A stretch of 64,000 nt of DNA from Candidatus Latescibacterota bacterium (lineage in GTDB: Bacteria; Latescibacterota; UBA2968). The notes below the pieces were generated by a model. The model was not told the origin of the DNA. It did not search any database and saw only the letters and a list, made by a program, of their open reading frames with translations. The stretch spans positions 2,656,001 through 2,720,000 of the forward strand of contig OZ244960.1 of NCBI GenBank assembly GCA_965222605.1. Direction: 5' to 3'. Of this stretch, positions 1 to 64,000 are shown in pieces. Each line of letters starts with the position of its first letter. The first letter of the stretch is position 1. The position numbers were made by a program, and so were the translations under genes.

Positions 1-563
1 ACCACCCGCTCGCGCCCGCCCTTGCCCAGCACTCGAACCACCTCCACATCAAAAAGCAAATCCGTCAGCGACAACCCGATCAACTCCGACACCCGCAACC
101 CCGCCCCGTAAAGCATCTCTATAAGCGCGCGATCGCGCAACCCCAGAGGCGTCTCCACATCCGGCGCCAACATCAACCGCTCAACCTCATAAATATTCAA
201 CACCGACGGCAACTTTCGCCCCAATTTAGGCGGCTTCAAATGCTCCGTCGGATCCCGGTGCGCGAGACCCTCCCCCAGCAAAAACCTGTGAAACATCCGC
301 ACCGCCGTCAAATTGCGCGCCACACTCGACGCCTCCAGCCCCATCTCCGAGAGCAAATTCAACAGCGCGGACACCTCCGCCTGAGAAATCTCATCGGGCG
401 CATCGATACCCAAATCGGTCAACAGCGTCAAATACCTGCTCAAATCCCGTTGATATGCACTCGCCGTATTATCCGACAACCCGCGCTCCAGCGTCACAGA
501 ATCGAGAAACCGCTGCAACGCTCGCTGAAGTTCTGGGGCTATGGGCATTTGTTGTATAGACAT
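1..563 (-). CDS. xerD: Site-specific tyrosine recombinase XerD (5' part, runs off the window)
   Basis: Manual translation from ATG 563: ...FLDSVTLERGLSDNTASAYQRDL...RKLPSVL...GLRDRALIEMLYGAGLRVSEL...GKGGRERVV, typical of XerD. Confidence 0.88.
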   Translation of the reverse strand, partial: MSIQQMPIAPELQRALQRFLDSVTLERGLSDNTASAYQRDLSRYLTLLTDLGIDAPDEISQAEVSALLNLLSEMGLEASSVARNLTAVRMFHRFLLGEGLAHRDPTEHLKPPKLGRKLPSVLNIYEVERLMLAPDVETPLGLRDRALIEMLYGAGLRVSELIGLSLTDLLFDVEVVRVLGKGGRERV

Positions 564-608
564 GGTATATTGCCATCGAAAAAGCTAACCACGAGGGTTG
601 CCTTTTAG

Positions 609-646
609 ATGATACCTTGCCATATTTCTTCAGGGCAAGGTATCAT
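609..646. promoter_or_regulatory. 13-bp inverted repeat between the divergent xerD and TA operon (operator or terminator-like)
   Basis: ATGATACCTTGCC-N12-GGCAAGGTATCAT followed by a T run; TTGACA at 655-660. Confidence 0.5.
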
Positions 647-734
647 TTTTTCTATTGACAACCATTCATGGCATACTTACTGTAAAATCCTTTTAAGCTG
701 AGTCTGTGCTTGAGGGAGTAGGGGAGAAGATATT

Positions 735-1103
735 TTGGGCCAGTGGACATTGGAACACACTAATAGATATAAATCCTGTTCTGATACATATAAAAGAAGG
801 CATCCAAACGAACTAATCGCAGTATCTAAAAACTTGCAAATTTTCATTGAAGAACTGGAGCAAGGAACTTCGCCCCTGTTTGTAAAAAAAGGATTTATTC
901 ATCACGAACCCAAGGGTATTAAAGCCATTTCCCAAAAAGGAGGTTATGGAAGGGGGTTAGCGGAAACACGGCTTTACATTTATGGCGACACAACAACCAA
1001 TATCCTTTATCTTCTTTGCATTGGAGATAAAAAGAGCCAGAAGAGGGATATTAAGTACTGCCAAGAAGAGGTTGAAAAAATCAAAAGGAGGCAAAATGGG
1101 TAA
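735..1103 (+). CDS. Putative RelE/HigB-like type II toxin
   Basis: 122 aa basic protein ending RLYIY...LYLLCIGDKKSQKRDI; overlaps a downstream HTH gene. Confidence 0.6.
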   Translation: MGQWTLEHTNRYKSCSDTYKRRHPNELIAVSKNLQIFIEELEQGTSPLFVKKGFIHHEPKGIKAISQKGGYGRGLAETRLYIYGDTTTNILYLLCIGDKKSQKRDIKYCQEEVEKIKRRQNG

Positions 1104-1719
1104 TCGCTACTCCTCTGTCGAGGAGATGCTCAATGAACTGGCAAGCCCAGATCTCGCAAAAGAATTTGCTGATTGGCGTGCAAAAATACGATTAGCCCGA
1201 ACACTTTTCAATTTGCGACATCAGGCGGGTCTTTCTGAACAGGAAGTCGCAGAACGCCTCGGATGGACAAAAAAGCGTGTAGAAAATTTCGAGCGTCGTG
1301 AAGTGGACAAAATCAGTTTTGGGGATTTTGAGAGATACACGGTTGCAATCGGTATGTTCGCTGGCATCTCCTTTTTCAAGAAAGAAGAACCTCTTGTTAG
1401 CAAGGTCAAATACCATGTATTTGAGACCAAGAAATTACTAGATCAGCTTGTAGAGAAGGTGGAAGGAGATGAAAAGATTTCTCAAGAGGTTGAGAAATTC
1501 TTCGATGATTACTTCTTTAATATAGCCTTGATTTATGCGAATAGCGTGTTAAAACTTTACCGTGCGAAAGATACCCTTCCTGAAACTGAGGAATCTCGTG
1601 TGGAACAAATTAGACAATTTATATCTCTTTTAGACGAAGTTCAAGACACCGTTCCATGTGACGAGGAATTGAGTATTTACAGTCCCAGTGAAACTGATCA
1701 GACAGTTATACACGCTTAA
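1096..1719 (+). CDS. XRE/HigA-like HTH protein, putative antitoxin with long C-terminal extension
   Basis: AGGAGG RBS before ATG 1096; LRHQAGLSEQEVAERLGWTKKRVENFE HTH. Confidence 0.65.
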   Translation: MGNRYSSVEEMLNELASPDLAKEFADWRAKIRLARTLFNLRHQAGLSEQEVAERLGWTKKRVENFERREVDKISFGDFERYTVAIGMFAGISFFKKEEPLVSKVKYHVFETKKLLDQLVEKVEGDEKISQEVEKFFDDYFFNIALIYANSVLKLYRAKDTLPETEESRVEQIRQFISLLDEVQDTVPCDEELSIYSPSETDQTVIHA

Positions 1720-1749
1720 GCCCCTGTTCCGTCCCCGATCACCACCTGC

Positions 1750-1776
1750 GGGCGGGCACGGGGGCACCGCCCCTAC
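1750..1776 (-). repeat. GTAG-type REP element
   Basis: GTAGGGGCGGTGCCCCCGTGCCCGCCC on the minus strand; its TAG is the uvrC stop. Confidence 0.8.
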
Positions 1777-3587
1777 ATTTTCTTCAACCCCTCACAAATC
1801 ACCTCCGCCAACCGCATCCCCACCCCATCGACCTCTGCCACCTCTTCGACCTCTGCCTCTCGGATCCGCTTTACCGAACCGAAATGCTTCAACAGTGCGA
1901 TGCGCCTCGACGGACCCACCCCGGGAATCTCATCCAACTCCGACGTCAGCGTCCGCTTCTGGCGCAACTTGCGGTGATACGCAATCGCAAACCGGTGCGA
2001 CTCATCGCGCAACATCTGCAACAACTTCAACGACGACGACGTCTTGGGAATATTCTGCGGCTCGGATAAACCCGGCAAAAACACCTCCTCCAACCGCTTC
2101 GCCAGCCCAATCACCGCCTGATCTTCAATCCCCAAACCCCGCAGCGCCTCAACCACGCTCGAAAGCTGTCCCTTGCCTCCATCGACCAACAGCAAATCGG
2201 GAAACGACTTACCCTCCTCCATCAACCGCTTAAACCGCCGCGTCACCACCTGCTGCATCATCGCAAAATCATTGGGACCCTCCAACCCCGTAATCTTAAA
2301 ATGCCGGTACTCGCGCTTTCGCGCCCTGCCATCCACAAAACACACCAGCGACGCCACCGGATCCGACCCCTGAATATTTGAAATATCCACCGCCTCAATC
2401 CACCGCGGCGGCTTCTCCAGATGCAAATCGCGCTGAAGAGCCTGCACCGCTGCCGGCGCTTGCGACCTGCGATTCTCGCGCTTCAACCGCCGCTCCGCCA
2501 ACAACAGCCGCGCATTATTCTCCGCCATCTTCATCAGCTGGAACTTATCCCCCCGCTGGGGCACGCGCATCTCAACCCCGCCCTCTGAACGCACTGTAAG
2601 CCAATCGAGCACCGTCTCCCGATCCTCAATATCACACGGCAAGCACACCTCTCGCGGCACAAATGTAGCCGTTGCGTAAAACAACTGCACAAATGCCGAA
2701 ACCACCTCCTCTTCAGACGCATCCAGCACCCCCCCGATAAAATAATTCTGCCGCCCGATCAACCGCCCATCGCGCACCTCCATCACCACCCCACAAGCCT
2801 CGTCATCTTCCCGCGCAACCGCAATCGCATCCCAATCCGTCAAATCATTAGACACCACCTTTTGCCGGCTCGCGGCCTGTTCCAATGCCCGAATGCGATC
2901 CCGATAAATCGCCGCCTCCTCGTACTTCAGCGCCTCTGCCGCCCGCTTCATCCGATCTTTAAGCGTCACCATAACCTGCGTATGCCGCCCCGTCAAAAAC
3001 AACACCGCTTCATCCACAATCTTTTGATACGCCCCTGCCACAATCAACCCCTCGCACGGCCCGTCGCACCGCTTGATCTCATAATCCAAACACAACCTCA
3101 CATTGGACTTTGGCAAATTGTAATCACAACTCCGAATCCGAAACAACCGGTGCATCGTCTCCAGCATTCGCCGCATCGCCTTCACATCCGTATAAGGACC
3201 CAAATAGCGCGACCCATCCTTCACCACATCGCGCGTCACCACAATGCGGGGAAACGCCTCTTTTGTAATGCGGATATACGGATACTTCTTATCGTCCTTC
3301 AAACTGATATTATAACGCGGCTTGTGCGTCTTAATCAAATTCGCTTCTAAAATTAACGCCTCCAACTCCGTATCCGTAACAATATATTCCAAATCGCGCA
3401 CATTGCGAATTAGTGCCCGAAACTGCCGCCGCCCATCATTGGCATTGGGGCGAAAATACTGCTGCACCCGGCTGCGCAACACCTTTGCCTTGCCGATATA
3501 AATAATCTGCCCCTCATCGCCCTTCATAATGTACACACCAGGCTCTCTGGGCATCAATGCCACAATGCTGTCAATATGCTCGCTCAT
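1773..3587 (-). CDS. uvrC: Excinuclease ABC subunit C
   Basis: GIY-YIG N-terminus (PGVYIMK..IIYIGKAK), DISNIQG, PDLLLVDGGKGQLS, C-terminal HhH. Confidence 0.97.
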   Translation of the reverse strand: MSEHIDSIVALMPREPGVYIMKGDEGQIIYIGKAKVLRSRVQQYFRPNANDGRRQFRALIRNVRDLEYIVTDTELEALILEANLIKTHKPRYNISLKDDKKYPYIRITKEAFPRIVVTRDVVKDGSRYLGPYTDVKAMRRMLETMHRLFRIRSCDYNLPKSNVRLCLDYEIKRCDGPCEGLIVAGAYQKIVDEAVLFLTGRHTQVMVTLKDRMKRAAEALKYEEAAIYRDRIRALEQAASRQKVVSNDLTDWDAIAVAREDDEACGVVMEVRDGRLIGRQNYFIGGVLDASEEEVVSAFVQLFYATATFVPREVCLPCDIEDRETVLDWLTVRSEGGVEMRVPQRGDKFQLMKMAENNARLLLAERRLKRENRRSQAPAAVQALQRDLHLEKPPRWIEAVDISNIQGSDPVASLVCFVDGRARKREYRHFKITGLEGPNDFAMMQQVVTRRFKRLMEEGKSFPDLLLVDGGKGQLSSVVEALRGLGIEDQAVIGLAKRLEEVFLPGLSEPQNIPKTSSSLKLLQMLRDESHRFAIAYHRKLRQKRTLTSELDEIPGVGPSRRIALLKHFGSVKRIREAEVEEVAEVDGVGMRLAEVICEGLKKM

Positions 3588-3599
3588 ATTGCACCTCAC

Positions 3600-4094
3600 C
3601 TACAACGCCACAATCTCCACATCCATCGCATTCAAATCCAAAATCCCCACCGTCTCCCTGCCCGTTGTCCAGCCGCACGCCTCCCCCGGATTAATCACCA
3701 GCGTATCCCCTCTGCGAACATCAATCTCATGCGTATGCCCGTAAAAAATCACATCATAAGCACCGCTATCCGCCAGAGCATCCACCTCATCAGGCTCGTG
3801 CAACATCAAAATGCGCTTGCCCTCCCATTCATGTACATAAGGAGGGCGGTGAATCGGTCCCAGCCCCTCAAAAAGCGCCCGCAAACCGAACTTCTCCCCA
3901 TCATTATTCCCAAAAACCCCCACAAAAGGCACCGTCAAATCGCCCATCCAGCGCGCATTGAACGGCGCGATATAATCGCCCCCGTGCAGCACCAGCCCCA
4001 CATCGCGCTCCTTAAAAAGTGCCATCGCCTTCTCAATCGCGTGTTTATTATCGTGTGTATCCGTAATCAAACCGACCAGATGCGCTTTTCCCAT
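3600..4094 (-). CDS. YfcE/MJ0936-like metallophosphoesterase
   Basis: DTHDN, GDY, GNNDG, GHTH, NPGE motifs; RBS before ATG 4094. Confidence 0.9.
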   Translation of the reverse strand: MGKAHLVGLITDTHDNKHAIEKAMALFKERDVGLVLHGGDYIAPFNARWMGDLTVPFVGVFGNNDGEKFGLRALFEGLGPIHRPPYVHEWEGKRILMLHEPDEVDALADSGAYDVIFYGHTHEIDVRRGDTLVINPGEACGWTTGRETVGILDLNAMDVEIVAL

Positions 4095-4264
4095 GGTATC
4101 GAACTCCTGTTGCGCGTGAAAAATCAATCCTTTCCGGGTAACGTACCTTTCATTTTTTTATTTGTCAACTCATTCATTAAATTTCCCCAAAATGGCAAAA
4201 AAGCGTATCTTTAATAAATGGAGATAAAGTAGTAGCATGAAAAAATAAATAGGAGGTTTTGGAC

Positions 4265-4483
4265 ATGAAATTAACCGCAGTTTACAGAAAAGTCCCGGAA
4301 GGATACATTGGATTTGTTGAAGAATTGCCCGGTGCTAATACGCAAGGAAAAACGCTTGAAGAAGCCAGAGTAAATATCCGAGAGGCAATTGCGATGACGC
4401 TTGAAGCAAACCGCATCCTCGCAGAAGAATCCCTTGCGGAAATACAAGATGTGATTCGTGAGCCTATTTTTTTTCAGACATGA
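4265..4483 (+). CDS. hicB: HicB family antitoxin (short, no DNA-binding domain)
   Basis: ELPGANTQGKTLEEARVNIREAI motif; AGGAGG RBS. Confidence 0.88.
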   Translation: MKLTAVYRKVPEGYIGFVEELPGANTQGKTLEEARVNIREAIAMTLEANRILAEESLAEIQDVIREPIFFQT

Positions 4484-4665
4484 AAAGACGTGAGCTCATT
4501 CGCCATCTTAACAAGAACAGCTGTGAATTTCTCAGAGAAGGCAGTAACCATACCATATACGTTAATCGCAGAGCTCAGTGTGTTTCCTCTGTGCCAAGAC
4601 ACCGAGAGCTAAACAAATTCTTAGTACGGAAAATATGTAGAGATTTGGAAATCCCACCGCCATAA
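4480..4665 (+). CDS. hicA: HicA family toxin
   Basis: MKRRELIRHL..REGSNHTIY..VPRH..KICRDL; ATGA overlap with hicB. Confidence 0.88.
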   Translation: MKRRELIRHLNKNSCEFLREGSNHTIYVNRRAQCVSSVPRHRELNKFLVRKICRDLEIPPP

Positions 4666-4706
4666 TGACATTTGCCCTTATAAAATTCACAGGAGCAAAT
4701 CCCCCC

Positions 4707-5585
4707 ATGCCCATACTAAAAATCGGCCTCCCCTCGGGAAGCCTTCAAGAATCCACACTCACCCTATTTGCCAAAGCCGGTTATCGCATCCACACCAGCC
4801 ACCGGTCCTACACACCCGTCATTGACGATCCTGAACTCGAAGGCTTATTCTTGCGCGCTCAGGAAATCGCGCACTACGTCGAACGCGGCGTCCTCGACAT
4901 TGGCCTCACCGGCATCGACTGGATCCGAGAAAACGAAGCCGACATAATCGAAATCGCCGAATTTGCCTACAGCAAAACCTCATCGCAACCCGCGCGCTGG
5001 ATCATCGCAGTACCCGAAGACTCGGACATCCAGACCATCCAGGACCTGCAGGGCAAACGCGTCGCCACCGAACTCGTCACAGCCACGCGCAACCACCTTA
5101 AAAACCACGGCATAAACGCCGAAGTCGAATACTCCTGGGGATCCACCGAAGCCAAAGTTCGCGTACCCGGCCTCGTTGATGCCATAGCTGAAATCACCGA
5201 AACCGGATCCTCTCTGCACGCCAACAAATTGCGCGTCATAGACACCATGTTTGAAACCACACCCAGACTCATAGCCAACAAAAAAGCCTATAACGATGCG
5301 TGGAAACGCGAAAAAGCGCAACACATCGCCACCTTGCTCATCGGCGCATTCAACGCCGAAGACAAAGTGGGCCTCAAAATGAACGTACGCCGCGCCGACC
5401 TCGCTCAAATCGTCAAAAACTTACCCGCGCTCAACAACCCCACCATCGCCAACTTACTCGACGAAAACTGGGTTGCAATCGAAGTCGTCGTAGATGAGCG
5501 CGTCGTGCGCGACCTCATCCCAAAACTCAAAAAATCGGGCGCCGAAGGCATCATCGAATATCCCTTGAACAAAGTCATCTATTAA
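4707..5585 (+). CDS. hisG: ATP phosphoribosyltransferase (long form)
   Basis: LKIGLPSGSLQ, RAQEI, DAIAEITETGSSL, C-terminal regulatory domain GAEGIIEYPLNK. Confidence 0.95.
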   Translation: MPILKIGLPSGSLQESTLTLFAKAGYRIHTSHRSYTPVIDDPELEGLFLRAQEIAHYVERGVLDIGLTGIDWIRENEADIIEIAEFAYSKTSSQPARWIIAVPEDSDIQTIQDLQGKRVATELVTATRNHLKNHGINAEVEYSWGSTEAKVRVPGLVDAIAEITETGSSLHANKLRVIDTMFETTPRLIANKKAYNDAWKREKAQHIATLLIGAFNAEDKVGLKMNVRRADLAQIVKNLPALNNPTIANLLDENWVAIEVVVDERVVRDLIPKLKKSGAEGIIEYPLNKVIY

Positions 5586-5613
5586 TTAAAAATTCTCTTC
5601 AGAGAGCTACCCC

Positions 5614-8043
5614 ATGCGTGGGATCAGAGAACGGATCAAGTTTTCTTACTGTGTAATATTATGCATCATATTGGGCTGTTCGCTGCGCTTTGTGGGGTTG
5701 ACCAGAGGAGACAGTTCGTTTGTGCTGGACGGATCGGGCCAATCTGAGAGAGCGTTTTATCATTTCCATCCCGATGAAACTGCCCTCATCCAGGCTGCTA
5801 TAGACCCCATTGACCCATTAGCCCCCAAGATCACCAGCTATGGTATGTTGCCCATCTATCTTTTGCGAGGTGTACTGGAATTTAACAGCATTATTCTGGG
5901 CCAGGACTTTACGAATCAGAAATCACTCGATGGGGTCCGATATGTATATTTCACCGCTCGTATACTGGCGGTACTGGTTTCTTGTCTGACCCTGTATTTG
6001 GTCTGGTTATTGGGTGCTCGGTGGTTCAGTGAGCTGACTGGCCTGCTCGCTGTTTGCATCGTAGCCGTGGCCCCAATGGCAATCCAACTGGCCCATTTTT
6101 ATACCGTAGATGGATTGTTCACACTGCTGATTCTGGCCAGTATGTATGCCCTTTTAAGTGCATTGGAACGGCCTGATTGGCGGTGGTTCATATTGACGGG
6201 CATATTGATCGGACTCAGTGTCGCCGTTCGCCTGATAGGCTTATCAGCGGGATTTATATTGCTGGTCGGCTATATCACTCGTCAGCGGCAATTAAAGGCA
6301 GTCCTCGCACCCTCTATTTGGCTGGCGGGTCTATCAACAGTGTTGTGTCTGGTTGCTCTCCAGCCTTTTCTGGTATTGGACTGGGATCTGATTTTTCGGG
6401 ATATGAGGCCTTACGGTCTGGGTTTTGCGATGAAATGGGCGCGAGGAGAACACCTCGAAATCTGGAGCTTAGTGGATATCCACACGACCCCTTACCTGCA
6501 TCACTGGAGCCATCTGTGGCCTTTGGGGGTGGGTTGGCCTCTTACCATCCTCTTTATCTTTGGATTATCATATAGTCTCTGGAAAATAGATCATCAAAAA
6601 GGACTGATCCTGCTCTGGATCGGGATCTATTTTTATGTAACTGGCGGCTTGCAGGCCAAGCCCATAAGGTATCTCCTGCCTCTGCTGCCCTTTTTCGCTC
6701 TTGTGGCGGCGGATTTCTGCGTCTGGTTCATCCGGTCTCCGCAATTTGTCCGGGTACGAAAATTGGCTATTGGAATTTGTGCTGCGATATTTATGTACAG
6801 CACCATTTACGGCGTTGCTTTTGCCAGCCTCTATACTCGGGAAGACAGCCGTATTCAGGCCGCACGCTGGATAGATAAACATATCCCCGCCAATAGCCGG
6901 GTCGGTGTCGAAAAGGGTGGGTTCTCTATGCGCGGAATGATCAATTCGGAGAAATATTCCGTCCGTATAATCAATACGGGGATGCTCTTTGTGTTACGTG
7001 GATTCACGACCTGTAAAGGAGAGTTCATTTTTCTACAGGATCAGCTACGCGGCCTGGATTATATAGCTATAACGGACATCAATCGCTACCAACAATTCAC
7101 TGCCGCCCCCGAACTGGTTCCGGGCGGTGCGGCTTTCTACCAGGCATTGGTAGATGATGAGTTGGGTTTTGATTTAGTCCGGCATTTCAGGCACTATCCC
7201 TCTCTGGGCAGCATAGCGTTCAAAGATGATGGCAGTGAACCGACGTTTGTCGGCTTTGATCACCCGACTGTCATGATTTTTAAAAAAAAGGATGAAGCTA
7301 TCTACCAACAAGACATGGCACACCTGCAGAAACAGTCCTCGACAAGTCCCCATTGTGTCGATTCTTTGTTGGAGACAGCCTGTTCCGCTCTTCAGACCGG
7401 GGATCTTGACCAAAGTCTGCTGGCGGCCAGACGAGCGATAGAGCAATTTCCCCAATCGAAAATTGCCTATCTCATTGCAGCAGAGATACAAAAGCAACGG
7501 GAGGATGGGGAGGCCATGGAACTATACCGGGCATACCGGGCAGAGGCGGTACGCCATCCGTATCCCCATTTGCTGTTCTGGGTGAGCGGAATGAGTTTAT
7601 TGGAACTGGACCTGACCGATTTAGCTTTATCCATACTCGAGGAAGGTGCTCGACAAGTATCCTCTATCCCCAGTGACGCAATCATGATGGCCCATCAATA
7701 TATCGCTCTCGCCGGCCGTCTATACGACCGTCAAGCAATAGAAGAGGCCGCGAAAATCTTCTTGCTTTCAACCCAGATTCACCCACTTCCTGTGGCTTAT
7801 AATTCCCTGGCAAATATCGCTATCCTGCGAGAAGACTACAAACAGGCGGTAGCGTATCTCGAAAAATCGTTACAGTTAGACGATAAACAAGCTAAGGAAC
7901 ACGCCGCTATAGGGAAAATCACGGCCCGATTCCTGAACAATCAGCCCAAAGCCCTGTACCACTTTCAAAGGGCACTTGAACTGGACCCCAAATTAGAGAC
8001 CGATCTATCCAGATGGGTAGAAATTAAACGAGAACCATTTTAA
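5614..8043 (+). CDS. GT-C (ArnT/PMT-like) glycosyltransferase with C-terminal TPR repeats
   Basis: FHPDE motif, AHFYTVD, many TM segments, RYLLPLLP, DHPTVMIF, TPR tail. Confidence 0.75.
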   Translation: MRGIRERIKFSYCVILCIILGCSLRFVGLTRGDSSFVLDGSGQSERAFYHFHPDETALIQAAIDPIDPLAPKITSYGMLPIYLLRGVLEFNSIILGQDFTNQKSLDGVRYVYFTARILAVLVSCLTLYLVWLLGARWFSELTGLLAVCIVAVAPMAIQLAHFYTVDGLFTLLILASMYALLSALERPDWRWFILTGILIGLSVAVRLIGLSAGFILLVGYITRQRQLKAVLAPSIWLAGLSTVLCLVALQPFLVLDWDLIFRDMRPYGLGFAMKWARGEHLEIWSLVDIHTTPYLHHWSHLWPLGVGWPLTILFIFGLSYSLWKIDHQKGLILLWIGIYFYVTGGLQAKPIRYLLPLLPFFALVAADFCVWFIRSPQFVRVRKLAIGICAAIFMYSTIYGVAFASLYTREDSRIQAARWIDKHIPANSRVGVEKGGFSMRGMINSEKYSVRIINTGMLFVLRGFTTCKGEFIFLQDQLRGLDYIAITDINRYQQFTAAPELVPGGAAFYQALVDDELGFDLVRHFRHYPSLGSIAFKDDGSEPTFVGFDHPTVMIFKKKDEAIYQQDMAHLQKQSSTSPHCVDSLLETACSALQTGDLDQSLLAARRAIEQFPQSKIAYLIAAEIQKQREDGEAMELYRAYRAEAVRHPYPHLLFWVSGMSLLELDLTDLALSILEEGARQVSSIPSDAIMMAHQYIALAGRLYDRQAIEEAAKIFLLSTQIHPLPVAYNSLANIAILREDYKQAVAYLEKSLQLDDKQAKEHAAIGKITARFLNNQPKALYHFQRALELDPKLETDLSRWVEIKREPF

Positions 8044-8061
8044 GACTCTCCTCAGACGATT

Positions 8062-8087
8062 AGGGCGAGGCATGCCTCGCCCCTACA
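8062..8087 (-). repeat. GTAG-type REP element
   Basis: GGGCGAGGCATGCCTCGCCC palindrome next to CTAC. Confidence 0.75.
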
Positions 8088-8095
8088 TTCATTTT

Positions 8096-8133
8096 ATCTG
8101 TGTTCATCTGCGTTCATCTGCGTTCATCTGCGG
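8096..8133 (+). repeat. Tandem 10-mer repeat ATCTG(C/T)GTTC, about 4 copies
   Basis: atctgtgttc atctgcgttc atctgcgttc atctgcgg. Confidence 0.8.
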
Positions 8134-8145
8134 ATACTTTTACCC

Positions 8146-9432
8146 ATGATCGAAATCATCAAATACAACCGCGACAAGACACCCCCAAAACTCGACGCCA
8201 TCCTCTCGCGCACCCCTGATTTTTCTGTCGAACAAGAAACAACCGTGCGAGAAATCGTCAGCACCGTAAAAGAACAGGGGGACCGCGCACTGCTCGCGTA
8301 CACAAAAAAATACGACAGCATTGACATAATCGACATTCGCGTGCCCGAATCTGAAATCAAAGCAGCCCATCGCAACGCCGACCCCAAATTCATCGAAATC
8401 ATAGACGCAGCCGCGACAAACATCCGCAAATTTCACGAAGCCCAACGACAAACATCCTATTTTATCGAAGACGGCGACGGCGTCATCCTGGGCAAACGCA
8501 TCTTACCTATCGAACGCGTTGCCCTGCTCATCCCCGGCGCGAGTGCCCCCCTATTCTCCACCCTGCTCATGGCCGCCATCCCCGCGCAAATCGCAGGCGT
8601 CCCGCACCTCTGCATCGCCACGCCCCCGCAGCCAAATGGCGCCATACACCCCGCCGTCCTCGCCACAGCCCACCACCTGGGGATATGCGAAATCTACAAA
8701 GTCTTTGGCGCACAAGCCGTGGCCGCACTCGCTTATGGCACCGACACCATACCCCGCGTTGACAAACTCGTCGGACCCGGCAACCCCTATGTTCAAATCG
8801 CAAAAAAACTCGTCTTTGGAACCGTTGACATCGACATGATCGCCGGACCCAGCGAAATCGTCGTCATCGCCGACCACACTGCAAACGCCAAACACGTCGC
8901 CGCCGACCTCCTCTCACAGGCCGAACACGGCAGCGGCTTTGAAGCCGCGGTCTGCATCACGCCCTCTGCCGACCTCGCATCTCAAATCGCCGACGAAATC
9001 GCCCACCAGGCCGCCGACCTGACACACCGCGAAGCCATACAAAATGCACTCGACCGCTTTGGTGCAATCGTCGTCGTCCGCGACCTCGCCGAAGGCATTG
9101 ACCTCGCCAACCAAATAGCACCCGAACACCTCGAACTCATCGTCGCCGACCCCTGGGCACACCTGCAAACCATTCGCCATGCCGGTGCCGTATTCCTCGG
9201 CGCGGCATCATCCGAACCCGTGGGCGACTACTATGCGGGCACCAACCACATCCTGCCCACCGCCGGCGCCGCCCGATTCGCATCATCCGTTGGCGTTGAC
9301 ACCTTCACCAAAAATATTAGCGTATTACAATACACCGACCAGCGCCTGCAAAAAACCGCGGGCCACATCATCAGCATGGCCGAAATCGAGGGCCTCGACG
9401 CCCATGCCAATGCGATTAGACAAAGGCTTTAA
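8146..9432 (+). CDS. hisD: Histidinol dehydrogenase
   Basis: GPGNPYV, DMIAGPSE, LLSQAEH, APEHLEL, GDYYAGTNHILPT. Confidence 0.97.
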   Translation: MIEIIKYNRDKTPPKLDAILSRTPDFSVEQETTVREIVSTVKEQGDRALLAYTKKYDSIDIIDIRVPESEIKAAHRNADPKFIEIIDAAATNIRKFHEAQRQTSYFIEDGDGVILGKRILPIERVALLIPGASAPLFSTLLMAAIPAQIAGVPHLCIATPPQPNGAIHPAVLATAHHLGICEIYKVFGAQAVAALAYGTDTIPRVDKLVGPGNPYVQIAKKLVFGTVDIDMIAGPSEIVVIADHTANAKHVAADLLSQAEHGSGFEAAVCITPSADLASQIADEIAHQAADLTHREAIQNALDRFGAIVVVRDLAEGIDLANQIAPEHLELIVADPWAHLQTIRHAGAVFLGAASSEPVGDYYAGTNHILPTAGAARFASSVGVDTFTKNISVLQYTDQRLQKTAGHIISMAEIEGLDAHANAIRQRL

Positions 9433-9441
9433 CACAAACCC

Positions 9442-10512
9442 ATGACCTATCTCCACAACATCAAACCCGAAGTCCGCGCCCTGCACGGGTATCATCTCAC
9501 GGCCTACGACTGTCCCATCAAGCTCAACCAGAACGAAAGCCCTTTTGACGTACCCGACAGCTTGAAAGACGACATCTTGCGCGCTGTCCGAGACAAATCC
9601 TGGTCGCGCTATCCCGAACCCATGCAAATGGACCTCGTCGAAGCGCTCGCCGATCACGTTGGCGTCCCGCCCGAGGGACTCATCGTCTGCAACGGATCGA
9701 ACACCCTCGTACAACTCGTCCTCGGCGTCGTCTCCGCACCCGGTGTCCAGGTCGTCATCCCCTCGCCCTCATTCTCCCTCTACGGCCTCTACACCAACAT
9801 ATTCAGCGGGCGCATTCTCGACGTTCCCCTCACGCAAAACTACGGCTTCGACATCCCGGCTCTATGCCGCGCTGCCACCGAAAAAAACGTGCGCCTCATC
9901 ATCCTCTGCTCTCCCAACAACCCCACGGGCTGTGCCATCTCAAACACAGACCTCGACAAACTCTTATCCAGCACCAACGCCCTCGTCATGGTCGATGAAG
10001 CCTACGGCGAATTCTACAACCAAACCGCCATAGACCTCTTGCCCAAACACCCCAACCTCATCGTACTCAAAACCCTCTCCAAAGCATTTGGCGCCGCTGG
10101 CATCCGCATCGGCTATCTCATTGCCCATCCCGACTTGCGCGACGAAATCATCAAAGGCAAAATCCCCTTTGACATCAACACCTTCTCGCACACAGCAGCC
10201 ATGGCCATCCTCAACCACAAAGACCTCATACAAAAACGCATTGCATCTATATGCTCAGAACGCGAGCGCGTCTTCCAATGCCTCACCCAAATAGAAGGCG
10301 TCACCCCTTATCCATCACACGCCAACCTCATCCTCTTTGAAGTCGCCGATCCAGATGCTGTCTTCACCGGCTTGATCGAACAGGGCATACTCATCCGCAA
10401 CGTCACATCCTATCCCATGCTCGACAGGGCACTGCGCGTATCCATCGGCACAGAACGAGAAAACAATAGCTTTTTACAAGCCCTTGAAAGGACGTTGGAA
10501 ACATCCTCGTGA
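9442..10512 (+). CDS. hisC: Histidinol-phosphate aminotransferase
   Basis: KLNQNES, SPNNPTG, VDEAY, TLSKAFGAAGIRIGY. Confidence 0.95.
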   Translation: MTYLHNIKPEVRALHGYHLTAYDCPIKLNQNESPFDVPDSLKDDILRAVRDKSWSRYPEPMQMDLVEALADHVGVPPEGLIVCNGSNTLVQLVLGVVSAPGVQVVIPSPSFSLYGLYTNIFSGRILDVPLTQNYGFDIPALCRAATEKNVRLIILCSPNNPTGCAISNTDLDKLLSSTNALVMVDEAYGEFYNQTAIDLLPKHPNLIVLKTLSKAFGAAGIRIGYLIAHPDLRDEIIKGKIPFDINTFSHTAAMAILNHKDLIQKRIASICSERERVFQCLTQIEGVTPYPSHANLILFEVADPDAVFTGLIEQGILIRNVTSYPMLDRALRVSIGTERENNSFLQALERTLETSS

Positions 10513-10522
10513 GACAAAACCC

Positions 10523-11929
10523 ATGCCAAAAACAACAGACATAAAAATCAAATCCGTCGCCACCTACTTCCTCCCCGTACAAACGCGCATACCCTATCGC
10601 TTTGGCACCGAACAACTCGACAGCGTCACCTGCGTAAGAGTTCGCGTCGATATCGAAGACCACCGCGGCAACACCGCTTGCGGCTGGGGAGAAACACCCT
10701 TAAGCGCGCCCTGGGCATGGCCATCGCCACACCTCACATACACCATTAGAGAAACGGCCATGAAAAACTTCTGTCTCAAAATCGGACGCGCCTGGGCAGG
10801 TATCAACACAACCGGTCACCCCATAGAAATCGGCCACACATTCCAGGAAAATATCCTCCCCAATCTCCTGTCAGCCTTCAACATCGAACAACAAAACACC
10901 ACAGGGGACATGCCCCGCCTATCCGCGCTCGTCTGTGCATCGGCTTATGACCTCGCCCTCCACGACGCCTATGGCATGCTCCACAACATCGACACCTACG
11001 ACACGTACAACGCCGATTTCATGAACGCCGATCTCTCGCACTATCTCGACCCAGCCGACGACATCAACTACAACTTCTCCGGTCGCTATCCCGAAACCTA
11101 TCTCATCCGCCCGCGCCCAAACCGCCTGCCCGCATGGCACGCCGTAGGCGGCAACGACCTCCTCGACGACGCCGAACGCACAGGCGATGAACCCGACGAC
11201 GGCTATCCCGTGGTCCTCCCCGACTGGATACAGCGCGACGGCATCACCTGCCTCAAAATCAAACTCACCGGACAAGAACCCGGATGGGACTACGACCGCA
11301 TCGTCCGCATCGGACAAATCGGCATCGAACACAATGCCATGTGGTTGTGTACAGACTTCAACTGCACCGTCCAGGAAGTCGATTACGTCAACGACATCCT
11401 GGACCGCCTCCTGACCGACCACCCGCGCATCTATCAAATGATCCTCTACGTCGAACAACCCTTTGCTTATGAACTCTCTGACAACCCCCTCCACGTACAC
11501 AGCATCTCCGCGCGCAAACCCCTCTTCATGGACGAAAGCGCGCACGACTGGCGCGTCATACGCCTGGGGCGGCAACTCGGCTGGACCGGCGTCGCACTCA
11601 AAACCTGCAAAACCCAAACCGGCGCCCTGCTCTCCCTCTGCTGGGCACGCGCACACGGCATGACACTCATGGTACAGGACCTCACAAATCCCATGTTCGC
11701 CCAAATCCCCCACGCCCTGCTCACCGCCCATGCCGGCACCGTCATGGGCTTTGAAACCAACGCCATGCAATTTTATCCCGACGCCTCACTCCCCGAAGCC
11801 GCCGTACACCCCGGCGTCTATCGCCGGCAAAACGGCCACATCGACATCTCCACAGTCAAAGGTCCCGGCTTTGGATACAAACACCACTTGATCAACCGCA
11901 CACTTCCGGAACCCGCTGATAGGAATTGA
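10523..11929 (+). CDS. Enolase superfamily (mandelate racemase/muconate lactonizing-like) enzyme
   Basis: GWGETPL, KIKL, DFN, EQP, DES motifs. Confidence 0.75.
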   Translation: MPKTTDIKIKSVATYFLPVQTRIPYRFGTEQLDSVTCVRVRVDIEDHRGNTACGWGETPLSAPWAWPSPHLTYTIRETAMKNFCLKIGRAWAGINTTGHPIEIGHTFQENILPNLLSAFNIEQQNTTGDMPRLSALVCASAYDLALHDAYGMLHNIDTYDTYNADFMNADLSHYLDPADDINYNFSGRYPETYLIRPRPNRLPAWHAVGGNDLLDDAERTGDEPDDGYPVVLPDWIQRDGITCLKIKLTGQEPGWDYDRIVRIGQIGIEHNAMWLCTDFNCTVQEVDYVNDILDRLLTDHPRIYQMILYVEQPFAYELSDNPLHVHSISARKPLFMDESAHDWRVIRLGRQLGWTGVALKTCKTQTGALLSLCWARAHGMTLMVQDLTNPMFAQIPHALLTAHAGTVMGFETNAMQFYPDASLPEAAVHPGVYRRQNGHIDISTVKGPGFGYKHHLINRTLPEPADRN

Positions 11930-11934
11930 AAGAC

Positions 11935-12029
11935 AAAACCTTCTGGATCGCACGGGACGGCACGGGGACCGTCCCCTACAACACCATGCCGCGATGACGC
12001 ACGGGACGGCACGGGGACCGTCCCCTACA
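11935..12029 (+). repeat. Composite repeat: CTGGATCGC..GCCGCGATGAC element with a nested REP, plus a second REP copy
   Basis: ctggatcgc-acgggacggcacggggaccgtcccctaca-acaccatgccgcgatgac, then the REP repeated. Confidence 0.85.
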
Positions 12030-12046
12030 CAAAAAGGCACATACCA

Positions 12047-12637
12047 ATGTCCTCTCGCACCGCACACATCCAGCGCAAAACCTCTGAAACCGACATTGAT
12101 CTCACCCTCACCCTCATGGGCACAGGAGAATCGCACATCGACACGGGCATCGGCTTTTTTGACCACATGCTCACAGCCCTTGCCCGCCACGGCTTATTCG
12201 ACCTCACCGTCACCTGCAAAGGCGACCTCGACGTCGATGCACACCACACCGTCGAAGACGTCGGCATCTGCCTGGGCATGGCCCTCTCTAACGCACTGGG
12301 CGACAAAACCGGCATCGCGCGATTCGGCTTTGCCTACGTACCCATGGACGAAGCCCTCGCCCGCGCCGTGGTCGATCTGTCCGGACGCGCGCACCTGATC
12401 TATTGTGCCGAATTCGCCGAAGAACGCATCGGCGCATTTCCCACAGCCCTGGGCCTCGAATTTTTCACCGCACTCGCGCACAACGCCCGCTTGAACCTGC
12501 ACATCGACCTCATCCGCGGCAACAACGCGCACCACGGCATGGAAGCCATCTTCAAAGCCGTCGCCCGATCCCTGCGACAAGCCGTCACCCTCGACAACCG
12601 CATCAGCGGCATACCCTCGACCAAAGGAAGCCTGTGA
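12047..12637 (+). CDS. hisB: Imidazoleglycerol-phosphate dehydratase
   Basis: TGIGFFDHML, DAHHTVED, PMDEAL, NAHHGMEAIFKA, IPSTKGSL. Confidence 0.97.
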   Translation: MSSRTAHIQRKTSETDIDLTLTLMGTGESHIDTGIGFFDHMLTALARHGLFDLTVTCKGDLDVDAHHTVEDVGICLGMALSNALGDKTGIARFGFAYVPMDEALARAVVDLSGRAHLIYCAEFAEERIGAFPTALGLEFFTALAHNARLNLHIDLIRGNNAHHGMEAIFKAVARSLRQAVTLDNRISGIPSTKGSL

Positions 12638-13194
12638 ACGCACAACCCGCCGCATTCATCGACCGCGACGGCACAATCAATATCGATGTCCACGACCTCA
12701 ATCGCGTGGAACAACTCCAACTCATCCCGCGAGCGGGAGAAGCCATTGCGCGCCTCAACCAGGCCGGTTATCCCGTCATCGTAATCACCAACCAATCCGC
12801 CATTGCGCGCGGCCTGCTCACAGAACCCGGATTGTCCGAGATTCATCGCGAACTCAAACACCAATTGTCCGCCTTCAACGCAACCATCGATGCCATCTAC
12901 CATTGTCCCCATCACCCCGATGGGAAAGACAATTGCACTTGCCGCAAACCCGCGCCGGGCATGATCTTGCGCGCTGCCAGTGAACACAACATCGACCTCG
13001 CGGGTTCTATCATGATAGGCGACAACGCAACCGACCTCGAAGCCGGGTGGCATGCCGGCTGTCGCGCAGCCCTCGTACGCACCGGCTGCGGCGAAGACGC
13101 CCTGGCAAAAATTGACCAACAAACGCGCGACCGCATAAGCTACATCGGCCGCGACTTATTCGACGTTGTAAACCGGATACTCACACATGCGTGA
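12634..13194 (+). CDS. gmhB: HAD phosphatase of the GmhB / histidinol-phosphatase family
   Basis: FIDRDGTIN, ITNQS, CPHHP..CTCRKP, IGD..TD; GTGA overlap with hisB. Confidence 0.8.
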   Translation: MNAQPAAFIDRDGTINIDVHDLNRVEQLQLIPRAGEAIARLNQAGYPVIVITNQSAIARGLLTEPGLSEIHRELKHQLSAFNATIDAIYHCPHHPDGKDNCTCRKPAPGMILRAASEHNIDLAGSIMIGDNATDLEAGWHAGCRAALVRTGCGEDALAKIDQQTRDRISYIGRDLFDVVNRILTHA

Positions 13195-14611
13195 AAAATT
13201 TCCTCCCATAGACCTCTCCAAAGTCAAAACCTCCCCACTCTCAGAACGCGACAGCAAAGTCGCGCTCTCGGGATTTGCCACACCTGCACGCGGCGGCGCG
13301 TCCTTTGCCCATTTTCTCACCAGCCTGCCCGACATCTTGATCGGTGCGGACTTTCGCCAATTCGCGCGCCAACTCGCCCATGCCATCCAAAACAAAAAAA
13401 CCATTGCCATCGGCATTGGCGGTCACGTCATCAAATGCGGCTTATCCCCCGTGCTCATCGACCTCATGGAACGCGGCTCCATCTCTGCCATAGCCATGAA
13501 CGGCGCCACAGCCATCCACGATATCGAAATCGCCATGCACGGACAAACATCCGAAGACGTCGCCCAGGGACTTCAAGACGGCTCCTTTGGCATGGCGCGA
13601 GACACCGGCGACTTTATCAACCACACCATCAACGCATCAGCGGGCGGATACGGCAGCGCACTCGGCAAAAAAATCACAGACACAGACCTGCCCCATCGCA
13701 ACCACAGCATCCTCGCCAATGCCCATGCATTGGACATACCAACCACTGTACACGTCGCCATTGGCACAGACATCACACACCAGCAACCCGGTGTTAGTGG
13801 CGAAGCCATTGGCCGCGCAACCTTTGAAGACTTTCGCACCTTCTGCTCTGTCGTCTCCACCCTCGAAGGCGGCGCATACCTCAATATTGGCTCCGCCGTC
13901 ATCCTCCCCGAACTCTTTCTCAAAGCCCTCACCGTTGCCCGCAACCTGGGCCACACCGTCGATCACTTCATCACAGCCAACTTCGACATGATCCAGCACT
14001 ATCGCCCGCGCGTCAACGTAGTACAACGCCCCACCATGCAAGGCGGCACAGGCTACGCCTTTACCGGCCACCACGAACTCATGATCCCCCTGCTCGCGCA
14101 CGCCCTCACCTGCATGCTCGCAGACCCCGTGCCCGACCACAAAATTATCACCCGCGATCAGGCCATCCAGATTCGCAACCGCCTCAAAGACATCGGCGCA
14201 AAAGTCGTCTTCACCAACGGCTGTTTTGACCTCATCCACCGCGGCCACGTCACCTATCTTCAAAAAGCCAGCGCACATGGCGAAACCCTCTTCCTGGGCC
14301 TCAACACCGACGAATCCGTGCGCCGACTCAAAGGCCATAACCGCCCCATCTTACCCCTCGAAGACCGCGCCGGCGTACTCGCCGCCCTCGAATGCATAGA
14401 CTATATTATCCCCTTTGCCGAAGACACCCCCAAAGACCTCATAGCCGTCCTCTTGCCCGATGTCCTCATAAAAGGCGGGGACTATCAACCCGAAGAAATC
14501 GTCGGACGCGAAGAAGTCGAATCCCACGGAGGCATTGTCACCACCATCCCCCTGATTGAAGGTCAATCCACGACCAGCATCATCGAAAAAATTTACGGAG
14601 GCGCACCATGA
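13187..14611 (+). CDS. Fusion of a deoxyhypusine-synthase-like domain and heptose-1-phosphate adenylyltransferase (RfaE2/HldC)
   Basis: C-terminal FTNGCFDLIHRGHV..GLNTDESVRRLKG..KGGDY; about 310 aa N-terminal domain with GGHVIKCGL..MNGATAIHD..GSAVILPE..GHHELM. Confidence 0.75.
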   Translation: MREKFPPIDLSKVKTSPLSERDSKVALSGFATPARGGASFAHFLTSLPDILIGADFRQFARQLAHAIQNKKTIAIGIGGHVIKCGLSPVLIDLMERGSISAIAMNGATAIHDIEIAMHGQTSEDVAQGLQDGSFGMARDTGDFINHTINASAGGYGSALGKKITDTDLPHRNHSILANAHALDIPTTVHVAIGTDITHQQPGVSGEAIGRATFEDFRTFCSVVSTLEGGAYLNIGSAVILPELFLKALTVARNLGHTVDHFITANFDMIQHYRPRVNVVQRPTMQGGTGYAFTGHHELMIPLLAHALTCMLADPVPDHKIITRDQAIQIRNRLKDIGAKVVFTNGCFDLIHRGHVTYLQKASAHGETLFLGLNTDESVRRLKGHNRPILPLEDRAGVLAALECIDYIIPFAEDTPKDLIAVLLPDVLIKGGDYQPEEIVGREEVESHGGIVTTIPLIEGQSTTSIIEKIYGGAP

Positions 14612-15588
14612 CCCAAAACCGCCTCCGAGAAATACTCCATTCGTTCTCAAATCGCCACATTCTCGTCATCGGCGACCTCATGCTCGACCACTACCTGTGG
14701 GGCGTAACCAGACGCATCTCTCCCGAAGCACCCGTGCCCATCGTCAATATCGAATCTGAAACCCATCGCCCCGGCGGCGCAGCCAACGTCGCTTATAACC
14801 TGCGCGTACTCGGTGCCCACGTCACCGCTGCCGGCATCATCGGACAAGACAACAATGGAGAACACCTCAAAACCGCACTGACCAGAGAAAGCATTGACCT
14901 CTCCGGCATCGTCGAAACCCCGCATCGCCCCACCACATCCAAAACGCGTATCATGGGACACACGCAATACCGACAACAACAGCAAATGATGCGCATTGAC
15001 CGAGAAGTCACCCATCCCATCACAGGCAAACTCCTCCACCAACTGCGCGACGCGATTGCCCGTACCCACGCACCCGACGCCATTTTTGTATCCGACTATG
15101 CCAAAGGCGTCGTCACACCCGACCTCATGGACACCGTGCGCCGCAACACCTGCCCCATCATCGTCGATCCCAAGGGCCGCAACTTCGACAAATACCGGGG
15201 CGTCACCGCAATCTCTCCCAACCAATCGGAAGCACTCGGCGTATTCAACCTGGACAATACCGACGAAAAAACAATCATCAACACCGGACATCGCCTCGTC
15301 AAAGAATACGAAATAGCACAGGTCTATATGACCCGCAGCGAAAAAGGCGTCGCCCTCTTCGAACCTCATGACCGCGTCACCCACATCCCGGCCACCACCC
15401 GCGATGTATTCGATGTCTCGGGCGCGGGCGACACCGCCGCCGCAGTCTATACCCTCGCCCTCATCTCGGGCGCATCACCTGCCGAAGCCGCGTATATTGG
15501 CAACCTCGCAGGCGGCATCGTCGTCGGCAAAGTAGGCGTTGAAACCGTATCTGTTGACGAACTCATGAACAGTCACACAATAACATGA
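14608..15588 (+). CDS. rfaE1: Heptose-7-phosphate kinase (RfaE1/HldA)
   Basis: GDLMLDHY, RISPEAPVP, GGAANVA, SDYAKG, DVSGAGDT. Confidence 0.93.
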   Translation: MTQNRLREILHSFSNRHILVIGDLMLDHYLWGVTRRISPEAPVPIVNIESETHRPGGAANVAYNLRVLGAHVTAAGIIGQDNNGEHLKTALTRESIDLSGIVETPHRPTTSKTRIMGHTQYRQQQQMMRIDREVTHPITGKLLHQLRDAIARTHAPDAIFVSDYAKGVVTPDLMDTVRRNTCPIIVDPKGRNFDKYRGVTAISPNQSEALGVFNLDNTDEKTIINTGHRLVKEYEIAQVYMTRSEKGVALFEPHDRVTHIPATTRDVFDVSGAGDTAAAVYTLALISGASPAEAAYIGNLAGGIVVGKVGVETVSVDELMNSHTIT

Positions 15589-16685
15589 ACATCTTACACA
15601 CCTCATACGACGACATCGACAACCCCTGGTGTGGCGGGGGCGGTGCCCTGCGCACCTGGGAAATCGCCCGTCGTCTATCGCACAAACACCAGATCACCAT
15701 CCTGACAGGTGCATATCCCAACGCGCCCAGAGAAGAAACCATAGACGGCGTACACATCCGCCGCCTGGGATCAGACCGCTCCTATCTCCTGAGCCGAATG
15801 AGCTTTGCCTACCACGCCTCCCGCGAAATCGCCCGCGCAAACACCGACCTGTGGGTCCATCAATTCTCGGCCTTTGCCCCCCTCTTAGTATCCAAAAAAA
15901 AAAGGCGCGAAAGCCTCCTCGAATTCTTCCACTTCATGGACGACCACGCCGTTAAAAAATATCCCCTGCTCGGCCACATTGCCCGCAAAGCCGAACAACG
16001 CGCCCTGCGCCTTCATCCCCACATCCTGACCATCTCACCCACAGTCACACGCCAGCTTGAAAAACGCGCACCCCACACACAATTTCACCTCGTCTATACC
16101 GGCGTCGATCAAATCTGTTTTGAAGCCCCCTGGGCAGAAGAGAACTACATCCTCTATTTTGGGCGCATGGACATCCACAACAAAGGCATCGACATCCTCC
16201 TCTCTGCCTTTGCCAAACTCAACGCACCCGATATCCGCCTCATCCTCTCAGGTCGAGGAACCCCTCAAAGCGAACGCGAACTGCAAGAAATGGCCCATCA
16301 TCTCAACATCGCAAACCGCGTCGAATTTACCGGCGCCGTCACACCCGAACAAAAAAACATCCTCATGGGCCATGCCCTCTTTGTCTGCATCCCCTCGCGC
16401 TACGAAGGCTGGGGCATCGTCGCCATTGAAGCCGCAGCCGCAGCCAAAGCCGTCATAGGCACCAACATCCCCGGACTCGCAGATGCCATCCGCGCCGATG
16501 AAACCGGCCTCCTCGTCCCACCGGAAAACCCCGAAGCACTCGCCAGTGCCATAAACCACCTGCTCCGCGATCCCCCCCTGCGCAAACGCCTGGGACAAGC
16601 GGGCCGCAAATGGGCTGCACAATTCACCTGGGACCGCACAGCACAAGCGCAAGAAGAGGTCTATCTGAAAGTTGCCAATGACTAA
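15585..16685 (+). CDS. GT4 family glycosyltransferase
   Basis: KGIDIL, PSRYEGWGIVAIEA, ETGLLV. Confidence 0.9.
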   Translation: MNILHTSYDDIDNPWCGGGGALRTWEIARRLSHKHQITILTGAYPNAPREETIDGVHIRRLGSDRSYLLSRMSFAYHASREIARANTDLWVHQFSAFAPLLVSKKKRRESLLEFFHFMDDHAVKKYPLLGHIARKAEQRALRLHPHILTISPTVTRQLEKRAPHTQFHLVYTGVDQICFEAPWAEENYILYFGRMDIHNKGIDILLSAFAKLNAPDIRLILSGRGTPQSERELQEMAHHLNIANRVEFTGAVTPEQKNILMGHALFVCIPSRYEGWGIVAIEAAAAAKAVIGTNIPGLADAIRADETGLLVPPENPEALASAINHLLRDPPLRKRLGQAGRKWAAQFTWDRTAQAQEEVYLKVAND

Positions 16686-18204
16686 ACGAACCACAACCCA
16701 TCTCTTCATCTTCCTCCTCTGCATCTACGCACTCACAGCAGGCGGACACTACGGAGGCGATGGATTTTGGAATTACCTCACCGCGCAAAGCCTGGTGCGC
16801 GATGGCGACCTCGTCATCTCCGACGAAAGCTTCACCCTGCCCGAAATGCAAAAACACCGCGATGCGATTACCTCATCTGGACGCCACTATTCCAAATACG
16901 GTCCCGGCATGCCCCTCGCAGAAATACCCTTCTACGCCATTGGCCTCCTCCTCACCCACATCTTCCCCAATATCCCCGCCGACTATCTCACCATGTTCAC
17001 CACCTCAATGACCAACGTGGTCATATCCGCCCTGTGGGTCCTCTTCTTCTTCTTAATCCTTCAATCCTTCAATTACCCACCATCCACCACAAAATGGCTC
17101 ACAGTCGCTTTTGCACTGGGCACCATGGTCCTACCATACTCGGGCTATGGATATTCAGAACCCCTCGTTGGACTCGGCTTGCTCATCGCAACACACAATC
17201 TCATCAAACGCCATCCCTCACCCATCCTTGCAGGGATTGGTCTTAGCATTGCCATCCTCACCAAATTCTACATCCTCATCCTTCTGCCAATCTCCCTCCT
17301 CTATCTGCGCCGCAACCGATATTCTACATCTCGCATCCTCGCCTTCTCAGCACCCATCGTCGCAGCCTGTCTTCTAATCGCCTATCACAACCACCTGCGT
17401 TACGGCAACATCTTACACACCGGATATCACCTCGACATCCTCGCCCAAAAAGGCGGCTATCTCGCCTTTATACCCACACAGATCTTCACCGCCTTTTACG
17501 GCCTGCTCTTCAGCACCGGACGCGGCCTCATCTTTTTTTTCCCACTAATATGCCTCTTACCCATCGCCTGCTCAAAATTCAAATCATCGCACCCAAACGA
17601 AGCGCGCCTCTTTTTCGGCTTCATCCTGATCCTATTTATCCTCCTCTTACCCATGATCGACTGGCACGCCGGATCCTCATGGGGTCCGCGTTATTTGCTT
17701 CCCATCCTCCCCTTTTGTATTTTTCCACTCGGCGTTCTCGCCGATATCAAATGGATACGCCGCCTCACCGTCCTCGGCTTCTTCATACAACTCCCCGCTG
17801 TGCTCATGAACCCCTATCTTTTTACGCACTTTGTACAGGACAAAAAAATAGGCGCAATAATCTTCGCGCCCCATCAAATGGGCGACCTGATCTTTTCGCC
17901 CAATTTATCCCCCATTCTCGGCGGCTACTACCAGATCACCTCGGCAATCCACCGCCTCATAACCGGGCAATCGCTCAACTACACCATCTCCTCCGGCACT
18001 GAACGCTTCGTCTCTGCATCTATAGAAAATTACGATCTCATCGACATGTGGTGGGTCAATGTCCTGCGCACAAATATCCTCAGTCCAATAATGACACTCG
18101 CACTCATCCTCGTCGTAATCTGCCTCATACTAATCGCCATCTACGCTGCGCGGCAAGCCATCTATTATCACCATCAAAAGTCAGAATCAGGATTTGCAGG
18201 ATGA
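16678..18204 (+). CDS. Multi-TM GT-C-like glycosyltransferase
   Basis: DG, YSKYGPG, LLFSTGRGL, WGPRYLLP motifs; many TM helices. Confidence 0.65.
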   Translation: MTKRTTTHLFIFLLCIYALTAGGHYGGDGFWNYLTAQSLVRDGDLVISDESFTLPEMQKHRDAITSSGRHYSKYGPGMPLAEIPFYAIGLLLTHIFPNIPADYLTMFTTSMTNVVISALWVLFFFLILQSFNYPPSTTKWLTVAFALGTMVLPYSGYGYSEPLVGLGLLIATHNLIKRHPSPILAGIGLSIAILTKFYILILLPISLLYLRRNRYSTSRILAFSAPIVAACLLIAYHNHLRYGNILHTGYHLDILAQKGGYLAFIPTQIFTAFYGLLFSTGRGLIFFFPLICLLPIACSKFKSSHPNEARLFFGFILILFILLLPMIDWHAGSSWGPRYLLPILPFCIFPLGVLADIKWIRRLTVLGFFIQLPAVLMNPYLFTHFVQDKKIGAIIFAPHQMGDLIFSPNLSPILGGYYQITSAIHRLITGQSLNYTISSGTERFVSASIENYDLIDMWWVNVLRTNILSPIMTLALILVVICLILIAIYAARQAIYYHHQKSESGFAG

Positions 18205-18272
18205 AAGGATAAACAGGATGAGAATCAAAAGCAAAAACCACTGGATCGCGGCTAACACCCTGCCGCGATGAC
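18188..18272 (+). repeat. CAGGAT short repeats followed by a CTGGATCGCGGC-N9-GCCGCGATGAC palindrome
   Basis: Same arrangement at 24422-24524. Confidence 0.85.
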
Positions 18273-18367
18273 GGCTTCAAGTTGATTCGCTGACTACTGG
18301 CCACTGACTGCGATGACAAGCACAGAATGGACAGTCTTTTTTTAACCGATGCAATAGCGTGCAGCAC

Positions 18368-18396
18368 TTGACGCAGCGACTGATTTACTATATAGA
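18368..18396 (+). promoter_or_regulatory. Putative sigma-70 promoter of ptuAB
   Basis: TTGACG-N17-TATAGA; AAGGAGG RBS at about 18479-18485. Confidence 0.5.
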
Positions 18397-18492
18397 TACA
18401 ATCAATTGGGATCGGCGCGGAGACGAGAAAGTTACCGCGCCAGATGTTGACCGCACGCGCTGGACTAAACCCAAAACAAAGGAGGTGCGATC

Positions 18493-19803
18493 GTGAAATT
18501 GAAATCCGTAACAATTGAAAATTATCGCGCCATAGAAAACCTCGTGCTACCTCTTGACCCAAAACTGACAGTGTTGCACGGAGCCAATGGACACGGCAAA
18601 ACAAGTGTTCTGAGCGCGATTACAGTGGGCTTGGGGGCGATTGAGATTCTGGGAACTTATCTCTATAAATCAACCATTGATTTCTCCGAGGAGGATTGGC
18701 GCAAGGACGCGGCGTCTCCCCGGGTCTGCGCCACCGATATAGATGGAAATACAGGGGAACGGCACGGGGAGGAAGCGACTGATGAACAGGAGGAAGCAAC
18801 AGATGTACGGGAGGAAGCGCGGAGAATGATCAGAACCAGAACGGATGCGATTCGGCGATTAGACAAGGCTCTTGCTACAGAGAAAGATATGCCGATAGTC
18901 GCCTTCTATGGTACTGATCGCATATTATCCAATATACCAGACAGGGTATTGTCGCAACGCGTTTCCCAGTACAAGCTTTCTCGTCGTACCGCGCTGGACG
19001 GTGCCCTCTCCGTCCGCACGGACTTCGAGGGTCTCTTGACCTGGTTTTATTTTAAGGAAAACGAAGAACTTCGAGAACGGAGAGAGCGGCGCGATTTCGA
19101 TTATCAACTCAAAGATGTATTCGTAATTCGTCAAGCGATATCTTCCATGCTCCCGGAAATATCCGATCCGCGTACTGAGTTAAATCCACTTCGTTTTGTA
19201 GTATCCCAGAAAACTGAGGAAGGCCGGATAGAGAAACTCTCCCTCAACCAATTGAGCGGCGGCTATCGCATCGTACTCGCATTGGCGGCGGATTTGGCGC
19301 GGCGCATGGCACAGGGCAACCCACATCTAAACGACCCACTCCAATCCGAAGCCATTGTCCTCATCGACGAAATCGAACTCCACCTGCATCCGGCGTGGCA
19401 ACAACGCATCCTGAGCGACCTCATTCGGACATTCCCCAACGCGCAATTCATCGTCTCTACCCACAGTCCTCAAGTACTAACGACAGTCAAGCCAAAGCAC
19501 ATTGTGGAACTGTACCGAGATGGCGACAACATTGTTGCCGGAGCACGGGAAGGGGCGACTTATGGTGCCGAAGCGGGAGATGTTCTTTCCGTGGTAATGG
19601 GCGTGAATGAAAGGCCCGATAACGACTTCACAAAAGCCCTGAATAAATACCGAAGTCTGATCAGAGAGGGGCAGTGGGATTCCGAAGAAGCCCGAACTCT
19701 GCGAGAAAGTCTGGAGGACCTGTCTCCCGACGATCCAGCCCTTGATCGCGCTGACCTTGAAATCCGACGGCGCAAGCTGTTTAAGCAGCGAGCAAAGTCG
19801 TAA
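18493..19803 (+). CDS. ptuA: ABC/AAA-type ATPase, PtuA-like (Septu / retron Ec78 effector family)
   Basis: GANGHGKTS, LSGG, IVLIDEIELHLHPAWQQ, FIVSTHSPQV; coupled to an HNH gene. Confidence 0.8.
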   Translation: MKLKSVTIENYRAIENLVLPLDPKLTVLHGANGHGKTSVLSAITVGLGAIEILGTYLYKSTIDFSEEDWRKDAASPRVCATDIDGNTGERHGEEATDEQEEATDVREEARRMIRTRTDAIRRLDKALATEKDMPIVAFYGTDRILSNIPDRVLSQRVSQYKLSRRTALDGALSVRTDFEGLLTWFYFKENEELRERRERRDFDYQLKDVFVIRQAISSMLPEISDPRTELNPLRFVVSQKTEEGRIEKLSLNQLSGGYRIVLALAADLARRMAQGNPHLNDPLQSEAIVLIDEIELHLHPAWQQRILSDLIRTFPNAQFIVSTHSPQVLTTVKPKHIVELYRDGDNIVAGAREGATYGAEAGDVLSVVMGVNERPDNDFTKALNKYRSLIREGQWDSEEARTLRESLEDLSPDDPALDRADLEIRRRKLFKQRAKS

Positions 19804-20564
19804 TGAAGAAACTCCGAGAATTGAACAATCCTACTTCCGGCCTTGCTGAATACCTCAATTCCGTAGGCGATGAGACGAATTGGGACGAATTCCGCTCTCA
19901 CAATTCAGGAGCATCGTACAATGAACTCAGGGATGCTCTAACCCAAAACCAGCATGGACTTTGCGCCTATTGTGAGATTGCAATCAAAGAATGGCGTCGT
20001 CAGGTTGAGCATGTAATTCCGCAAAGTGATGATAAATTGGACAAATCAAAGGACCTCGATATAGCTAACATGGTGGCCTGTTGTATGGGGGGAACCAGAC
20101 CGATGTATGGCCTGGAGGACAATCATTATCTTGAACCAGTGAAACGCAACATGAGTTGTGGTCAGGCAAAGGGGAATCAAAACGACGAAAACTTTATTGG
20201 TCCTCGGATACTACCTGCCTTGCCTTCGCTTATGAAGGTAACTGACAACGGACTGATTGAAGCAGACGAAAATGCTTGCCAAATGGCTGATTTTCTCCCA
20301 GACCATGTGACTCGCACCATTGAGATTCTAAACCTGAACGCGGAACGGCTCCGGTCAGCGCGGGAAAAGCGATGGAAGGGTCTTGATGAAGAATGGCAAC
20401 AAATTGACGTTATTGATGATCCAGATATGATGAATGATTGGATACGCTCCCTGCTAATACCAGATGAGAACGGACAGTTGACACGTTTCTTCACGACGAC
20501 CCGGTCTTACTTTGGCCCACTCAGCGAACCCATCCTCGCGCAACAACCTCAAACGTGGATATAA
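19803..20564 (+). CDS. ptuB: HNH endonuclease, PtuB-like
   Basis: QHGLCAYCE, VEHVIPQS, NMVACC, SCGQAKGN, TIEILNLN; TAATG overlap. Confidence 0.8.
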   Translation: MKKLRELNNPTSGLAEYLNSVGDETNWDEFRSHNSGASYNELRDALTQNQHGLCAYCEIAIKEWRRQVEHVIPQSDDKLDKSKDLDIANMVACCMGGTRPMYGLEDNHYLEPVKRNMSCGQAKGNQNDENFIGPRILPALPSLMKVTDNGLIEADENACQMADFLPDHVTRTIEILNLNAERLRSAREKRWKGLDEEWQQIDVIDDPDMMNDWIRSLLIPDENGQLTRFFTTTRSYFGPLSEPILAQQPQTWI

Positions 20565-20567
20565 ACT

Positions 20568-22928
20568 ATGCCTGCCCGCCGCACGCCCGCGAAATCAAAA
20601 CCCCCTTCTGATCTCACCCATTTCCTATCCCGCCCGTGGATACCCATTGTATTTTTTGCCCTGCTCACCACTGGCTATTTCTATCACATCCTCATCACGG
20701 GCGATGTGATCTACGGCAGCGACACCGGCGCAGAATTTCACAAAGGCAACGAACCCTTTGCAGAAGCCCTGAACAAATTGCCCCAAAAAAACTGGAGCCG
20801 ATTCATGGGCGGCACCCCGGAATCTTCCGCGCTGCGTCCCCAATACTATCCCCTTGTCGTCATCGACCTCTTCACCAGCGAACACCGCTATTTTGGCTGG
20901 CGTTATATCTTCGCCATGTTCACAGCGGGCTACTTCATGTATCTCTGCGCACGCAGCTTTGGCCTCCATCCACTCGCCGCCCTCATCGCAGGTGCGGCCT
21001 ACGCCTCTGCACCCGCATTTCTCTCCTTCTCACACGCCGGGCACTATGCAAAAATGACCGTCATCGGCCTCTTTCCCCTCATGTACTGGGCACTCAACCG
21101 CGGCATGGACACGCGGCGCATCATCTATTTTTTAATCCTCGGCGGCACCGTCGGCATCGCCATCTACAGCCCGCACCTCCAAATGGCCTACTTTGCCCTC
21201 TGGGCACTGGGCCTGCTCTTTCTCTACAGACTCTTATGGGACCTGTTCCGTACCCGAAACACAAAAACTGCCCTCTATCAAACCCTCCTATCAGCAGGCG
21301 CAATCTGCCTGGGCCTCGCCATAGGTGCAGAAGGCGTCATCCCACAATACTGGAACACAACAACATCGTCAAAACGCGCGGTTACTGAGCAAAACGACGG
21401 TTATGAATTTGCCTCATCCTGGTCGCTCCATCCCGAAGAAATATTCGCCCTCGTCATCCCCGAATTTGTCAGCTTTGACACAAACACAACAACCCACAAA
21501 TACTGGGGACGCAACGCCTTCAAAATCAACTCCGAATACGTCGGCATCGTCCCCCTCTTCTTCGCCATCCTCGCCCTCTCGCGCATCCGCAAAAAAATCC
21601 ACATCGCATTCCTCCTGGGCCTCTTCATACTCGCCATCGCCTACGCCCTCGGTCCCCACACACCCCTGCACAAACTCTTTTTTTACATCGTGCCAGGCGT
21701 CAACGTATTGCGCGCACCCGGCATGATCGCCTTCCTCTTTGCCTTTGCATTATGCGCCCTCGGTGCGTACGGCCTCCACCGCCTGATAACCGACGACATC
21801 ACCCCCGAGGCGTCAAAAAAAATCGGCATCGCAGGCGGGATATGCACCGCAATCCTCCTCCTATTTGCCTTCGCCCCTTCTATACTCCTATCCCTGTGGC
21901 AAAACATCGTCTGGACGGACATACCCGCCCCCCGCCTCCAAATCGCCCGAAATAATCTCCCCCTCGCGGGACAAGGCGCATTGCTCGCCGCACTCTTCGT
22001 CGGCACACTCACCGCCATCTCATATCTCCGCGCACAAAACAAAGTCCAAATCTACACCTTTGCCCTCGTCCTCCTCACCGTCATCCTCATCGACACCTGG
22101 CGCATCGACAAACTATTTCTCAATTATATCAACCCCAACCGCGTACCACCCAGCGAGCGCGTCAATGCCGACGCCGTAGCCTTCCTGAAACGAGACAACA
22201 CCCTCTTTCGCGTATTCGCGCTACCCGACCACAACCAGATGCCCTTACCCGGCATAGACCTCGTAACCGGATTCAACGACTTTGCCATCAGGCGTTACGA
22301 CACCATCCTCAAATCCGGAGCCGTCAACAATCCCGCAATCCTCAACCTCCTCAACACCAAATACATCGTCACGCCATCAGAACTGAACATCCCCTATCTC
22401 CAAAAAATCGCCGGACGCCAGGGACTGCATATCTACCGCAACCCCGGTGCACTACCCTGGTTTTATCTTGCACCCCAATACGAAATCATCCCCGATGAAA
22501 ATCAGATCCTCCAAAAACTGACCGACCCCAACACCTACCCCACACAAACAGCACTACTCGAAGAAGATCCCGGCATCACCTCCGACACCGGCGAAACGGG
22601 CAGTGTTGAACGCCTCGAATACGACGAACACCAGGGCTATCTCAAACTCCAAACAACAGCTCCAGGATCCCGCATCCTCGTCATCTCACAAAACCACCAC
22701 CCCAACTGGCGCGCCACCGTCAACGGCGAACCCAAACCCCTCATTCGCGCCAACTACCTCTGGACCGCAATCGCACTTGAACCCGGCGAACACATCGTCG
22801 AACTCACCTACCGCGACCCCATCGTAGCCACCACGCGATGGATCACACTCGGCGGTGTCATCATCCTCATCGCTGCAATCGCGCTGTGCATATACAAATC
22901 CCATGAAAAAACCGACAACACCAACTGA
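20568..22928 (+). CDS. YfhO-family membrane glycosyltransferase-like protein
   Basis: Many TM helices, GTP, SWSLHPEE, LNLLNTKY, HPNWRATVNG..RANY, GEHIVELTY. Confidence 0.8.
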   Translation: MPARRTPAKSKPPSDLTHFLSRPWIPIVFFALLTTGYFYHILITGDVIYGSDTGAEFHKGNEPFAEALNKLPQKNWSRFMGGTPESSALRPQYYPLVVIDLFTSEHRYFGWRYIFAMFTAGYFMYLCARSFGLHPLAALIAGAAYASAPAFLSFSHAGHYAKMTVIGLFPLMYWALNRGMDTRRIIYFLILGGTVGIAIYSPHLQMAYFALWALGLLFLYRLLWDLFRTRNTKTALYQTLLSAGAICLGLAIGAEGVIPQYWNTTTSSKRAVTEQNDGYEFASSWSLHPEEIFALVIPEFVSFDTNTTTHKYWGRNAFKINSEYVGIVPLFFAILALSRIRKKIHIAFLLGLFILAIAYALGPHTPLHKLFFYIVPGVNVLRAPGMIAFLFAFALCALGAYGLHRLITDDITPEASKKIGIAGGICTAILLLFAFAPSILLSLWQNIVWTDIPAPRLQIARNNLPLAGQGALLAALFVGTLTAISYLRAQNKVQIYTFALVLLTVILIDTWRIDKLFLNYINPNRVPPSERVNADAVAFLKRDNTLFRVFALPDHNQMPLPGIDLVTGFNDFAIRRYDTILKSGAVNNPAILNLLNTKYIVTPSELNIPYLQKIAGRQGLHIYRNPGALPWFYLAPQYEIIPDENQILQKLTDPNTYPTQTALLEEDPGITSDTGETGSVERLEYDEHQGYLKLQTTAPGSRILVISQNHHPNWRATVNGEPKPLIRANYLWTAIALEPGEHIVELTYRDPIVATTRWITLGGVIILIAAIALCIYKSHEKTDNTN

Positions 22929-24420
22929 AGCACCCGCCATTCAGCGCATTGCCCGCGGCGCGATACAGACCTTCGGCAGCACCTACCCCGCGCGACTCAT
23001 CAACTTCGCCGTTCTCCTGCTGATCTATCAAATCCTCGTACCCGAAGACTTTGGCGCCATCACAACAGCCTATTCGATCCTCGCCCTTGTAATCGCCATC
23101 CGCGACCTCGGATTGCACTACGCACTATTGCACGAACACGACAACGTCCATGAACTCGCACCCACCCACTTTGTACTCAGCGTCAGCCTGGGCAGCATCA
23201 GCGCACTCCTCGCCCTGTGCATCGCCCTCTATTCCGAACACCTGTTTGAACTCGTCAACACCTGCATCGGCATCACAGACACCCGAAGCTACCCCAAAGT
23301 CGCCATTGCCCTGGGCATATTGGGCGCTTTCGACCTCCTCCGAACAGCCGCCCTCACCGCCGAAACCCAGCTCCAGCGCGACCTCGAATTTGGACGCCTG
23401 GCATTTGCACATGCCGCGGGAACCATCCTCGCAGCCATCGTCGGCCTCATCCTCGCCTACCTCGGATACGGCAAATGGGCACTCATCATCGGATTCTTCC
23501 CATACAGCGTCACCTATATCCTCGTCTATTGCACCGTCGTCTGGCTCCGCCATCCCCCTCCGATAGACCAACTACACACCTTCAACCCGCAAGCCGCGCG
23601 GCGCATGATCCGCTACGGCATCTGGTTCTGGATCGGCGGCATACCCAAAATTTTCATTCAACACTACGACAAACTCATCATCAGCTTATTCTTCACCTTG
23701 AGCCTGCGCGGGATATACGACGCCGCACACAGCTTTGCACAGATACCCAGCGGCGCCATCACCATGGTCATTGTGCGCATCACCGGTGCTGTGTACGCGC
23801 GCTACCAGAACAACCGCGACCAACTCTCCGCAGCATACCGCAGAACCTCGCGCCTCATCCTTCGCACCACAGTCCCCATCTCTCTCGTACTCGCGCTCGA
23901 AGCCGACCGATGGATCCACATCTTCAAACCCGACTGGGCACCCGCAGCCCCCCTGCTCCAATGGCTCATTATCTACTCTCTTTGCCGCCCCCTGCTCGAC
24001 GATGTACACGCCCTATTTTACAGCATAGGCAGCCCCAAAAGCATTGCAAAATTCTCTGCGGCGCAAGCCCTCATCCTCCTCATCCTTGCCCCCTATCTCG
24101 CCCATCACCTGGACGCGATAGGCATTGCCATAAGCATGAACGCCATCGCCATCGTCGGCCTCATCCTCGCACTCATCCTCGTTCGCGCATATGTCGATAT
24201 CCCCATCGCCAAAACATTCGCCCCCCCACTCATCGCCGCAGCCATTGGCACCGGCATGCACTTTGCCTGTGCCGAATGGCTCAACACATTGCCAATTCTG
24301 ATGGGCGTCTTCGCCGGCAGCGCGATCTTTACCCTGAGTTACAGCATCGGCTTGCTCCTCGTTGAACGCAAAACACTAATCGACGAAATCAAAACCGTCA
24401 TCCGCACCATCAAATCATGA
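22903..24420 (+). CDS. Wzx/PST-family polysaccharide flippase
   Basis: LVPEDFG, RDLEF, DKLII; 12 or more TM helices. Confidence 0.8.
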   Translation: MKKPTTPTEAPAIQRIARGAIQTFGSTYPARLINFAVLLLIYQILVPEDFGAITTAYSILALVIAIRDLGLHYALLHEHDNVHELAPTHFVLSVSLGSISALLALCIALYSEHLFELVNTCIGITDTRSYPKVAIALGILGAFDLLRTAALTAETQLQRDLEFGRLAFAHAAGTILAAIVGLILAYLGYGKWALIIGFFPYSVTYILVYCTVVWLRHPPPIDQLHTFNPQAARRMIRYGIWFWIGGIPKIFIQHYDKLIISLFFTLSLRGIYDAAHSFAQIPSGAITMVIVRITGAVYARYQNNRDQLSAAYRRTSRLILRTTVPISLVLALEADRWIHIFKPDWAPAAPLLQWLIIYSLCRPLLDDVHALFYSIGSPKSIAKFSAAQALILLILAPYLAHHLDAIGIAISMNAIAIVGLILALILVRAYVDIPIAKTFAPPLIAAAIGTGMHFACAEWLNTLPILMGVFAGSAIFTLSYSIGLLLVERKTLIDEIKTVIRTIKS

Positions 24421-24421
24421 T

Positions 24422-24560
24422 CAGGATGTGCAGGATGAAAGGATGGACAGGATGAAAATCAAAAACTTCTGGATCGCACGGGACGGCACGGGGACCGTCC
24501 CCTACAACACCATGCCGCGATGACGGCTCTACAGCACATGATTTGCTGACCGCTGATAGC
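24422..24560 (+). repeat. Repeat cluster: CAGGAT units, composite palindrome with nested REP, GCTGACCGCTGATAGC unit
   Basis: Core identical to 11943-11998. Confidence 0.85.
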
Positions 24561-24570
24561 TTGTTTTGCA

Positions 24571-24599
24571 TTGACATTTGTGCCTGTTTCTATTATTAT
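24571..24599 (+). promoter_or_regulatory. Putative sigma-70 promoter
   Basis: TTGACA-N17-TATTAT, followed by AT-rich imperfect palindromes. Confidence 0.55.
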
Positions 24600-24630
24600 T
24601 CTAAAAATAATAATTATTGGAAGAATAATA

Positions 24631-26040
24631 ATGAAATTCTACAACCGAGAAACAGAACTGGCACTTCTTCGAGACCTCACCGAAAGATCTGCACAATATT
24701 CTCAATTCACCGCAATCTTTGGGCGACGTCGCGTGGGAAAAACAGAACTCGTGCGCCAGCATCTCCAGAACCGCGGCATCTATTTCTTTGTCGAAAAACG
24801 CCCCTCAAATGCCCTCCTCGCCGAATTCTCCGCCACCCTCAAATCGCACATTGCCCACGCGCCCGCATTTACAGATTGGAAAGACTTTTTCGTTTTCCTC
24901 TTTGCCGAAACCCAGCACCAGCACCTGATCGTCGTCTTCGATGAATTTCAAAACTTTCTCACCATCGATCCCGCCATCTATTCCATCCTCCAGGGCGTAT
25001 GGGACACATGGCACAAACAATCCAAAATCCATCTCATCGCCATAGGTTCTGTCGTCGGCCTGATGAAAAAAGTCTTCCAGGACGCCAAAGAACCCCTCTA
25101 CGGTCGCCTAACCCGGGAAATTGACCTCAGCCCTTTACCCATCAACGCCATCTATCAAATCGCTACAGAACTCGGCTTTCAATCGCCCACAGACATCCTG
25201 ACCCTTTACGGCATCTTTGGCGGCATGCCCCGGTATTACGAAATTATGGAAAGCATGGGCCTGGGCGGCAGCACCATCCCCCACATTCTCCATCAAGCCC
25301 TGTTCACTCCTTTTGCCCCCTTTCGCAATGAAATGCGCGACATCATCCTCTCTGAATTTGGAAACACGGCCCACACCTATTTGGCAATCCTCGAAGCCAT
25401 CGCCACTGGCAAAACCCGCCGATCTGAAATCGCAGGTCCCGCCGGACTGCCAGCCACGAGCCTGTCCAAATACCTGCGCGAATTATCCGACCTATTTGAC
25501 CTCATCGAACGCGAAGTACCCATCACCGAGCGATCCTGGAAAACAAAAAAGAGTCGCTATAAAATCCGCGACCCTTTTATCACATTCTGGATGCGATTCA
25601 TCTACCGGCAATTGAGCATCTACGAATCGGGCAATTTCCCCTATTTTCTCAATCGCCTCAATACCTGCGTTTCGGAATTCATGGGCTTTGCCTTTGAAAA
25701 TATCACGCGAGAACTCTTGATCAAACTCAACCACCACAACGCCGCGCCCTTCTACTTTCACCGAATTGGACGCTGGTGGGACAGACAAAGCGAAATAGAC
25801 CTCGTCGCCCTCAACCCGGAAACTCGGCAAACCCTCTTTGTCGAATGCAAATGGACATCCACCCCCGTTGGCACAGACGTTCTACAAACCCTGAAACACC
25901 GCGCACAAAACCTCCCAACCTCGGACGCTTTCTATCTCATCACCTCCAAATCCGGATTTACCGACACCCTCAAAAATTTCCGCGACCCACACCTCTACCT
26001 CTGGGACCCAAACGACATCGCGACATTTTTATATAAATAA
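24631..26040 (+). CDS. Archaeal-type ATPase with wHTH and C-terminal DUF234/PD-(D/E)XK domain
   Basis: FYNRETEL, GRRRVGKT, VFDEFQ, GGMPRY, YKIRDPF, WWDRQSEIDLVA..VECKW. Confidence 0.85.
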   Translation: MKFYNRETELALLRDLTERSAQYSQFTAIFGRRRVGKTELVRQHLQNRGIYFFVEKRPSNALLAEFSATLKSHIAHAPAFTDWKDFFVFLFAETQHQHLIVVFDEFQNFLTIDPAIYSILQGVWDTWHKQSKIHLIAIGSVVGLMKKVFQDAKEPLYGRLTREIDLSPLPINAIYQIATELGFQSPTDILTLYGIFGGMPRYYEIMESMGLGGSTIPHILHQALFTPFAPFRNEMRDIILSEFGNTAHTYLAILEAIATGKTRRSEIAGPAGLPATSLSKYLRELSDLFDLIEREVPITERSWKTKKSRYKIRDPFITFWMRFIYRQLSIYESGNFPYFLNRLNTCVSEFMGFAFENITRELLIKLNHHNAAPFYFHRIGRWWDRQSEIDLVALNPETRQTLFVECKWTSTPVGTDVLQTLKHRAQNLPTSDAFYLITSKSGFTDTLKNFRDPHLYLWDPNDIATFLYK

Positions 26041-26131
26041 AATGTTGATAACTTGACCTTTCCCCATCAAAACCCTATGTTTTTTTCTGCAAAAAAACAA
26101 ATCGGTCAAATCACAGACTGAAAGCTCATAC

Positions 26132-27184
26132 ATGAAAACCCTCCTCGTTACCGGTTCATCGGGCCTCATCGGCTCAGAAGTCTGCATCTATTTTGCCGAA
26201 CAGGGATATATTGTCCACGGCATTGACAACAACCAACGCGCCGTCTTTTTTGGTCCCCAGGGAGACACGCGCTGGAATCAAAAACGCCTCAACAGCGTCA
26301 CAAAACACTTCCACCACCACGAAATAGACATCCGCGACCGCACGGGCATCTGCGAACTCCTATCTCAAATTAGACCCAACGCCATCATACACGCAGCTGC
26401 CCAGCCCTCACACGACCTCGCCGCACGCATCCCCTTCGACGACTTTGACACCAACGCCGTCGGCACACTCAACCTCCTCGAAGCCGCACGTCAAACCTGC
26501 CCCGAATCCCCCTTTATCCACATGTCCACCAACAAAGTCTATGGCGATGCCCCCAACCATATAGCCTTAAAAGAATTGGACACCCGCTGGGATTACGACG
26601 ATCCCGCTTACAAACACGGCATCCCCGAAACATTTACCATTGACCAATCCGTGCACTCGCTCTTTGGCGCATCCAAAGTCGCCGCCGATATTATGGTACA
26701 GGAATACGGGCGTTATTTTTCCATGCCCACCTGCTGCTTGCGCGGCGGATGCCTCACCGGTCCCAATCACAGCGGCGTTGAACTCCACGGTTTCTTGAGC
26801 TATCTGGTCAAATGCAACATGGAAGGCCACACGTACACGATCTTTGGATACAAAGGCAAACAGGTACGCGACAATATTCACGCCCTCGACGTCGCCCGTT
26901 TCATGTGGGCCTTTGTCCAATCGCCCCGATGCGGCGAAGTCTATAACTTAGGCGGCGGAAAAAACAACAGTTGTTCCATTCTCGAAGCATTTGATCTCGT
27001 CGCCCGGTATTCTAACAAAAAAATGCAATACACCTATTCCGACCAAAATCGCGAAGGCGATCATATATGCTATTACAGCGACCTCCGCAAAATGAAATCG
27101 CACTATCCCAACTGGGACATTACAAAAACCCTCGAAGACACCTTTGCCGAAATTGTCGCAAGCTGGCAGAAGCGGCTCATATAA
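26132..27184 (+). CDS. NAD-dependent epimerase/dehydratase (CDP-paratose 2-epimerase-like)
   Basis: [26 protein letters not shown]. Confidence 0.85.
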
Positions 27185-27199
27185 TCGGAGAACCTTATT

Positions 27200-28159
27200 A
27201 TGAAAATCCAGGTCTATGCCTGTCACGAAGGCGTACAGGAAAGTCTATTGCGCGAATGGGTCGCACGCGGACATGAAATCTACCTCACCGAAGGCGTTGG
27301 AAAATGGGATGAAAAACGCGCACCAGTAGCTCAGGGCGTCAAACGCGAATGGCCGAGCAATCCCGATGTCCTATGGGTTGGCTCAACACAGGACGTGGGG
27401 CATGCCTTTTTGTACAAATGGAAAAAACTCCGTCCCCACATTCCCATAGTACTCACCCACTGGTGGATTCCATCAATCAGGCGCTTTGCGGGAACCGTGT
27501 ACAAATTCGCCCATCAAATCAGCGTATGCGAATGGGGCCGCGAATATCTCCTGAAACGCTGGAACATAGACTCCGCAGTCATGTACTGCCCGGTAGATCC
27601 GGATATCTTCACCTTAAGAGAAGAAGACCCCGACCCCAAGCGCGTCTTATGCGTGGGCAATCACTTTGCCTCGCGCGACATCATGGGCTGGGAATACCTG
27701 GAACCCATCATACACAAAGTCTATGAACAAGACCCCGAAGTACACTTCGAATTCCTGGGCGTCAATCCCGAAATCGACCCCAAAAACTATCCCAATGTCT
27801 CCACACGCGCCCTCCCCCAAAACGAAATGCCCGACTACCAGGCCAGAGCGCGGTGCGTTGTGATCACCACCACCTTCAACCTCATCCCGCACTCGCTATT
27901 GGGCGCAATGGCACTGGGACGCAACATCGTCGCATTTGATCTCCCATCGCTACACGAAGTCATCGAACACGGAAAAAGTGGATATCTCATCCCGCGTTAC
28001 GATACCGACGCCTTTGCCAAACAAATCCTCCAACTCACCAGCACACCCGTCAACCCGGAAATAGGGCGCAAAGCACGCGAAAACGTATTGGCCAAATGCG
28101 ACCACCGGCTCGTAGCATCGCAGTATGAAGCATTTTTTAAAGCATGTTTGAAAAAATAA
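27200..28159 (+). CDS. GT4-like glycosyltransferase
   Basis: AMALGRNIVA..EVIEHGKSGYLI C-terminal motif. Confidence 0.7.
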   Translation: MKIQVYACHEGVQESLLREWVARGHEIYLTEGVGKWDEKRAPVAQGVKREWPSNPDVLWVGSTQDVGHAFLYKWKKLRPHIPIVLTHWWIPSIRRFAGTVYKFAHQISVCEWGREYLLKRWNIDSAVMYCPVDPDIFTLREEDPDPKRVLCVGNHFASRDIMGWEYLEPIIHKVYEQDPEVHFEFLGVNPEIDPKNYPNVSTRALPQNEMPDYQARARCVVITTTFNLIPHSLLGAMALGRNIVAFDLPSLHEVIEHGKSGYLIPRYDTDAFAKQILQLTSTPVNPEIGRKARENVLAKCDHRLVASQYEAFFKACLKK

Positions 28160-28189
28160 GCTGTTACAATAGTGGATAGGAAATTTTTA

Positions 28190-29929
28190 ATGAGTGACAG
28201 AATACCAACTCGTTATCTGTTAGTCTATATTCTGTGTATAACTTGCCTTTGTGGTGTCGGTTTCGCAGGGCTACGCAATCACCCCTGGTCTTATGATGAT
28301 CTCGATCATATTAAAAAAGCACAGAGCGCACAGGAGAACATAACTTCTATTTTTTCACCTGAAAAGACGGCATTACGGCTGCGGTTTGTTTTATCCTCCT
28401 ATTTTTATGCAGCTTACAAGGTCTTTGGTGAAGATCCAAGAGGATATCATATTCTCAATATCTTATTTCATGTTCTCAACAGCCTGCTGTGTGCCCAGCT
28501 CTTACTTACGCTTTTTTCTTGCCCTAAGCTCGCAGCCCTGGGTGGATTTTTATTTGCGATCAATACAACGCACTATGAAGCAATCTACTGGGTGGCAGCC
28601 AGTGCCGTACTTTTGGGAACTGGCTTTGCCATGACATCTGTTCTCTTTTTTGCAAAATATCTGGCATCCAATCGCAAAGTCCATCTCACTTTCGCTTCTT
28701 TTGCCTATGCAGCGACAATTTTTAGTTACGAATCATTAGGAGTTGTTTTTGCGATTATTCTTCTTTTGTGGTTGCAACACAAATCAAAGCCGCGTTTTAA
28801 GGATTTCACGGCTCTATTACCGTTTCTTGTTGTTGCTGCCATGCTCTTTTTAATTAATGATATCTATTACCAGAATCTTCCATCAAATCAAGAAAACTAT
28901 CGTCTGGGCTTACATATACCCTACAACTTCGCTTTTTTTATAGGTCGGCTTTTTTTGAATTGGAGCTTTGCACCATTTGGCTGGGAGGCCGGTGCTCCTT
29001 TTGATATCCCGAAAGCCTATTTCGATTGGTATGTAGCAGCGGGATTGATAATCCTGACTGGATTGGGATATGCTGCCTATCAGTCCAAAACTGTTTGTTT
29101 TGCCTCTGCATGGATTCTTGTGACAATTTTGCCTTATACATTATGGGATAATTACTCCTTCTTCCCCCGATATTGGTATTCTCCCGCGATAGGTGGGTCA
29201 GCAATTTTTGCCGTCTTTTTGCTTTGGTTCTATTCTATTCTTCCCTTAAGTTCACGCTTAAAATTCGCCTGTTTTTCGCTGATCATTACATGTTTTACAA
29301 TTTTCAGTTTGCGAAAAATGGAAATTTACGAAGGGTACTACCTATGGCATGATGCGAATTTTTATGATAATCATAAAAATGATCCTGAAACAGCGATCAC
29401 ATATTATGAGCGTGTTCTATCAGAATACGAGCTAAAATTTTCTCTTTTGACAAATAACTTAGGGGTAGCCTATCAACGAGTAGGCGACCTTGACAAAGCT
29501 CTTCAAATGCATCATGAGACAATACAGATAGATCCAAGCTATGATAAAGGCATCTTAAATTATGCCTATGTCCTATCCTTACAGAACCGAATTTCGGAGT
29601 CGGTTCGGGCATATTCATCTGTGGTCAAAAGAGATCCGGTCTATGTTCCTTATATATGGAAAAGCGGTATCGCACTTTATGAACGCGGCGATATTGACGC
29701 AGCTATTCAGTTTTTTCGCTTGGCTGTAAAAACAGATCCAAAAGATGAACAAAATTATTTTATTTTGGGCGTCCTTTTCCAAACGGAAGGAAAAATTGAG
29801 GACGCGATATCGGCATACAAACAAGCCCTGTCTATCAATCCAGAACATGCAAATGCCAAGACCATATTAGAAGAACTTTTGGCAAATCCTGAAATGAGCG
29901 CACCCAAATTGGCGTTTCAGCCCCAGTAG
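28190..29929 (+). CDS. TMTC-like multi-TM GT-C protein with C-terminal TPRs
   Basis: YDD, GYHILNILFHVLN, HYEAIYWVAA, SYE, RYWYSP; TPR tail (alternative start 28172). Confidence 0.72.
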   Translation: MSDRIPTRYLLVYILCITCLCGVGFAGLRNHPWSYDDLDHIKKAQSAQENITSIFSPEKTALRLRFVLSSYFYAAYKVFGEDPRGYHILNILFHVLNSLLCAQLLLTLFSCPKLAALGGFLFAINTTHYEAIYWVAASAVLLGTGFAMTSVLFFAKYLASNRKVHLTFASFAYAATIFSYESLGVVFAIILLLWLQHKSKPRFKDFTALLPFLVVAAMLFLINDIYYQNLPSNQENYRLGLHIPYNFAFFIGRLFLNWSFAPFGWEAGAPFDIPKAYFDWYVAAGLIILTGLGYAAYQSKTVCFASAWILVTILPYTLWDNYSFFPRYWYSPAIGGSAIFAVFLLWFYSILPLSSRLKFACFSLIITCFTIFSLRKMEIYEGYYLWHDANFYDNHKNDPETAITYYERVLSEYELKFSLLTNNLGVAYQRVGDLDKALQMHHETIQIDPSYDKGILNYAYVLSLQNRISESVRAYSSVVKRDPVYVPYIWKSGIALYERGDIDAAIQFFRLAVKTDPKDEQNYFILGVLFQTEGKIEDAISAYKQALSINPEHANAKTILEELLANPEMSAPKLAFQPQ

Positions 29930-29989
29930 TTCGGACACTTTTGGCAAGTCCTATTGTCCGCTATAGGAATCCCACAAAATGACCAAACC

Positions 29990-30007
29990 CCATGCCGCGA
30001 TGACGGC
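29990..30007 (+). repeat. Half copy of the GCCGCGATGAC palindrome family
   Basis: ccatgccgcgatgacggc. Confidence 0.6.
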
Positions 30008-30057
30008 TAAAACCCGTGGATTAAGTTAAGAGACCACTAAATAAAATTATCTATATC

Positions 30058-31581
30058 ATGAAAAAAAAACGCCAACAAAAGGCGACCTCTCCGTCCTTTA
30101 ACCTCGCGCAGCACGAACGCAAACCCTATTTTTTGCCTGCGCTCGGTCTGTGCGGATTGCTCATGGGCATTCTTCTTTTCGACGCCAACCTCTCCCTCAC
30201 CGGCGACAATGCCCAATTCATCAACCTGGGGCGATCTCTTGCCGATGGACACGGACTCTCGGAAACCATTGAAGGCGAACCCATCCCACACACCAAATAC
30301 CCCTTCGGATTTCCGCTCCTCCTCGCCATTACCGACATCATCTTCCCCGGCAACCTCATCGCACTCAAAAGTCTTATCGTCCTCCTCTACGCCATCTCAA
30401 TCCCACTCACCTATCTCCTCATCCGCCGCTTTGCCGCTTCGACCATGGCACTCGGCGTAAGCGCGCTATGTCTTGCTTCCCCCCTCCTGTTGGACTATTC
30501 GCACCAGGTCATGTCCGAAATCCCCTTCCTGCTATTTTCTCTCCTTGCTCTCCTCCTCCTTCACCGCGCACAAAAGACCAACACCCTATCCACGCTCGCA
30601 CTCGCAATCATCGCCATGATCGCCGCCTACTACATTCGCAGCGCAGGCATCATCCTCATCGCTACCGGCATAATTTTCTTTGCCCTGCACAAAAAATGGA
30701 AAGAAACCGGCCTCATCGCCGTCGGCAGCCTCCTCCTTGCCCTCCCCTATCAAATCCGCAACGCATCACTCGGTGGAAACGACTACATCAATCAACTCCT
30801 CAGCATAAACCCCTACCGTCCAGAAGAAGGCGCACTCACATTCACCACCCTGATCGAACGCATCCTCGCAAATCTCGAAATCTACGGCCTGCAAATCATC
30901 CCCTACATCTTTCTACCCAGTTTTATCGACGCCAACTATTTTGTCGGCATCGTCTTCTCCGTCCTGATCCTCTACGCCCTGATCGCCGGACTCATAAAAC
31001 GGCATTTGCTCATCGTGTACCTCACCTGCTATCTGGGCCTCTACATCCTCTGGCCCCATGTCTGGTCCGACACGCGCTTTCTCATCCCGGCCATACCCAT
31101 CCTCTTCTACGCCATCCTCACCAGCATGGACGAACTCCTCCAACTCCTCGCCAGAGCACTCAAAAAAAAGGCCCGCCGCACGGGCACCGTATTCTTCTTT
31201 CTCTTTCTCCTCGGCTCAAACATCTTTGCAACCAACGACCTCGCCGAACGCATTGGACAGTTGTCACCCAACTGGGACAATTACTTTGCCGCTGCAGAAT
31301 GGATCAGAGACAACACCGAATCCGATGTCAAAATCGCCTGCCGCAAGCCGTATCTCATGAACGCGGTTGCCAACCGCAAAGCCACGGGCTACTCATGGAA
31401 AGCTCCGGATCAGGTCATTGCCGACTTTGAACAAAAGGGAATCCGCATCGTCGTCATTGACCAGATCGGATTCCGCTCCACACCCGAATTTCTCGTCCCC
31501 GCCATCCAGGCACATGAAAATCGATTTAAAATCCTCCACATCGTACGCGATCCCAACACCTACGTCTTAACATTCAAATGA
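30058..31581 (+). CDS. GT-C (GT39/ArnT-like) glycosyltransferase
   Basis: GDNAQF, YPFGFPLLL, VMSEIPF, RFLIP. Confidence 0.72.
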   Translation: MKKKRQQKATSPSFNLAQHERKPYFLPALGLCGLLMGILLFDANLSLTGDNAQFINLGRSLADGHGLSETIEGEPIPHTKYPFGFPLLLAITDIIFPGNLIALKSLIVLLYAISIPLTYLLIRRFAASTMALGVSALCLASPLLLDYSHQVMSEIPFLLFSLLALLLLHRAQKTNTLSTLALAIIAMIAAYYIRSAGIILIATGIIFFALHKKWKETGLIAVGSLLLALPYQIRNASLGGNDYINQLLSINPYRPEEGALTFTTLIERILANLEIYGLQIIPYIFLPSFIDANYFVGIVFSVLILYALIAGLIKRHLLIVYLTCYLGLYILWPHVWSDTRFLIPAIPILFYAILTSMDELLQLLARALKKKARRTGTVFFFLFLLGSNIFATNDLAERIGQLSPNWDNYFAAAEWIRDNTESDVKIACRKPYLMNAVANRKATGYSWKAPDQVIADFEQKGIRIVVIDQIGFRSTPEFLVPAIQAHENRFKILHIVRDPNTYVLTFK

Positions 31582-32603
31582 CCACCCGAGAAAAAATACT
31601 CATCTTCCGCCCCGATCACATCGGCGACCTGCTGCTCACCACGCCAGCACTCTACGCCCTTCGCCAGGCAAAACCAGACGCCCACATCAGCGCCCTCGTC
31701 AGTTCCTGGTCATCTCCTATTCTAACGGGAAACCCGGACATCGACGACATATTGATCTGCAATCTCCCCTGGCTCGACCGCAGCGCAAATCCCTCGTGGT
31801 GGTCGCTCCTGCCAATCATTCGCCAGATCAGATCACAGCAATTTGACCGCATTCTCAACTTTCGCATCGCCGCAAAAGCCGCCGCATTCTCTCGCCTGCT
31901 CGGCGCAAAAGAACGCTGGGGATTTGACGTCTTAAAATCGCGCTGGGCCTGGACACATGCCGTCCCTTATAATCCCAATCAACATGTCGTAGATAACTAC
32001 ATGGCCCTTGCCCATGCGTGCCTACCTGCACATACCCGCAACTCATCCGTGAACTTCCGCATCTTTCCCGAAACAACCGACCTGTCCAGCATTGACGAAT
32101 TTATGCACAACAGCCCACCCGCAGTGGTCCTCGGTGTCACATCTGGCCGCCCCGACAAATCCTGGCTACCCGACCGCTGGGCAAAAATTGCCGATCACAT
32201 CGCAAAAGATGGCTTTCGCATCCTCCTCAACGGCGGACCCACAGAAGAAACAGACGTTCTGATGGTGCAATCGCTCATGCACCATCCAGCAGAAAATCTC
32301 GTCGGCCGTTTTTCCCTACTTCAGTTCGCTGGTCTGCTCAAACGCTGTGCAGCCATCATCACACTTGACTCCTTTCCCATGCACCTCGCAGCAGCCCTCG
32401 GCATCCCAACCATCGCACTCTTTGGCGCCAACAGCAGCACACTGTGGGGACCCTATCCGGGCAACTATCCCCGCATCGTCGTTGAACCGCCACCCGAAAT
32501 TCCTCGAAACGCCCAGGCCATGAAATGGATACAAACCACACACGTTATTGACGCCTATAACCGCCTCGACCTCCACGCGCAGCACAACGACAGTACATTT
32601 TAA
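31578..32603 (+). CDS. GT9 family glycosyltransferase (heptosyltransferase-like)
   Basis: HIGDLLLTTP, KSW, DSFPMHLAAALGIPTIALFG. Confidence 0.9.
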   Translation: MTTREKILIFRPDHIGDLLLTTPALYALRQAKPDAHISALVSSWSSPILTGNPDIDDILICNLPWLDRSANPSWWSLLPIIRQIRSQQFDRILNFRIAAKAAAFSRLLGAKERWGFDVLKSRWAWTHAVPYNPNQHVVDNYMALAHACLPAHTRNSSVNFRIFPETTDLSSIDEFMHNSPPAVVLGVTSGRPDKSWLPDRWAKIADHIAKDGFRILLNGGPTEETDVLMVQSLMHHPAENLVGRFSLLQFAGLLKRCAAIITLDSFPMHLAAALGIPTIALFGANSSTLWGPYPGNYPRIVVEPPPEIPRNAQAMKWIQTTHVIDAYNRLDLHAQHNDSTF

Positions 32604-32639
32604 CCCCATTCACATTTGTAAAAAAACGCACGCTTTGCT
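32604..32639 (+). repeat. Direct repeat, copy 1 (about 35 bp)
   Basis: ccccattcacatttgtaaaaaaacgcacgctttgct; near-identical to 33344-33378. Confidence 0.75.
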
Positions 32640-32768
32640 GAATCAGGGTGGGCAATTAAAGAAAAAGCAGGTCATGGACCGCGTCGATGACCTGCTTACA
32701 CAAGCTTGCTTTGTGAGACTTACCTATCAGAGCTTGATGCTCCTTGCACTGCGTAAAAAATGGTGTAC

Positions 32769-33200
32769 TCATTCACTGTTTGCCGCACTCCCATTTTGAT
32801 CTTCTAAAGCAGCACGAATGGCTTCTATATCAATATCCGGATACATTTTTTTAACCATTGCTATGGTTTCCTCATGCCCTCTCATTTGACCTTCCTTAAA
32901 GCGTTTTGCAAGATATCTTTCAGTCTCAGCACGAATTTTTTGAACTGGAACGATCATGAGATTTACCCCCTCTATAATAAAGAATGCTAAAGTGATAGCA
33001 GAAAGACCTATGGATCCTATATTACTGATTACCGTAATAATTGCATCGTAATCAGGTTTAGCAATTTTGCCCCAATTGTACCAAAGGGCCAGTGATAGAG
33101 AAGAAAAAAAGAACACCGAGGCCAAGATCATTAGCCATGTTCTCTCTGTGTCTCCGGTACTCCAAATAGAGACCCTTTCTTCGTCTGTATTATCTGCCAT
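32769..33200 (-). CDS. Hypothetical two-TM membrane protein
   Basis: AGGAG RBS; two hydrophobic segments; AT-rich relative to neighbours. Confidence 0.7.
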   Translation of the reverse strand: MADNTDEERVSIWSTGDTERTWLMILASVFFFSSLSLALWYNWGKIAKPDYDAIITVISNIGSIGLSAITLAFFIIEGVNLMIVPVQKIRAETERYLAKRFKEGQMRGHEETIAMVKKMYPDIDIEAIRAALEDQNGSAANSE

Positions 33201-33343
33201 CCTGTCACAATCTCCTACCTGGATATATCTTTGTAAATATATAAAAAATAGATTTCTAACACAATTAAGAACTTGACGTACGCAATCCCAACACCTATAT
33301 CTTAAAATTCAAGTGACTACCCGAAAAAAATACTGATTTCCCG

Positions 33344-33384
33344 CCCCTTCATATTTGTAAAAAAACGCGCGCTTTGCTATCTTT
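33344..33384 (+). promoter_or_regulatory. Direct repeat copy 2, putative sigma-70 promoter of the GT2 operon
   Basis: TTGTAA-N17-TATCTT with extended TG. Confidence 0.55.
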
Positions 33385-33417
33385 GTGTTTAATTTTCATC
33401 TCTAACCTCAACAACAC

Positions 33418-34353
33418 ATGCCCATGCCCGACCTCAGCCTCGTCATACCCCTGCTCAACGAAGAAGAAAGCCTGCGCCCGCTCATGGCACAAATCCGCGG
33501 CGTGCTCGCTACCCAGGACCTCACCTACGAAGTCGTCTTCATTGACGACGGCAGCACCGATGGGTCAATCCGCGTTTTGGAAGACCTGCACAACACCTAT
33601 CCCGAAGTCAAAGTCATCCAATTTCGGCGCAACTTTGGCAAAGCCGCTGCCTATACCGCCGGATTTCAACGCGCATGTGGCAAATACATCATCACCATGG
33701 ACGCCGACCTGCAAGACGACCCGGCAGAAATCCCCAACCTCCTCGCCAAAATCGAAGAAGGCTATGACCTCGTCTCCGGATGGAAGAAAAAACGCTTTGA
33801 CCCACTGGGCAAAACCCTGCCCTCCAAATTTTTCAACTGGGTCACGGGCTATGTATCGGGCATTGACATACACGACTTTAACTGCGGCCTCAAAGCCTAT
33901 CGCAGTGAAGTCACAAAAGACATACGCGTACTCGGCGAACTCCACCGCTACATCCCCGTACTCGCCCACATGGAAGGGTACCGCATCGGTGAGATTCCCG
34001 TCCAGCACCACCCGCGACAATTTGGCGTAACCAAATATGGCTGGGGGCGCCTGCTCAAAGGATTTTTTGACCTCCTCACCGTCATGTACATCGGAAGATA
34101 CATGGGCCGTCCCCTTCACCTGTTCGGCACCGTGGGCCTCATATTTGGCATCATAGGCATGTTCATCAACGCATTCATCGCATCCCTCTGGTTCCAAACC
34201 GGCACCATTCAAAACCGGTACCCCCTGCTGATGCTCGGGGTCTTCCTCTCCGTACTCGGCGTGCAATTTATCTGCACGGGCCTGCTCGCAGACATGTTGA
34301 CCCGAGGACCACAACCCAACGAAAAATTCAACATTCGAAAAATCCTCAAATAA
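33418..34353 (+). CDS. GT2 polyprenyl-phosphate glycosyltransferase (ArnC/GtrB-like)
   Basis: IDDGSTD, RRNFGKAAA, MDADLQDDP, HDFNCG, GELHRYIP; two C-terminal TMs. Confidence 0.9.
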   Translation: MPMPDLSLVIPLLNEEESLRPLMAQIRGVLATQDLTYEVVFIDDGSTDGSIRVLEDLHNTYPEVKVIQFRRNFGKAAAYTAGFQRACGKYIITMDADLQDDPAEIPNLLAKIEEGYDLVSGWKKKRFDPLGKTLPSKFFNWVTGYVSGIDIHDFNCGLKAYRSEVTKDIRVLGELHRYIPVLAHMEGYRIGEIPVQHHPRQFGVTKYGWGRLLKGFFDLLTVMYIGRYMGRPLHLFGTVGLIFGIIGMFINAFIASLWFQTGTIQNRYPLLMLGVFLSVLGVQFICTGLLADMLTRGPQPNEKFNIRKILK

Positions 34354-35499
34354 ATGACACCCAAAAATATTCTCGTCACCGGCGGCATGGGCTTTGTTGG
34401 CTCTTACCTCGCCGATGAACTCGTACAACGCGGGCACCGCGTACGCATCTTTGACAACCTGGACCCGCAGGTACACCCCAACCGCAAATTGCCGGACTAT
34501 GCCAACCCCCATGCCGAATTTATCCAGGGCGATGTGCGCGATTACGACGCCTTAAAAAAAGCCCTTCAAGGCATTGAAATAATCTTCCACAAAGCCGCCG
34601 CAGTTGGCATGGGACAATCCCAATACGAAATCAAAAAATACGTTGACATCAACACCGGTGGCACCGCGAACCTGCTCGACATCCTCGTCAACAACAATCA
34701 CAACATTGAAAAACTCATCGTCGCAGCCTCGCAAACCAGCTATGGCGAGGGCCTCTGCACATGTGCAGAACACGGTACACAACACCCTGGTCCTCGCCCA
34801 AATAACCAGCTAAAAAACGCCCACTGGGAACACAAGTGCCCCTTGTGCGACCAGGACATGCCACCAGCACCTATTTCCGAAGACACCGAACGCTTATGTT
34901 ACGCCATATACGCACAAACCAAAACACATCAAGAAGACATGGTCCTCAACATCGGTCGCGCCTACAAAATTCCCTCAGTAGCCCTGCGCTACTTCAACAT
35001 CTTCGGTCCCCGGCAATCACTCTCCAACCCCTATACGGGTGTAACTGCCATATTTATGAGCCGCCTCAAAAACAACAAACATCCAGTCATCTACGAAGAC
35101 GGCAAACAATCGCGGGACTTCATCTCCGTTCACGACATCGTACAGGCCAACATCCTCGCCATGGAAAAATCCGAAGGAGATTACCAGGCATTTAACGTGG
35201 GCAGCGGGACGGGCACATCCATCAAACACATCGCCCTGACCCTATCCAATATCCTGGGCATCGAACACCTCGCGCCCGACATCACCGGAACCTATCGCCA
35301 GGGCGACACCCGCCACAGCATTGCCGACATCTCGCGCATAAAAAAAACACTGGGCTTTCAACCCAGTGTCAGTTTTCAACACGGCATGGAAGAACTCGTC
35401 GAATGGGGCAGAGACCGCGAAGCGACAGATGGCTTTGCAAAAGCGCAAGACGCACTACAACAAAGAGGTCTAACCGCTAAGGTAAGAGGTAAGACGTAA
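34354..35499 (+). CDS. NAD-dependent nucleotide-sugar epimerase/dehydratase
   Basis: TGGMGFVG, YAQTK, LRYFNIFGPRQ, EDGKQSRDF. Confidence 0.9.
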   Translation: MTPKNILVTGGMGFVGSYLADELVQRGHRVRIFDNLDPQVHPNRKLPDYANPHAEFIQGDVRDYDALKKALQGIEIIFHKAAAVGMGQSQYEIKKYVDINTGGTANLLDILVNNNHNIEKLIVAASQTSYGEGLCTCAEHGTQHPGPRPNNQLKNAHWEHKCPLCDQDMPPAPISEDTERLCYAIYAQTKTHQEDMVLNIGRAYKIPSVALRYFNIFGPRQSLSNPYTGVTAIFMSRLKNNKHPVIYEDGKQSRDFISVHDIVQANILAMEKSEGDYQAFNVGSGTGTSIKHIALTLSNILGIEHLAPDITGTYRQGDTRHSIADISRIKKTLGFQPSVSFQHGMEELVEWGRDREATDGFAKAQDALQQRGLTAKVRGKT

Positions 35500-35570
35500 A
35501 AGGTAAGAGACCACCCAACACCGCCCAGGCGGTAAGACGTGAGAGGGGGAGCTTTGTCTCACGTCTCACC
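35478..35570. repeat. Short GTAAGA/GTGAGA heptamer-like repeats with an inverted arm
   Basis: ggtaagaggtaagacgtaaaaggtaagag...gtaagacgtgaga...tctcacgtctcac. Confidence 0.6.
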
Positions 35571-35574
35571 GCCT

Positions 35575-35730
35575 TTAAGCAAATTCACGAACGGGAACCC
35601 GTTCCCGTGTATCGTGATCCCAGCGCAGCACTGTCCGAATCTTTTCAGACCGGTCAATATCACCATGAATGGCATAATAAAGCGCGTGATAAGCCATTTG
35701 GTTGCGTTTTTCCAGATCGATGCGCGTCAT
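35575..35730 (-). CDS. Small protein of unknown function (51 aa)
   Basis: AAAGGAG RBS before ATG 35730; sigma-54 promoter upstream. Confidence 0.65.
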   Translation of the reverse strand: MTRIDLEKRNQMAYHALYYAIHGDIDRSEKIRTVLRWDHDTRERVPVREFA

Positions 35731-35776
35731 GTGTTCTCCTTTTATAGGTGACAGTATTTCGTTACCTATATGCATG

Positions 35777-35792
35777 AGCAAATCCGGTGCCA
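35777..35792 (-). promoter_or_regulatory. Sigma-54 (-24/-12) promoter
   Basis: TGGCACCGGATTTGCT on the minus strand, exact GG-N10-GC spacing. Confidence 0.75.
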
Positions 35793-35950
35793 GTTCTCTT
35801 GTTTTTTAAAAAATTTTATTTATTTATTGATTTCAAAGAACTTAATTAAAAAATACTCATATCTAATTGTAAAATTCATGTGCCAAAAATGGAACATTCT
35901 GGTCAAAATGACCACATATCGACGAACAAATTGGCACATTTTGCTCTTTT

Positions 35951-36062
35951 AGCAGTCAGCTATCAGCTCCCGCCCAGTCACCACCCGGTGGATCGCGGCT
36001 CAACAACATGCCGCGATGACGGTTTTCACATGCTTTGCTGATAGCTTGTTTTGCTGACCGCT
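35951..36062 (+). repeat. TGGATCGCGGC-N10-GCCGCGATGAC palindrome flanked by inverted GCTGA(T/C) heptamer repeats
   Basis: agcagtcagctatcagc ... gctgatagc..gctgaccgct around 35989-36020. Confidence 0.8.
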
Positions 36063-36078
36063 TCTCTTCAGGAGTTTC

Positions 36079-38091
36079 ATGCTCGACAATAAGTGGACAT
36101 CCCCAATCTACATCGTCTTAATGGGCATCCTCGCAGGCATCGCTTATAGTCATTTGCCCACTCTCCCACTCGAAGGCGAAGATAGTGAATACATGGCGGA
36201 TGCTGAAACCGTCTTGCAAAATCCATCGCGCTTGTTCTCGCCAGAAAATGTACATCCTGGCCGACCCGTGGTTCAAATTGTATTTATAGTCGGACACGTC
36301 TTATGGGGCAAAAATCCCGCTGCCTACCATGTATTGCTCGTTGCACTTCACTTTTTTGCAAGCATCCGGCTATTTCAGGCCTTCAAGCTGTCTGGAGCCA
36401 ACACACTTGTAAGCATGCTATCCGGTGCTTTTTTCTTGCTCTATGCCGCCAGCTTTCGCAATCTGCAGTGGATAGAAACGCTGAGTTATCCTCTTGCCCT
36501 GATTTTTATGCTGGAAATGTTGCGTATATACCTGAGTTGGCCCGACAAGCGTCCATGGACAAATAACATACTCGCTATTTTCTATGTGCTCCTGAGCATT
36601 GGTACGCATCCCACATCTATTTTTATTCTCGGTGTCTGTGCGTATCTTGCATGGGAGCGTACGGATTCTGTACGCGAGGCCGTTTTGAGGATCGCGCCTT
36701 CTTTCTGTTTGGGTGGTATGGGCCTGATCTGTCTAATTGTGATTTACCCGCAGGCTGCACAATTTCAAGATATGTCCTCAGCCACAGGAGTGGAACGATA
36801 CTTTCAGTATTTGGGCCACCTGATTTTATATGCCTTTCATTTACCTGTAGAAATGTGGGACAAAACCGAGGGATATTGGGATACGTCCTCGTCGTTGATT
36901 GTCGGTATAGGATTCGCAGCCTTGTTGCTCTGGCTAATTCTGAAGCGAAAAATACCTGTCTGGGCCTTATGGACGCTTCTGGCGTTGCTGCCTTTTATAA
37001 CCAAACCGAATTTTCACTGGCGGTATTTCTATTTTGCCACAGCGGGATCGTCATTGGTGCTCGGTTATTGTATTTATCATGCCTTCACCAGAATAGCCAA
37101 ACTTGCCCTCCCTAAATTTGTCGCGCCTATTGTCGGAATCGCGATCATCGGCATTTTATTCGCATCGAGTATCTTTGCCCACAAAAAAGCCGAAGCCATT
37201 GCGTTGTATTCTTCGGGAAGATCGCATCTCGCCCGCGAGTTTTTGGACGAAGGAATTGAATACTTCACCCTTGCATTACAAAAAAACGCCCGGGGCATTC
37301 CCACAGACGCTTATCAACGCCTATCGCTGGCTTCATTTGGTGAAGGAAAAAATCCAACTCACATTTTGCTCGAAGGATTGAAACACTACCCCAACCATCC
37401 TCAACATACCCCGGAACTCAATCTCATGCTCGGGCTATCCATGTATTTGGACGATACCCAAATTGCAGAAGGTAAAGCACTTGTGCGAAAGATTTATGAA
37501 TCCTCCGCGAACAAAGGAAAATTGCACTTAATTGCCGGCACATGCCTGAGCAACTTAGCCAGGTATTATTCAAATAACAAAAACTACGAAAAAGCTGTGT
37601 CCCTGTGGCGGGAAGCCCTTGTCTTCCAACCCAATCATTACAAGGCACGTTTGAAACTCGTCCCACTACTCTTCAAACTCAATCGCACCAATGAGGCCAT
37701 TCAAGCCACGCGCCAGACCATTGACATGTATCCGAAAAATCAAGAAATAGCTCTATCTATTTTTCTTCCACTCATTGAAGCAAAACAATATGCTGAAGCC
37801 GAAAAAGTGTACCGCCATTATCTCACCCTCAATACTCAGGCTCCGAACGCACACTACAATCTGGGTACCCTCGCATTGGCACAAGGGCGCAATGAAGAGG
37901 CCATTTTGAGTTTGCAACGGGCAATAAAAGATGCCCCTGATGACACTGACGCACATCTATACCTGGCTCAGGCTCTCGAAAAAGTGGGCAAACCACAAGA
38001 GGCGATGCACGCCTATCGTCGGGTTCTTTCTCTGGATCCACACAACAAAATCGCCAATGACCGCGTCCAAGTTACTGAATCACACCCCTGA
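36079..38091 (+). CDS. TMTC-like multi-TM GT-C protein with C-terminal TPRs
   Basis: ED, GRP, AYHVLLVALH, RYFYF; TPR tail (AHYNLG, YRRVLSLDP). Confidence 0.7.
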   Translation: MLDNKWTSPIYIVLMGILAGIAYSHLPTLPLEGEDSEYMADAETVLQNPSRLFSPENVHPGRPVVQIVFIVGHVLWGKNPAAYHVLLVALHFFASIRLFQAFKLSGANTLVSMLSGAFFLLYAASFRNLQWIETLSYPLALIFMLEMLRIYLSWPDKRPWTNNILAIFYVLLSIGTHPTSIFILGVCAYLAWERTDSVREAVLRIAPSFCLGGMGLICLIVIYPQAAQFQDMSSATGVERYFQYLGHLILYAFHLPVEMWDKTEGYWDTSSSLIVGIGFAALLLWLILKRKIPVWALWTLLALLPFITKPNFHWRYFYFATAGSSLVLGYCIYHAFTRIAKLALPKFVAPIVGIAIIGILFASSIFAHKKAEAIALYSSGRSHLAREFLDEGIEYFTLALQKNARGIPTDAYQRLSLASFGEGKNPTHILLEGLKHYPNHPQHTPELNLMLGLSMYLDDTQIAEGKALVRKIYESSANKGKLHLIAGTCLSNLARYYSNNKNYEKAVSLWREALVFQPNHYKARLKLVPLLFKLNRTNEAIQATRQTIDMYPKNQEIALSIFLPLIEAKQYAEAEKVYRHYLTLNTQAPNAHYNLGTLALAQGRNEEAILSLQRAIKDAPDDTDAHLYLAQALEKVGKPQEAMHAYRRVLSLDPHNKIANDRVQVTESHP

Positions 38092-38124
38092 CCACTAACC
38101 GTTTCCTTTCAGGAGTACCTCTTC

Positions 38125-39408
38125 ATGCTCGACATCAATCTCATTCGCAAAAACCCCGAACAAGTCGCTCAGGCATTGCAAAAACGCATGGACGACATCG
38201 ACTTCACAGACCTGCTCACCTGGGATGAAAAACGCCGCACGCACATCGCAGAAGCGGGACAGCTACGCGCAAAACGCAACGCAGTCTCCGCCCAAATCCC
38301 CCAAATAAAAAAAGCGGGCGGAGACATAGCCCAGATACAAATAGAAATGCGCGAAGTCTCAACCCGCATCAAAACCATTGAAACCGAACTCGCAGAAACC
38401 GAGCAAAACATCCACACATTTATCGAAAACCTCCCCAACATACCCGCAGACGACGTACCCCCCGGAGACAAAGAAAACAACCGGGTCGCACGCACCTGGG
38501 GCGAAAAACCCGCACCCGACTTTGATCCCCAGGACCACGTCGATCTCGTCACCCATCTTCGCCTGATCGACTACGAACGCGGCGTCAAAATGGGTGGGAC
38601 GGGCTTCTGGCTCTACATCGGCGACGGCGCGCGTCTCGAATGGGCCTTGCTCAACTACTTCATCGACAGCCACATCAACGACGGATACGAATTTGTATTG
38701 CCCCCGCACATACTCAACGAAGCCTGCGGATTTACCGCCGGGCAATTCCCCAAATTTGCCGACGACGTATTCCACCTCAAAACCGGCGACGACAAAGTGC
38801 AATTCCTCTTGCCCACCTCTGAAACCGCACTGATCAACTTCTACCGGGACGAAATCATTCCAGAAAAAGACCTGCCCAAAAAATTCTTCTCCTACACCCC
38901 CTGTTATCGCAAAGAAGCCGGCAGTTATCGGGCGCAGGAAAGAGGCATGATTCGCGGTCACCAATTCAACAAAATCGAAATGTTCCAATTCACCCGTCCC
39001 GAAGATTCCGAAGACGCGCTTGAAGAACTCATCAACAAAGCCGAAAAACTCACCCAGGGCCTGGGCCTGCATCACCGCGTATCCATGCTCGCCGCAAAAG
39101 ACGTCAGTGCCTCCATGGCCAAAACCTATGACATCGAAGTCTGGATCCCCAGCATGAACGAATACAAAGAAGTCAGCTCCGCATCCAATGCCAGCGACTA
39201 CCAGGCAAGACGCGGCAGCATCAGATTCAAACGCACAGAAAGCGGCAAAAACGAACTCGTACACACCCTCAACGCCTCGGGCCTGGCGACCAGCCGCATC
39301 ATCCCTGCAATCGTCGAACAAAATCAAAACAAAGACGGCAGCGTCACCATCCCCGAAATCCTGCGACCTTATCTGGGGGGAAAAGAAATTTTTGAACCTG
39401 ATGTATAA
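38125..39408 (+). CDS. serS: Serine--tRNA ligase
   Basis: MLDINLIR, LLPTSE, YRKEAGSY, RGHQFNKIE, EVSSASN, HTLNASGLA. Confidence 0.97.
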   Translation: MLDINLIRKNPEQVAQALQKRMDDIDFTDLLTWDEKRRTHIAEAGQLRAKRNAVSAQIPQIKKAGGDIAQIQIEMREVSTRIKTIETELAETEQNIHTFIENLPNIPADDVPPGDKENNRVARTWGEKPAPDFDPQDHVDLVTHLRLIDYERGVKMGGTGFWLYIGDGARLEWALLNYFIDSHINDGYEFVLPPHILNEACGFTAGQFPKFADDVFHLKTGDDKVQFLLPTSETALINFYRDEIIPEKDLPKKFFSYTPCYRKEAGSYRAQERGMIRGHQFNKIEMFQFTRPEDSEDALEELINKAEKLTQGLGLHHRVSMLAAKDVSASMAKTYDIEVWIPSMNEYKEVSSASNASDYQARRGSIRFKRTESGKNELVHTLNASGLATSRIIPAIVEQNQNKDGSVTIPEILRPYLGGKEIFEPDV

Positions 39409-39563
39409 TCTGACCTTTTGTGCACAAAAAGCACCTGGGACAACGGTGCCAGCCGCTTTGATTGCCCCATGTATTCAATTTCTTTATATTGATTTGGCTC
39501 AGGCAAGTTATTTCCCAGTTCCGCTGATTGGACGATGGATAAAACGGCCATTGAGGAAAACCT

Positions 39564-40376
39564 GTGAACACCACGATTCATACAATAGAAGACCTCATTC
39601 GCATCCTGGACGACCATCCTGAGTGGACGGATGCCCTGCGTGCCCGGCTGCTGACGCGGGAACTGATTGAACTGCCCGAAAAGTTCACCCAGTTTGTCGC
39701 TGAAGTAAACAGGTTTGTTGAAGCCACGAACCGGCGCTTTGACACACTCGAAAATAGAGTGACGTCTATCCAGGAGGATGTCGGCACACTCAAAGAAGAT
39801 GTCGGCACACTCAAAGAAGATGTCGGCACACTCAAGGGAGATGTCGGCACACTCAAGGAGGATGTCGGCACACTCAAGGGAGATGTCGGCACACTCAAGG
39901 GAGATGTCGGCACACTCAAAATCGGGGTGAAATCCATTCAAGATGATCTCGGTCCGCTCAAAGGGTCCCACGCCCGGGATGCCGCTCTGCGCGAGGCATC
40001 CATCATTGCCGAGGACATGGGCTTTCAACGGACGAAGACCCTTACCCAGGATGATCTCGGAGCACTGCTTGCCCGCGCTGACACATCGGGTATTCCCACA
40101 AACGAGTTGAGAAGCTTCCGACGTGCCGACTTGATTATAGAGGCTACGGATCCAAATGGCGCAACGTGCTATATCGCCGTGGAAATCTCCTTCACCGTTA
40201 ATGGTCGAGATACCGCGCGCGCACGCCGCAACGCTGCGTTCCTGACCAAGTTCACTGGTGATCGGTCCTATCCCGCTGTTGCCAGCCTGCGCCAGGATGA
40301 CCGGATACATGGTCTCATCGACTCTGGCGAGGTGTTCTGGTATCAACTGGATCCAGAAGTTCTGGAAGCGGAATGA
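39564..40376 (+). CDS. Coiled-coil heptad-repeat protein with a degenerate PD-(D/E)XK-like C-terminal domain
   Basis: EDLIRILDDHPEW..LR N-terminus; (E/G)DVGTLK x7; ADLIIE..YIAVEISFTV..DTARARR. Confidence 0.7.
   Translation: MNTTIHTIEDLIRILDDHPEWTDALRARLLTRELIELPEKFTQFVAEVNRFVEATNRRFDTLENRVTSIQEDVGTLKEDVGTLKEDVGTLKGDVGTLKEDVGTLKGDVGTLKGDVGTLKIGVKSIQDDLGPLKGSHARDAALREASIIAEDMGFQRTKTLTQDDLGALLARADTSGIPTNELRSFRRADLIIEATDPNGATCYIAVEISFTVNGRDTARARRNAAFLTKFTGDRSYPAVASLRQDDRIHGLIDSGEVFWYQLDPEVLEAE
39777..39920 (+). repeat. 21-bp coding tandem repeat, 7 copies
   Basis: GATGTCGGCACACTCAARGRR units. Confidence 0.95.
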
Positions 40377-40884
40377 CCACCTGATATAGTTTGACCACGA
40401 CAATCGAAATACAAAAAATATGCCCCAGCACAACAATGCTGGGGCGTTCTATTATTAAAAAAGTTGGATGAAGAAATTAAAGATTTTATCTTGAAAATAG
40501 ATGACTCAGACCCAAGACTAAGTTTCCTGACTGTATATCGGTTGCAGCCGTTATTCCAGCTTGAAAGCAAGGAGAGACAAAGAAGGAAATTTTGGAAAAT
40601 GATCCAAGAACAATATCCAGGACAAAGCACCTGCTATGAGCAGGTTGCGCTATCAGGACTTGATAGCTAAATAAAATGGGTTGGACTTGACAGGTTTTGG
40701 TGTATAACAGTTGGCATAAGATGCTTGGGTAGAACCTTCTACCCTGTATAGCAAAATGAAAAATTGGGGATTAAACGTCCTTAAACTGAGGATCAAACAC
40801 TCTTGATATATCGTTAATAGCAATATATCGCTTTTTTTATTGTAAATATTTGAGAATAAACTTTTTCAGAGTCAATCCAAATTG

Positions 40885-40908
40885 TTTTTAACGATATATC
40901 GTTAAAAA
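40885..40908. promoter_or_regulatory. Perfect 24-bp palindrome, putative operator
   Basis: TTTTTAACGATATATCGTTAAAAA; related cores at 40804-40813 and 40820-40831. Confidence 0.6.
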
Positions 40909-41038
40909 TATAAAATTTAGATTGGCTTTTTTTATAATCTTTTTCCTATATATCATTTAAAAATAATACTTTACAAATAAAATTGTTTAGGATATTGATG
41001 TTGGCAAGGATATTGCACTTAATTTATTCTTCAACAAT

Positions 41039-41140
41039 GAGGGCGTCAAACTCACCCAGTTCTACGTCCAGCCGATCTGCTCTCCGACTCGGGCGTGTCT
41101 GCTCACAGGCCGGTATGCGTGGAAGAATGGCATGGAGACT
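41039..41140 (+). pseudogene. Arylsulfatase catalytic-motif fragment
   Basis: EGVKLTQFYVQPICSPTRACLLTGRYAWKNGM (CxPxR..LLTGRY); no start codon before the in-frame TAG at 40988. Confidence 0.75.
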
Positions 41141-41638
41141 GAAATATCATTCTTCGACGACGATAACATCGTGTCCGTCAGCCAGGACGTGTTGGACAAA
41201 ATCAAGTACGTGGACTTCAGCTTTTCTCTCGAAACCTATGACCTTTCTCCATTGCCGGAAGAGTTCTATTCGGAAGACAGTAGCATGAGTACTGGTCTTT
41301 TGGACGCATATATCCATTTGAATAACCCCGGCATTTTGTCTTCACCCGGCAAATGGGGCTGGGACACGCCCGGCAGTCCTGACTGGGGAAAATTTCTGTC
41401 GAAGTATAAATATCCTTTGAAAGAAGGTGAATACGAGTTGCCGGAAGACCATTACATGGACGCAAAGCATGCTCAGGAGGCATTTCGCCGCCTGCTCTGG
41501 CGTTACCACAACAAAGAGGAATTATTCGTTAGCAACTGGTTCGATATTCATCATATGCGCGTGAATCCGGGCGGCATCCTGGACCTGATCCGCAAACACA
41601 GTCCTGAAGCCTACGCCGAGATCATGGAAAAAGAATAA
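41132..41638 (+). CDS. Hypothetical protein or gene fragment, in frame with the sulfatase fragment
   Basis: 168 aa ORF with no recognised motif. Confidence 0.45.
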   Translation: METEISFFDDDNIVSVSQDVLDKIKYVDFSFSLETYDLSPLPEEFYSEDSSMSTGLLDAYIHLNNPGILSSPGKWGWDTPGSPDWGKFLSKYKYPLKEGEYELPEDHYMDAKHAQEAFRRLLWRYHNKEELFVSNWFDIHHMRVNPGGILDLIRKHSPEAYAEIMEKE

Positions 41639-41679
41639 AGTAAGTGAGAAGTAACGATCAGCATTCAGCAAAAAACCTT

Positions 41680-41712
41680 CTGGATCGCGGCTGAACACCA
41701 TGCCGCGATGAC
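41680..41712 (+). repeat. CTGGATCGCGGC-N10-GCCGCGATGAC palindrome
   Basis: Family copy. Confidence 0.85.
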
Positions 41713-41820
41713 AATTGGTACTCGTCACGCCTGCATGCTTGAAGCAGGCGTCCAGGATGGGTGGGATGCTAAAAATGATAGCTGCCCCTGACAACTTAAG
41801 ATACAAGAAGGAGAGACAAG

Positions 41821-42645
41821 ATGTATCGTCACTGTATTTGTATAGGAGCATTAATTTTTCTGAGCTTTCCCCTTTGGTCACAACAGAACACCGGGGATAG
41901 TGGGCCTTCACCTGGCGAGACTTTTCAAGATTGTGCTGAATGTCCAAAGATGGTGGTGGTGCCGTCGGGATCGTTCACGATGGGATCATCCAGGGGTGAG
42001 GCGAGTCATGATGATGATGAAGAACCGCTGCATAGGGTGCGTATAGATTACCGGTTTGCCGTAGGCGTATATGAGGTGACATTTGCCGAATGGTATGCCT
42101 GTCTGGATGCAGGTGGTTGTGGAAGCCGTATTCCGGATGATATGCGCTGGGGCCGCGGGAATCGTCCCGTGATGAATGTGAGTTGGGACGATGCGCAGTC
42201 TTATGTGCGTTGGTTGTCAGCACGGACGGGGCAATCATATCGTTTATTGAATGAATCGGAATGGGAGTATGTGGCGCGTGCAGGTACGGAGACAGCGTAT
42301 AGCTGGGGGGACAGCATAGGTGTCAACCGCGCCAATTGCAGGGGTTGCGGCAGTCAGTGGGACAGTACGCGGACGGCGCCTGTGGGATCGTTCGCAGCCA
42401 ATGCCTGGGGCGTTCACGATATGCACGGGAATGTGTGGGAGCTGGTACAGGACTGTTGGAAGTCCGGTTACGAGGGCGCACCTACAGACGGTTCTGCGTG
42501 GGAGTCTGAGGACTGCGACTATCGCGTGTTGCGTGGTGGTTCGTGTTACAAGTTGCCGGGGGACTTGCGTTCTGCGAATCGCGGTCCGGCTTCCACCGAT
42601 TCCCGGATCAGCCACTTCGGTTTTCGAGTTGCCCGGTCTTTTTAG
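41821..42645 (+). CDS. Secreted FGE-sulfatase/C-type-lectin-fold protein, DGR target type
   Basis: Signal peptide; DCAECPKMVVVPSGSFTMGS, PVMNVSWDDA, SEWEY, DMHGNVWE, RVLRGGS..RSANR..GFRVAR. Confidence 0.88.
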   Translation: MYRHCICIGALIFLSFPLWSQQNTGDSGPSPGETFQDCAECPKMVVVPSGSFTMGSSRGEASHDDDEEPLHRVRIDYRFAVGVYEVTFAEWYACLDAGGCGSRIPDDMRWGRGNRPVMNVSWDDAQSYVRWLSARTGQSYRLLNESEWEYVARAGTETAYSWGDSIGVNRANCRGCGSQWDSTRTAPVGSFAANAWGVHDMHGNVWELVQDCWKSGYEGAPTDGSAWESEDCDYRVLRGGSCYKLPGDLRSANRGPASTDSRISHFGFRVARSF

Positions 42646-42668
42646 CTCCTGATTCTTTACATCAGGAG
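42646..42668 (+). other. Hairpin immediately after the target gene (DGR retrohoming-type stem-loop); contains the avd RBS
   Basis: CTCCTGAT-TCTTTAC-ATCAGGAG. Confidence 0.6.
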
Positions 42669-42676
42669 TCTATCTT

Positions 42677-42823
42677 TTGAATGATCTATCAAGAGTCAGC
42701 GCACGTCAAACTGGACCGACATTGAAGTCACATTACCAGTTTATCCTGTGGCTGGTGCCCACGCTGGAGCGATTTCCTCGCAATCAGAAGTTTCTTCTGG
42801 GCGACCGCATTCAAAGTACTGCC
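42677..42823 (+). pseudogene. avd: Truncated DGR accessory variability determinant (Avd)
   Basis: TGPTLKSHYQFILWLVPTLERFPRNQKFLLGDRIQSTA resembles the Avd N-terminus; similarity ends abruptly. Confidence 0.78.
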
Positions 42824-42966
42824 CCGAAAAATGAGAGACTCGGGTGTACAGTTAATCTTCTAATAGATTTATTTTTACCGATTTTGTCAACCAGTTGTGC
42901 AGGCGTCCACGTTGCACAACCTCAATTTCAAATTTCAAATTTCCACGCTACAAAAAGGAGAAAACC

Positions 42967-43512
42967 ATGTGTAAACGAATCAGGGCTTTTGGTATTATCG
43001 CCTTGGCACTGTTGATTGCCATACTGTCCCCTGTTTATGGGAATGGGATAGCTAATCCGCCGAAGAATCAAGCACCTGTAGCGTTGGGCAAGATTGATCC
43101 CGTGACGATAGGTGTTGGTCCCGTGACTGTGGATGTATCGGGCAAATTCAGTGATGTGGATGGAGACACCTTGTATTTTACAGCGGCGGTGAGTGATACA
43201 GCCATTGCAACGGTGAGCGTGGATGGTAGTAAGGTGATCATCAAACCTGGGGCGAAGGCGGGCAATACGACGGTGACGGTGACAGCGACCAATCTATGGG
43301 GGTTGCGAGCGACGCAGAACATTGGCGTGGTACGTGAGGAGAACACAGTCCTGGAAAACATAGCCTGTTATGTGTTGGCACCGATTGGATTAGTAGGGAT
43401 CTCTTTACCTATCTTCTTAAATTTTAGTGTCAATATAAGTCCAAACTTTAATATTAATATTGGTCCAAAATTCAAGATTCGAAAAAATTACATGAACAAG
43501 CCGCGATCCTGA
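42967..43512 (+). CDS. Secreted or membrane-anchored protein with one cadherin-like/Ig-like domain
   Basis: GGAG RBS, signal peptide, NQAPVA..FSDVDGDTL..ATVSVDGS..TVTVTAT. Confidence 0.75.
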   Translation: MCKRIRAFGIIALALLIAILSPVYGNGIANPPKNQAPVALGKIDPVTIGVGPVTVDVSGKFSDVDGDTLYFTAAVSDTAIATVSVDGSKVIIKPGAKAGNTTVTVTATNLWGLRATQNIGVVREENTVLENIACYVLAPIGLVGISLPIFLNFSVNISPNFNINIGPKFKIRKNYMNKPRS

Positions 43513-43525
43513 ACCGGAAATCGCA

Positions 43526-44422
43526 TCATTCATCTAACAGATGCTGAAATGCTTCAAGACTGACCACCTGGACCGCCGCGCGGTGCAACTGCTTGAGGCG
43601 TTGCAAATCGTCGATGGCCGCGATGCGAGCAGATAGGGGATCTGTCTCGCGGAGATCAAATCGAATTTTCAACACGTCGAGGATACTTTCCCTGAGTCCT
43701 TGTTCAATGCCTTCCTCTCTGCCTTCCTCTCTGCTTTGTTGGGTAAAGCGTTGGATAAGGGATGATTCGCGGATGAGATCCATGATGCCCTCCTTGAATA
43801 TGATATCAGAAATGGTTTCGGACTCATATACCAACTCACTCAATGCCACCATGCCAGCGAGATAATCGGCCCTGGACGACCGAGCGATGGGGCGCGTCCG
43901 AGCCGTGTGAATACACTGATGTAACCACGCATCTGAGGTCATCTCTTCAGGTGGCTTCATCAACGGCGTGAAAGGAATCAGACCCGAATGCCCCGCATCG
44001 AGGACGCGCTGACCTTCTATCTCAATCAGTCTGATCACCTTGTACTGAATCGCGATGTGGTAGCCGCGCCGCTCCTGGACATAGTGCCCCGGATCGCGCC
44101 GCCCAGCATCGGGACGCAGGTAGATCACGTTGGAATATATCGGCAGGCCATGATGCTCAATGGCACGTCCGATATAGCCGACCATGCGGCGCGGCATAGG
44201 CGGATTGGTGCTATCAGTCGTTTGAAACTCGTTGTGAACTAATGCTTCCTCGCCATCGATGCTCACGCGAATCAGGCTATCGGTTCGGTGTGCTTCAACA
44301 GTGAGTTGCTCTGTGTCAATGACTGCAAGAACTTCAACGTCCTCGCGTCCGAGGGTGAAGTTAGCGAAGTCGTCGGGATAAGTTTGAATCAGGTGTTTTG
44401 AAATCGTATCAAATTCTGCCAT
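43526..44422 (-). CDS. Rpn/YadD-like (PD-(D/E)XK) protein
   Basis: FDTISKHL, TDSLI..HNEFQT..MPRRM, VIYLRP, EEGREEGIEQG, DDLQRLKQL. Confidence 0.8.
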   Translation of the reverse strand: MAEFDTISKHLIQTYPDDFANFTLGREDVEVLAVIDTEQLTVEAHRTDSLIRVSIDGEEALVHNEFQTTDSTNPPMPRRMVGYIGRAIEHHGLPIYSNVIYLRPDAGRRDPGHYVQERRGYHIAIQYKVIRLIEIEGQRVLDAGHSGLIPFTPLMKPPEEMTSDAWLHQCIHTARTRPIARSSRADYLAGMVALSELVYESETISDIIFKEGIMDLIRESSLIQRFTQQSREEGREEGIEQGLRESILDVLKIRFDLRETDPLSARIAAIDDLQRLKQLHRAAVQVVSLEAFQHLLDE

Positions 44423-44760
44423 GTGAGATGCCCTGGTCTGAAGGTTGGTCGTATTTTGGACAAACGCAACAGTCAGAACCCAAGCAAATATCAAGCCAAA
44501 AATGTAAATATCACAAAATTGCGCGATAAAAGAGGCTCGACAGAAACGCAGGCACCTCATTATGCCTTCAATATGCAGTATCGCACCGTTGTTCACAACT
44601 TGAATTTGTGGATTGCCTGTTGAAGCGGAGATAGAGGAGCACAAGTGTTGGCGGTAAAAGTGTACATTTTGAGCGATAAATGAGCGGTATGGTGAAAGAA
44701 TTATCCCTTACTTCAGGGAGAAAATTGCCAGGGCGCGATTGAGATGACAGGCAAAAATCA

Positions 44761-44829
44761 CTGGATCGCGGCTTAAACCCTGCCGCGATGACGGGAGCTG
44801 AGGACTGCTCAATACCCTGCCGCGATGAC
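44761..44829 (+). repeat. CTGGATCGCGGC palindrome plus an extra half copy
   Basis: 44761-44792 and 44815-44829. Confidence 0.85.
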
Positions 44830-44855
44830 GGCGATGTTGATGCAGAGCCAAAACA

Positions 44856-44902
44856 AAAGGCCGTAAGTGTTGCTCAGTTGCAACAGAAACTTACGACCTT
44901 TG
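44856..44902 (-). terminator. Hairpin downstream of tRNA-Gln
   Basis: aaaggccgtaagt...acttacgaccttt imperfect inverted repeat. Confidence 0.5.
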
Positions 44903-44935
44903 AAGATAGATCACAGTTCAGCGAGAAGAGACAGT

Positions 44936-45009
44936 TGGTTGCCCCCCAGGGATTCGAACCCCGATTCTACGGTCCAGAGCCGCATGTCTTGCCATTAGAC
45001 CAGGGGGCA
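44936..45009 (-). tRNA. tRNA-Gln(CTG)
   Basis: Cloverleaf TGCCCCC..CT-CTG-GA..TTCGAAT..GGGGGCA-A-CCA. Confidence 0.95.
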
Positions 45010-45044
45010 ACAATGTAATCAGCGTTTCGGGATGACACGCACCA

Positions 45045-46466
45045 TCACGACCCCAAAACCTCCAGCGCCTTTTTCAGCCGGCGAACACAGGTTTCCCTTC
45101 CAAGCACAGCCATCAACTCAAACAACCCTGGCCCAAACCCAACGCCGCAAAGCGCGAGACGCGTAGGATGAATAAGCCTGGAAGCCGATATGCCCAATTC
45201 ACCAGCCAGCGTGCGCGTCACACCTTCGATATCGCCTTCGCCAAACGAATCCAAATCCTGCAAACGCTCAATCATCATATCAACGCGCTCGGGCGTATCC
45301 GTCTTCCAATTCTTCTTTGCCGTCTTTGCATCATACACTTCCGGGTCCACAAAAAAATAACTCGTATGCTTCAAATCCTCGAGCGTATGCAATCGCGGCT
45401 GCAACAACTCGGCAATCTTCATCAACTCATCCCGCCGCTCAGACGCCTCTGCCTCCGTAAGCCACCCCTCCGCAATCCAAATCGGTATCGCATCGTCCAA
45501 AACCGCACCCACCGGACGAAGACGCATCTGCTCGCCATTGAGCCAGACCAGCTTCTTCTCGTCGAAAATCGCGTCCCGCTTGAGCAACCCCTCAACCGAA
45601 AACACCTCCGCCAACTCACCGCGCGCAAACACCTCGCGCTCATCCCCGGGTGCCCATCCCAACAACGCGAGATAATTAAACATCGCATCCGACAAAAAAC
45701 CCCGCTCCCGATACTCCGAAATCGTCGTCGCACCATGGCGCTTTGACAACTTGCTACCATCAGGACCCAAAATCAGCGTCGAATGCCCATACTCGGGCAC
45801 CATCCATGAAAGCGCCTCAAACAGCATAATTTGTTTGGGCGTATTCGACAAATGGTCCGCAGACCGCAACACCAGATTCACACCCATATTGTGATCATCA
45901 ACCACCACCGCAAGATTGTAAACAGGAGAACCGTCGGGCCGCAACAAAACAAAATCTTCAACCTCGGCATTATCCCACCGCTGCACCCCCCGAATGCGAT
46001 CATGCCAGACCGTCTCACCCGCAGGCACCTTAAACCGCACAACCCTGGGCCGCCCCTCGGCTTCATAAGCCGCCTGCCGTTCGGGCGTCAAATCCCGATT
46101 GTAGCGCACGCGCCGCTTCTCAATCTGAGCCTGCCTGCGCATCGCATCGAGCTCTTCAGCAGTCTCATACCCATAATACGCATGCCCAGTTTCCACCAAA
46201 CGCGCCGCTGCTTGCTTATGCGCCTCGGCATTATCCGACTGAAACACTGGCTCGGCGTCAAAATCAACACCGAGCCAGTTCAAACCATCCAGAATCGTTT
46301 GAAGAGACGACTCTGTAAAACGCTCTCGATCCGTATCTTCAACGCGCAACAACAACCTTGCTTTATAGTGCTTCGCGTAAAGATGATTAAAAATCGCCGT
46401 TCGCGCATTCCCCACATGAAACCCACCAGTGGGAGACGGCGCAAATCGCAAAACCGTATCAGACAT
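45045..46466 (-). CDS. gltX: Glutamate--tRNA ligase
   Basis: RFAPSPTG, HVGN, RVEDTD, VVDD, KLSKRHG. Confidence 0.96.
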   Translation of the reverse strand: MSDTVLRFAPSPTGGFHVGNARTAIFNHLYAKHYKARLLLRVEDTDRERFTESSLQTILDGLNWLGVDFDAEPVFQSDNAEAHKQAAARLVETGHAYYGYETAEELDAMRRQAQIEKRRVRYNRDLTPERQAAYEAEGRPRVVRFKVPAGETVWHDRIRGVQRWDNAEVEDFVLLRPDGSPVYNLAVVVDDHNMGVNLVLRSADHLSNTPKQIMLFEALSWMVPEYGHSTLILGPDGSKLSKRHGATTISEYRERGFLSDAMFNYLALLGWAPGDEREVFARGELAEVFSVEGLLKRDAIFDEKKLVWLNGEQMRLRPVGAVLDDAIPIWIAEGWLTEAEASERRDELMKIAELLQPRLHTLEDLKHTSYFFVDPEVYDAKTAKKNWKTDTPERVDMMIERLQDLDSFGEGDIEGVTRTLAGELGISASRLIHPTRLALCGVGFGPGLFELMAVLGRETCVRRLKKALEVLGS

Positions 46467-46499
46467 CAAAAATCAACCTATCAATTAACCGCGAATATT

Positions 46500-46591
<92 letters not shown>

Positions 46592-46648
46592 GCAATCAAA
46601 AACAGACCAGCAGAAAGTAACAAAGGACCTGTATAAATGCAAGATAAA

Positions 46649-46736
46649 TGGCGGTGGGGGTGGGATTCGAACCCACGGACCCGTGAAGGTCAACGGTTTT
46701 CAAGACCGCCCGATTCGACCGCTCTCGCACCCCACC
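46649..46736 (-). tRNA. tRNA-Ser(TGA)
   Basis: GGTGGGG acceptor, CT-TGA-AA loop, long variable arm, GCCA end. Confidence 0.95.
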
Positions 46737-46968
46737 GCATCATCCGAAAAGTATAGACAAGCGCACCATCTCTGTCAAGCGGTTTGTATCAACTCAGCTT
46801 AACCACACTTAAACTTTGTTTTTCTTCTATTTAGCAAACAAATACCCAATAAATACATCCACCAAAAAAGAATTTGCTTTGCCCGTGCCCTTCCTGTATT
46901 TTTAGGCACAAACCTGTAACATGACCCAGAGAAACTCATACCGCACACTTGACCTCGCACCCTCCCCT

Positions 46969-48558
46969 ATGATCGCGCTAATCACCGGCTCCCAGATGGC
47001 ATCCATTGACCGTCGGGCAATTAATAGTGGTATGCCGGGCATTAAACTCATGGAAGCCGCCGGACAAGGCATAACCCGGGTAGTAGAAAACCTCCTGGGC
47101 GAACTCCAAAACCGGCACATCGTCATCCTGTGTGGCAAAGGCAACAATGGCGGCGACGGATTTGTCGTTGCCAGGCAAGCTGCCCAATGCGGCGCCAGAG
47201 TCCAGGTATTCACAGCCACATCCGCAAATGAAATAACAGGCGATGCCAAAACCAACTTCAACCGACTGCCCCCAGACATTGTGCAGTCGGTTGACCGTAT
47301 CGCAACAGTACAAAACGCGCTAACCAATGCCGACATCGCCATTGACGCGCTCCTGGGCACGGGCATTCGAGGTCCCGCCCGCGGCATCTACGCCGACCTC
47401 ATAAACGCCCTCGCCCGCGCAAAATGCCCCATTGTCGCCGTAGATATACCCTCTGGACTCAACGCCGACACGGGCAAAATCGAAGGACCCTGTGCAACCG
47501 CAACATGCACAGTCACATTTGCACAGCCTCGCATTGGACACTTTTTTTACCCCGGTCGCGCCCAATGCGGCAAATTGCACCTCATCGACATCGGGATACC
47601 CCCTGCGGCAATTGAGCGCGAACGCATCAGCACGTACCTGATCGACAACCGCCGCTGCGCGCGCCTGCTTCCCCACCGGGAACCCGACGCCCACAAAGGG
47701 GATTGCGGCAGAGTATATATCCTCGCCGGATCCGTGGGACTCACAGGCGCGGCCGCACTCTCTGCAAACGCGGCAATAAGAGGAGGCGCGGGCCTCGTCA
47801 CACTCGGCGTACCCAAAAGCCTCAACGACATACTCGAAACCAAAGTCACCGAAGCAATGACCCACCCGCTTCCCGAAGTAAAACAAGTCAGATGCCTGTC
47901 CCTGCGCGCTCGGGGCGATATTCAACGCGCATGTCGCACAGCCGACAGCATAGCCATTGGGCCAGGCCTGGGTACCCATCGTGAAACCGTCGAACTCATC
48001 CGCCGCCTCGTGCGCGACCTGAGCTGTCCCGCAGTCATCGACGCCGACGCACTCAACGCACTCGCCGGCGACCTCGATGCGATTCGCGCCTGCGAAACAC
48101 CCCTGGTACTCACCCCGCATATCGGGGAATTTGCGCGCCTGACCGACACCGCCGAAATACAGCGCGACCCCATTGCACTGGCACTGGAATTTGCCTCCGA
48201 TGTCGATGCCACCATAGTCCTGAAAGGCGCGCCAACCATTGTCGCAACACCAGAAGGCGAGGCCCACATCAACCCAACCGGCAACCCGGGAATGGCCACC
48301 GGCGGCACAGGAGATGTACTCACGGGCCTATTGGCCGCACTCATCGGTCAAGGACTCAACACTTCAGACGCTGCATGCACAGCCGTCTATCTTCACGGCC
48401 TCGCCGCCGATATCGCAGCCCAAAAAACCGGACACATAAGTCTGATAGCCAGCGACATCATCGAAAATTTTGCCGCCGCCATTCACCAGATTCTCAACGA
48501 TGACACACGGGACGGCACAGGGACCGTCCCCTACAATCGAATACGATCATTGCAGTAG
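46969..48558 (+). CDS. nnr: Bifunctional NAD(P)H-hydrate epimerase/dehydratase
   Basis: GKGNNGGDG, DALLGTG, VDIPSG, GPGLG, DADALN, TPHIGE, GGTGDVL. Confidence 0.95.
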   Translation: MIALITGSQMASIDRRAINSGMPGIKLMEAAGQGITRVVENLLGELQNRHIVILCGKGNNGGDGFVVARQAAQCGARVQVFTATSANEITGDAKTNFNRLPPDIVQSVDRIATVQNALTNADIAIDALLGTGIRGPARGIYADLINALARAKCPIVAVDIPSGLNADTGKIEGPCATATCTVTFAQPRIGHFFYPGRAQCGKLHLIDIGIPPAAIERERISTYLIDNRRCARLLPHREPDAHKGDCGRVYILAGSVGLTGAAALSANAAIRGGAGLVTLGVPKSLNDILETKVTEAMTHPLPEVKQVRCLSLRARGDIQRACRTADSIAIGPGLGTHRETVELIRRLVRDLSCPAVIDADALNALAGDLDAIRACETPLVLTPHIGEFARLTDTAEIQRDPIALALEFASDVDATIVLKGAPTIVATPEGEAHINPTGNPGMATGGTGDVLTGLLAALIGQGLNTSDAACTAVYLHGLAADIAAQKTGHISLIASDIIENFAAAIHQILNDDTRDGTGTVPYNRIRSLQ

Positions 48559-48581
48559 GGGCGGTGCCCCTGTGCCCGCCC
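48507..48581. repeat. Inverted pair of GTAG REP elements (REPIN-like) overlapping the nnr 3' end
   Basis: acgggacggcacagggaccgtcccctaca ... gtaggggcggtgcccctgtgcccgccc. Confidence 0.85.
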
Positions 48582-48609
48582 GCTGACCGCTAACCGCTGA
48601 AAGCTCTTC

Positions 48610-50058
48610 ATGCCCAAACGAAACGACCTGAAAAAAATAATGCTCATCGGCTCTGGTCCCATCGTCATCGGACAAGCCTGTGAATTTGACTACTCGGGCA
48701 CACAAGCCTGCAAAGCCCTCAAAGAAGAGGGATACGAAGTCGTGCTGGTCAACAGCAATCCCGCCACCATCATGACCGACCCCGAAATGGCTGACCAGAC
48801 ATACCTCGAACCCGTCACACCCGAAGTATGCGCAGCCATCATCGAAAAAGAACGCCCAGATGCCCTCCTCCCAACACTCGGCGGACAAACGGGCCTCAAC
48901 ACAGCCATGGCCCTGCACGAACAGGGAACACTCGAAAAATTCGATGTCGAAATGATCGGCGCAAAACCACACGCCATTGAAAAAGCGGAAAACCGCGAAG
49001 CCTTTCAAAAAGCCATGGGCAAAATCGGCCTCGACTTCCCCAAAGGCCGATTCGCCTACACCCTCAAAGAAGCACTCGCCATCACTGCTGAAATCGGATT
49101 CCCAGCCATCATCCGCCCATCCTACACCCTGGGCGGCACAGGCGCTGGCACCGCGTACAACATCGAAGAATTTAGACACGCTGCTGCACACGGCCTCAGC
49201 CTATCGCCCACATCTGAGATCCTCGTAGAAGAATCCATCATCGGCTGGAAAGAATTCGAACTCGAAGTCATGCGCGACCAAAACGACAACGTCGTCATCA
49301 TCTGCGCCATAGAAAACTTCGACCCAATGGGCGTTCACACGGGCGACTCTATCACCGTGGCACCAGCGCAAACGCTCACCGACAAAGAGTACCAGGAAAT
49401 GCGCGATGATGCCATCGCCTGCATCCGCGAAATCGGCGTGGAAACCGGCGGCTCCAATATCCAGTTTGCAGTAGATCCCAACACGGGCCGGCGCGTCGTC
49501 ATAGAAATGAACCCCCGCGTATCCCGCAGTTCTGCACTCGCCTCCAAAGCCACGGGCTTTCCCATTGCCAAAATAGCCGCCAAGCTCGCCATTGGATACA
49601 CCCTGGACGAAATACAAAACGACATCACGCGCGAAACACCCGCCTCATTTGAACCCACCATCGACTATTGCGTCATCAAAATCCCGCGCTGGACATTTGA
49701 AAAATTTCCCCAAACCGCTGACATCCTGGGCACACAAATGAAATCAGTAGGTGAAACCATGGCCATAGGTCGCACGTTTAAAGAAGCACTGCAAAAAGGC
49801 TTGCGCTCTCTCGAAATCGGGCGCGCGGGTTTTGGCGCCGATGGCAAAGACATCCCCCCCAACACCCTCACCCGCGAAGCCCTCGAACGCGGCCTGCGCG
49901 AACCCAATTCGCAACGACTAACCTATCTCAAAACTGCTTATGACGCGGGATTGTCTGTACAGGAAATTTTTGACGCCACCAAAATTGACCCCTGGTTCCT
50001 CCACAACATGCGACAACTCGTCGAAATCGAAAAAGAACTCGCCGCCCTAATGGACTAA
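48610..50058 (+). CDS. carB: Carbamoyl-phosphate synthase large subunit, N-terminal part
   Basis: [54 protein letters not shown]. Confidence 0.93.
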
Positions 50059-50060
50059 CC

Positions 50061-51878
50061 ATGAAAAAACAGCACACCCTCAATGACTTAAAATCGCGTA
50101 TCTCCCGCGCTGACCTGCACAAAGCCAAACGCCACGGCTTCTCCGACCGCCAACTGGCACACCTGTGGCGCAGTGATGAATGGGCTGTTCGCGCCTTGCG
50201 AAAAGAACTCGGCGTCGCGCCCGTTTTCAAAACCGTAGATACATGCGCGGCCGAATTTGAAGCCTATACACCGTATCACTACTCAACTTATGAGACAGAA
50301 ACCGAAGCCGTGCGATCCAATCGCCAAAAAATCATGATCCTGGGCGGCGGTCCCAATCGCATTGGACAGGGCATCGAATTCGACTATTGTTGTTGCCACG
50401 CCTCCTATGCCCTCAAAGAAGACGGCTTTGAGACCATCATGGTCAACTCCAATCCCGAAACCGTCTCCACGGACTACGACACATCCGACAAACTCTACTT
50501 CGAACCGCTCACTGCCGAAGACGTACTCAACATTGCCGATGTTGAACAACCCGACGGTGTCATCGTTCAATTCGGCGGGCAAACACCCCTCAACCTCGCG
50601 CGCGACCTCGAACGCGGGGGCCTCAACATCGCCGGCACATCGCCCGACGCCATTGACCTGGCCGAAGACCGCAAGCGCTTTGGCGCCCTCATCAAAGAAC
50701 TGGGCATCCGACAACCCGAAAACGGCACCGCAGTAAGCACCGACGAAGCAATCGCCATTGCCAAACAAATCGGATATCCCGTCCTCGTGCGCCCCTCTTA
50801 CGTACTCGGAGGCCGCGCAATGGCGATCGTATATGACCGCGACGCCCTCATCGCCTATATGCGCAATGCCATAGAAGCCTCTCCTGAACGGCCCATCCTC
50901 ATCGACCGGTTCTTAGAAGACGCACACGAATTTGATGTCGATGCCGTAGCAGACCCAACAGCAGTCGTCATCGGCGGCATCATGCAACACATCGAAAGTG
51001 CGGGCGTTCACTCTGGCGATAGCGCCTGCGTATTGCCCCCCTATCAGATCTCCGACGCCAACCTCGATGAACTGCGACGTCACACCCACGCACTCGCCAG
51101 AGCACTCAATGTAGTTGGCCTCATGAACATTCAGTTTGCAATTCAAGGCGAAGACGTATTTATTATCGAAGTCAATCCCAGGGCATCGCGCACTGTCCCC
51201 TTTGTCAGCAAAGCCATTGGCGTACCCCTGGCCAAAGTCGCTGTCCGCGCAATGGTCGGGCGCACACTTGTAGAACAGGACTTCACCCGGGAAGTACCCA
51301 TCAATCACATCGCCGTCAAAGAAGCCGTCTTGCCCTTCAACAAATTTCCCGGCGTTGACACCGTCCTCGGTCCCGAAATGAAATCCACCGGCGAAGTCAT
51401 GGGCATAGATACCGACTTTGGCCTCAGCTTCCAAAAAGCGCAACTCGGCGCAGGCGTGCGCTTGCCCCAGGAGGGAACGGTATTTTTAAGCGTCAACGAC
51501 CGCGACAAAGAAGGGCTTGTACCCATTGCCCAACAACTATCCGACATGGACTTTCGCCTGATTGCCACACGAGGAACGCACGCCTTTCTCCAAAACCACA
51601 ACATTGCCTGTAATTTGATCCTCAAACTTCAAGAAGGGCGCCCAAATATCCTCGACGCCATCAAAAACGGCGAAATATCTCTCATGATCAACACGCCCGC
51701 GGGAGAGCAATCCCAGGCCGCTGATCCTGAAATTCGCAAAGCCGCCGTTCAATACGGCCTGCCCTACACAACCACCTTATCGGGCGCGGCTGCCGCTGTT
51801 GCCGGCATCCAATCGCTCAAAAACAACAGCACAATTCGCATCCGTTCACTCCAGGATTTTCATAATGAACTGGTCTGA
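50061..51878 (+). CDS. carB: Carbamoyl-phosphate synthase large subunit, C-terminal part
   Basis: GFSDRQLA, VDTCAAEF, GGGPNRIGQGIEFDY, IEVNPRASRTVPF, MGS domain. Confidence 0.93.
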   Translation: MKKQHTLNDLKSRISRADLHKAKRHGFSDRQLAHLWRSDEWAVRALRKELGVAPVFKTVDTCAAEFEAYTPYHYSTYETETEAVRSNRQKIMILGGGPNRIGQGIEFDYCCCHASYALKEDGFETIMVNSNPETVSTDYDTSDKLYFEPLTAEDVLNIADVEQPDGVIVQFGGQTPLNLARDLERGGLNIAGTSPDAIDLAEDRKRFGALIKELGIRQPENGTAVSTDEAIAIAKQIGYPVLVRPSYVLGGRAMAIVYDRDALIAYMRNAIEASPERPILIDRFLEDAHEFDVDAVADPTAVVIGGIMQHIESAGVHSGDSACVLPPYQISDANLDELRRHTHALARALNVVGLMNIQFAIQGEDVFIIEVNPRASRTVPFVSKAIGVPLAKVAVRAMVGRTLVEQDFTREVPINHIAVKEAVLPFNKFPGVDTVLGPEMKSTGEVMGIDTDFGLSFQKAQLGAGVRLPQEGTVFLSVNDRDKEGLVPIAQQLSDMDFRLIATRGTHAFLQNHNIACNLILKLQEGRPNILDAIKNGEISLMINTPAGEQSQAADPEIRKAAVQYGLPYTTTLSGAAAAVAGIQSLKNNSTIRIRSLQDFHNELV

Positions 51879-51912
51879 ACTGCGACCAGTTGTACACCGT
51901 TCCTTAATTCCT

Positions 51913-54027
51913 ATGTCTCGTCTCATCTACATCGCGTCCCTCTGCTTCCTCTGCCTGTCTTGCAAAAGCGTGTATTACAACACCTTTTACAACGCCAAAC
52001 AACAGTACAATATAGCCGAGCAAAAACGCGCCGAATCCGCAACCCCAGGCAGCAGAATAACGCCCACGACCTATCGCGCGCTCTACCAGCGGGCCATTGC
52101 CAAAGCATCCATCGTCCTCAAACACTTTCCCGACAGCAAATGGTTTGACGACAGTTTGCTGCTCATCGGCAAAGCGTCTTATTGGCGCGAGGACTACGCC
52201 GAAGCACTGACCAAATTTCAAGAACTGCAAAAACTCTTCCCACAAAGCGAACTGATCCCCGAAACGCGCTACTGGCAGGGCCTCGCGCTCTGGGCAATGA
52301 ATCGCACCAATGAAGCCCGGACTTCATTTTCTCTCTTCGAGAAAAAAACCGATCCCGAATTGTACGGTCTGGCAAATCTGGCACTCGCGGAAATGGAAGC
52401 CTCACAGGACAATAGAGAAAACGCGATTATATCCTATAGCGCACTGCTCGAAACACTCGACAAAAAGCACAAATTGCGTGCGCGGGCCTGGCAAGGCGTG
52501 GGCAATAATCTACTCGAATTAAACCGATACGATGAAGCACTTGAAGCCTACGAAAATGTGCTAAAATCAAAACCCGATACCAGAACAAATTTTGAAACCC
52601 GCGTCAAAATTGGCGATACCCTCGAGCGCCAGCAGAAATACGACGGTGCATTGGACACGTACAAAAAAATATTAAAAATCAAACGGCTTCGCATTTACGA
52701 AGCCGAAATCCAACTCAGACAAGCCCATATATATCAGCTAAAAGATCAAGTTGAAACCGCGGAAGAAATTTACAGCGACGTTGGAAAAAAATATCCCCGT
52801 AGCGAATACAGCGCAGCAGCTTTTTATCGCCTGGGCCTCATAGAACAAAAATCGCGCAAGAACCTGGAAAAAGCCAAAGAGCTATTTGAGAAAGCCGTCC
52901 GCGAAGACCGAAGCTCGGATGAAGGGAAACTCGCTTTGCAACGGCAAAAAGACCTGGTAGCACTCGAACGCTATCAGAAGCAGGTCGAAAAAGCCAAAGA
53001 CCCGCAAAAAGCACTGGTACCGCTTTTTGACCTCGCCGAACTATACCTCTTTAATCTCGGCGAACCCGATTCGGCCCTGAGTATTTATCAGCGCGTATTG
53101 AGCCTGTCCGACAGTTCTGATCTCGCGCCCAAAGCGCATTATGCCATTGGGCTTATTTATGCCGACAGCCTGAAAAACGAAAGCGCAGCGCGCGAACAAT
53201 TTCAACTGCTCCTCGACCAACATCCCAGCACGCCTTATGCCGTTGAAGCCCGGACGCGCCTCAATCAAAATCACGCCGATGATGCGCTGGCTGAAACGCA
53301 ATTTTTAGAAGCTGAAAACCTCATCCAGGAAGGCACACCCGCACAGGATATCGCACCCATCTATCGACAAATAGCCGACGAATATCCCAACAGCCTCTTT
53401 GCCCCAAAGGCACTTTTTGCCCTCGCCTGGACCTACGAAAATGACCTGGACCAACGCGAACAGGCAAAAACCATATACGAACAAGTGCAGGAGCGATACC
53501 CCCTCACACAATACGGCAAAATAGCAACCGACAAACTCAAGGGCAAATTTCTCGACCCTCCCGCGCCAGCGGACTCCACCCAAACGCAACCGTCGGATGC
53601 TCAGCCCGATACAACGCGATCTGAGACAACGGATGCACAGCCCGACACAACAAAGACGAGAACACAAAAAATAATCCGAACACAAAAAACAGTCTCCCCG
53701 AAACCCGCCTTCAAACCCAATGTAACTATCGGAGGCGGTATCATGGAGGCTGTAGATGCCGACGAAGAACCTCAAGTTATAGATGAAATCGAACCCGAAT
53801 ACCCCGAAGAAGCCAGAGCCGATGGCAAACCCGCCACCGTCATCCTGCGATTGCTGGTCTTAAAAGACGGCAGCGTGGGCGAAGTCCATGTGGCCTCTGG
53901 ACCCGAATTATTTCACAATGCCGCAGTGGAAGCCGTAAAACAATACACCTTTGAACCCGGCATACACGAAGACGCCCCGCACGATATGTGGATAGACATA
54001 GCCATCTACTTTGAACCCCCAGAGTAA
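51913..54027 (+). CDS. TPR-rich lipoprotein with C-terminal TonB-like domain
   Basis: Lipobox LCLSC, YYNTFYNAK, repeated YPxS TPR units, P/T/D linker, PEYPEEAR..DGSV..AVKQYTFEPG. Confidence 0.75.
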   Translation: MSRLIYIASLCFLCLSCKSVYYNTFYNAKQQYNIAEQKRAESATPGSRITPTTYRALYQRAIAKASIVLKHFPDSKWFDDSLLLIGKASYWREDYAEALTKFQELQKLFPQSELIPETRYWQGLALWAMNRTNEARTSFSLFEKKTDPELYGLANLALAEMEASQDNRENAIISYSALLETLDKKHKLRARAWQGVGNNLLELNRYDEALEAYENVLKSKPDTRTNFETRVKIGDTLERQQKYDGALDTYKKILKIKRLRIYEAEIQLRQAHIYQLKDQVETAEEIYSDVGKKYPRSEYSAAAFYRLGLIEQKSRKNLEKAKELFEKAVREDRSSDEGKLALQRQKDLVALERYQKQVEKAKDPQKALVPLFDLAELYLFNLGEPDSALSIYQRVLSLSDSSDLAPKAHYAIGLIYADSLKNESAAREQFQLLLDQHPSTPYAVEARTRLNQNHADDALAETQFLEAENLIQEGTPAQDIAPIYRQIADEYPNSLFAPKALFALAWTYENDLDQREQAKTIYEQVQERYPLTQYGKIATDKLKGKFLDPPAPADSTQTQPSDAQPDTTRSETTDAQPDTTKTRTQKIIRTQKTVSPKPAFKPNVTIGGGIMEAVDADEEPQVIDEIEPEYPEEARADGKPATVILRLLVLKDGSVGEVHVASGPELFHNAAVEAVKQYTFEPGIHEDAPHDMWIDIAIYFEPPE

Positions 54028-54029
54028 TA

Positions 54030-54830
54030 ATGCTCGAAATCCCAAACTTCATCTCCGAATCTGCTATCGTACAAAAAAACGACCCCATTGCACAGGGCGT
54101 TTATCTCATGCGCCTGCACGCGCCCGAACTCGCAACCATCTCTCGCCCAGCACAATTCCTGCAAATCCTGACTGACCCGGGTCTATCGCCATATCTTCGC
54201 CGACCATTTAGCGTATTGCGCACAGATCGCAAAGCCGGCTGGCTCGACCTCATCTACGACGTCATCGGTCCCGGCACCGAGCGCTTATCCGCCGCCCAAT
54301 ATGGCGACCAATTTGACGTCAGCGGACCACTGGGTCGTCCTTTTGACCCCCCGAAAACCAAACGCATCCTATTAGTCGCCGGTGGCGTCGGCCTCGTCCC
54401 CCTCGCATTTTTGGCGTGGGAACACCCCGACCGCCGCCCCGATATGATCTACCTGATGGGCGCGGCAAATGCCTCGCGCCTGCCCGACATGTCCGCACTC
54501 TTACCCGCCGATCTACCCCTTCACATCGCCACAGACGACGGCAGTGTGGGACACCGCGGTTTTGTCACAGAACTCATTGCCGAACACACCCTTCCAAACC
54601 ACACCACCATCCTCACCTGTGGTCCCCATCCCATGATGGCGCGCGTAGCCCACATCGCCGCCGAATTAAACACCCCCTGCTTTGCCTCCCTCGAAAACCA
54701 CATGGCCTGCGGTTTTGGAGCCTGTGTCGGATGCGTGGTCGAATACAAAACCTATCCCACCGAAGACCGCCGCTATCGCTGCGTCTGCCTCGAAGGACCC
54801 GTCGTCAACGCCCACGAAATTGTGTGGTGA
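54030..54830 (+). CDS. pyrK: Dihydroorotate dehydrogenase electron transfer subunit
   Basis: LRRPFS, GPLG, AGGVG, CGP, MACGFGACVGC, CLEGPV. Confidence 0.9.
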   Translation: MLEIPNFISESAIVQKNDPIAQGVYLMRLHAPELATISRPAQFLQILTDPGLSPYLRRPFSVLRTDRKAGWLDLIYDVIGPGTERLSAAQYGDQFDVSGPLGRPFDPPKTKRILLVAGGVGLVPLAFLAWEHPDRRPDMIYLMGAANASRLPDMSALLPADLPLHIATDDGSVGHRGFVTELIAEHTLPNHTTILTCGPHPMMARVAHIAAELNTPCFASLENHMACGFGACVGCVVEYKTYPTEDRRYRCVCLEGPVVNAHEIVW

Positions 54831-54853
54831 GAGCGGTCAGCAGTCAAAACCTT

Positions 54854-54885
54854 CTGGATCGCGGCTAACACCCTGCCGCGATGAC
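54854..54885 (+). repeat. CTGGATCGCGGC-N9-GCCGCGATGAC palindrome
   Basis: Identical to 18241-18272. Confidence 0.85.
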
Positions 54886-54909
54886 AAGCAAAACCTTTCT
54901 TTTTATTCA

Positions 54910-54950
54910 CAAAAACACCCGCTCAGTATAAGCGGGTGTTTTTGTTTTTT
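54910..54950. terminator. Bidirectional intrinsic terminator
   Basis: CAAAAACACCCGCT-N7-AGCGGGTGTTTTTG between convergent genes. Confidence 0.85.
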
Positions 54951-55211
54951 TTAGCGTTGATATACGTCGCGACGATGAGCGATACGGTGGATGATAACGC
55001 ACTGATTTGTATCATCAATTTCATAAAGAATGCGGTAGTCTCCTACGCGAATACGCCACGAATTTGGGCGACCAACCAGTTTTTCCACTCTTGAAGGACG
55101 TGGCTCTGATTCCAGTTGGAGAAGATGTCGGTTAATACGTTGACGAATATGGCCCTGCAACCTACGGCGTTCTCGTTCTGCTGCTGAACGCATATGAACA
55201 GCGTAAGCCAT
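54951..55211 (-). CDS. RelE/ParE family toxin
   Basis: EPRP..KLVG..WRIRVGDYRILYEIDD..IAHRRDVY. Confidence 0.92.
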   Translation of the reverse strand: MAYAVHMRSAAERERRRLQGHIRQRINRHLLQLESEPRPSRVEKLVGRPNSWRIRVGDYRILYEIDDTNQCVIIHRIAHRRDVYQR

Positions 55212-55213
55212 TT

Positions 55214-55468
55214 CTAAGATACTTCTCCGGTTTCACGGAGCAAATCGCGCAAAGGTCGCGTTTCGCTATTCTCCTCGTTCGCCTCTTCCATTAACATGGC
55301 GTCAACAGCATCCTGCAAGTGCAGAGGAAGCGTCTCCCAATCTGTTTCCCGAGCTACCTTTTGAAGTAACGTCTTGAAATCGTCATATCCAAGTATCACC
55401 TCAATAACCTCACCCGAGTCATCATATACCCATTTTGGAGAACGAGGTTTTTCGAGAATGCGTGTCAT
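55214..55468 (-). CDS. Putative antitoxin (acidic, 84 aa)
   Basis: 2 bp upstream of the toxin; acidic C-terminus. Confidence 0.7.
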   Translation of the reverse strand: MTRILEKPRSPKWVYDDSGEVIEVILGYDDFKTLLQKVARETDWETLPLHLQDAVDAMLMEEANEENSETRPLRDLLRETGEVS

Positions 55469-55728
55469 ATTACCCTCAATCTGATTTGTATTGACATGAT
55501 AACCTTTTTCACCTCTCGCTTATCTTCATAGGCTCAGGCATCTCACAGCAACAACAGTTTGGACACTTTTTTCGCCACAACGGTCCGAATATTGACCAAG
55601 TTGCATCTCAAAATAAGTTGAATTTCTATTGATGTCAATGCAGGACAGCAGGATTAAGCGCGATTTGTATTGATACCACGCCAGACCGTTCACTCGCCTT
55701 CATACACCGATTCTCAATTCGTCAAACG

Positions 55729-56358
55729 ATGACCGCACCCACACACATAGCATTTGGACTGCTCACAGCAGCGGGATCCTTTTCGCTCTTTTATACCCCT
55801 TCACCGCAATCTCCCCGCGGTCGCATGCGCCATCCTGGGCAGCGTGCTCCCAGATATAGATTCTCCGAACAGTTATATCGGTCGCGTGCTCCCATTCGCG
55901 TCCATCCCCATCGAGCGGCCTGTGTTTTCCCCGGCAGCGCGAAATACAGAATCAAAACCGGATCTATGGGAGAAAACTATCTGTTAATCGGACTTCTGCT
56001 TATGCTCCTGGTATTCATACCCATATTGCACATGGGTGGTATCTGGAAATCATTCAGATACCTGATGGCCACGCCCTCTGCTGCATACGCAAATTATCGC
56101 AAAGCCGACACAGAAACCGTCTTAACCTTTGAAGGACGCTGGCGACACACGCGGGAGCACGTGCGCGGAGAAGGCGTAATCCTCGATGCCAGACCCGCCC
56201 TGTTCTGGATCATAAGGACTCGCCCGCCCGTTCATTACCTCGAACTGAGGCGGATGGAGCAAGAACTGGAAGAAAAAAAGCAAGAAATCGAAGCCTTGAA
56301 ACGCGCACAGGTGCGATTCAGCGGCACATTATACATTCGCATACTCGGAGACATGTAA
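55729..56358 (+). pseudogene. Degraded YdjM-like membrane metal-dependent hydrolase
   Basis: MTAPTHIAFG in one frame, GSVLPDIDSPNSYIGR in another; the central HR..HS segment is missing. Confidence 0.65.
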
Positions 56359-56399
56359 TGCGCCGTCGAGATAATGTCAGTAATGACAACCAAAACTTT

Positions 56400-56432
56400 C
56401 TGGATCGCGGCTCAAAAACATGCCGCGATGAC
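56400..56432 (+). repeat. CTGGATCGCGGC-N10-GCCGCGATGAC palindrome
   Basis: Family copy. Confidence 0.85.
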
Positions 56433-56436
56433 GGCT

Positions 56437-57840
56437 TTACAACCCATCCCTCTTCATCCTATTTCTCAAAACCATCCTCGAAATACCCAGAAGCGCGGCA
56501 GCGTGAACCTGATTCCCCTCTGTTCGCCGCAACGCCTCTTGAAGCAGTGCCCTCTCAAACGCGGGCAGATTCATTTGATCCTCTAATAGAGATTGCACCA
56601 CCTGTTCAACCCCACTATCTACAATCGGGGCACTCTTAAAAAGATCAAAACCCAGGTCATCCGCCTCAATTTCCCCATCACCGCACAAAATCGCTGCCCG
56701 CTCAACCGCATTCTTCAACATGCGAACATTACCCGGAAACACCTGTCGCTGGAGCAAATCCTCAGCCTCTTTCGAAAACCCCATCAGCGGCTTCCGCAGA
56801 TCGCGGGCATAGTCAGCCAAAAAATGCCGCGCCAGGAACAGAACATCCCCCGCCCGCTCGCGCAACGGCGGCACCTGAATCGCGAACACATTCAACCTGT
56901 AATACAGATCCTCTCTAAAAGCCCCTTCCCTCACCGCTGCAGCAAGCACCCTATTGGTAGCTGCAACCACGCGCACATCTACTTCCATCTCACGACTACT
57001 CCCCACGGGTCGGATGCGTCGATCCTCCAAAGTCCGCAACAAACGCACCTGCATCTCAAGCGGCATATCCCCAATCTCATCCAGAAACAGCGTACCCCCG
57101 TGTGCCAGATCAAAATGGCCCTTCTGATCTGCCTTCGCGTCTGTAAACGCGCCCTTCTTGTGCCCAAAGAATGCGCTCTCAAATAAATTGCCCGGAATCG
57201 CAGAACAATTCACGGGAATAAACGGACCGCCAGCGCGAACACTCTCGCAATGCACAGCCCGAGCAACCAGTTCTTTCCCCGTACCCGTCTCCCCAACAAT
57301 AAGCACCGTCGTATGATCAGTCGCGGCCACCTGCTGAATCTCCGCCTTCATCTTCACAACCGCCTGACTCTCCCCTATCAGCGCATTCAAACCGCCTCTC
57401 TCCCGCTCCCGCGCCTCAAACCGGTCCAGCCTCGCCTGCACCCTATTCTTCTCTTTCCGAAGCACCTGATAGCGCACCGTGCGCTGGATAGCAGCATTCA
57501 GATCCTCCACCTTGAAGGGTTTATTAAAAAAATCAAACGCCCCTTCTCGCAGCGCGCGAAACGCATTCTCGGACTCCTTAACCCCAGTGATCACAATCAC
57601 CTCGGTCTCAGGAGCAACAGATCGCACCCGCCGAAGCACCTCAAACCCATCCATACCCGGCATCTTCACATCTGTAATCACAATATCCACAGCCTGGCTC
57701 TCCACCACCTCCACGCCCTTCTCCCCATTCGCCGCTTCGATGACCGTATGCCCCCTCGCAATGAGAAACTTCCCAATCGCAGCCCGGATATGTGCATCAT
57801 CATCAATCACCAAAATCGTCATGCTGACCTGCTCACCCAT
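56437..57840 (-). CDS. Sigma-54-dependent response regulator (NtrC/AtoC family)
   Basis: Receiver domain (DDD, DVKMPGMDG), GETGTGKE, GAFTDA, FLDEIG, DLYYRLNV, Fis-type HTH. Confidence 0.95.
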   Translation of the reverse strand: MGEQVSMTILVIDDDAHIRAAIGKFLIARGHTVIEAANGEKGVEVVESQAVDIVITDVKMPGMDGFEVLRRVRSVAPETEVIVITGVKESENAFRALREGAFDFFNKPFKVEDLNAAIQRTVRYQVLRKEKNRVQARLDRFEARERERGGLNALIGESQAVVKMKAEIQQVAATDHTTVLIVGETGTGKELVARAVHCESVRAGGPFIPVNCSAIPGNLFESAFFGHKKGAFTDAKADQKGHFDLAHGGTLFLDEIGDMPLEMQVRLLRTLEDRRIRPVGSSREMEVDVRVVAATNRVLAAAVREGAFREDLYYRLNVFAIQVPPLRERAGDVLFLARHFLADYARDLRKPLMGFSKEAEDLLQRQVFPGNVRMLKNAVERAAILCGDGEIEADDLGFDLFKSAPIVDSGVEQVVQSLLEDQMNLPAFERALLQEALRRTEGNQVHAAALLGISRMVLRNRMKRDGL

Positions 57841-57956
57841 TCTTATTCCCCCACATTTACATGCTTTGCTCCTGGAAAAATAAGACGGGATTTGCAAAAA
57901 GCAAGATCACTCATTCAGAATACGGGCATATTATGTTTTCGTGCATTTTGATGTCC

Positions 57957-60413
57957 TTATGCATTGCGACAAAACGCAATCCGCTTGTTAATATCCCTCG
58001 CGACCTCAAGAACCTCCACCGGCGCGCGAACGACTTCACCAGTACGCTGTCGCAGGGCAACGACAAGAGGTGCCAACGCGACGGCATTCGCTCTCGACAG
58101 GACCTCGACAAGATCGCGCTCCGAGACGCCATTAGCGATCAACTCGGGCACAAACTGTAGCATCTCGGACATCATCATTTCATTATCAGGTACGAACACA
58201 GAATACGCCGAACGGAACACACCCATAGCCATCATATGTCTTTTCTTTAGCAGTAGTGCCAAAGCATGTACATACCTTGTTCGCCATGTAAACACCACCT
58301 TCTCATTATCGGTCAAGGCACCAAGTCTTCCTTCAAGCTCTTCACACATCTGCAGAGCTTCTTCCGCACGCCCCATTTTGATTTGCATCATACCCTTTTG
58401 GGACAACGCCCAGGCGACCAGAACCTGAATCTCTGGTGCATCGCTGCTGCCAAAGCGGGTGATCACCTCATCATACGCCTCTATAGCCAATCTCAACTCT
58501 CCCAGTTGGACTTGCATATCTCCCCTTTGGGACAACGCCAGCGCGACCAGAACCTGGATCTCTGGTGTATCGCTGCTGCCAAAGCGGGTGATCACTTCCT
58601 CATACGCCCCTACCGCCAGGCCCAACTCTCCCAGTTGGACTTGCATATCTCCTTTTTTTAACAACGCCAACGCGACCGGAAACTGAAAGTCGGGAGATTT
58701 GCTACTGCCAAAGCGGGTGATCACTTCCTCATACGCCGATACCGCCAAACCCAACTCGCCGAGTTCATCTCGTGCTCTTGCCCCATGGATCAACACGCGG
58801 GCCATCCGCGCCAGAAGTGTTTGGTCGCCCGTCTCGTCGAATCGCTCGACCATCTCGTTGCACACCGCGACCACCCCCTGGAAATCTCCCAATTTCTCAT
58901 AAGCAATCGCCTTCATATGCAATATGTAGGCGATGAGGGACTCTGGCATTAGAGATGAATCCACGCCTCCTGAAGCCATAAAATGGTCACCTATCTCGAT
59001 AACCCTTTCGAATTCTCTCTCCTTGAGTGCCGTTTGGATTTCCTCTTTCAAACGCAGTTCCGCCGTAAATTGAACATTTTCCGTCGCTTTATCCGATATA
59101 TATCTGATAGCCGACCATGCCACGCGTAAAAAACTATCCTCAGAACGCGGCTGTTCGGCGAGCGCACGCTCGATACCCTCGCGAATAACCTTTGACCCCG
59201 CCGCCTCCAAACTCAGCCGACCAAACACCTGGTACAATTCGCCTATCCCGTAGAACGCCACCATGAAATGAATCAGATTTCTCACAACCGTCACCTCGTC
59301 GCGCTCGCGTCGCAGCTTGTAGTAAATACTGTAGAGAGGTTCCGCGGCGGCGTACAATCGCTTCCTGCCAGTCCCCTCCACAATGACCGCACCCCGGTTG
59401 ACGAGTCGTCCGAGCATAGTCGATACAGGCCGAACCTCCATACGCGCGCGCGCCGCAATCTCGCCCGTACTCGATGGTCGCCAAAGGTCAATCAACGCGA
59501 GATACACGCGGCGTTCTCCCCTGCCCAGGACCTCCAGATGACCGCGAAAATACTCGGTATGATCGTCGATCAGCATCACCAGTTCTTCCATCAACTGGCG
59601 CAGTGATCGGTGTTGCGCGAACCCGGCAACGATGACCAGAAGGCGGGGATTGCCACCCGTCAAGATCTCGAGCGGCCTGATCTCGTGCTCGCTCACCTCA
59701 TCGCCGCTGACCACCTCCCAAAGGTGACGGCATTCTTCGGTACCCAGCGGTTCCAGATCGATGATTCGGAACAACTCAAAAAACGGCTCGCCCGCGTCTT
59801 CCAAACCCTCAAAGCGACTCGTCGCAGTAGCGAGCAGCATAATCCGAGGCTCTGACTCCAACGCGTCGCGCAACTGCCAGCCAAAATCATCTTCCACATT
59901 TTCGCAAAGCGCCTGCAGGTTTTCCACCATGAGAACGAGTTTTTTACCCAACCGGTCCGCCGCATCCAGGACAGCGGCAAGGACGCGATCCGCGAGCATC
60001 TCCTCGCGCCAGCGATCGGTCAGATCGGCATGCGTCTCTCGCAGTTCCCCTGCCAGATCGGGATCGTACTTTACACTCTCCCGCGCAAGATGGAACAGGG
60101 TATCGAGCCAGAAATCCGCGAGATTAAATACCTCGTGACTCTCTTCCATAAACCGAACCGGCAAAAAACATCTACAAAGTTCGTCATCAGTATTCAACTC
60201 CGCCGCAACCCGCGCGAGCAACATCGTCTTTCCCCGACCCCGAGACGCGACCACCAGAACATCCTGACACGATGGGGAATTGATATTCCCGCGCAAAACC
60301 TCAAGCACCATATCGAGTTCGCGCTCCCTCACCGCGAACTGCTCAATCACCTCCTCATCGGACTGAAACGTCCCCGGATTGAACTTGCGGATTGGGCGAT
60401 CAAGTTTGTTCAT
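57957..60413 (-). CDS. STAND-like ATPase with wHTH and TPR-like repeats, paralog A
   Basis: SRGRGKT, LMVENL, TGGNPRL, GEIAARARM..STMLGRLV; 43-aa repeats. Confidence 0.75.
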   Translation of the reverse strand: MNKLDRPIRKFNPGTFQSDEEVIEQFAVRERELDMVLEVLRGNINSPSCQDVLVVASRGRGKTMLLARVAAELNTDDELCRCFLPVRFMEESHEVFNLADFWLDTLFHLARESVKYDPDLAGELRETHADLTDRWREEMLADRVLAAVLDAADRLGKKLVLMVENLQALCENVEDDFGWQLRDALESEPRIMLLATATSRFEGLEDAGEPFFELFRIIDLEPLGTEECRHLWEVVSGDEVSEHEIRPLEILTGGNPRLLVIVAGFAQHRSLRQLMEELVMLIDDHTEYFRGHLEVLGRGERRVYLALIDLWRPSSTGEIAARARMEVRPVSTMLGRLVNRGAVIVEGTGRKRLYAAAEPLYSIYYKLRRERDEVTVVRNLIHFMVAFYGIGELYQVFGRLSLEAAGSKVIREGIERALAEQPRSEDSFLRVAWSAIRYISDKATENVQFTAELRLKEEIQTALKEREFERVIEIGDHFMASGGVDSSLMPESLIAYILHMKAIAYEKLGDFQGVVAVCNEMVERFDETGDQTLLARMARVLIHGARARDELGELGLAVSAYEEVITRFGSSKSPDFQFPVALALLKKGDMQVQLGELGLAVGAYEEVITRFGSSDTPEIQVLVALALSQRGDMQVQLGELRLAIEAYDEVITRFGSSDAPEIQVLVAWALSQKGMMQIKMGRAEEALQMCEELEGRLGALTDNEKVVFTWRTRYVHALALLLKKRHMMAMGVFRSAYSVFVPDNEMMMSEMLQFVPELIANGVSERDLVEVLSRANAVALAPLVVALRQRTGEVVRAPVEVLEVARDINKRIAFCRNA
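58372..58760 (-). repeat. 129-bp (43-aa) coding tandem repeats, 3 close copies
   Basis: gccaaagcgggtgatcac recurs at 58449, 58578 and 58707. Confidence 0.9.
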
Positions 60414-60500
60414 TGCGCGTCTCCTAATGATTCTCAGCGGTCAGCAGTCAGCTTTTAGCTCCCCACCCATCCACCCCAGAGCAACAGTGCTTAATTGGCA

Positions 60501-60563
60501 TTGTCAACTAAATCGTTGACAAAATAATATCTGACAAATTTTTGTCAATAAAATTGTTGACAA
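60501..60563. promoter_or_regulatory. Cluster of TTGTCAA/TTGACAA inverted repeats
   Basis: TTGTCAA-N8-TTGACAA twice, plus an overlapping TGACAAATTTTTGTCA. Confidence 0.6.
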
Positions 60564-60645
60564 AAATTGAGAGGCGATACAAGTTGTTATATATTATTGG
60601 GATATGGCACGCAATATCGCGCATGGAATGAGAATAAACCACACA

Positions 60646-60682
60646 AAAAGCCCAATGGTCTCCTCTAAACCGTTGGGCTTTT
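60646..60682. terminator. Intrinsic terminator hairpin
   Basis: AAAAGCCCAATGG...CCGTTGGGCTTTT. Confidence 0.75.
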
Positions 60683-60758
60683 CTTAGCCTGACTGCGATA
60701 GCAGCTCATCAGCTATGGGGTCGTAGGGATAAACCTCGACGGATGGTTGACCTGTATT

Positions 60759-60785
60759 GTAGGGGCGGCGCCCCTGTGCCCGCCC
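60759..60785 (+). repeat. GTAG-type REP element
   Basis: GTAGGGGCGGCGCCCCTGTGCCCGCCC. Confidence 0.8.
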
Positions 60786-60866
60786 GTAGGATGGCAGCCC
60801 CCGTGTAAAAGCGCTACGGGGCAGTCCTGAGGAGTTTGATGTACGATTCACAAACGATTATCGACA

Positions 60867-62969
60867 TCATTTTAATCCGTCAATTCTTGTCTCAATATTC
60901 TTACAGATATCCGCCGCGACCTCAAGGACTTCCACAGGCGCGCGAACCTCCTCGCCAGCACGCTGTAGCAGGGCAACGATGAGGGGTACCAACGCGTCCA
61001 ATTTCTCCTTGTCGCTCGACAGGATCTCGACAAGGTCGCACTCCGAGGCACCATGCGCGATCAACTCAGGCACAATTTCTTGCATCTCGCGCATGGTTAC
61101 TTCGTTGTTGAGTGGAAATGCGGCATACGCAGAGCGAAATGCTTCCAGGGCACCCCGACTTTTTTTTTGGACCATCAGTACCAAAGCTCGCACACACCTT
61201 GCACGCCATGTAAACTCAATTTCTTTGTTGTCGGTCAAGGCACCAAGCCTTCGTTCAAGCTCTTCACAGGTATGTAGAGCTTCTTTTGCATGGCTCATCT
61301 TGATTTGTGTCATACCTTTGTCGAACAACGCCCAAGCGGTCAGATACTGGAGATTGGGTGCATCGCTGTCACCAAAGCGTACGACCACTTCATCATAAGA
61401 CGTTACCGCAGACGCGAACTCGCCGAGTTCCCCGTGCGCTAATGCCTTGTAAGTAAATGCCAGAGCGATTAATGGCTCTGGCACTCGAGACCAATTTGCG
61501 CTCCGATCAGTAAAAGCTTGCCCCAAAGTCTCGATAACCTTCTCGAATGCCCCCTCTTTTAACGCTGTAGTAATCTCTTCGAACAGTCGTTCGACGTTCT
61601 CATTGTCGATTGACGCAGCGAGGTTAGATGCCTGGTCAGTGCTTGGCCGCACTATGTTAGAGAATACACTACCGACTTGAGGTTGTTTTGCGATTGCTCG
61701 TTCAATACCCTCGCGAATCACCGGCAATCGCGCCGCTTCCGAAATCAGTCTGTCGGACATCTCTGCCAGTTCCGCTTCGCTATAGAACACTGCCATAAAG
61801 TGGATTAGATTTGCTACAACCGCCGCCTCGTCGCGCTCACGCCGTAGCTTGTAGTAGATGCTGTAGAGACGTTCCGCGGCAACGTACAGCCGTTTTCTAC
61901 CAGTCCCCTCCACGATGACCGCACCCCGGTTGACGAGGCGGCCGAGCAGGGTTGATACGGTTCGAATGTCCTTGCGCGCGCGTGCCGCGATCTCGCCCGC
62001 GTTCGACGGTTGCCAAAGGTCAACCAACGCGAGATACACGCGGCGTTCGACACTGGCCAGGACCTCCAGATGCCCGCGGAAATACTCAGTATGGTCGTCA
62101 ATCAGTGTCACCAGTTCTTCTATCAAATGGCCTAACGACCGGTGATTTGCAAACTGAGCAACCATAACCAAGAGGCGAGGATTGCCGCCGGTCAGAATCT
62201 CGAGCGGCCTGATATCACGATTGCTCACTTCGTCGCCACTGACTATCTGCCACAAACGACGGCAGTCCTCAGTAGTCAATGGTTCCAGATCGAGGCTTCG
62301 GAACTGCTCGAAGAACGGCTCCTCCGCGTCGTCCAGCCCTTTGAAACGACTCGTAGTGGTGGCAAGCAGCATGATCTGAGGCTCTGATTGCAACGCGCTG
62401 CGGAGTTGCCAGCCGAAATCGGCGTCCACGTTTTTGCAGAGGTCCTGTAGATTTTCGACCATGAGTACGAGTTTTTTGCCCAGCCGATCCGCTGCGTCCA
62501 GGACAGCAGCAAGGACGCGATCCGCGAGTTCCTTCTCGCGCCAGCGATCAGTCAGGTCGGCGTGTGTCTCTCGCAGCTCCCGTGCGAGCGCGGGATCGTG
62601 CCTGGCACTCTCGCGCGCAAGGTGGAACAAGGTTTCGAGCCAGAAATCGGCGATATTGAGTACCTCGTGACTCTCTTCCATAAACCGAACCGGCAAAAGA
62701 CACTCAGAGAGTTTGTCATCAATTTTCAAATCCACCGGAACCCGAAGGTTCAACTCCGCCGCAACCCGCGCGAGTAACATGGTCTTTCCCCGACCACGAG
62801 GCGCGACTACCAGAACGTGCTGACACGATGGTGAATCGATATTCCCGCGCAGGACCTCAAGCACTATATCGAATTCGCGTTTCCTGACCACGAACTGCTC
62901 AACCACCTCCTCGTCGGATTGGAGCGTCCCCGGATTGAACTTGCGAATTCGTTGATCGGACTTGTTCAT
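60867..62969 (-). CDS. STAND-like ATPase with wHTH and TPR-like repeats, paralog B
   Basis: Start MNKSDQRIRKFNPG; APRGRGKT, LMVENL, TGGNPRL; highly similar to paralog A. Confidence 0.75.
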   Translation of the reverse strand: MNKSDQRIRKFNPGTLQSDEEVVEQFVVRKREFDIVLEVLRGNIDSPSCQHVLVVAPRGRGKTMLLARVAAELNLRVPVDLKIDDKLSECLLPVRFMEESHEVLNIADFWLETLFHLARESARHDPALARELRETHADLTDRWREKELADRVLAAVLDAADRLGKKLVLMVENLQDLCKNVDADFGWQLRSALQSEPQIMLLATTTSRFKGLDDAEEPFFEQFRSLDLEPLTTEDCRRLWQIVSGDEVSNRDIRPLEILTGGNPRLLVMVAQFANHRSLGHLIEELVTLIDDHTEYFRGHLEVLASVERRVYLALVDLWQPSNAGEIAARARKDIRTVSTLLGRLVNRGAVIVEGTGRKRLYVAAERLYSIYYKLRRERDEAAVVANLIHFMAVFYSEAELAEMSDRLISEAARLPVIREGIERAIAKQPQVGSVFSNIVRPSTDQASNLAASIDNENVERLFEEITTALKEGAFEKVIETLGQAFTDRSANWSRVPEPLIALAFTYKALAHGELGEFASAVTSYDEVVVRFGDSDAPNLQYLTAWALFDKGMTQIKMSHAKEALHTCEELERRLGALTDNKEIEFTWRARCVRALVLMVQKKSRGALEAFRSAYAAFPLNNEVTMREMQEIVPELIAHGASECDLVEILSSDKEKLDALVPLIVALLQRAGEEVRAPVEVLEVAADICKNIETRIDGLK

Positions 62970-64000
62970 TGCGCGTCTCCCGGTGTTTCGTCGTCGGAAT
63001 GGCGGTTTTCGAGAGATATATAGTGATCGCTGAAACGCGCCGACCACCAGTCCTTCAGCAGACGCGATGGAAAGCGATGTCCCTCGTCGCTGACTTCGAG
63101 ATATCCGTCGTGCATCAGAATTTCAAGTGTATCTGCGATGCGCCCCTGTGCATCGTCAACCACCATGGCGTATAACCCTTCGAGGCAACGACGGGCTCCT
63201 GGCGTGAATACGTCCTGGGTAGCTGCCTCGGCGAGGATCTCCATGGCGATGGTGTGGTTCTCATCTTCCAACGCCTCCTTGAGGCGCGTCTCGTAGTGTA
63301 CAAGGTCGTTCTGTCCGGAAGGACCGAGAAGCCCCGTACGATAGACCTTCTCAACATCTTCCATCGTCACCCGGTCTCGTCCCTGCATGGTGGCATGGTC
63401 CCCCAAACGGGCAAAGAAGGACTGCACATGGTGAGGGATGCCAACACCGAGTGCGTCATACACTACGTTTACCACCCCGTCCTCAACCCGTAATTCGTAG
63501 CTCTCCGCGAGACTTTGGAAACACTCTACACTGGTGTCGCGGTCCCACGGTCCCAAACGAAAAGGTTCGAGATGATTGATGCGATCGGGTATGCCCAACC
63601 GATTTACGAAAGGCGTAAGCCCAATGCTACCAGATACGATGAGGACCAAAGAACCGTCTTCGATATCTTGAAGCACTCCGCGCAACCAGCTCAGAAACTC
63701 ATCAACCCGTTGGAATCCATCTTCATCGCGAAGCACACGCTTGAGGAATATCGGCAACTCGTCAATGACGAGGAGAACAGATTGCTTGCGCGCAGCACAA
63801 TGCCGAAGTAGCTCTTCTCCTTGGCGCCGCCAGTTCCCGGCATTCAGAATGGCCCGGAACTTCACGCTAACGTCGTATGCACCGATCTCCTCGACCCTGC
63901 CGAACAAGCGTTTCATGGCGGTACCGACACGCACGACACGCGATGTGATGGGACGAATGGGATGCACGGCCTGTGCGATGTCTGCGATTACGTCCTCAGC
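62966..64000 (-). CDS. ATP-binding protein (AAA/STAND-like), 5' end outside the window
   Basis: Walker B VLLVIDEL, IVSGSIG, GIPHHVQ, LMHDGYL..LLKDWW; ATGA overlap with paralog B. Confidence 0.75.
   Translation of the reverse strand, partial: AEDVIADIAQAVHPIRPITSRVVRVGTAMKRLFGRVEEIGAYDVSVKFRAILNAGNWRRQGEELLRHCAARKQSVLLVIDELPIFLKRVLRDEDGFQRVDEFLSWLRGVLQDIEDGSLVLIVSGSIGLTPFVNRLGIPDRINHLEPFRLGPWDRDTSVECFQSLAESYELRVEDGVVNVVYDALGVGIPHHVQSFFARLGDHATMQGRDRVTMEDVEKVYRTGLLGPSGQNDLVHYETRLKEALEDENHTIAMEILAEAATQDVFTPGARRCLEGLYAMVVDDAQGRIADTLEILMHDGYLEVSDEGHRFPSRLLKDWWSARFSDHYISLENRHSDDETPGDAQ

Follow-up and report, generated by a model that had tools for sequence, protein, structure and literature searches.

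A putative mobile STAND NTPase–TPR sensor module with a separate ORC/Cdc6-like ATPase and a promoter palindrome in Latescibacterota

Introduction

STAND NTPases are recognized by a P-loop core in which Walker A and Walker B are accompanied by the sensor-1 arginine, and by a GxP motif that lies in the helical domain. To our knowledge, the characterized bacterial STAND or NLR-like receptors all kill via a fused enzymatic effector. In NLRs of fungi and bacteria, arrays of TPR, ANK or WD type consist of near-identical repeat units that change in number. In the MalT/LAL, AfsR/SARP and GutR transcription factors, an NTPase and a helical repeat sensor are combined with DNA binding, and these proteins oligomerize on repeated sites. 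For PH0952 from Pyrococcus horikoshii (PDB 6mfv), which we take to represent a MalT-like group of STAND-TPR proteins, we know of no partner ATPase or operator relationship. Likewise, PF01637 and Orc1/Cdc6 proteins are known to us alone or in replication, and we know of no described bacterial function. In the BREX defence system, an active ORC/Cdc6-like BrxC occurs with the inactive STAND-like BrxB/BrxF (PMC12839542). The Avs (AVAST) family includes Avs1–5 and, from PMC13581612, Avs7–21.

Here, we describe a locus at the end of a Latescibacterota window, that is, the whole 64-kb stretch of DNA that was analyzed. The region is best explained as a self-contained mobile two-gene module, consisting of an upstream ATPase and a sensor (B), with a degenerate second copy that carries a second sensor (A). 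The module resembles Avs in that a STAND NTPase core is followed by a large TPR-like sensor, in that Avs3 (8dgc) and Avs5 (9jap) are among the top folds of sensor B, and in its horizontal spread and frequent defence-gene neighbours. In contrast, an Avs protein is a single polypeptide with an N-terminal nuclease, protease or SIR2 effector, whereas the cassette has a separate AAA+ partner gene, a promoter palindrome and an E-N Walker B. A PADLOC 2.0 search of all three proteins with an E threshold of 0.1 gave no hit to an Avs model; with neither a profile match nor an N-terminal or fused effector, Avs/AVAST membership was rejected. BREX provides a precedent for an active ORC/Cdc6-type ATPase with a degenerate STAND partner in defence (PMC12839542). 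However, BREX needs the PglX methyltransferase, PglZ and more genes, none of which is conserved across 77 related loci, and the match to BrxF is faint (E 0.0055–0.018, far below the cut-offs). BREX membership was rejected on these grounds.

Architecture of the locus

The three genes lie on the minus strand. The upstream ORC/Cdc6-like AAA+ ATPase is represented by its 3' part (62966..64000), a 5'-open ORF of 344 of about 416 codons. The first gene is thus an ATPase gene, as an earlier note on this DNA had it, but it is not complete, being cut at the window end. A full-length relative is 99% identical and 416 aa long, and therefore about 216 nt of the gene and its promoter lie beyond position 64000. 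Sensor B (60867..62969; 700 aa counted from ATG) is a STAND-type NTPase–wHTH–TPR protein. Its start overlaps the ATPase stop in an ATGA at 62966..62969 (...GCGCAATGAAC), which confirms the proposed coupling of the two genes. The second close paralog reported to follow is also present; sensor A (57957..60413; 818 aa) contains three close 43-aa repeats and degenerate flanking units. The ATPase–B operon is likely terminated by a hairpin followed by a T-run (60646..60682, minus strand), whose inverted repeat has 14-nt arms that are 93% complementary; it is missing from the terminator-scan list because its loop is 9 nt. A sigma-70-like promoter of sensor A is predicted at 60521..60548 (minus strand; TTGACA, 16 nt, TATTTT), with 10/12 positions agreeing in what is a consensus match only.

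The sensor proteins

Sensors B and A are 62% identical (393/633 columns), with 54% identity in the C-terminal block. Tblastn gives 77% identity over residues 1–430 and 61% over the last 145, in line with the earlier description of paralogs conserved in the NTPase/wHTH region and at the C-terminus. These 145 residues form a helical conserved cap to which Pfam assigns no family. Pfam identified AAA_16 in the two sensors (E 7e-9 and 6e-9), preceded by 24 residues only, a TrmB-type wHTH (26.8 bits in B, cut-off 25.6; 20.0 bits in A) and TPR families; the wHTH is MarR/TrmB-like. NACHT matched paralog A only (E 0.1; 12.9 bits versus a cut-off of 26.7), and a bNACHT (NACHT-type bacterial NLR) identity was rejected on account of this score.

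The Walker A sequence is VVAPRGRGKT in sensor B and VVASRGRGKT in sensor A, and the two sensors share LVLMVENL as Walker B. Residues R58, G59, R60, G61, K62 and T63 and residues L169, M170, V171, E172 and N173 are invariant in 66 aligned relatives, and the sensor-1 ATxTSR (R208) and GGxPR (G261, G262 and P264) motifs are invariant or nearly so in the same 66 sequences; the latter is GGNPR in sensor B. Both Walker motifs had been called atypical. This holds for Walker B, in which E-N replaces D-D/E, but not for Walker A, which falls within the general P-loop pattern [AG]x4GK[ST]; therefore, Walker B alone is really unusual. The VENL form is retained in a sister subfamily and in Clostridium. With the E-N Walker B, the sensor may bind ATP but hydrolyze it poorly.

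The AF2 model of sensor B (pLDDT 74.4; low confidence at residues 207–276) matched 6mfv, Avs3, Avs5, Apaf-1, CED-4 and NRC with E values of 4e-8 to 1e-3. By motifs and fold, sensors B and A belong to the STAND NTPase superfamily. The proposal of a STAND NTPase with a TPR sensor is borne out by the STAND/ORC-like fold, for which 6mfv, Avs3, Orc1 and Avs5 are the top PDB entries. The best structural match, PH0952 (6mfv; E 4.4e-8), shares with sensor B the NTPase–wHTH–TPR order and the lack of an effector but is only 14% identical to it.

Which part of the proteins could provide an output? Pfam, PADLOC and NCBIfam revealed no enzymatic or effector domain in the three proteins, and no fused effector was found among the 120 near-length and 94 longer sensor relatives listed, in agreement with the earlier remark that no effector domain is visible. 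Card1_endonuc was rejected as a candidate effector, because its hits in relatives fall within TPR units and score under the cut-off. The PADLOC search that the earlier note had suggested identified no characterized system; all three proteins lack a match in PADLOC 2.0 and in NCBIfam. Sensor relatives number at least 3142 at E up to 0.001, but no relative was found in 50,697 phage records. The missing profile matches and the absence from these phage records weigh against the sensor-module reading favoured below.

The tandem array that encodes the three repeats of sensor A (58393..58765, minus strand) was detected by Tandem Repeats Finder with a period of 129 nt, 2.9 copies and 85% matches. In the protein, these repeats begin at residues 551, 594 and 637 and are flanked on either side by degenerate units, and sensor B has one 43-aa TPR-like unit, at residue 515, which agrees with the previous count of three close repeats plus a degenerate one in A and about one in B. 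The expected variation in repeat number among relatives is likewise evident, with a range of 0 to 26 in the family, and sensor length follows 648 + 42.4 × n repeats (r = 0.965). In a collection of 901 repeats from 122 proteins, repeat identity is 0.65 within proteins versus 0.48 between proteins. The entropy peaks at repeat positions 25, 28/29, 32, 35/36 and 39/40, a helical spacing, and the variability is confined to one helix face. Few variable surface positions and a higher similarity within than between proteins are also typical of NLRs with such arrays, which differ in usually having an N-terminal effector or adaptor.

The partner ATPase

The catalytic motifs of the upstream ATPase are canonical, with VIDELP as Walker B, and the protein ends in a winged helix. 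Its 99% identical full-length relative P0123 matches AAA_22 (34.6 bits, cut-off 27) and AAA_16 (33.3 bits, cut-off 32.6) and scores slightly below the cut-off for ATPase_2 (PF01637; 31.5 versus 33.2 bits). A profile search with the ATPase identified PDB 2qen at E 6.6e-4. The best folds for its AF2 model (pLDDT 83.7) are 2qen and 2fna, which are PF01637 'archaeal ATPase' structures (TM 0.56–0.65, E 1e-11), and archaeal Orc1/Cdc6. The upstream ATPase is a PF01637 ATPase_2/ORC-Cdc6-like AAA+ protein with a core–lid–winged helix organization, and it differs from the PF01637 and Orc1 proteins in being bacterial and strictly linked to a STAND-TPR gene. At least 1480 relatives were found at E up to 0.001, and identity ranges from 68 to 99% over the best 120 relatives listed.

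Conservation, decay and the second paralog

The 77 related loci come from nine named phyla. An intact adjacent ATPase gene is found in 46 of them and decayed ATPase remnants in 22 more, so that the pairing of the ATPase with an NTPase–wHTH–TPR gene extends to other genomes as anticipated; the 46 intact pairs include 14 with a 4-nt overlap and 12 with direct abutment. Only two gene clusters are conserved, in 75 and 57 loci, and the next-largest cluster (12 loci) is antisense over family genes. No third conserved gene was found across the 77 loci, and the flanks differ between lineages. NOD identity across the nine phyla is 63–89%, and the tree is shallow. In five plasmid records from Clostridium and Moraxella isolates, the two genes are still neighbours, at 19–27% identity. 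These comparisons indicate that the module has spread horizontally across phyla.

The two genes decay unequally. The ATPase is broken or absent in 30/77 loci. The NOD of the sensor, by contrast, is preserved in 90/90 copies. The earlier designation of the ATPase as a helper common to the sensors does not fit this pattern, and many sensors may therefore work without the ATPase. Asymmetric decay would also be expected of a selfish, toxin–antitoxin-like addiction cassette, because a toxic partner would be lost first. In such a cassette, the free ATPase would be harmful, the sensor would repress the operon and restrain the ATPase, the cost of loss would allow the cassette to persist and spread, and the repeats would be of little weight. 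The horizontal spread suits this explanation, as does the predicted autoregulation from palindromes (see below), which is also how type II toxin–antitoxin operons are regulated. However, both proteins are very large for a toxin–antitoxin pair, gene order and sizes fit no known type, none of the many toxin–antitoxin and Abi models in PADLOC matches, and the elaborate, fast-varying TPR array would be left without a role. We consider an addiction cassette improbable. Type II toxin–antitoxin membership itself was rejected, given proteins of 416 and 700–818 aa and no toxin–antitoxin family in Pfam or PADLOC; the likeness lies in the autoregulatory layout alone.

A tandem second paralog occurs in one Latescibacterota lineage only among the 77 loci. 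A-type and B-type sensors form separate clades (SH-aLRT 97 and 99), and the A-type repeat count is constant, at 3 in 10/10 genomes. Approximately 20 nt directly before sensor A (60414..60433, minus strand) resemble the ATPase 3' end, with 16/20 bases matching, including GGAGACGCGCA before the ATG, and such a remnant also precedes the A-type gene in nine other Latescibacterota loci. Paralog A represents an old Latescibacterota duplicate of the module from which the ATPase was deleted, and the notion of interchangeable sensors was abandoned in view of this deletion, the single lineage, the two old clades and the fixed repeat number.

A candidate palindromic operator

A family palindrome, TTGTCAAC-N6-GTTGACAA with the core CAAC-N6-GTTG, is present across phyla in one to three copies over the promoter of the module. 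When up to 2 mismatches are allowed, 78/91 matches fall in the 300 nt that precede a family gene (54/77 loci). For the core, 163/203 matches lie within 200 nt upstream (66/77 loci), and its density elsewhere is 0.025 per kb. The window contains 2 matches versus 0.19 expected, a number reached in 0/100 shuffles; both precede paralog A, and none was found elsewhere in the 64 kb. TTGTCAAT-N6-GTTGACAA (60542..60563) overlaps the predicted -35 element of the sensor A promoter and TTGTCAAC-N6-GTTGACAA (60501..60522) its predicted -10 element, in an AT-rich spacer. Palindromes also precede the sister subfamily and the Clostridium pair, and the Moraxella pair is preceded by palindromes of different sequence. 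In 1.63 Mb of flanks, 13 matches were not counted as preceding a family gene start; they are weak and variable in spacing, with the exception of one in locus L004, just upstream of an ATPase remnant; the palindrome marks no recurrent neighbour gene in these flanks.

The conserved palindrome over the cassette promoter is a new observation. Given that the palindrome covers this promoter and occurs twice ahead of paralog A, the module probably controls its own expression by means of its wHTH; that the wHTH would bind the palindrome, and which protein would do so, we can only infer. The earlier note overlooked both the palindrome and the DNA-binding character of the wHTH.

A palindromic operator together with a DNA-binding-type wHTH opens a regulator reading, which is the main rival. 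The locus could encode a STAND transcription factor that works like MalT/LAL, AfsR or GutR and has no role in conflict. The TPR array would sense a cellular or environmental ligand, ATP-driven oligomers on the palindromes would switch the operon and a regulon, and the small ATPase would be a co-regulator or chaperone. The MarR/TrmB-like wHTH, the conserved palindrome over the promoter, the lack of an effector domain and the top structure 6mfv, from the MalT-like group, speak for such a factor, and the NTPase and repeat sensor and the weak TPR_MalT matches in relatives add to the likeness. However, the cassette lacks a LuxR or OmpR/BTAD DNA-binding domain, and DNA would be read by its wHTH, within the NOD; it also differs from these factors in its partner ATPase and hypervariable repeat number, and no regulated neighbours were found. 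The flanks are lineage-specific with no conserved target gene, and the palindrome marks neither a recurrent neighbour nor other window sites. Furthermore, it would be unusual for a housekeeping regulator to move across phyla, to carry 0–26 near-identical repeats that vary on one face, to lose genes often and to lie in surroundings rich in defence genes. We regard a transcription factor as rather unlikely, although it deserves serious consideration. The C-terminal LuxR-type HTH of MalT/LAL was rejected as a component, with no LuxR or GerE match in the sensors.

At archaeal origins, ORC/Cdc6-like genes lie next to AT-rich repeated palindromes. The cassette might accordingly be the initiator–origin pair of an integrated or defunct mobile replicon, given that both proteins match Orc1/Cdc6 folds and repeated palindromes lie in an AT-rich spacer beside the genes. 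However, the palindromes coincide with promoter hexamers, no conserved integrase, partition or helicase gene lies beside the cassette in the 77 loci, most loci are within multi-megabase chromosomal contigs, and the TPR array is left without an explanation. This origin is highly improbable.

Proposed mechanism and its meaning

We tentatively favour a mobile, autoregulated, effector-less NLR-like sensor module, in which our confidence falls somewhat short of even. At rest, a sensor dimer or oligomer would occupy the palindromes via the wHTH and repress its own operon. Binding of a foreign (phage or plasmid) protein by the repeat array would cause the ATP-bound NOD to oligomerize, and the oligomer would engage the partner ATPase. 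The partner ATPase is the sole catalytically competent part and therefore the likely executor. Its output may be directed at DNA or replication or consist of ATP consumption, and no nuclease, protease, NADase or pore domain would be needed. Paralog A would be an orphan sensor with the same operator, presumably served in trans by the ATPase that the upstream operon encodes.

A more specific form of the NLR-like module is unlikely in its entirety. Here, the hydrolysis-impaired sensor would be both an autorepressor and a ligand-triggered activator of the separate ORC/Cdc6-like ATPase. The immune response itself would be carried out by this ATPase on DNA, for example through a block of invader or host replication, or through ATP use. 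Orphan sensors would share the ATPase, the sensor–helper split would resemble paired plant NLRs, and the module would be exchanged among co-occurring phyla.

The family retains the sensor logic of NLR-like receptors, but a separate AAA+ partner, together with an operator of its own, takes the place of the effector. Should the module be immune, it would represent a new NLR-like output route, in which an ORC-like ATPase acts on DNA or ATP, and would parallel in bacteria the sensor–helper NLR pairs. Should it be a regulator, it would be a mobile transcription factor with itself as the sole conserved target, which is odd in itself. The palindrome, the invariant E-N Walker B and the Clostridium and Moraxella plasmid pairs make both readings directly testable. 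As an observation against the module reading, the proposed executor is the part that is lost or broken in the 30 loci while the sensor is intact.

Genomic context

A PADLOC-family gene is found within 2.5 kb in 24/77 (strict) to 36/77 (lenient) loci. These neighbours include type I, II and IIG restriction-modification, Bunzi, Tiamat, Hma and DRT genes as well as AbiL-like, IetS, QatC and SoFic genes, and the Moraxella pair adjoins QatD. Such neighbours would suit the defence-island association named in the earlier note, but PADLOC-positive ORFs are as frequent at ≥6 kb (17/125) as within 2.5 kb (53/340), and the immediate neighbours of the window module have no PADLOC match. The window's own housekeeping stretch contains 3/43 positive ORFs; this stretch and the distal ORFs are comparison sets and not a genome-wide baseline. 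The link to defence islands is suggestive only.

Apart from a ParE pair nearby, the window copy has a housekeeping context (carB, pyrimidine, TonB-like and sigma-54 regulator genes), an observation against an immune reading. For the transcription-factor alternative, this context is favourable, as is the adjoining sigma-54 response regulator, which lies directly downstream of the window copy and is syntenic in 7 Latescibacterota loci.

Gene organization of the module

The module is composed of an ORC/Cdc6-like ATPase gene, a STAND NTPase-wHTH-TPR sensor gene and upstream palindromes. This layout is well supported: an ATPase predicted to be active accompanies a STAND sensor with an odd Walker B motif and variable repeats, in a cassette that is mobile and probably self-regulated. 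We file it with the STAND/NLR-like sensors. In the window, the module lies on the minus strand and comprises a 5'-truncated ATPase ORF (344 aa; 62966..64000), sensor B (60867..62969; 700 aa counted from the ATG at 62969) and its paralog, sensor A (57957..60413; 818 aa). The ATPase stop codon and the sensor B start codon share an ATGA overlap. The two sensors are 62% identical overall, with 77% identity over residues 1-430 and 61% over the last 145 residues, and Pfam assigns to them AAA_16, TPR families and a TrmB-type winged helix that passes the threshold in B. Sensor A contains three close 43-aa units with degenerate flanks and sensor B contains one; Tandem Repeats Finder reports an array of 2.9 copies of 129 nt with 85% matches at 58393..58765. 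Because the ORFs, the ATGA overlap, the paralogy, the motifs and the repeats were all recovered, the gene layout, coupling, paralogy and repeats described in the earlier note are confirmed. Its description of both Walker motifs as atypical holds for Walker B, which is LVLMVENL in both sensors with an odd E-N pair, but not for Walker A (PRGRGKT or SRGRGKT in sensors B and A), which still fits the general P-loop pattern.

Predicted folds of the ATPase and the sensor

The truncated ATPase has a full-length relative, P0123 (99% identity, 416 aa), which matches AAA_22 and AAA_16 over their Pfam cut-offs and ATPase_2 (PF01637) just under its own. In P0123 the GQRRMGKT and VIDELP motifs are canonical, and the C terminus forms a winged helix. 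Its AF2 model (pLDDT 83.7, pTM 0.82) most closely resembles the archaeal PF01637 proteins 2qen and 2fna (TM 0.56-0.65) and then Orc1/Cdc6; we consider it very improbable that the two genes form an origin-initiator pair. The AF2 model of sensor B (pLDDT 74.4, with low confidence at residues 207-276) matches the STAND-TPR protein 6mfv, followed by Avs3, Orc1, 2fna, SAMD9, Avs5, Apaf-1, CED-4 and NRC. The Walker A residues, the L-M-V-E-N sequence, a TSR sensor-1 motif and GGxPR are invariant or nearly so in 66 aligned sensor relatives.

Searching the PDB by sequence yields nothing beyond TPR proteins that are designed or generic and a weak match to 2qen, and in the ESM Atlas the ATPase resembles only clusters named 'ATP-binding protein'. 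The earlier note had proposed a DefenseFinder/PADLOC check; in its PADLOC part, and with NCBIfam models, none of the three proteins gives a significant match. In the literature on STAND proteins, PF01637/Cdc6 ATPases and anti-phage defence we found no description of the ATPase-sensor pair, and the consulted passages of a 2026 survey that covers 589 STAND clades (PMC13581612) contain no mention of it, although the supplementary clade tables of that survey may list the clade. The closest precedent is BREX, in which, according to the portion of the report consulted (PMC12839542), an active ORC-like ATPase works with an inactive STAND-like protein. The other BREX genes are absent from the module.

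Does the sensor carry an effector of its own? The earlier note saw no effector domain, and the relatives agree: among the relatives listed, 120 of similar length and 94 longer ones of up to 2486 aa, only NTPase, wHTH and repeat domains occur. The precomputed domain annotation of 15 of the longer ones includes Card1_endonuc. This nuclease assignment is spurious, as the match lies inside TPR units in the two relatives scanned and scores 18-22 bits against a cut-off of 26.4. In a sister subfamily, P0262 and P0272 (1243 aa) have about 850 C-terminal residues that match neither TPR nor any other Pfam family, and the sensor part is apparently replaceable in some members such as these.

Conservation of the pair and asymmetric loss of the ATPase

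Relatives at E values up to 0.001 number at least 3142 for the sensor and 1480 for the ATPase. Scanning one genome per species gave 385 stretches, the best 80 of which were reduced to 77 loci (denoted L0xx), all from MAG records and distributed over 9 named phyla. An intact ATPase gene lies directly upstream of the sensor gene in 46 of the 77 loci, which upholds the conserved pairing for which the earlier note had suggested a neighbourhood survey; 14 of these intact pairs share the ATGA overlap and 12 abut directly. The ATPase is broken by frameshifts or deletions, or left only as remnants, in 22 loci and absent in 8, and the contig ends there in 1. Clustering of all flanking ORFs recovers two conserved families only, the sensor (75 loci) and the ATPase (57 loci); the third-largest cluster (12 loci) runs antisense over the family genes, and thus there is no conserved third gene in the 77 loci.

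The two genes are retained unequally, as the ATPase is lost or broken in 30 of the 77 loci, whereas the NOD (the NTPase region of the sensor) is intact in all 90 copies. Such an asymmetry disfavours the ATPase as the sole executor. A toxin-antitoxin-like logic fits the asymmetric loss, but so do sensors that use an ATPase in trans, and we regard the former as improbable. The most likely reading, which we hold tentatively and at somewhat less than even confidence, is an NLR-like conflict sensor without a fused effector, whose output would come from the partner ATPase or from DNA binding itself.

Adjacent ATPase and sensor genes also occur at 19-27% identity on five plasmid records, from Clostridium estertheticum (one), C. 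tagluense (two) and Moraxella osloensis (two), and the Clostridium plasmid sensor retains VENLQDL and the GxP motif. The distant pair on the Moraxella osloensis plasmid pNP7-2 (L081) adjoins an annotated Qat anti-phage gene. The sister subfamily (40-47% identity) adjoins the main pair in three gammaproteobacterial loci, where a second, diverged ATPase-sensor pair (40% and 46-47% identity) lies on the minus strand, convergent to the main pair (L033 17209-19733, L046 14123-16644 and L070 13597-16118). On a Segatella copri plasmid (L078 5983-8030), the gene for a distant relative of the ATPase overlaps that for a short protein with AAA and MarR-wHTH domains, no repeats and a canonical D-E Walker B; this pair adjoins WYL and DUF262 genes. 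No relative of the module was found in a phage collection.

Variation of the repeat array

The sensor varies chiefly in its repeats. We counted 901 units in 122 sensor proteins, at 0-14 per protein, and sensor length follows 648 + 42.4 x n units (r = 0.965). Across the 90 sensor genes of the loci, the number ranges from 0 to 26, which bears out the repeat-number variation that the earlier note had proposed to survey. Unit identity is 0.65 within a protein (0.73 for adjacent units) versus 0.48 between proteins. The repeat positions that vary most are 4, 5, 25, 28, 29, 32, 35, 36, 39, 40 and 42, and those between 25 and 42 follow a helical spacing on the second helix of the unit. This pattern is that expected for a ligand-binding surface reshaped by unit gain, loss and conversion. 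Eleven sensors have no unit by the repeat model (L012, L020, L055, L056, L059, L066, L070, L072, L046, the first copy of L013 and L061). In ten of them (516-598 aa), the NOD joins the conserved C-terminal domain almost directly; the L061 sensor is 870 aa long.

Putative operators upstream of the module

The region between sensors B and A contains a terminator-like hairpin (60646..60682) and two palindromes, TTGTCAAC-N6-GTTGACAA (60501..60522) and TTGTCAAT-N6-GTTGACAA (60542..60563), that overlap the -10 and -35 elements of the predicted sensor A promoter. At up to 3 mismatches, these two are the only matches in the 64-kb window, where 0.19 would be expected, and no further target lies elsewhere in it. 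The 77 loci, 1.63 Mb in total, contain 91 matches at up to 2 mismatches. Of these, 78 fall in the 300 nt that precede a family gene start and are spread over 54 loci; the 13 others are weak, except for one in L004 just 5' of an ATPase remnant. The core CAAC-N6-GTTG behaves likewise, with 163 of 203 matches within 200 nt upstream, in 66 loci, and a density of 0.025 per kb elsewhere. Related palindromes precede the sister subfamily and the Clostridium pair; the sister-subfamily pairs in L033, L046 and L070 have their own, of the CCAAC-N6-GTTGG type. In L081, the distant pair is preceded at 3669-3741 by another perfect 20-bp palindrome of different sequence, TAACTATAAAATTATAGTTA, which occurs twice. 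Comparison of the half-sites with the wHTH recognition helices of the main family, the sister subfamily and Clostridium reveals no clean co-variation.

The conserved palindrome at the module is a new finding, and its sequence and placement suggest a putative operator. The palindrome accompanies the genes from phylum to phylum, and the sensor wHTH has a MarR/TrmB signature, from which we infer that the module probably represses its own promoter. The main rival to the conflict sensor is a MalT/AfsR-like transcription factor, which we consider possible but rather unlikely.

Origin of paralog A

A tree of 90 NOD regions resolves two Latescibacterota clades (SH-aLRT 97 and 99), each with 10 rows, one for B and the other for A. 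The A-type gene has exactly 3 units in every one of the 10 genomes, and B-type genes have 0-6. Every A-type gene is preceded by two palindromes and then by a stretch, some 20-30 nt long, matching the 3' end of the ATPase gene (60414..60433 before sensor A). Given these palindromes and the remnant, paralog A is best read as a duplicated module whose ATPase gene was deleted long ago. The separate clades, the fixed 3 units and the loss of the ATPase from this copy speak against the interchangeable sensors of the earlier note: A is not freely exchangeable.

A sigma-54-dependent response regulator with receiver, AAA+ and Fis HTH domains (56437-57897, minus strand) starts about 60 nt past the sensor A stop codon. 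Its cluster lies 3' of the A-type gene in 7 Latescibacterota loci, which indicates lineage synteny rather than a part of the cassette elsewhere.

Genomic context

To look for defence genes near the module, we grouped the 340 ORFs within 2.5 kb of it into 248 clusters and searched representatives of 246 with PADLOC. Two giant ORFs were omitted because of their size and scanned with Pfam instead, namely a 2920-aa Ig/PKD-repeat protein (L017 19-8781) and a 1981-aa protein with DEAD helicase, MZB and S24 peptidase domains (L040 1644-7589). Matches to RtcR/PspF (sigma-54 regulator), RTasPolA, TnsB and PD-T4-6 were excluded as generic before counting, as were matches weaker than 1e-10. Unambiguous defence families occur within 2.5 kb in 24 of the 77 loci, and any family at E values up to 1e-10 in 36; they include type I, II and IIG restriction-modification, Bunzi, Tiamat, Hma, DRT, AbiL-like, IetS, QatC and SoFic families and PDC candidates. 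However, PADLOC matches are equally frequent among ORFs at least 6 kb away (17 of 125) and within 2.5 kb (53 of 340). As defence-gene density does not fall with distance in this comparison, the control does not support a tight defence island.

Outside the module, PADLOC matches 3 of the 43 ORFs of the window: a Septu pair at 18493..20564 (PtuA, E 2e-116; PtuB, E 4e-60) and a PDC-S27 candidate defence gene at 24571..26040 (E 2.5e-54). The three genes constitute a small group of defence genes located 30-40 kb from the module. The nearest neighbours are the carB halves, a TonB-TPR protein, a ParE pair and the sigma-54 response regulator. Thus, the association with defence islands raised in the earlier note is suggestive and not established: defence families lie near the module in 24-36 loci, but the distal ORFs match equally often, and in the window itself the matches lie more than 30 kb away.

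Among these neighbours, the ParE pair (54951-55468, minus strand) consists of a ParE-family toxin ORF (86 aa; E 4.6e-12) and, before it, an ORF of 84 aa that belongs to no family; the two are likely a toxin-antitoxin pair, 2.5 kb from the module. Two overlapping plus-strand ORFs (209 and 93 aa; 55729-56639), which match no Pfam or PADLOC family, lie between this pair and the sigma-54 regulator. The large chain of carbamoyl-phosphate synthase (48610-51878) is divided between two consecutive ORFs of 482 and 605 aa, with the break inside the oligomerisation domain. Farther away, at 44936-46736, a glutamyl/glutaminyl-tRNA synthetase gene is flanked by a tRNA-Gln gene and two tRNA-Ser genes.
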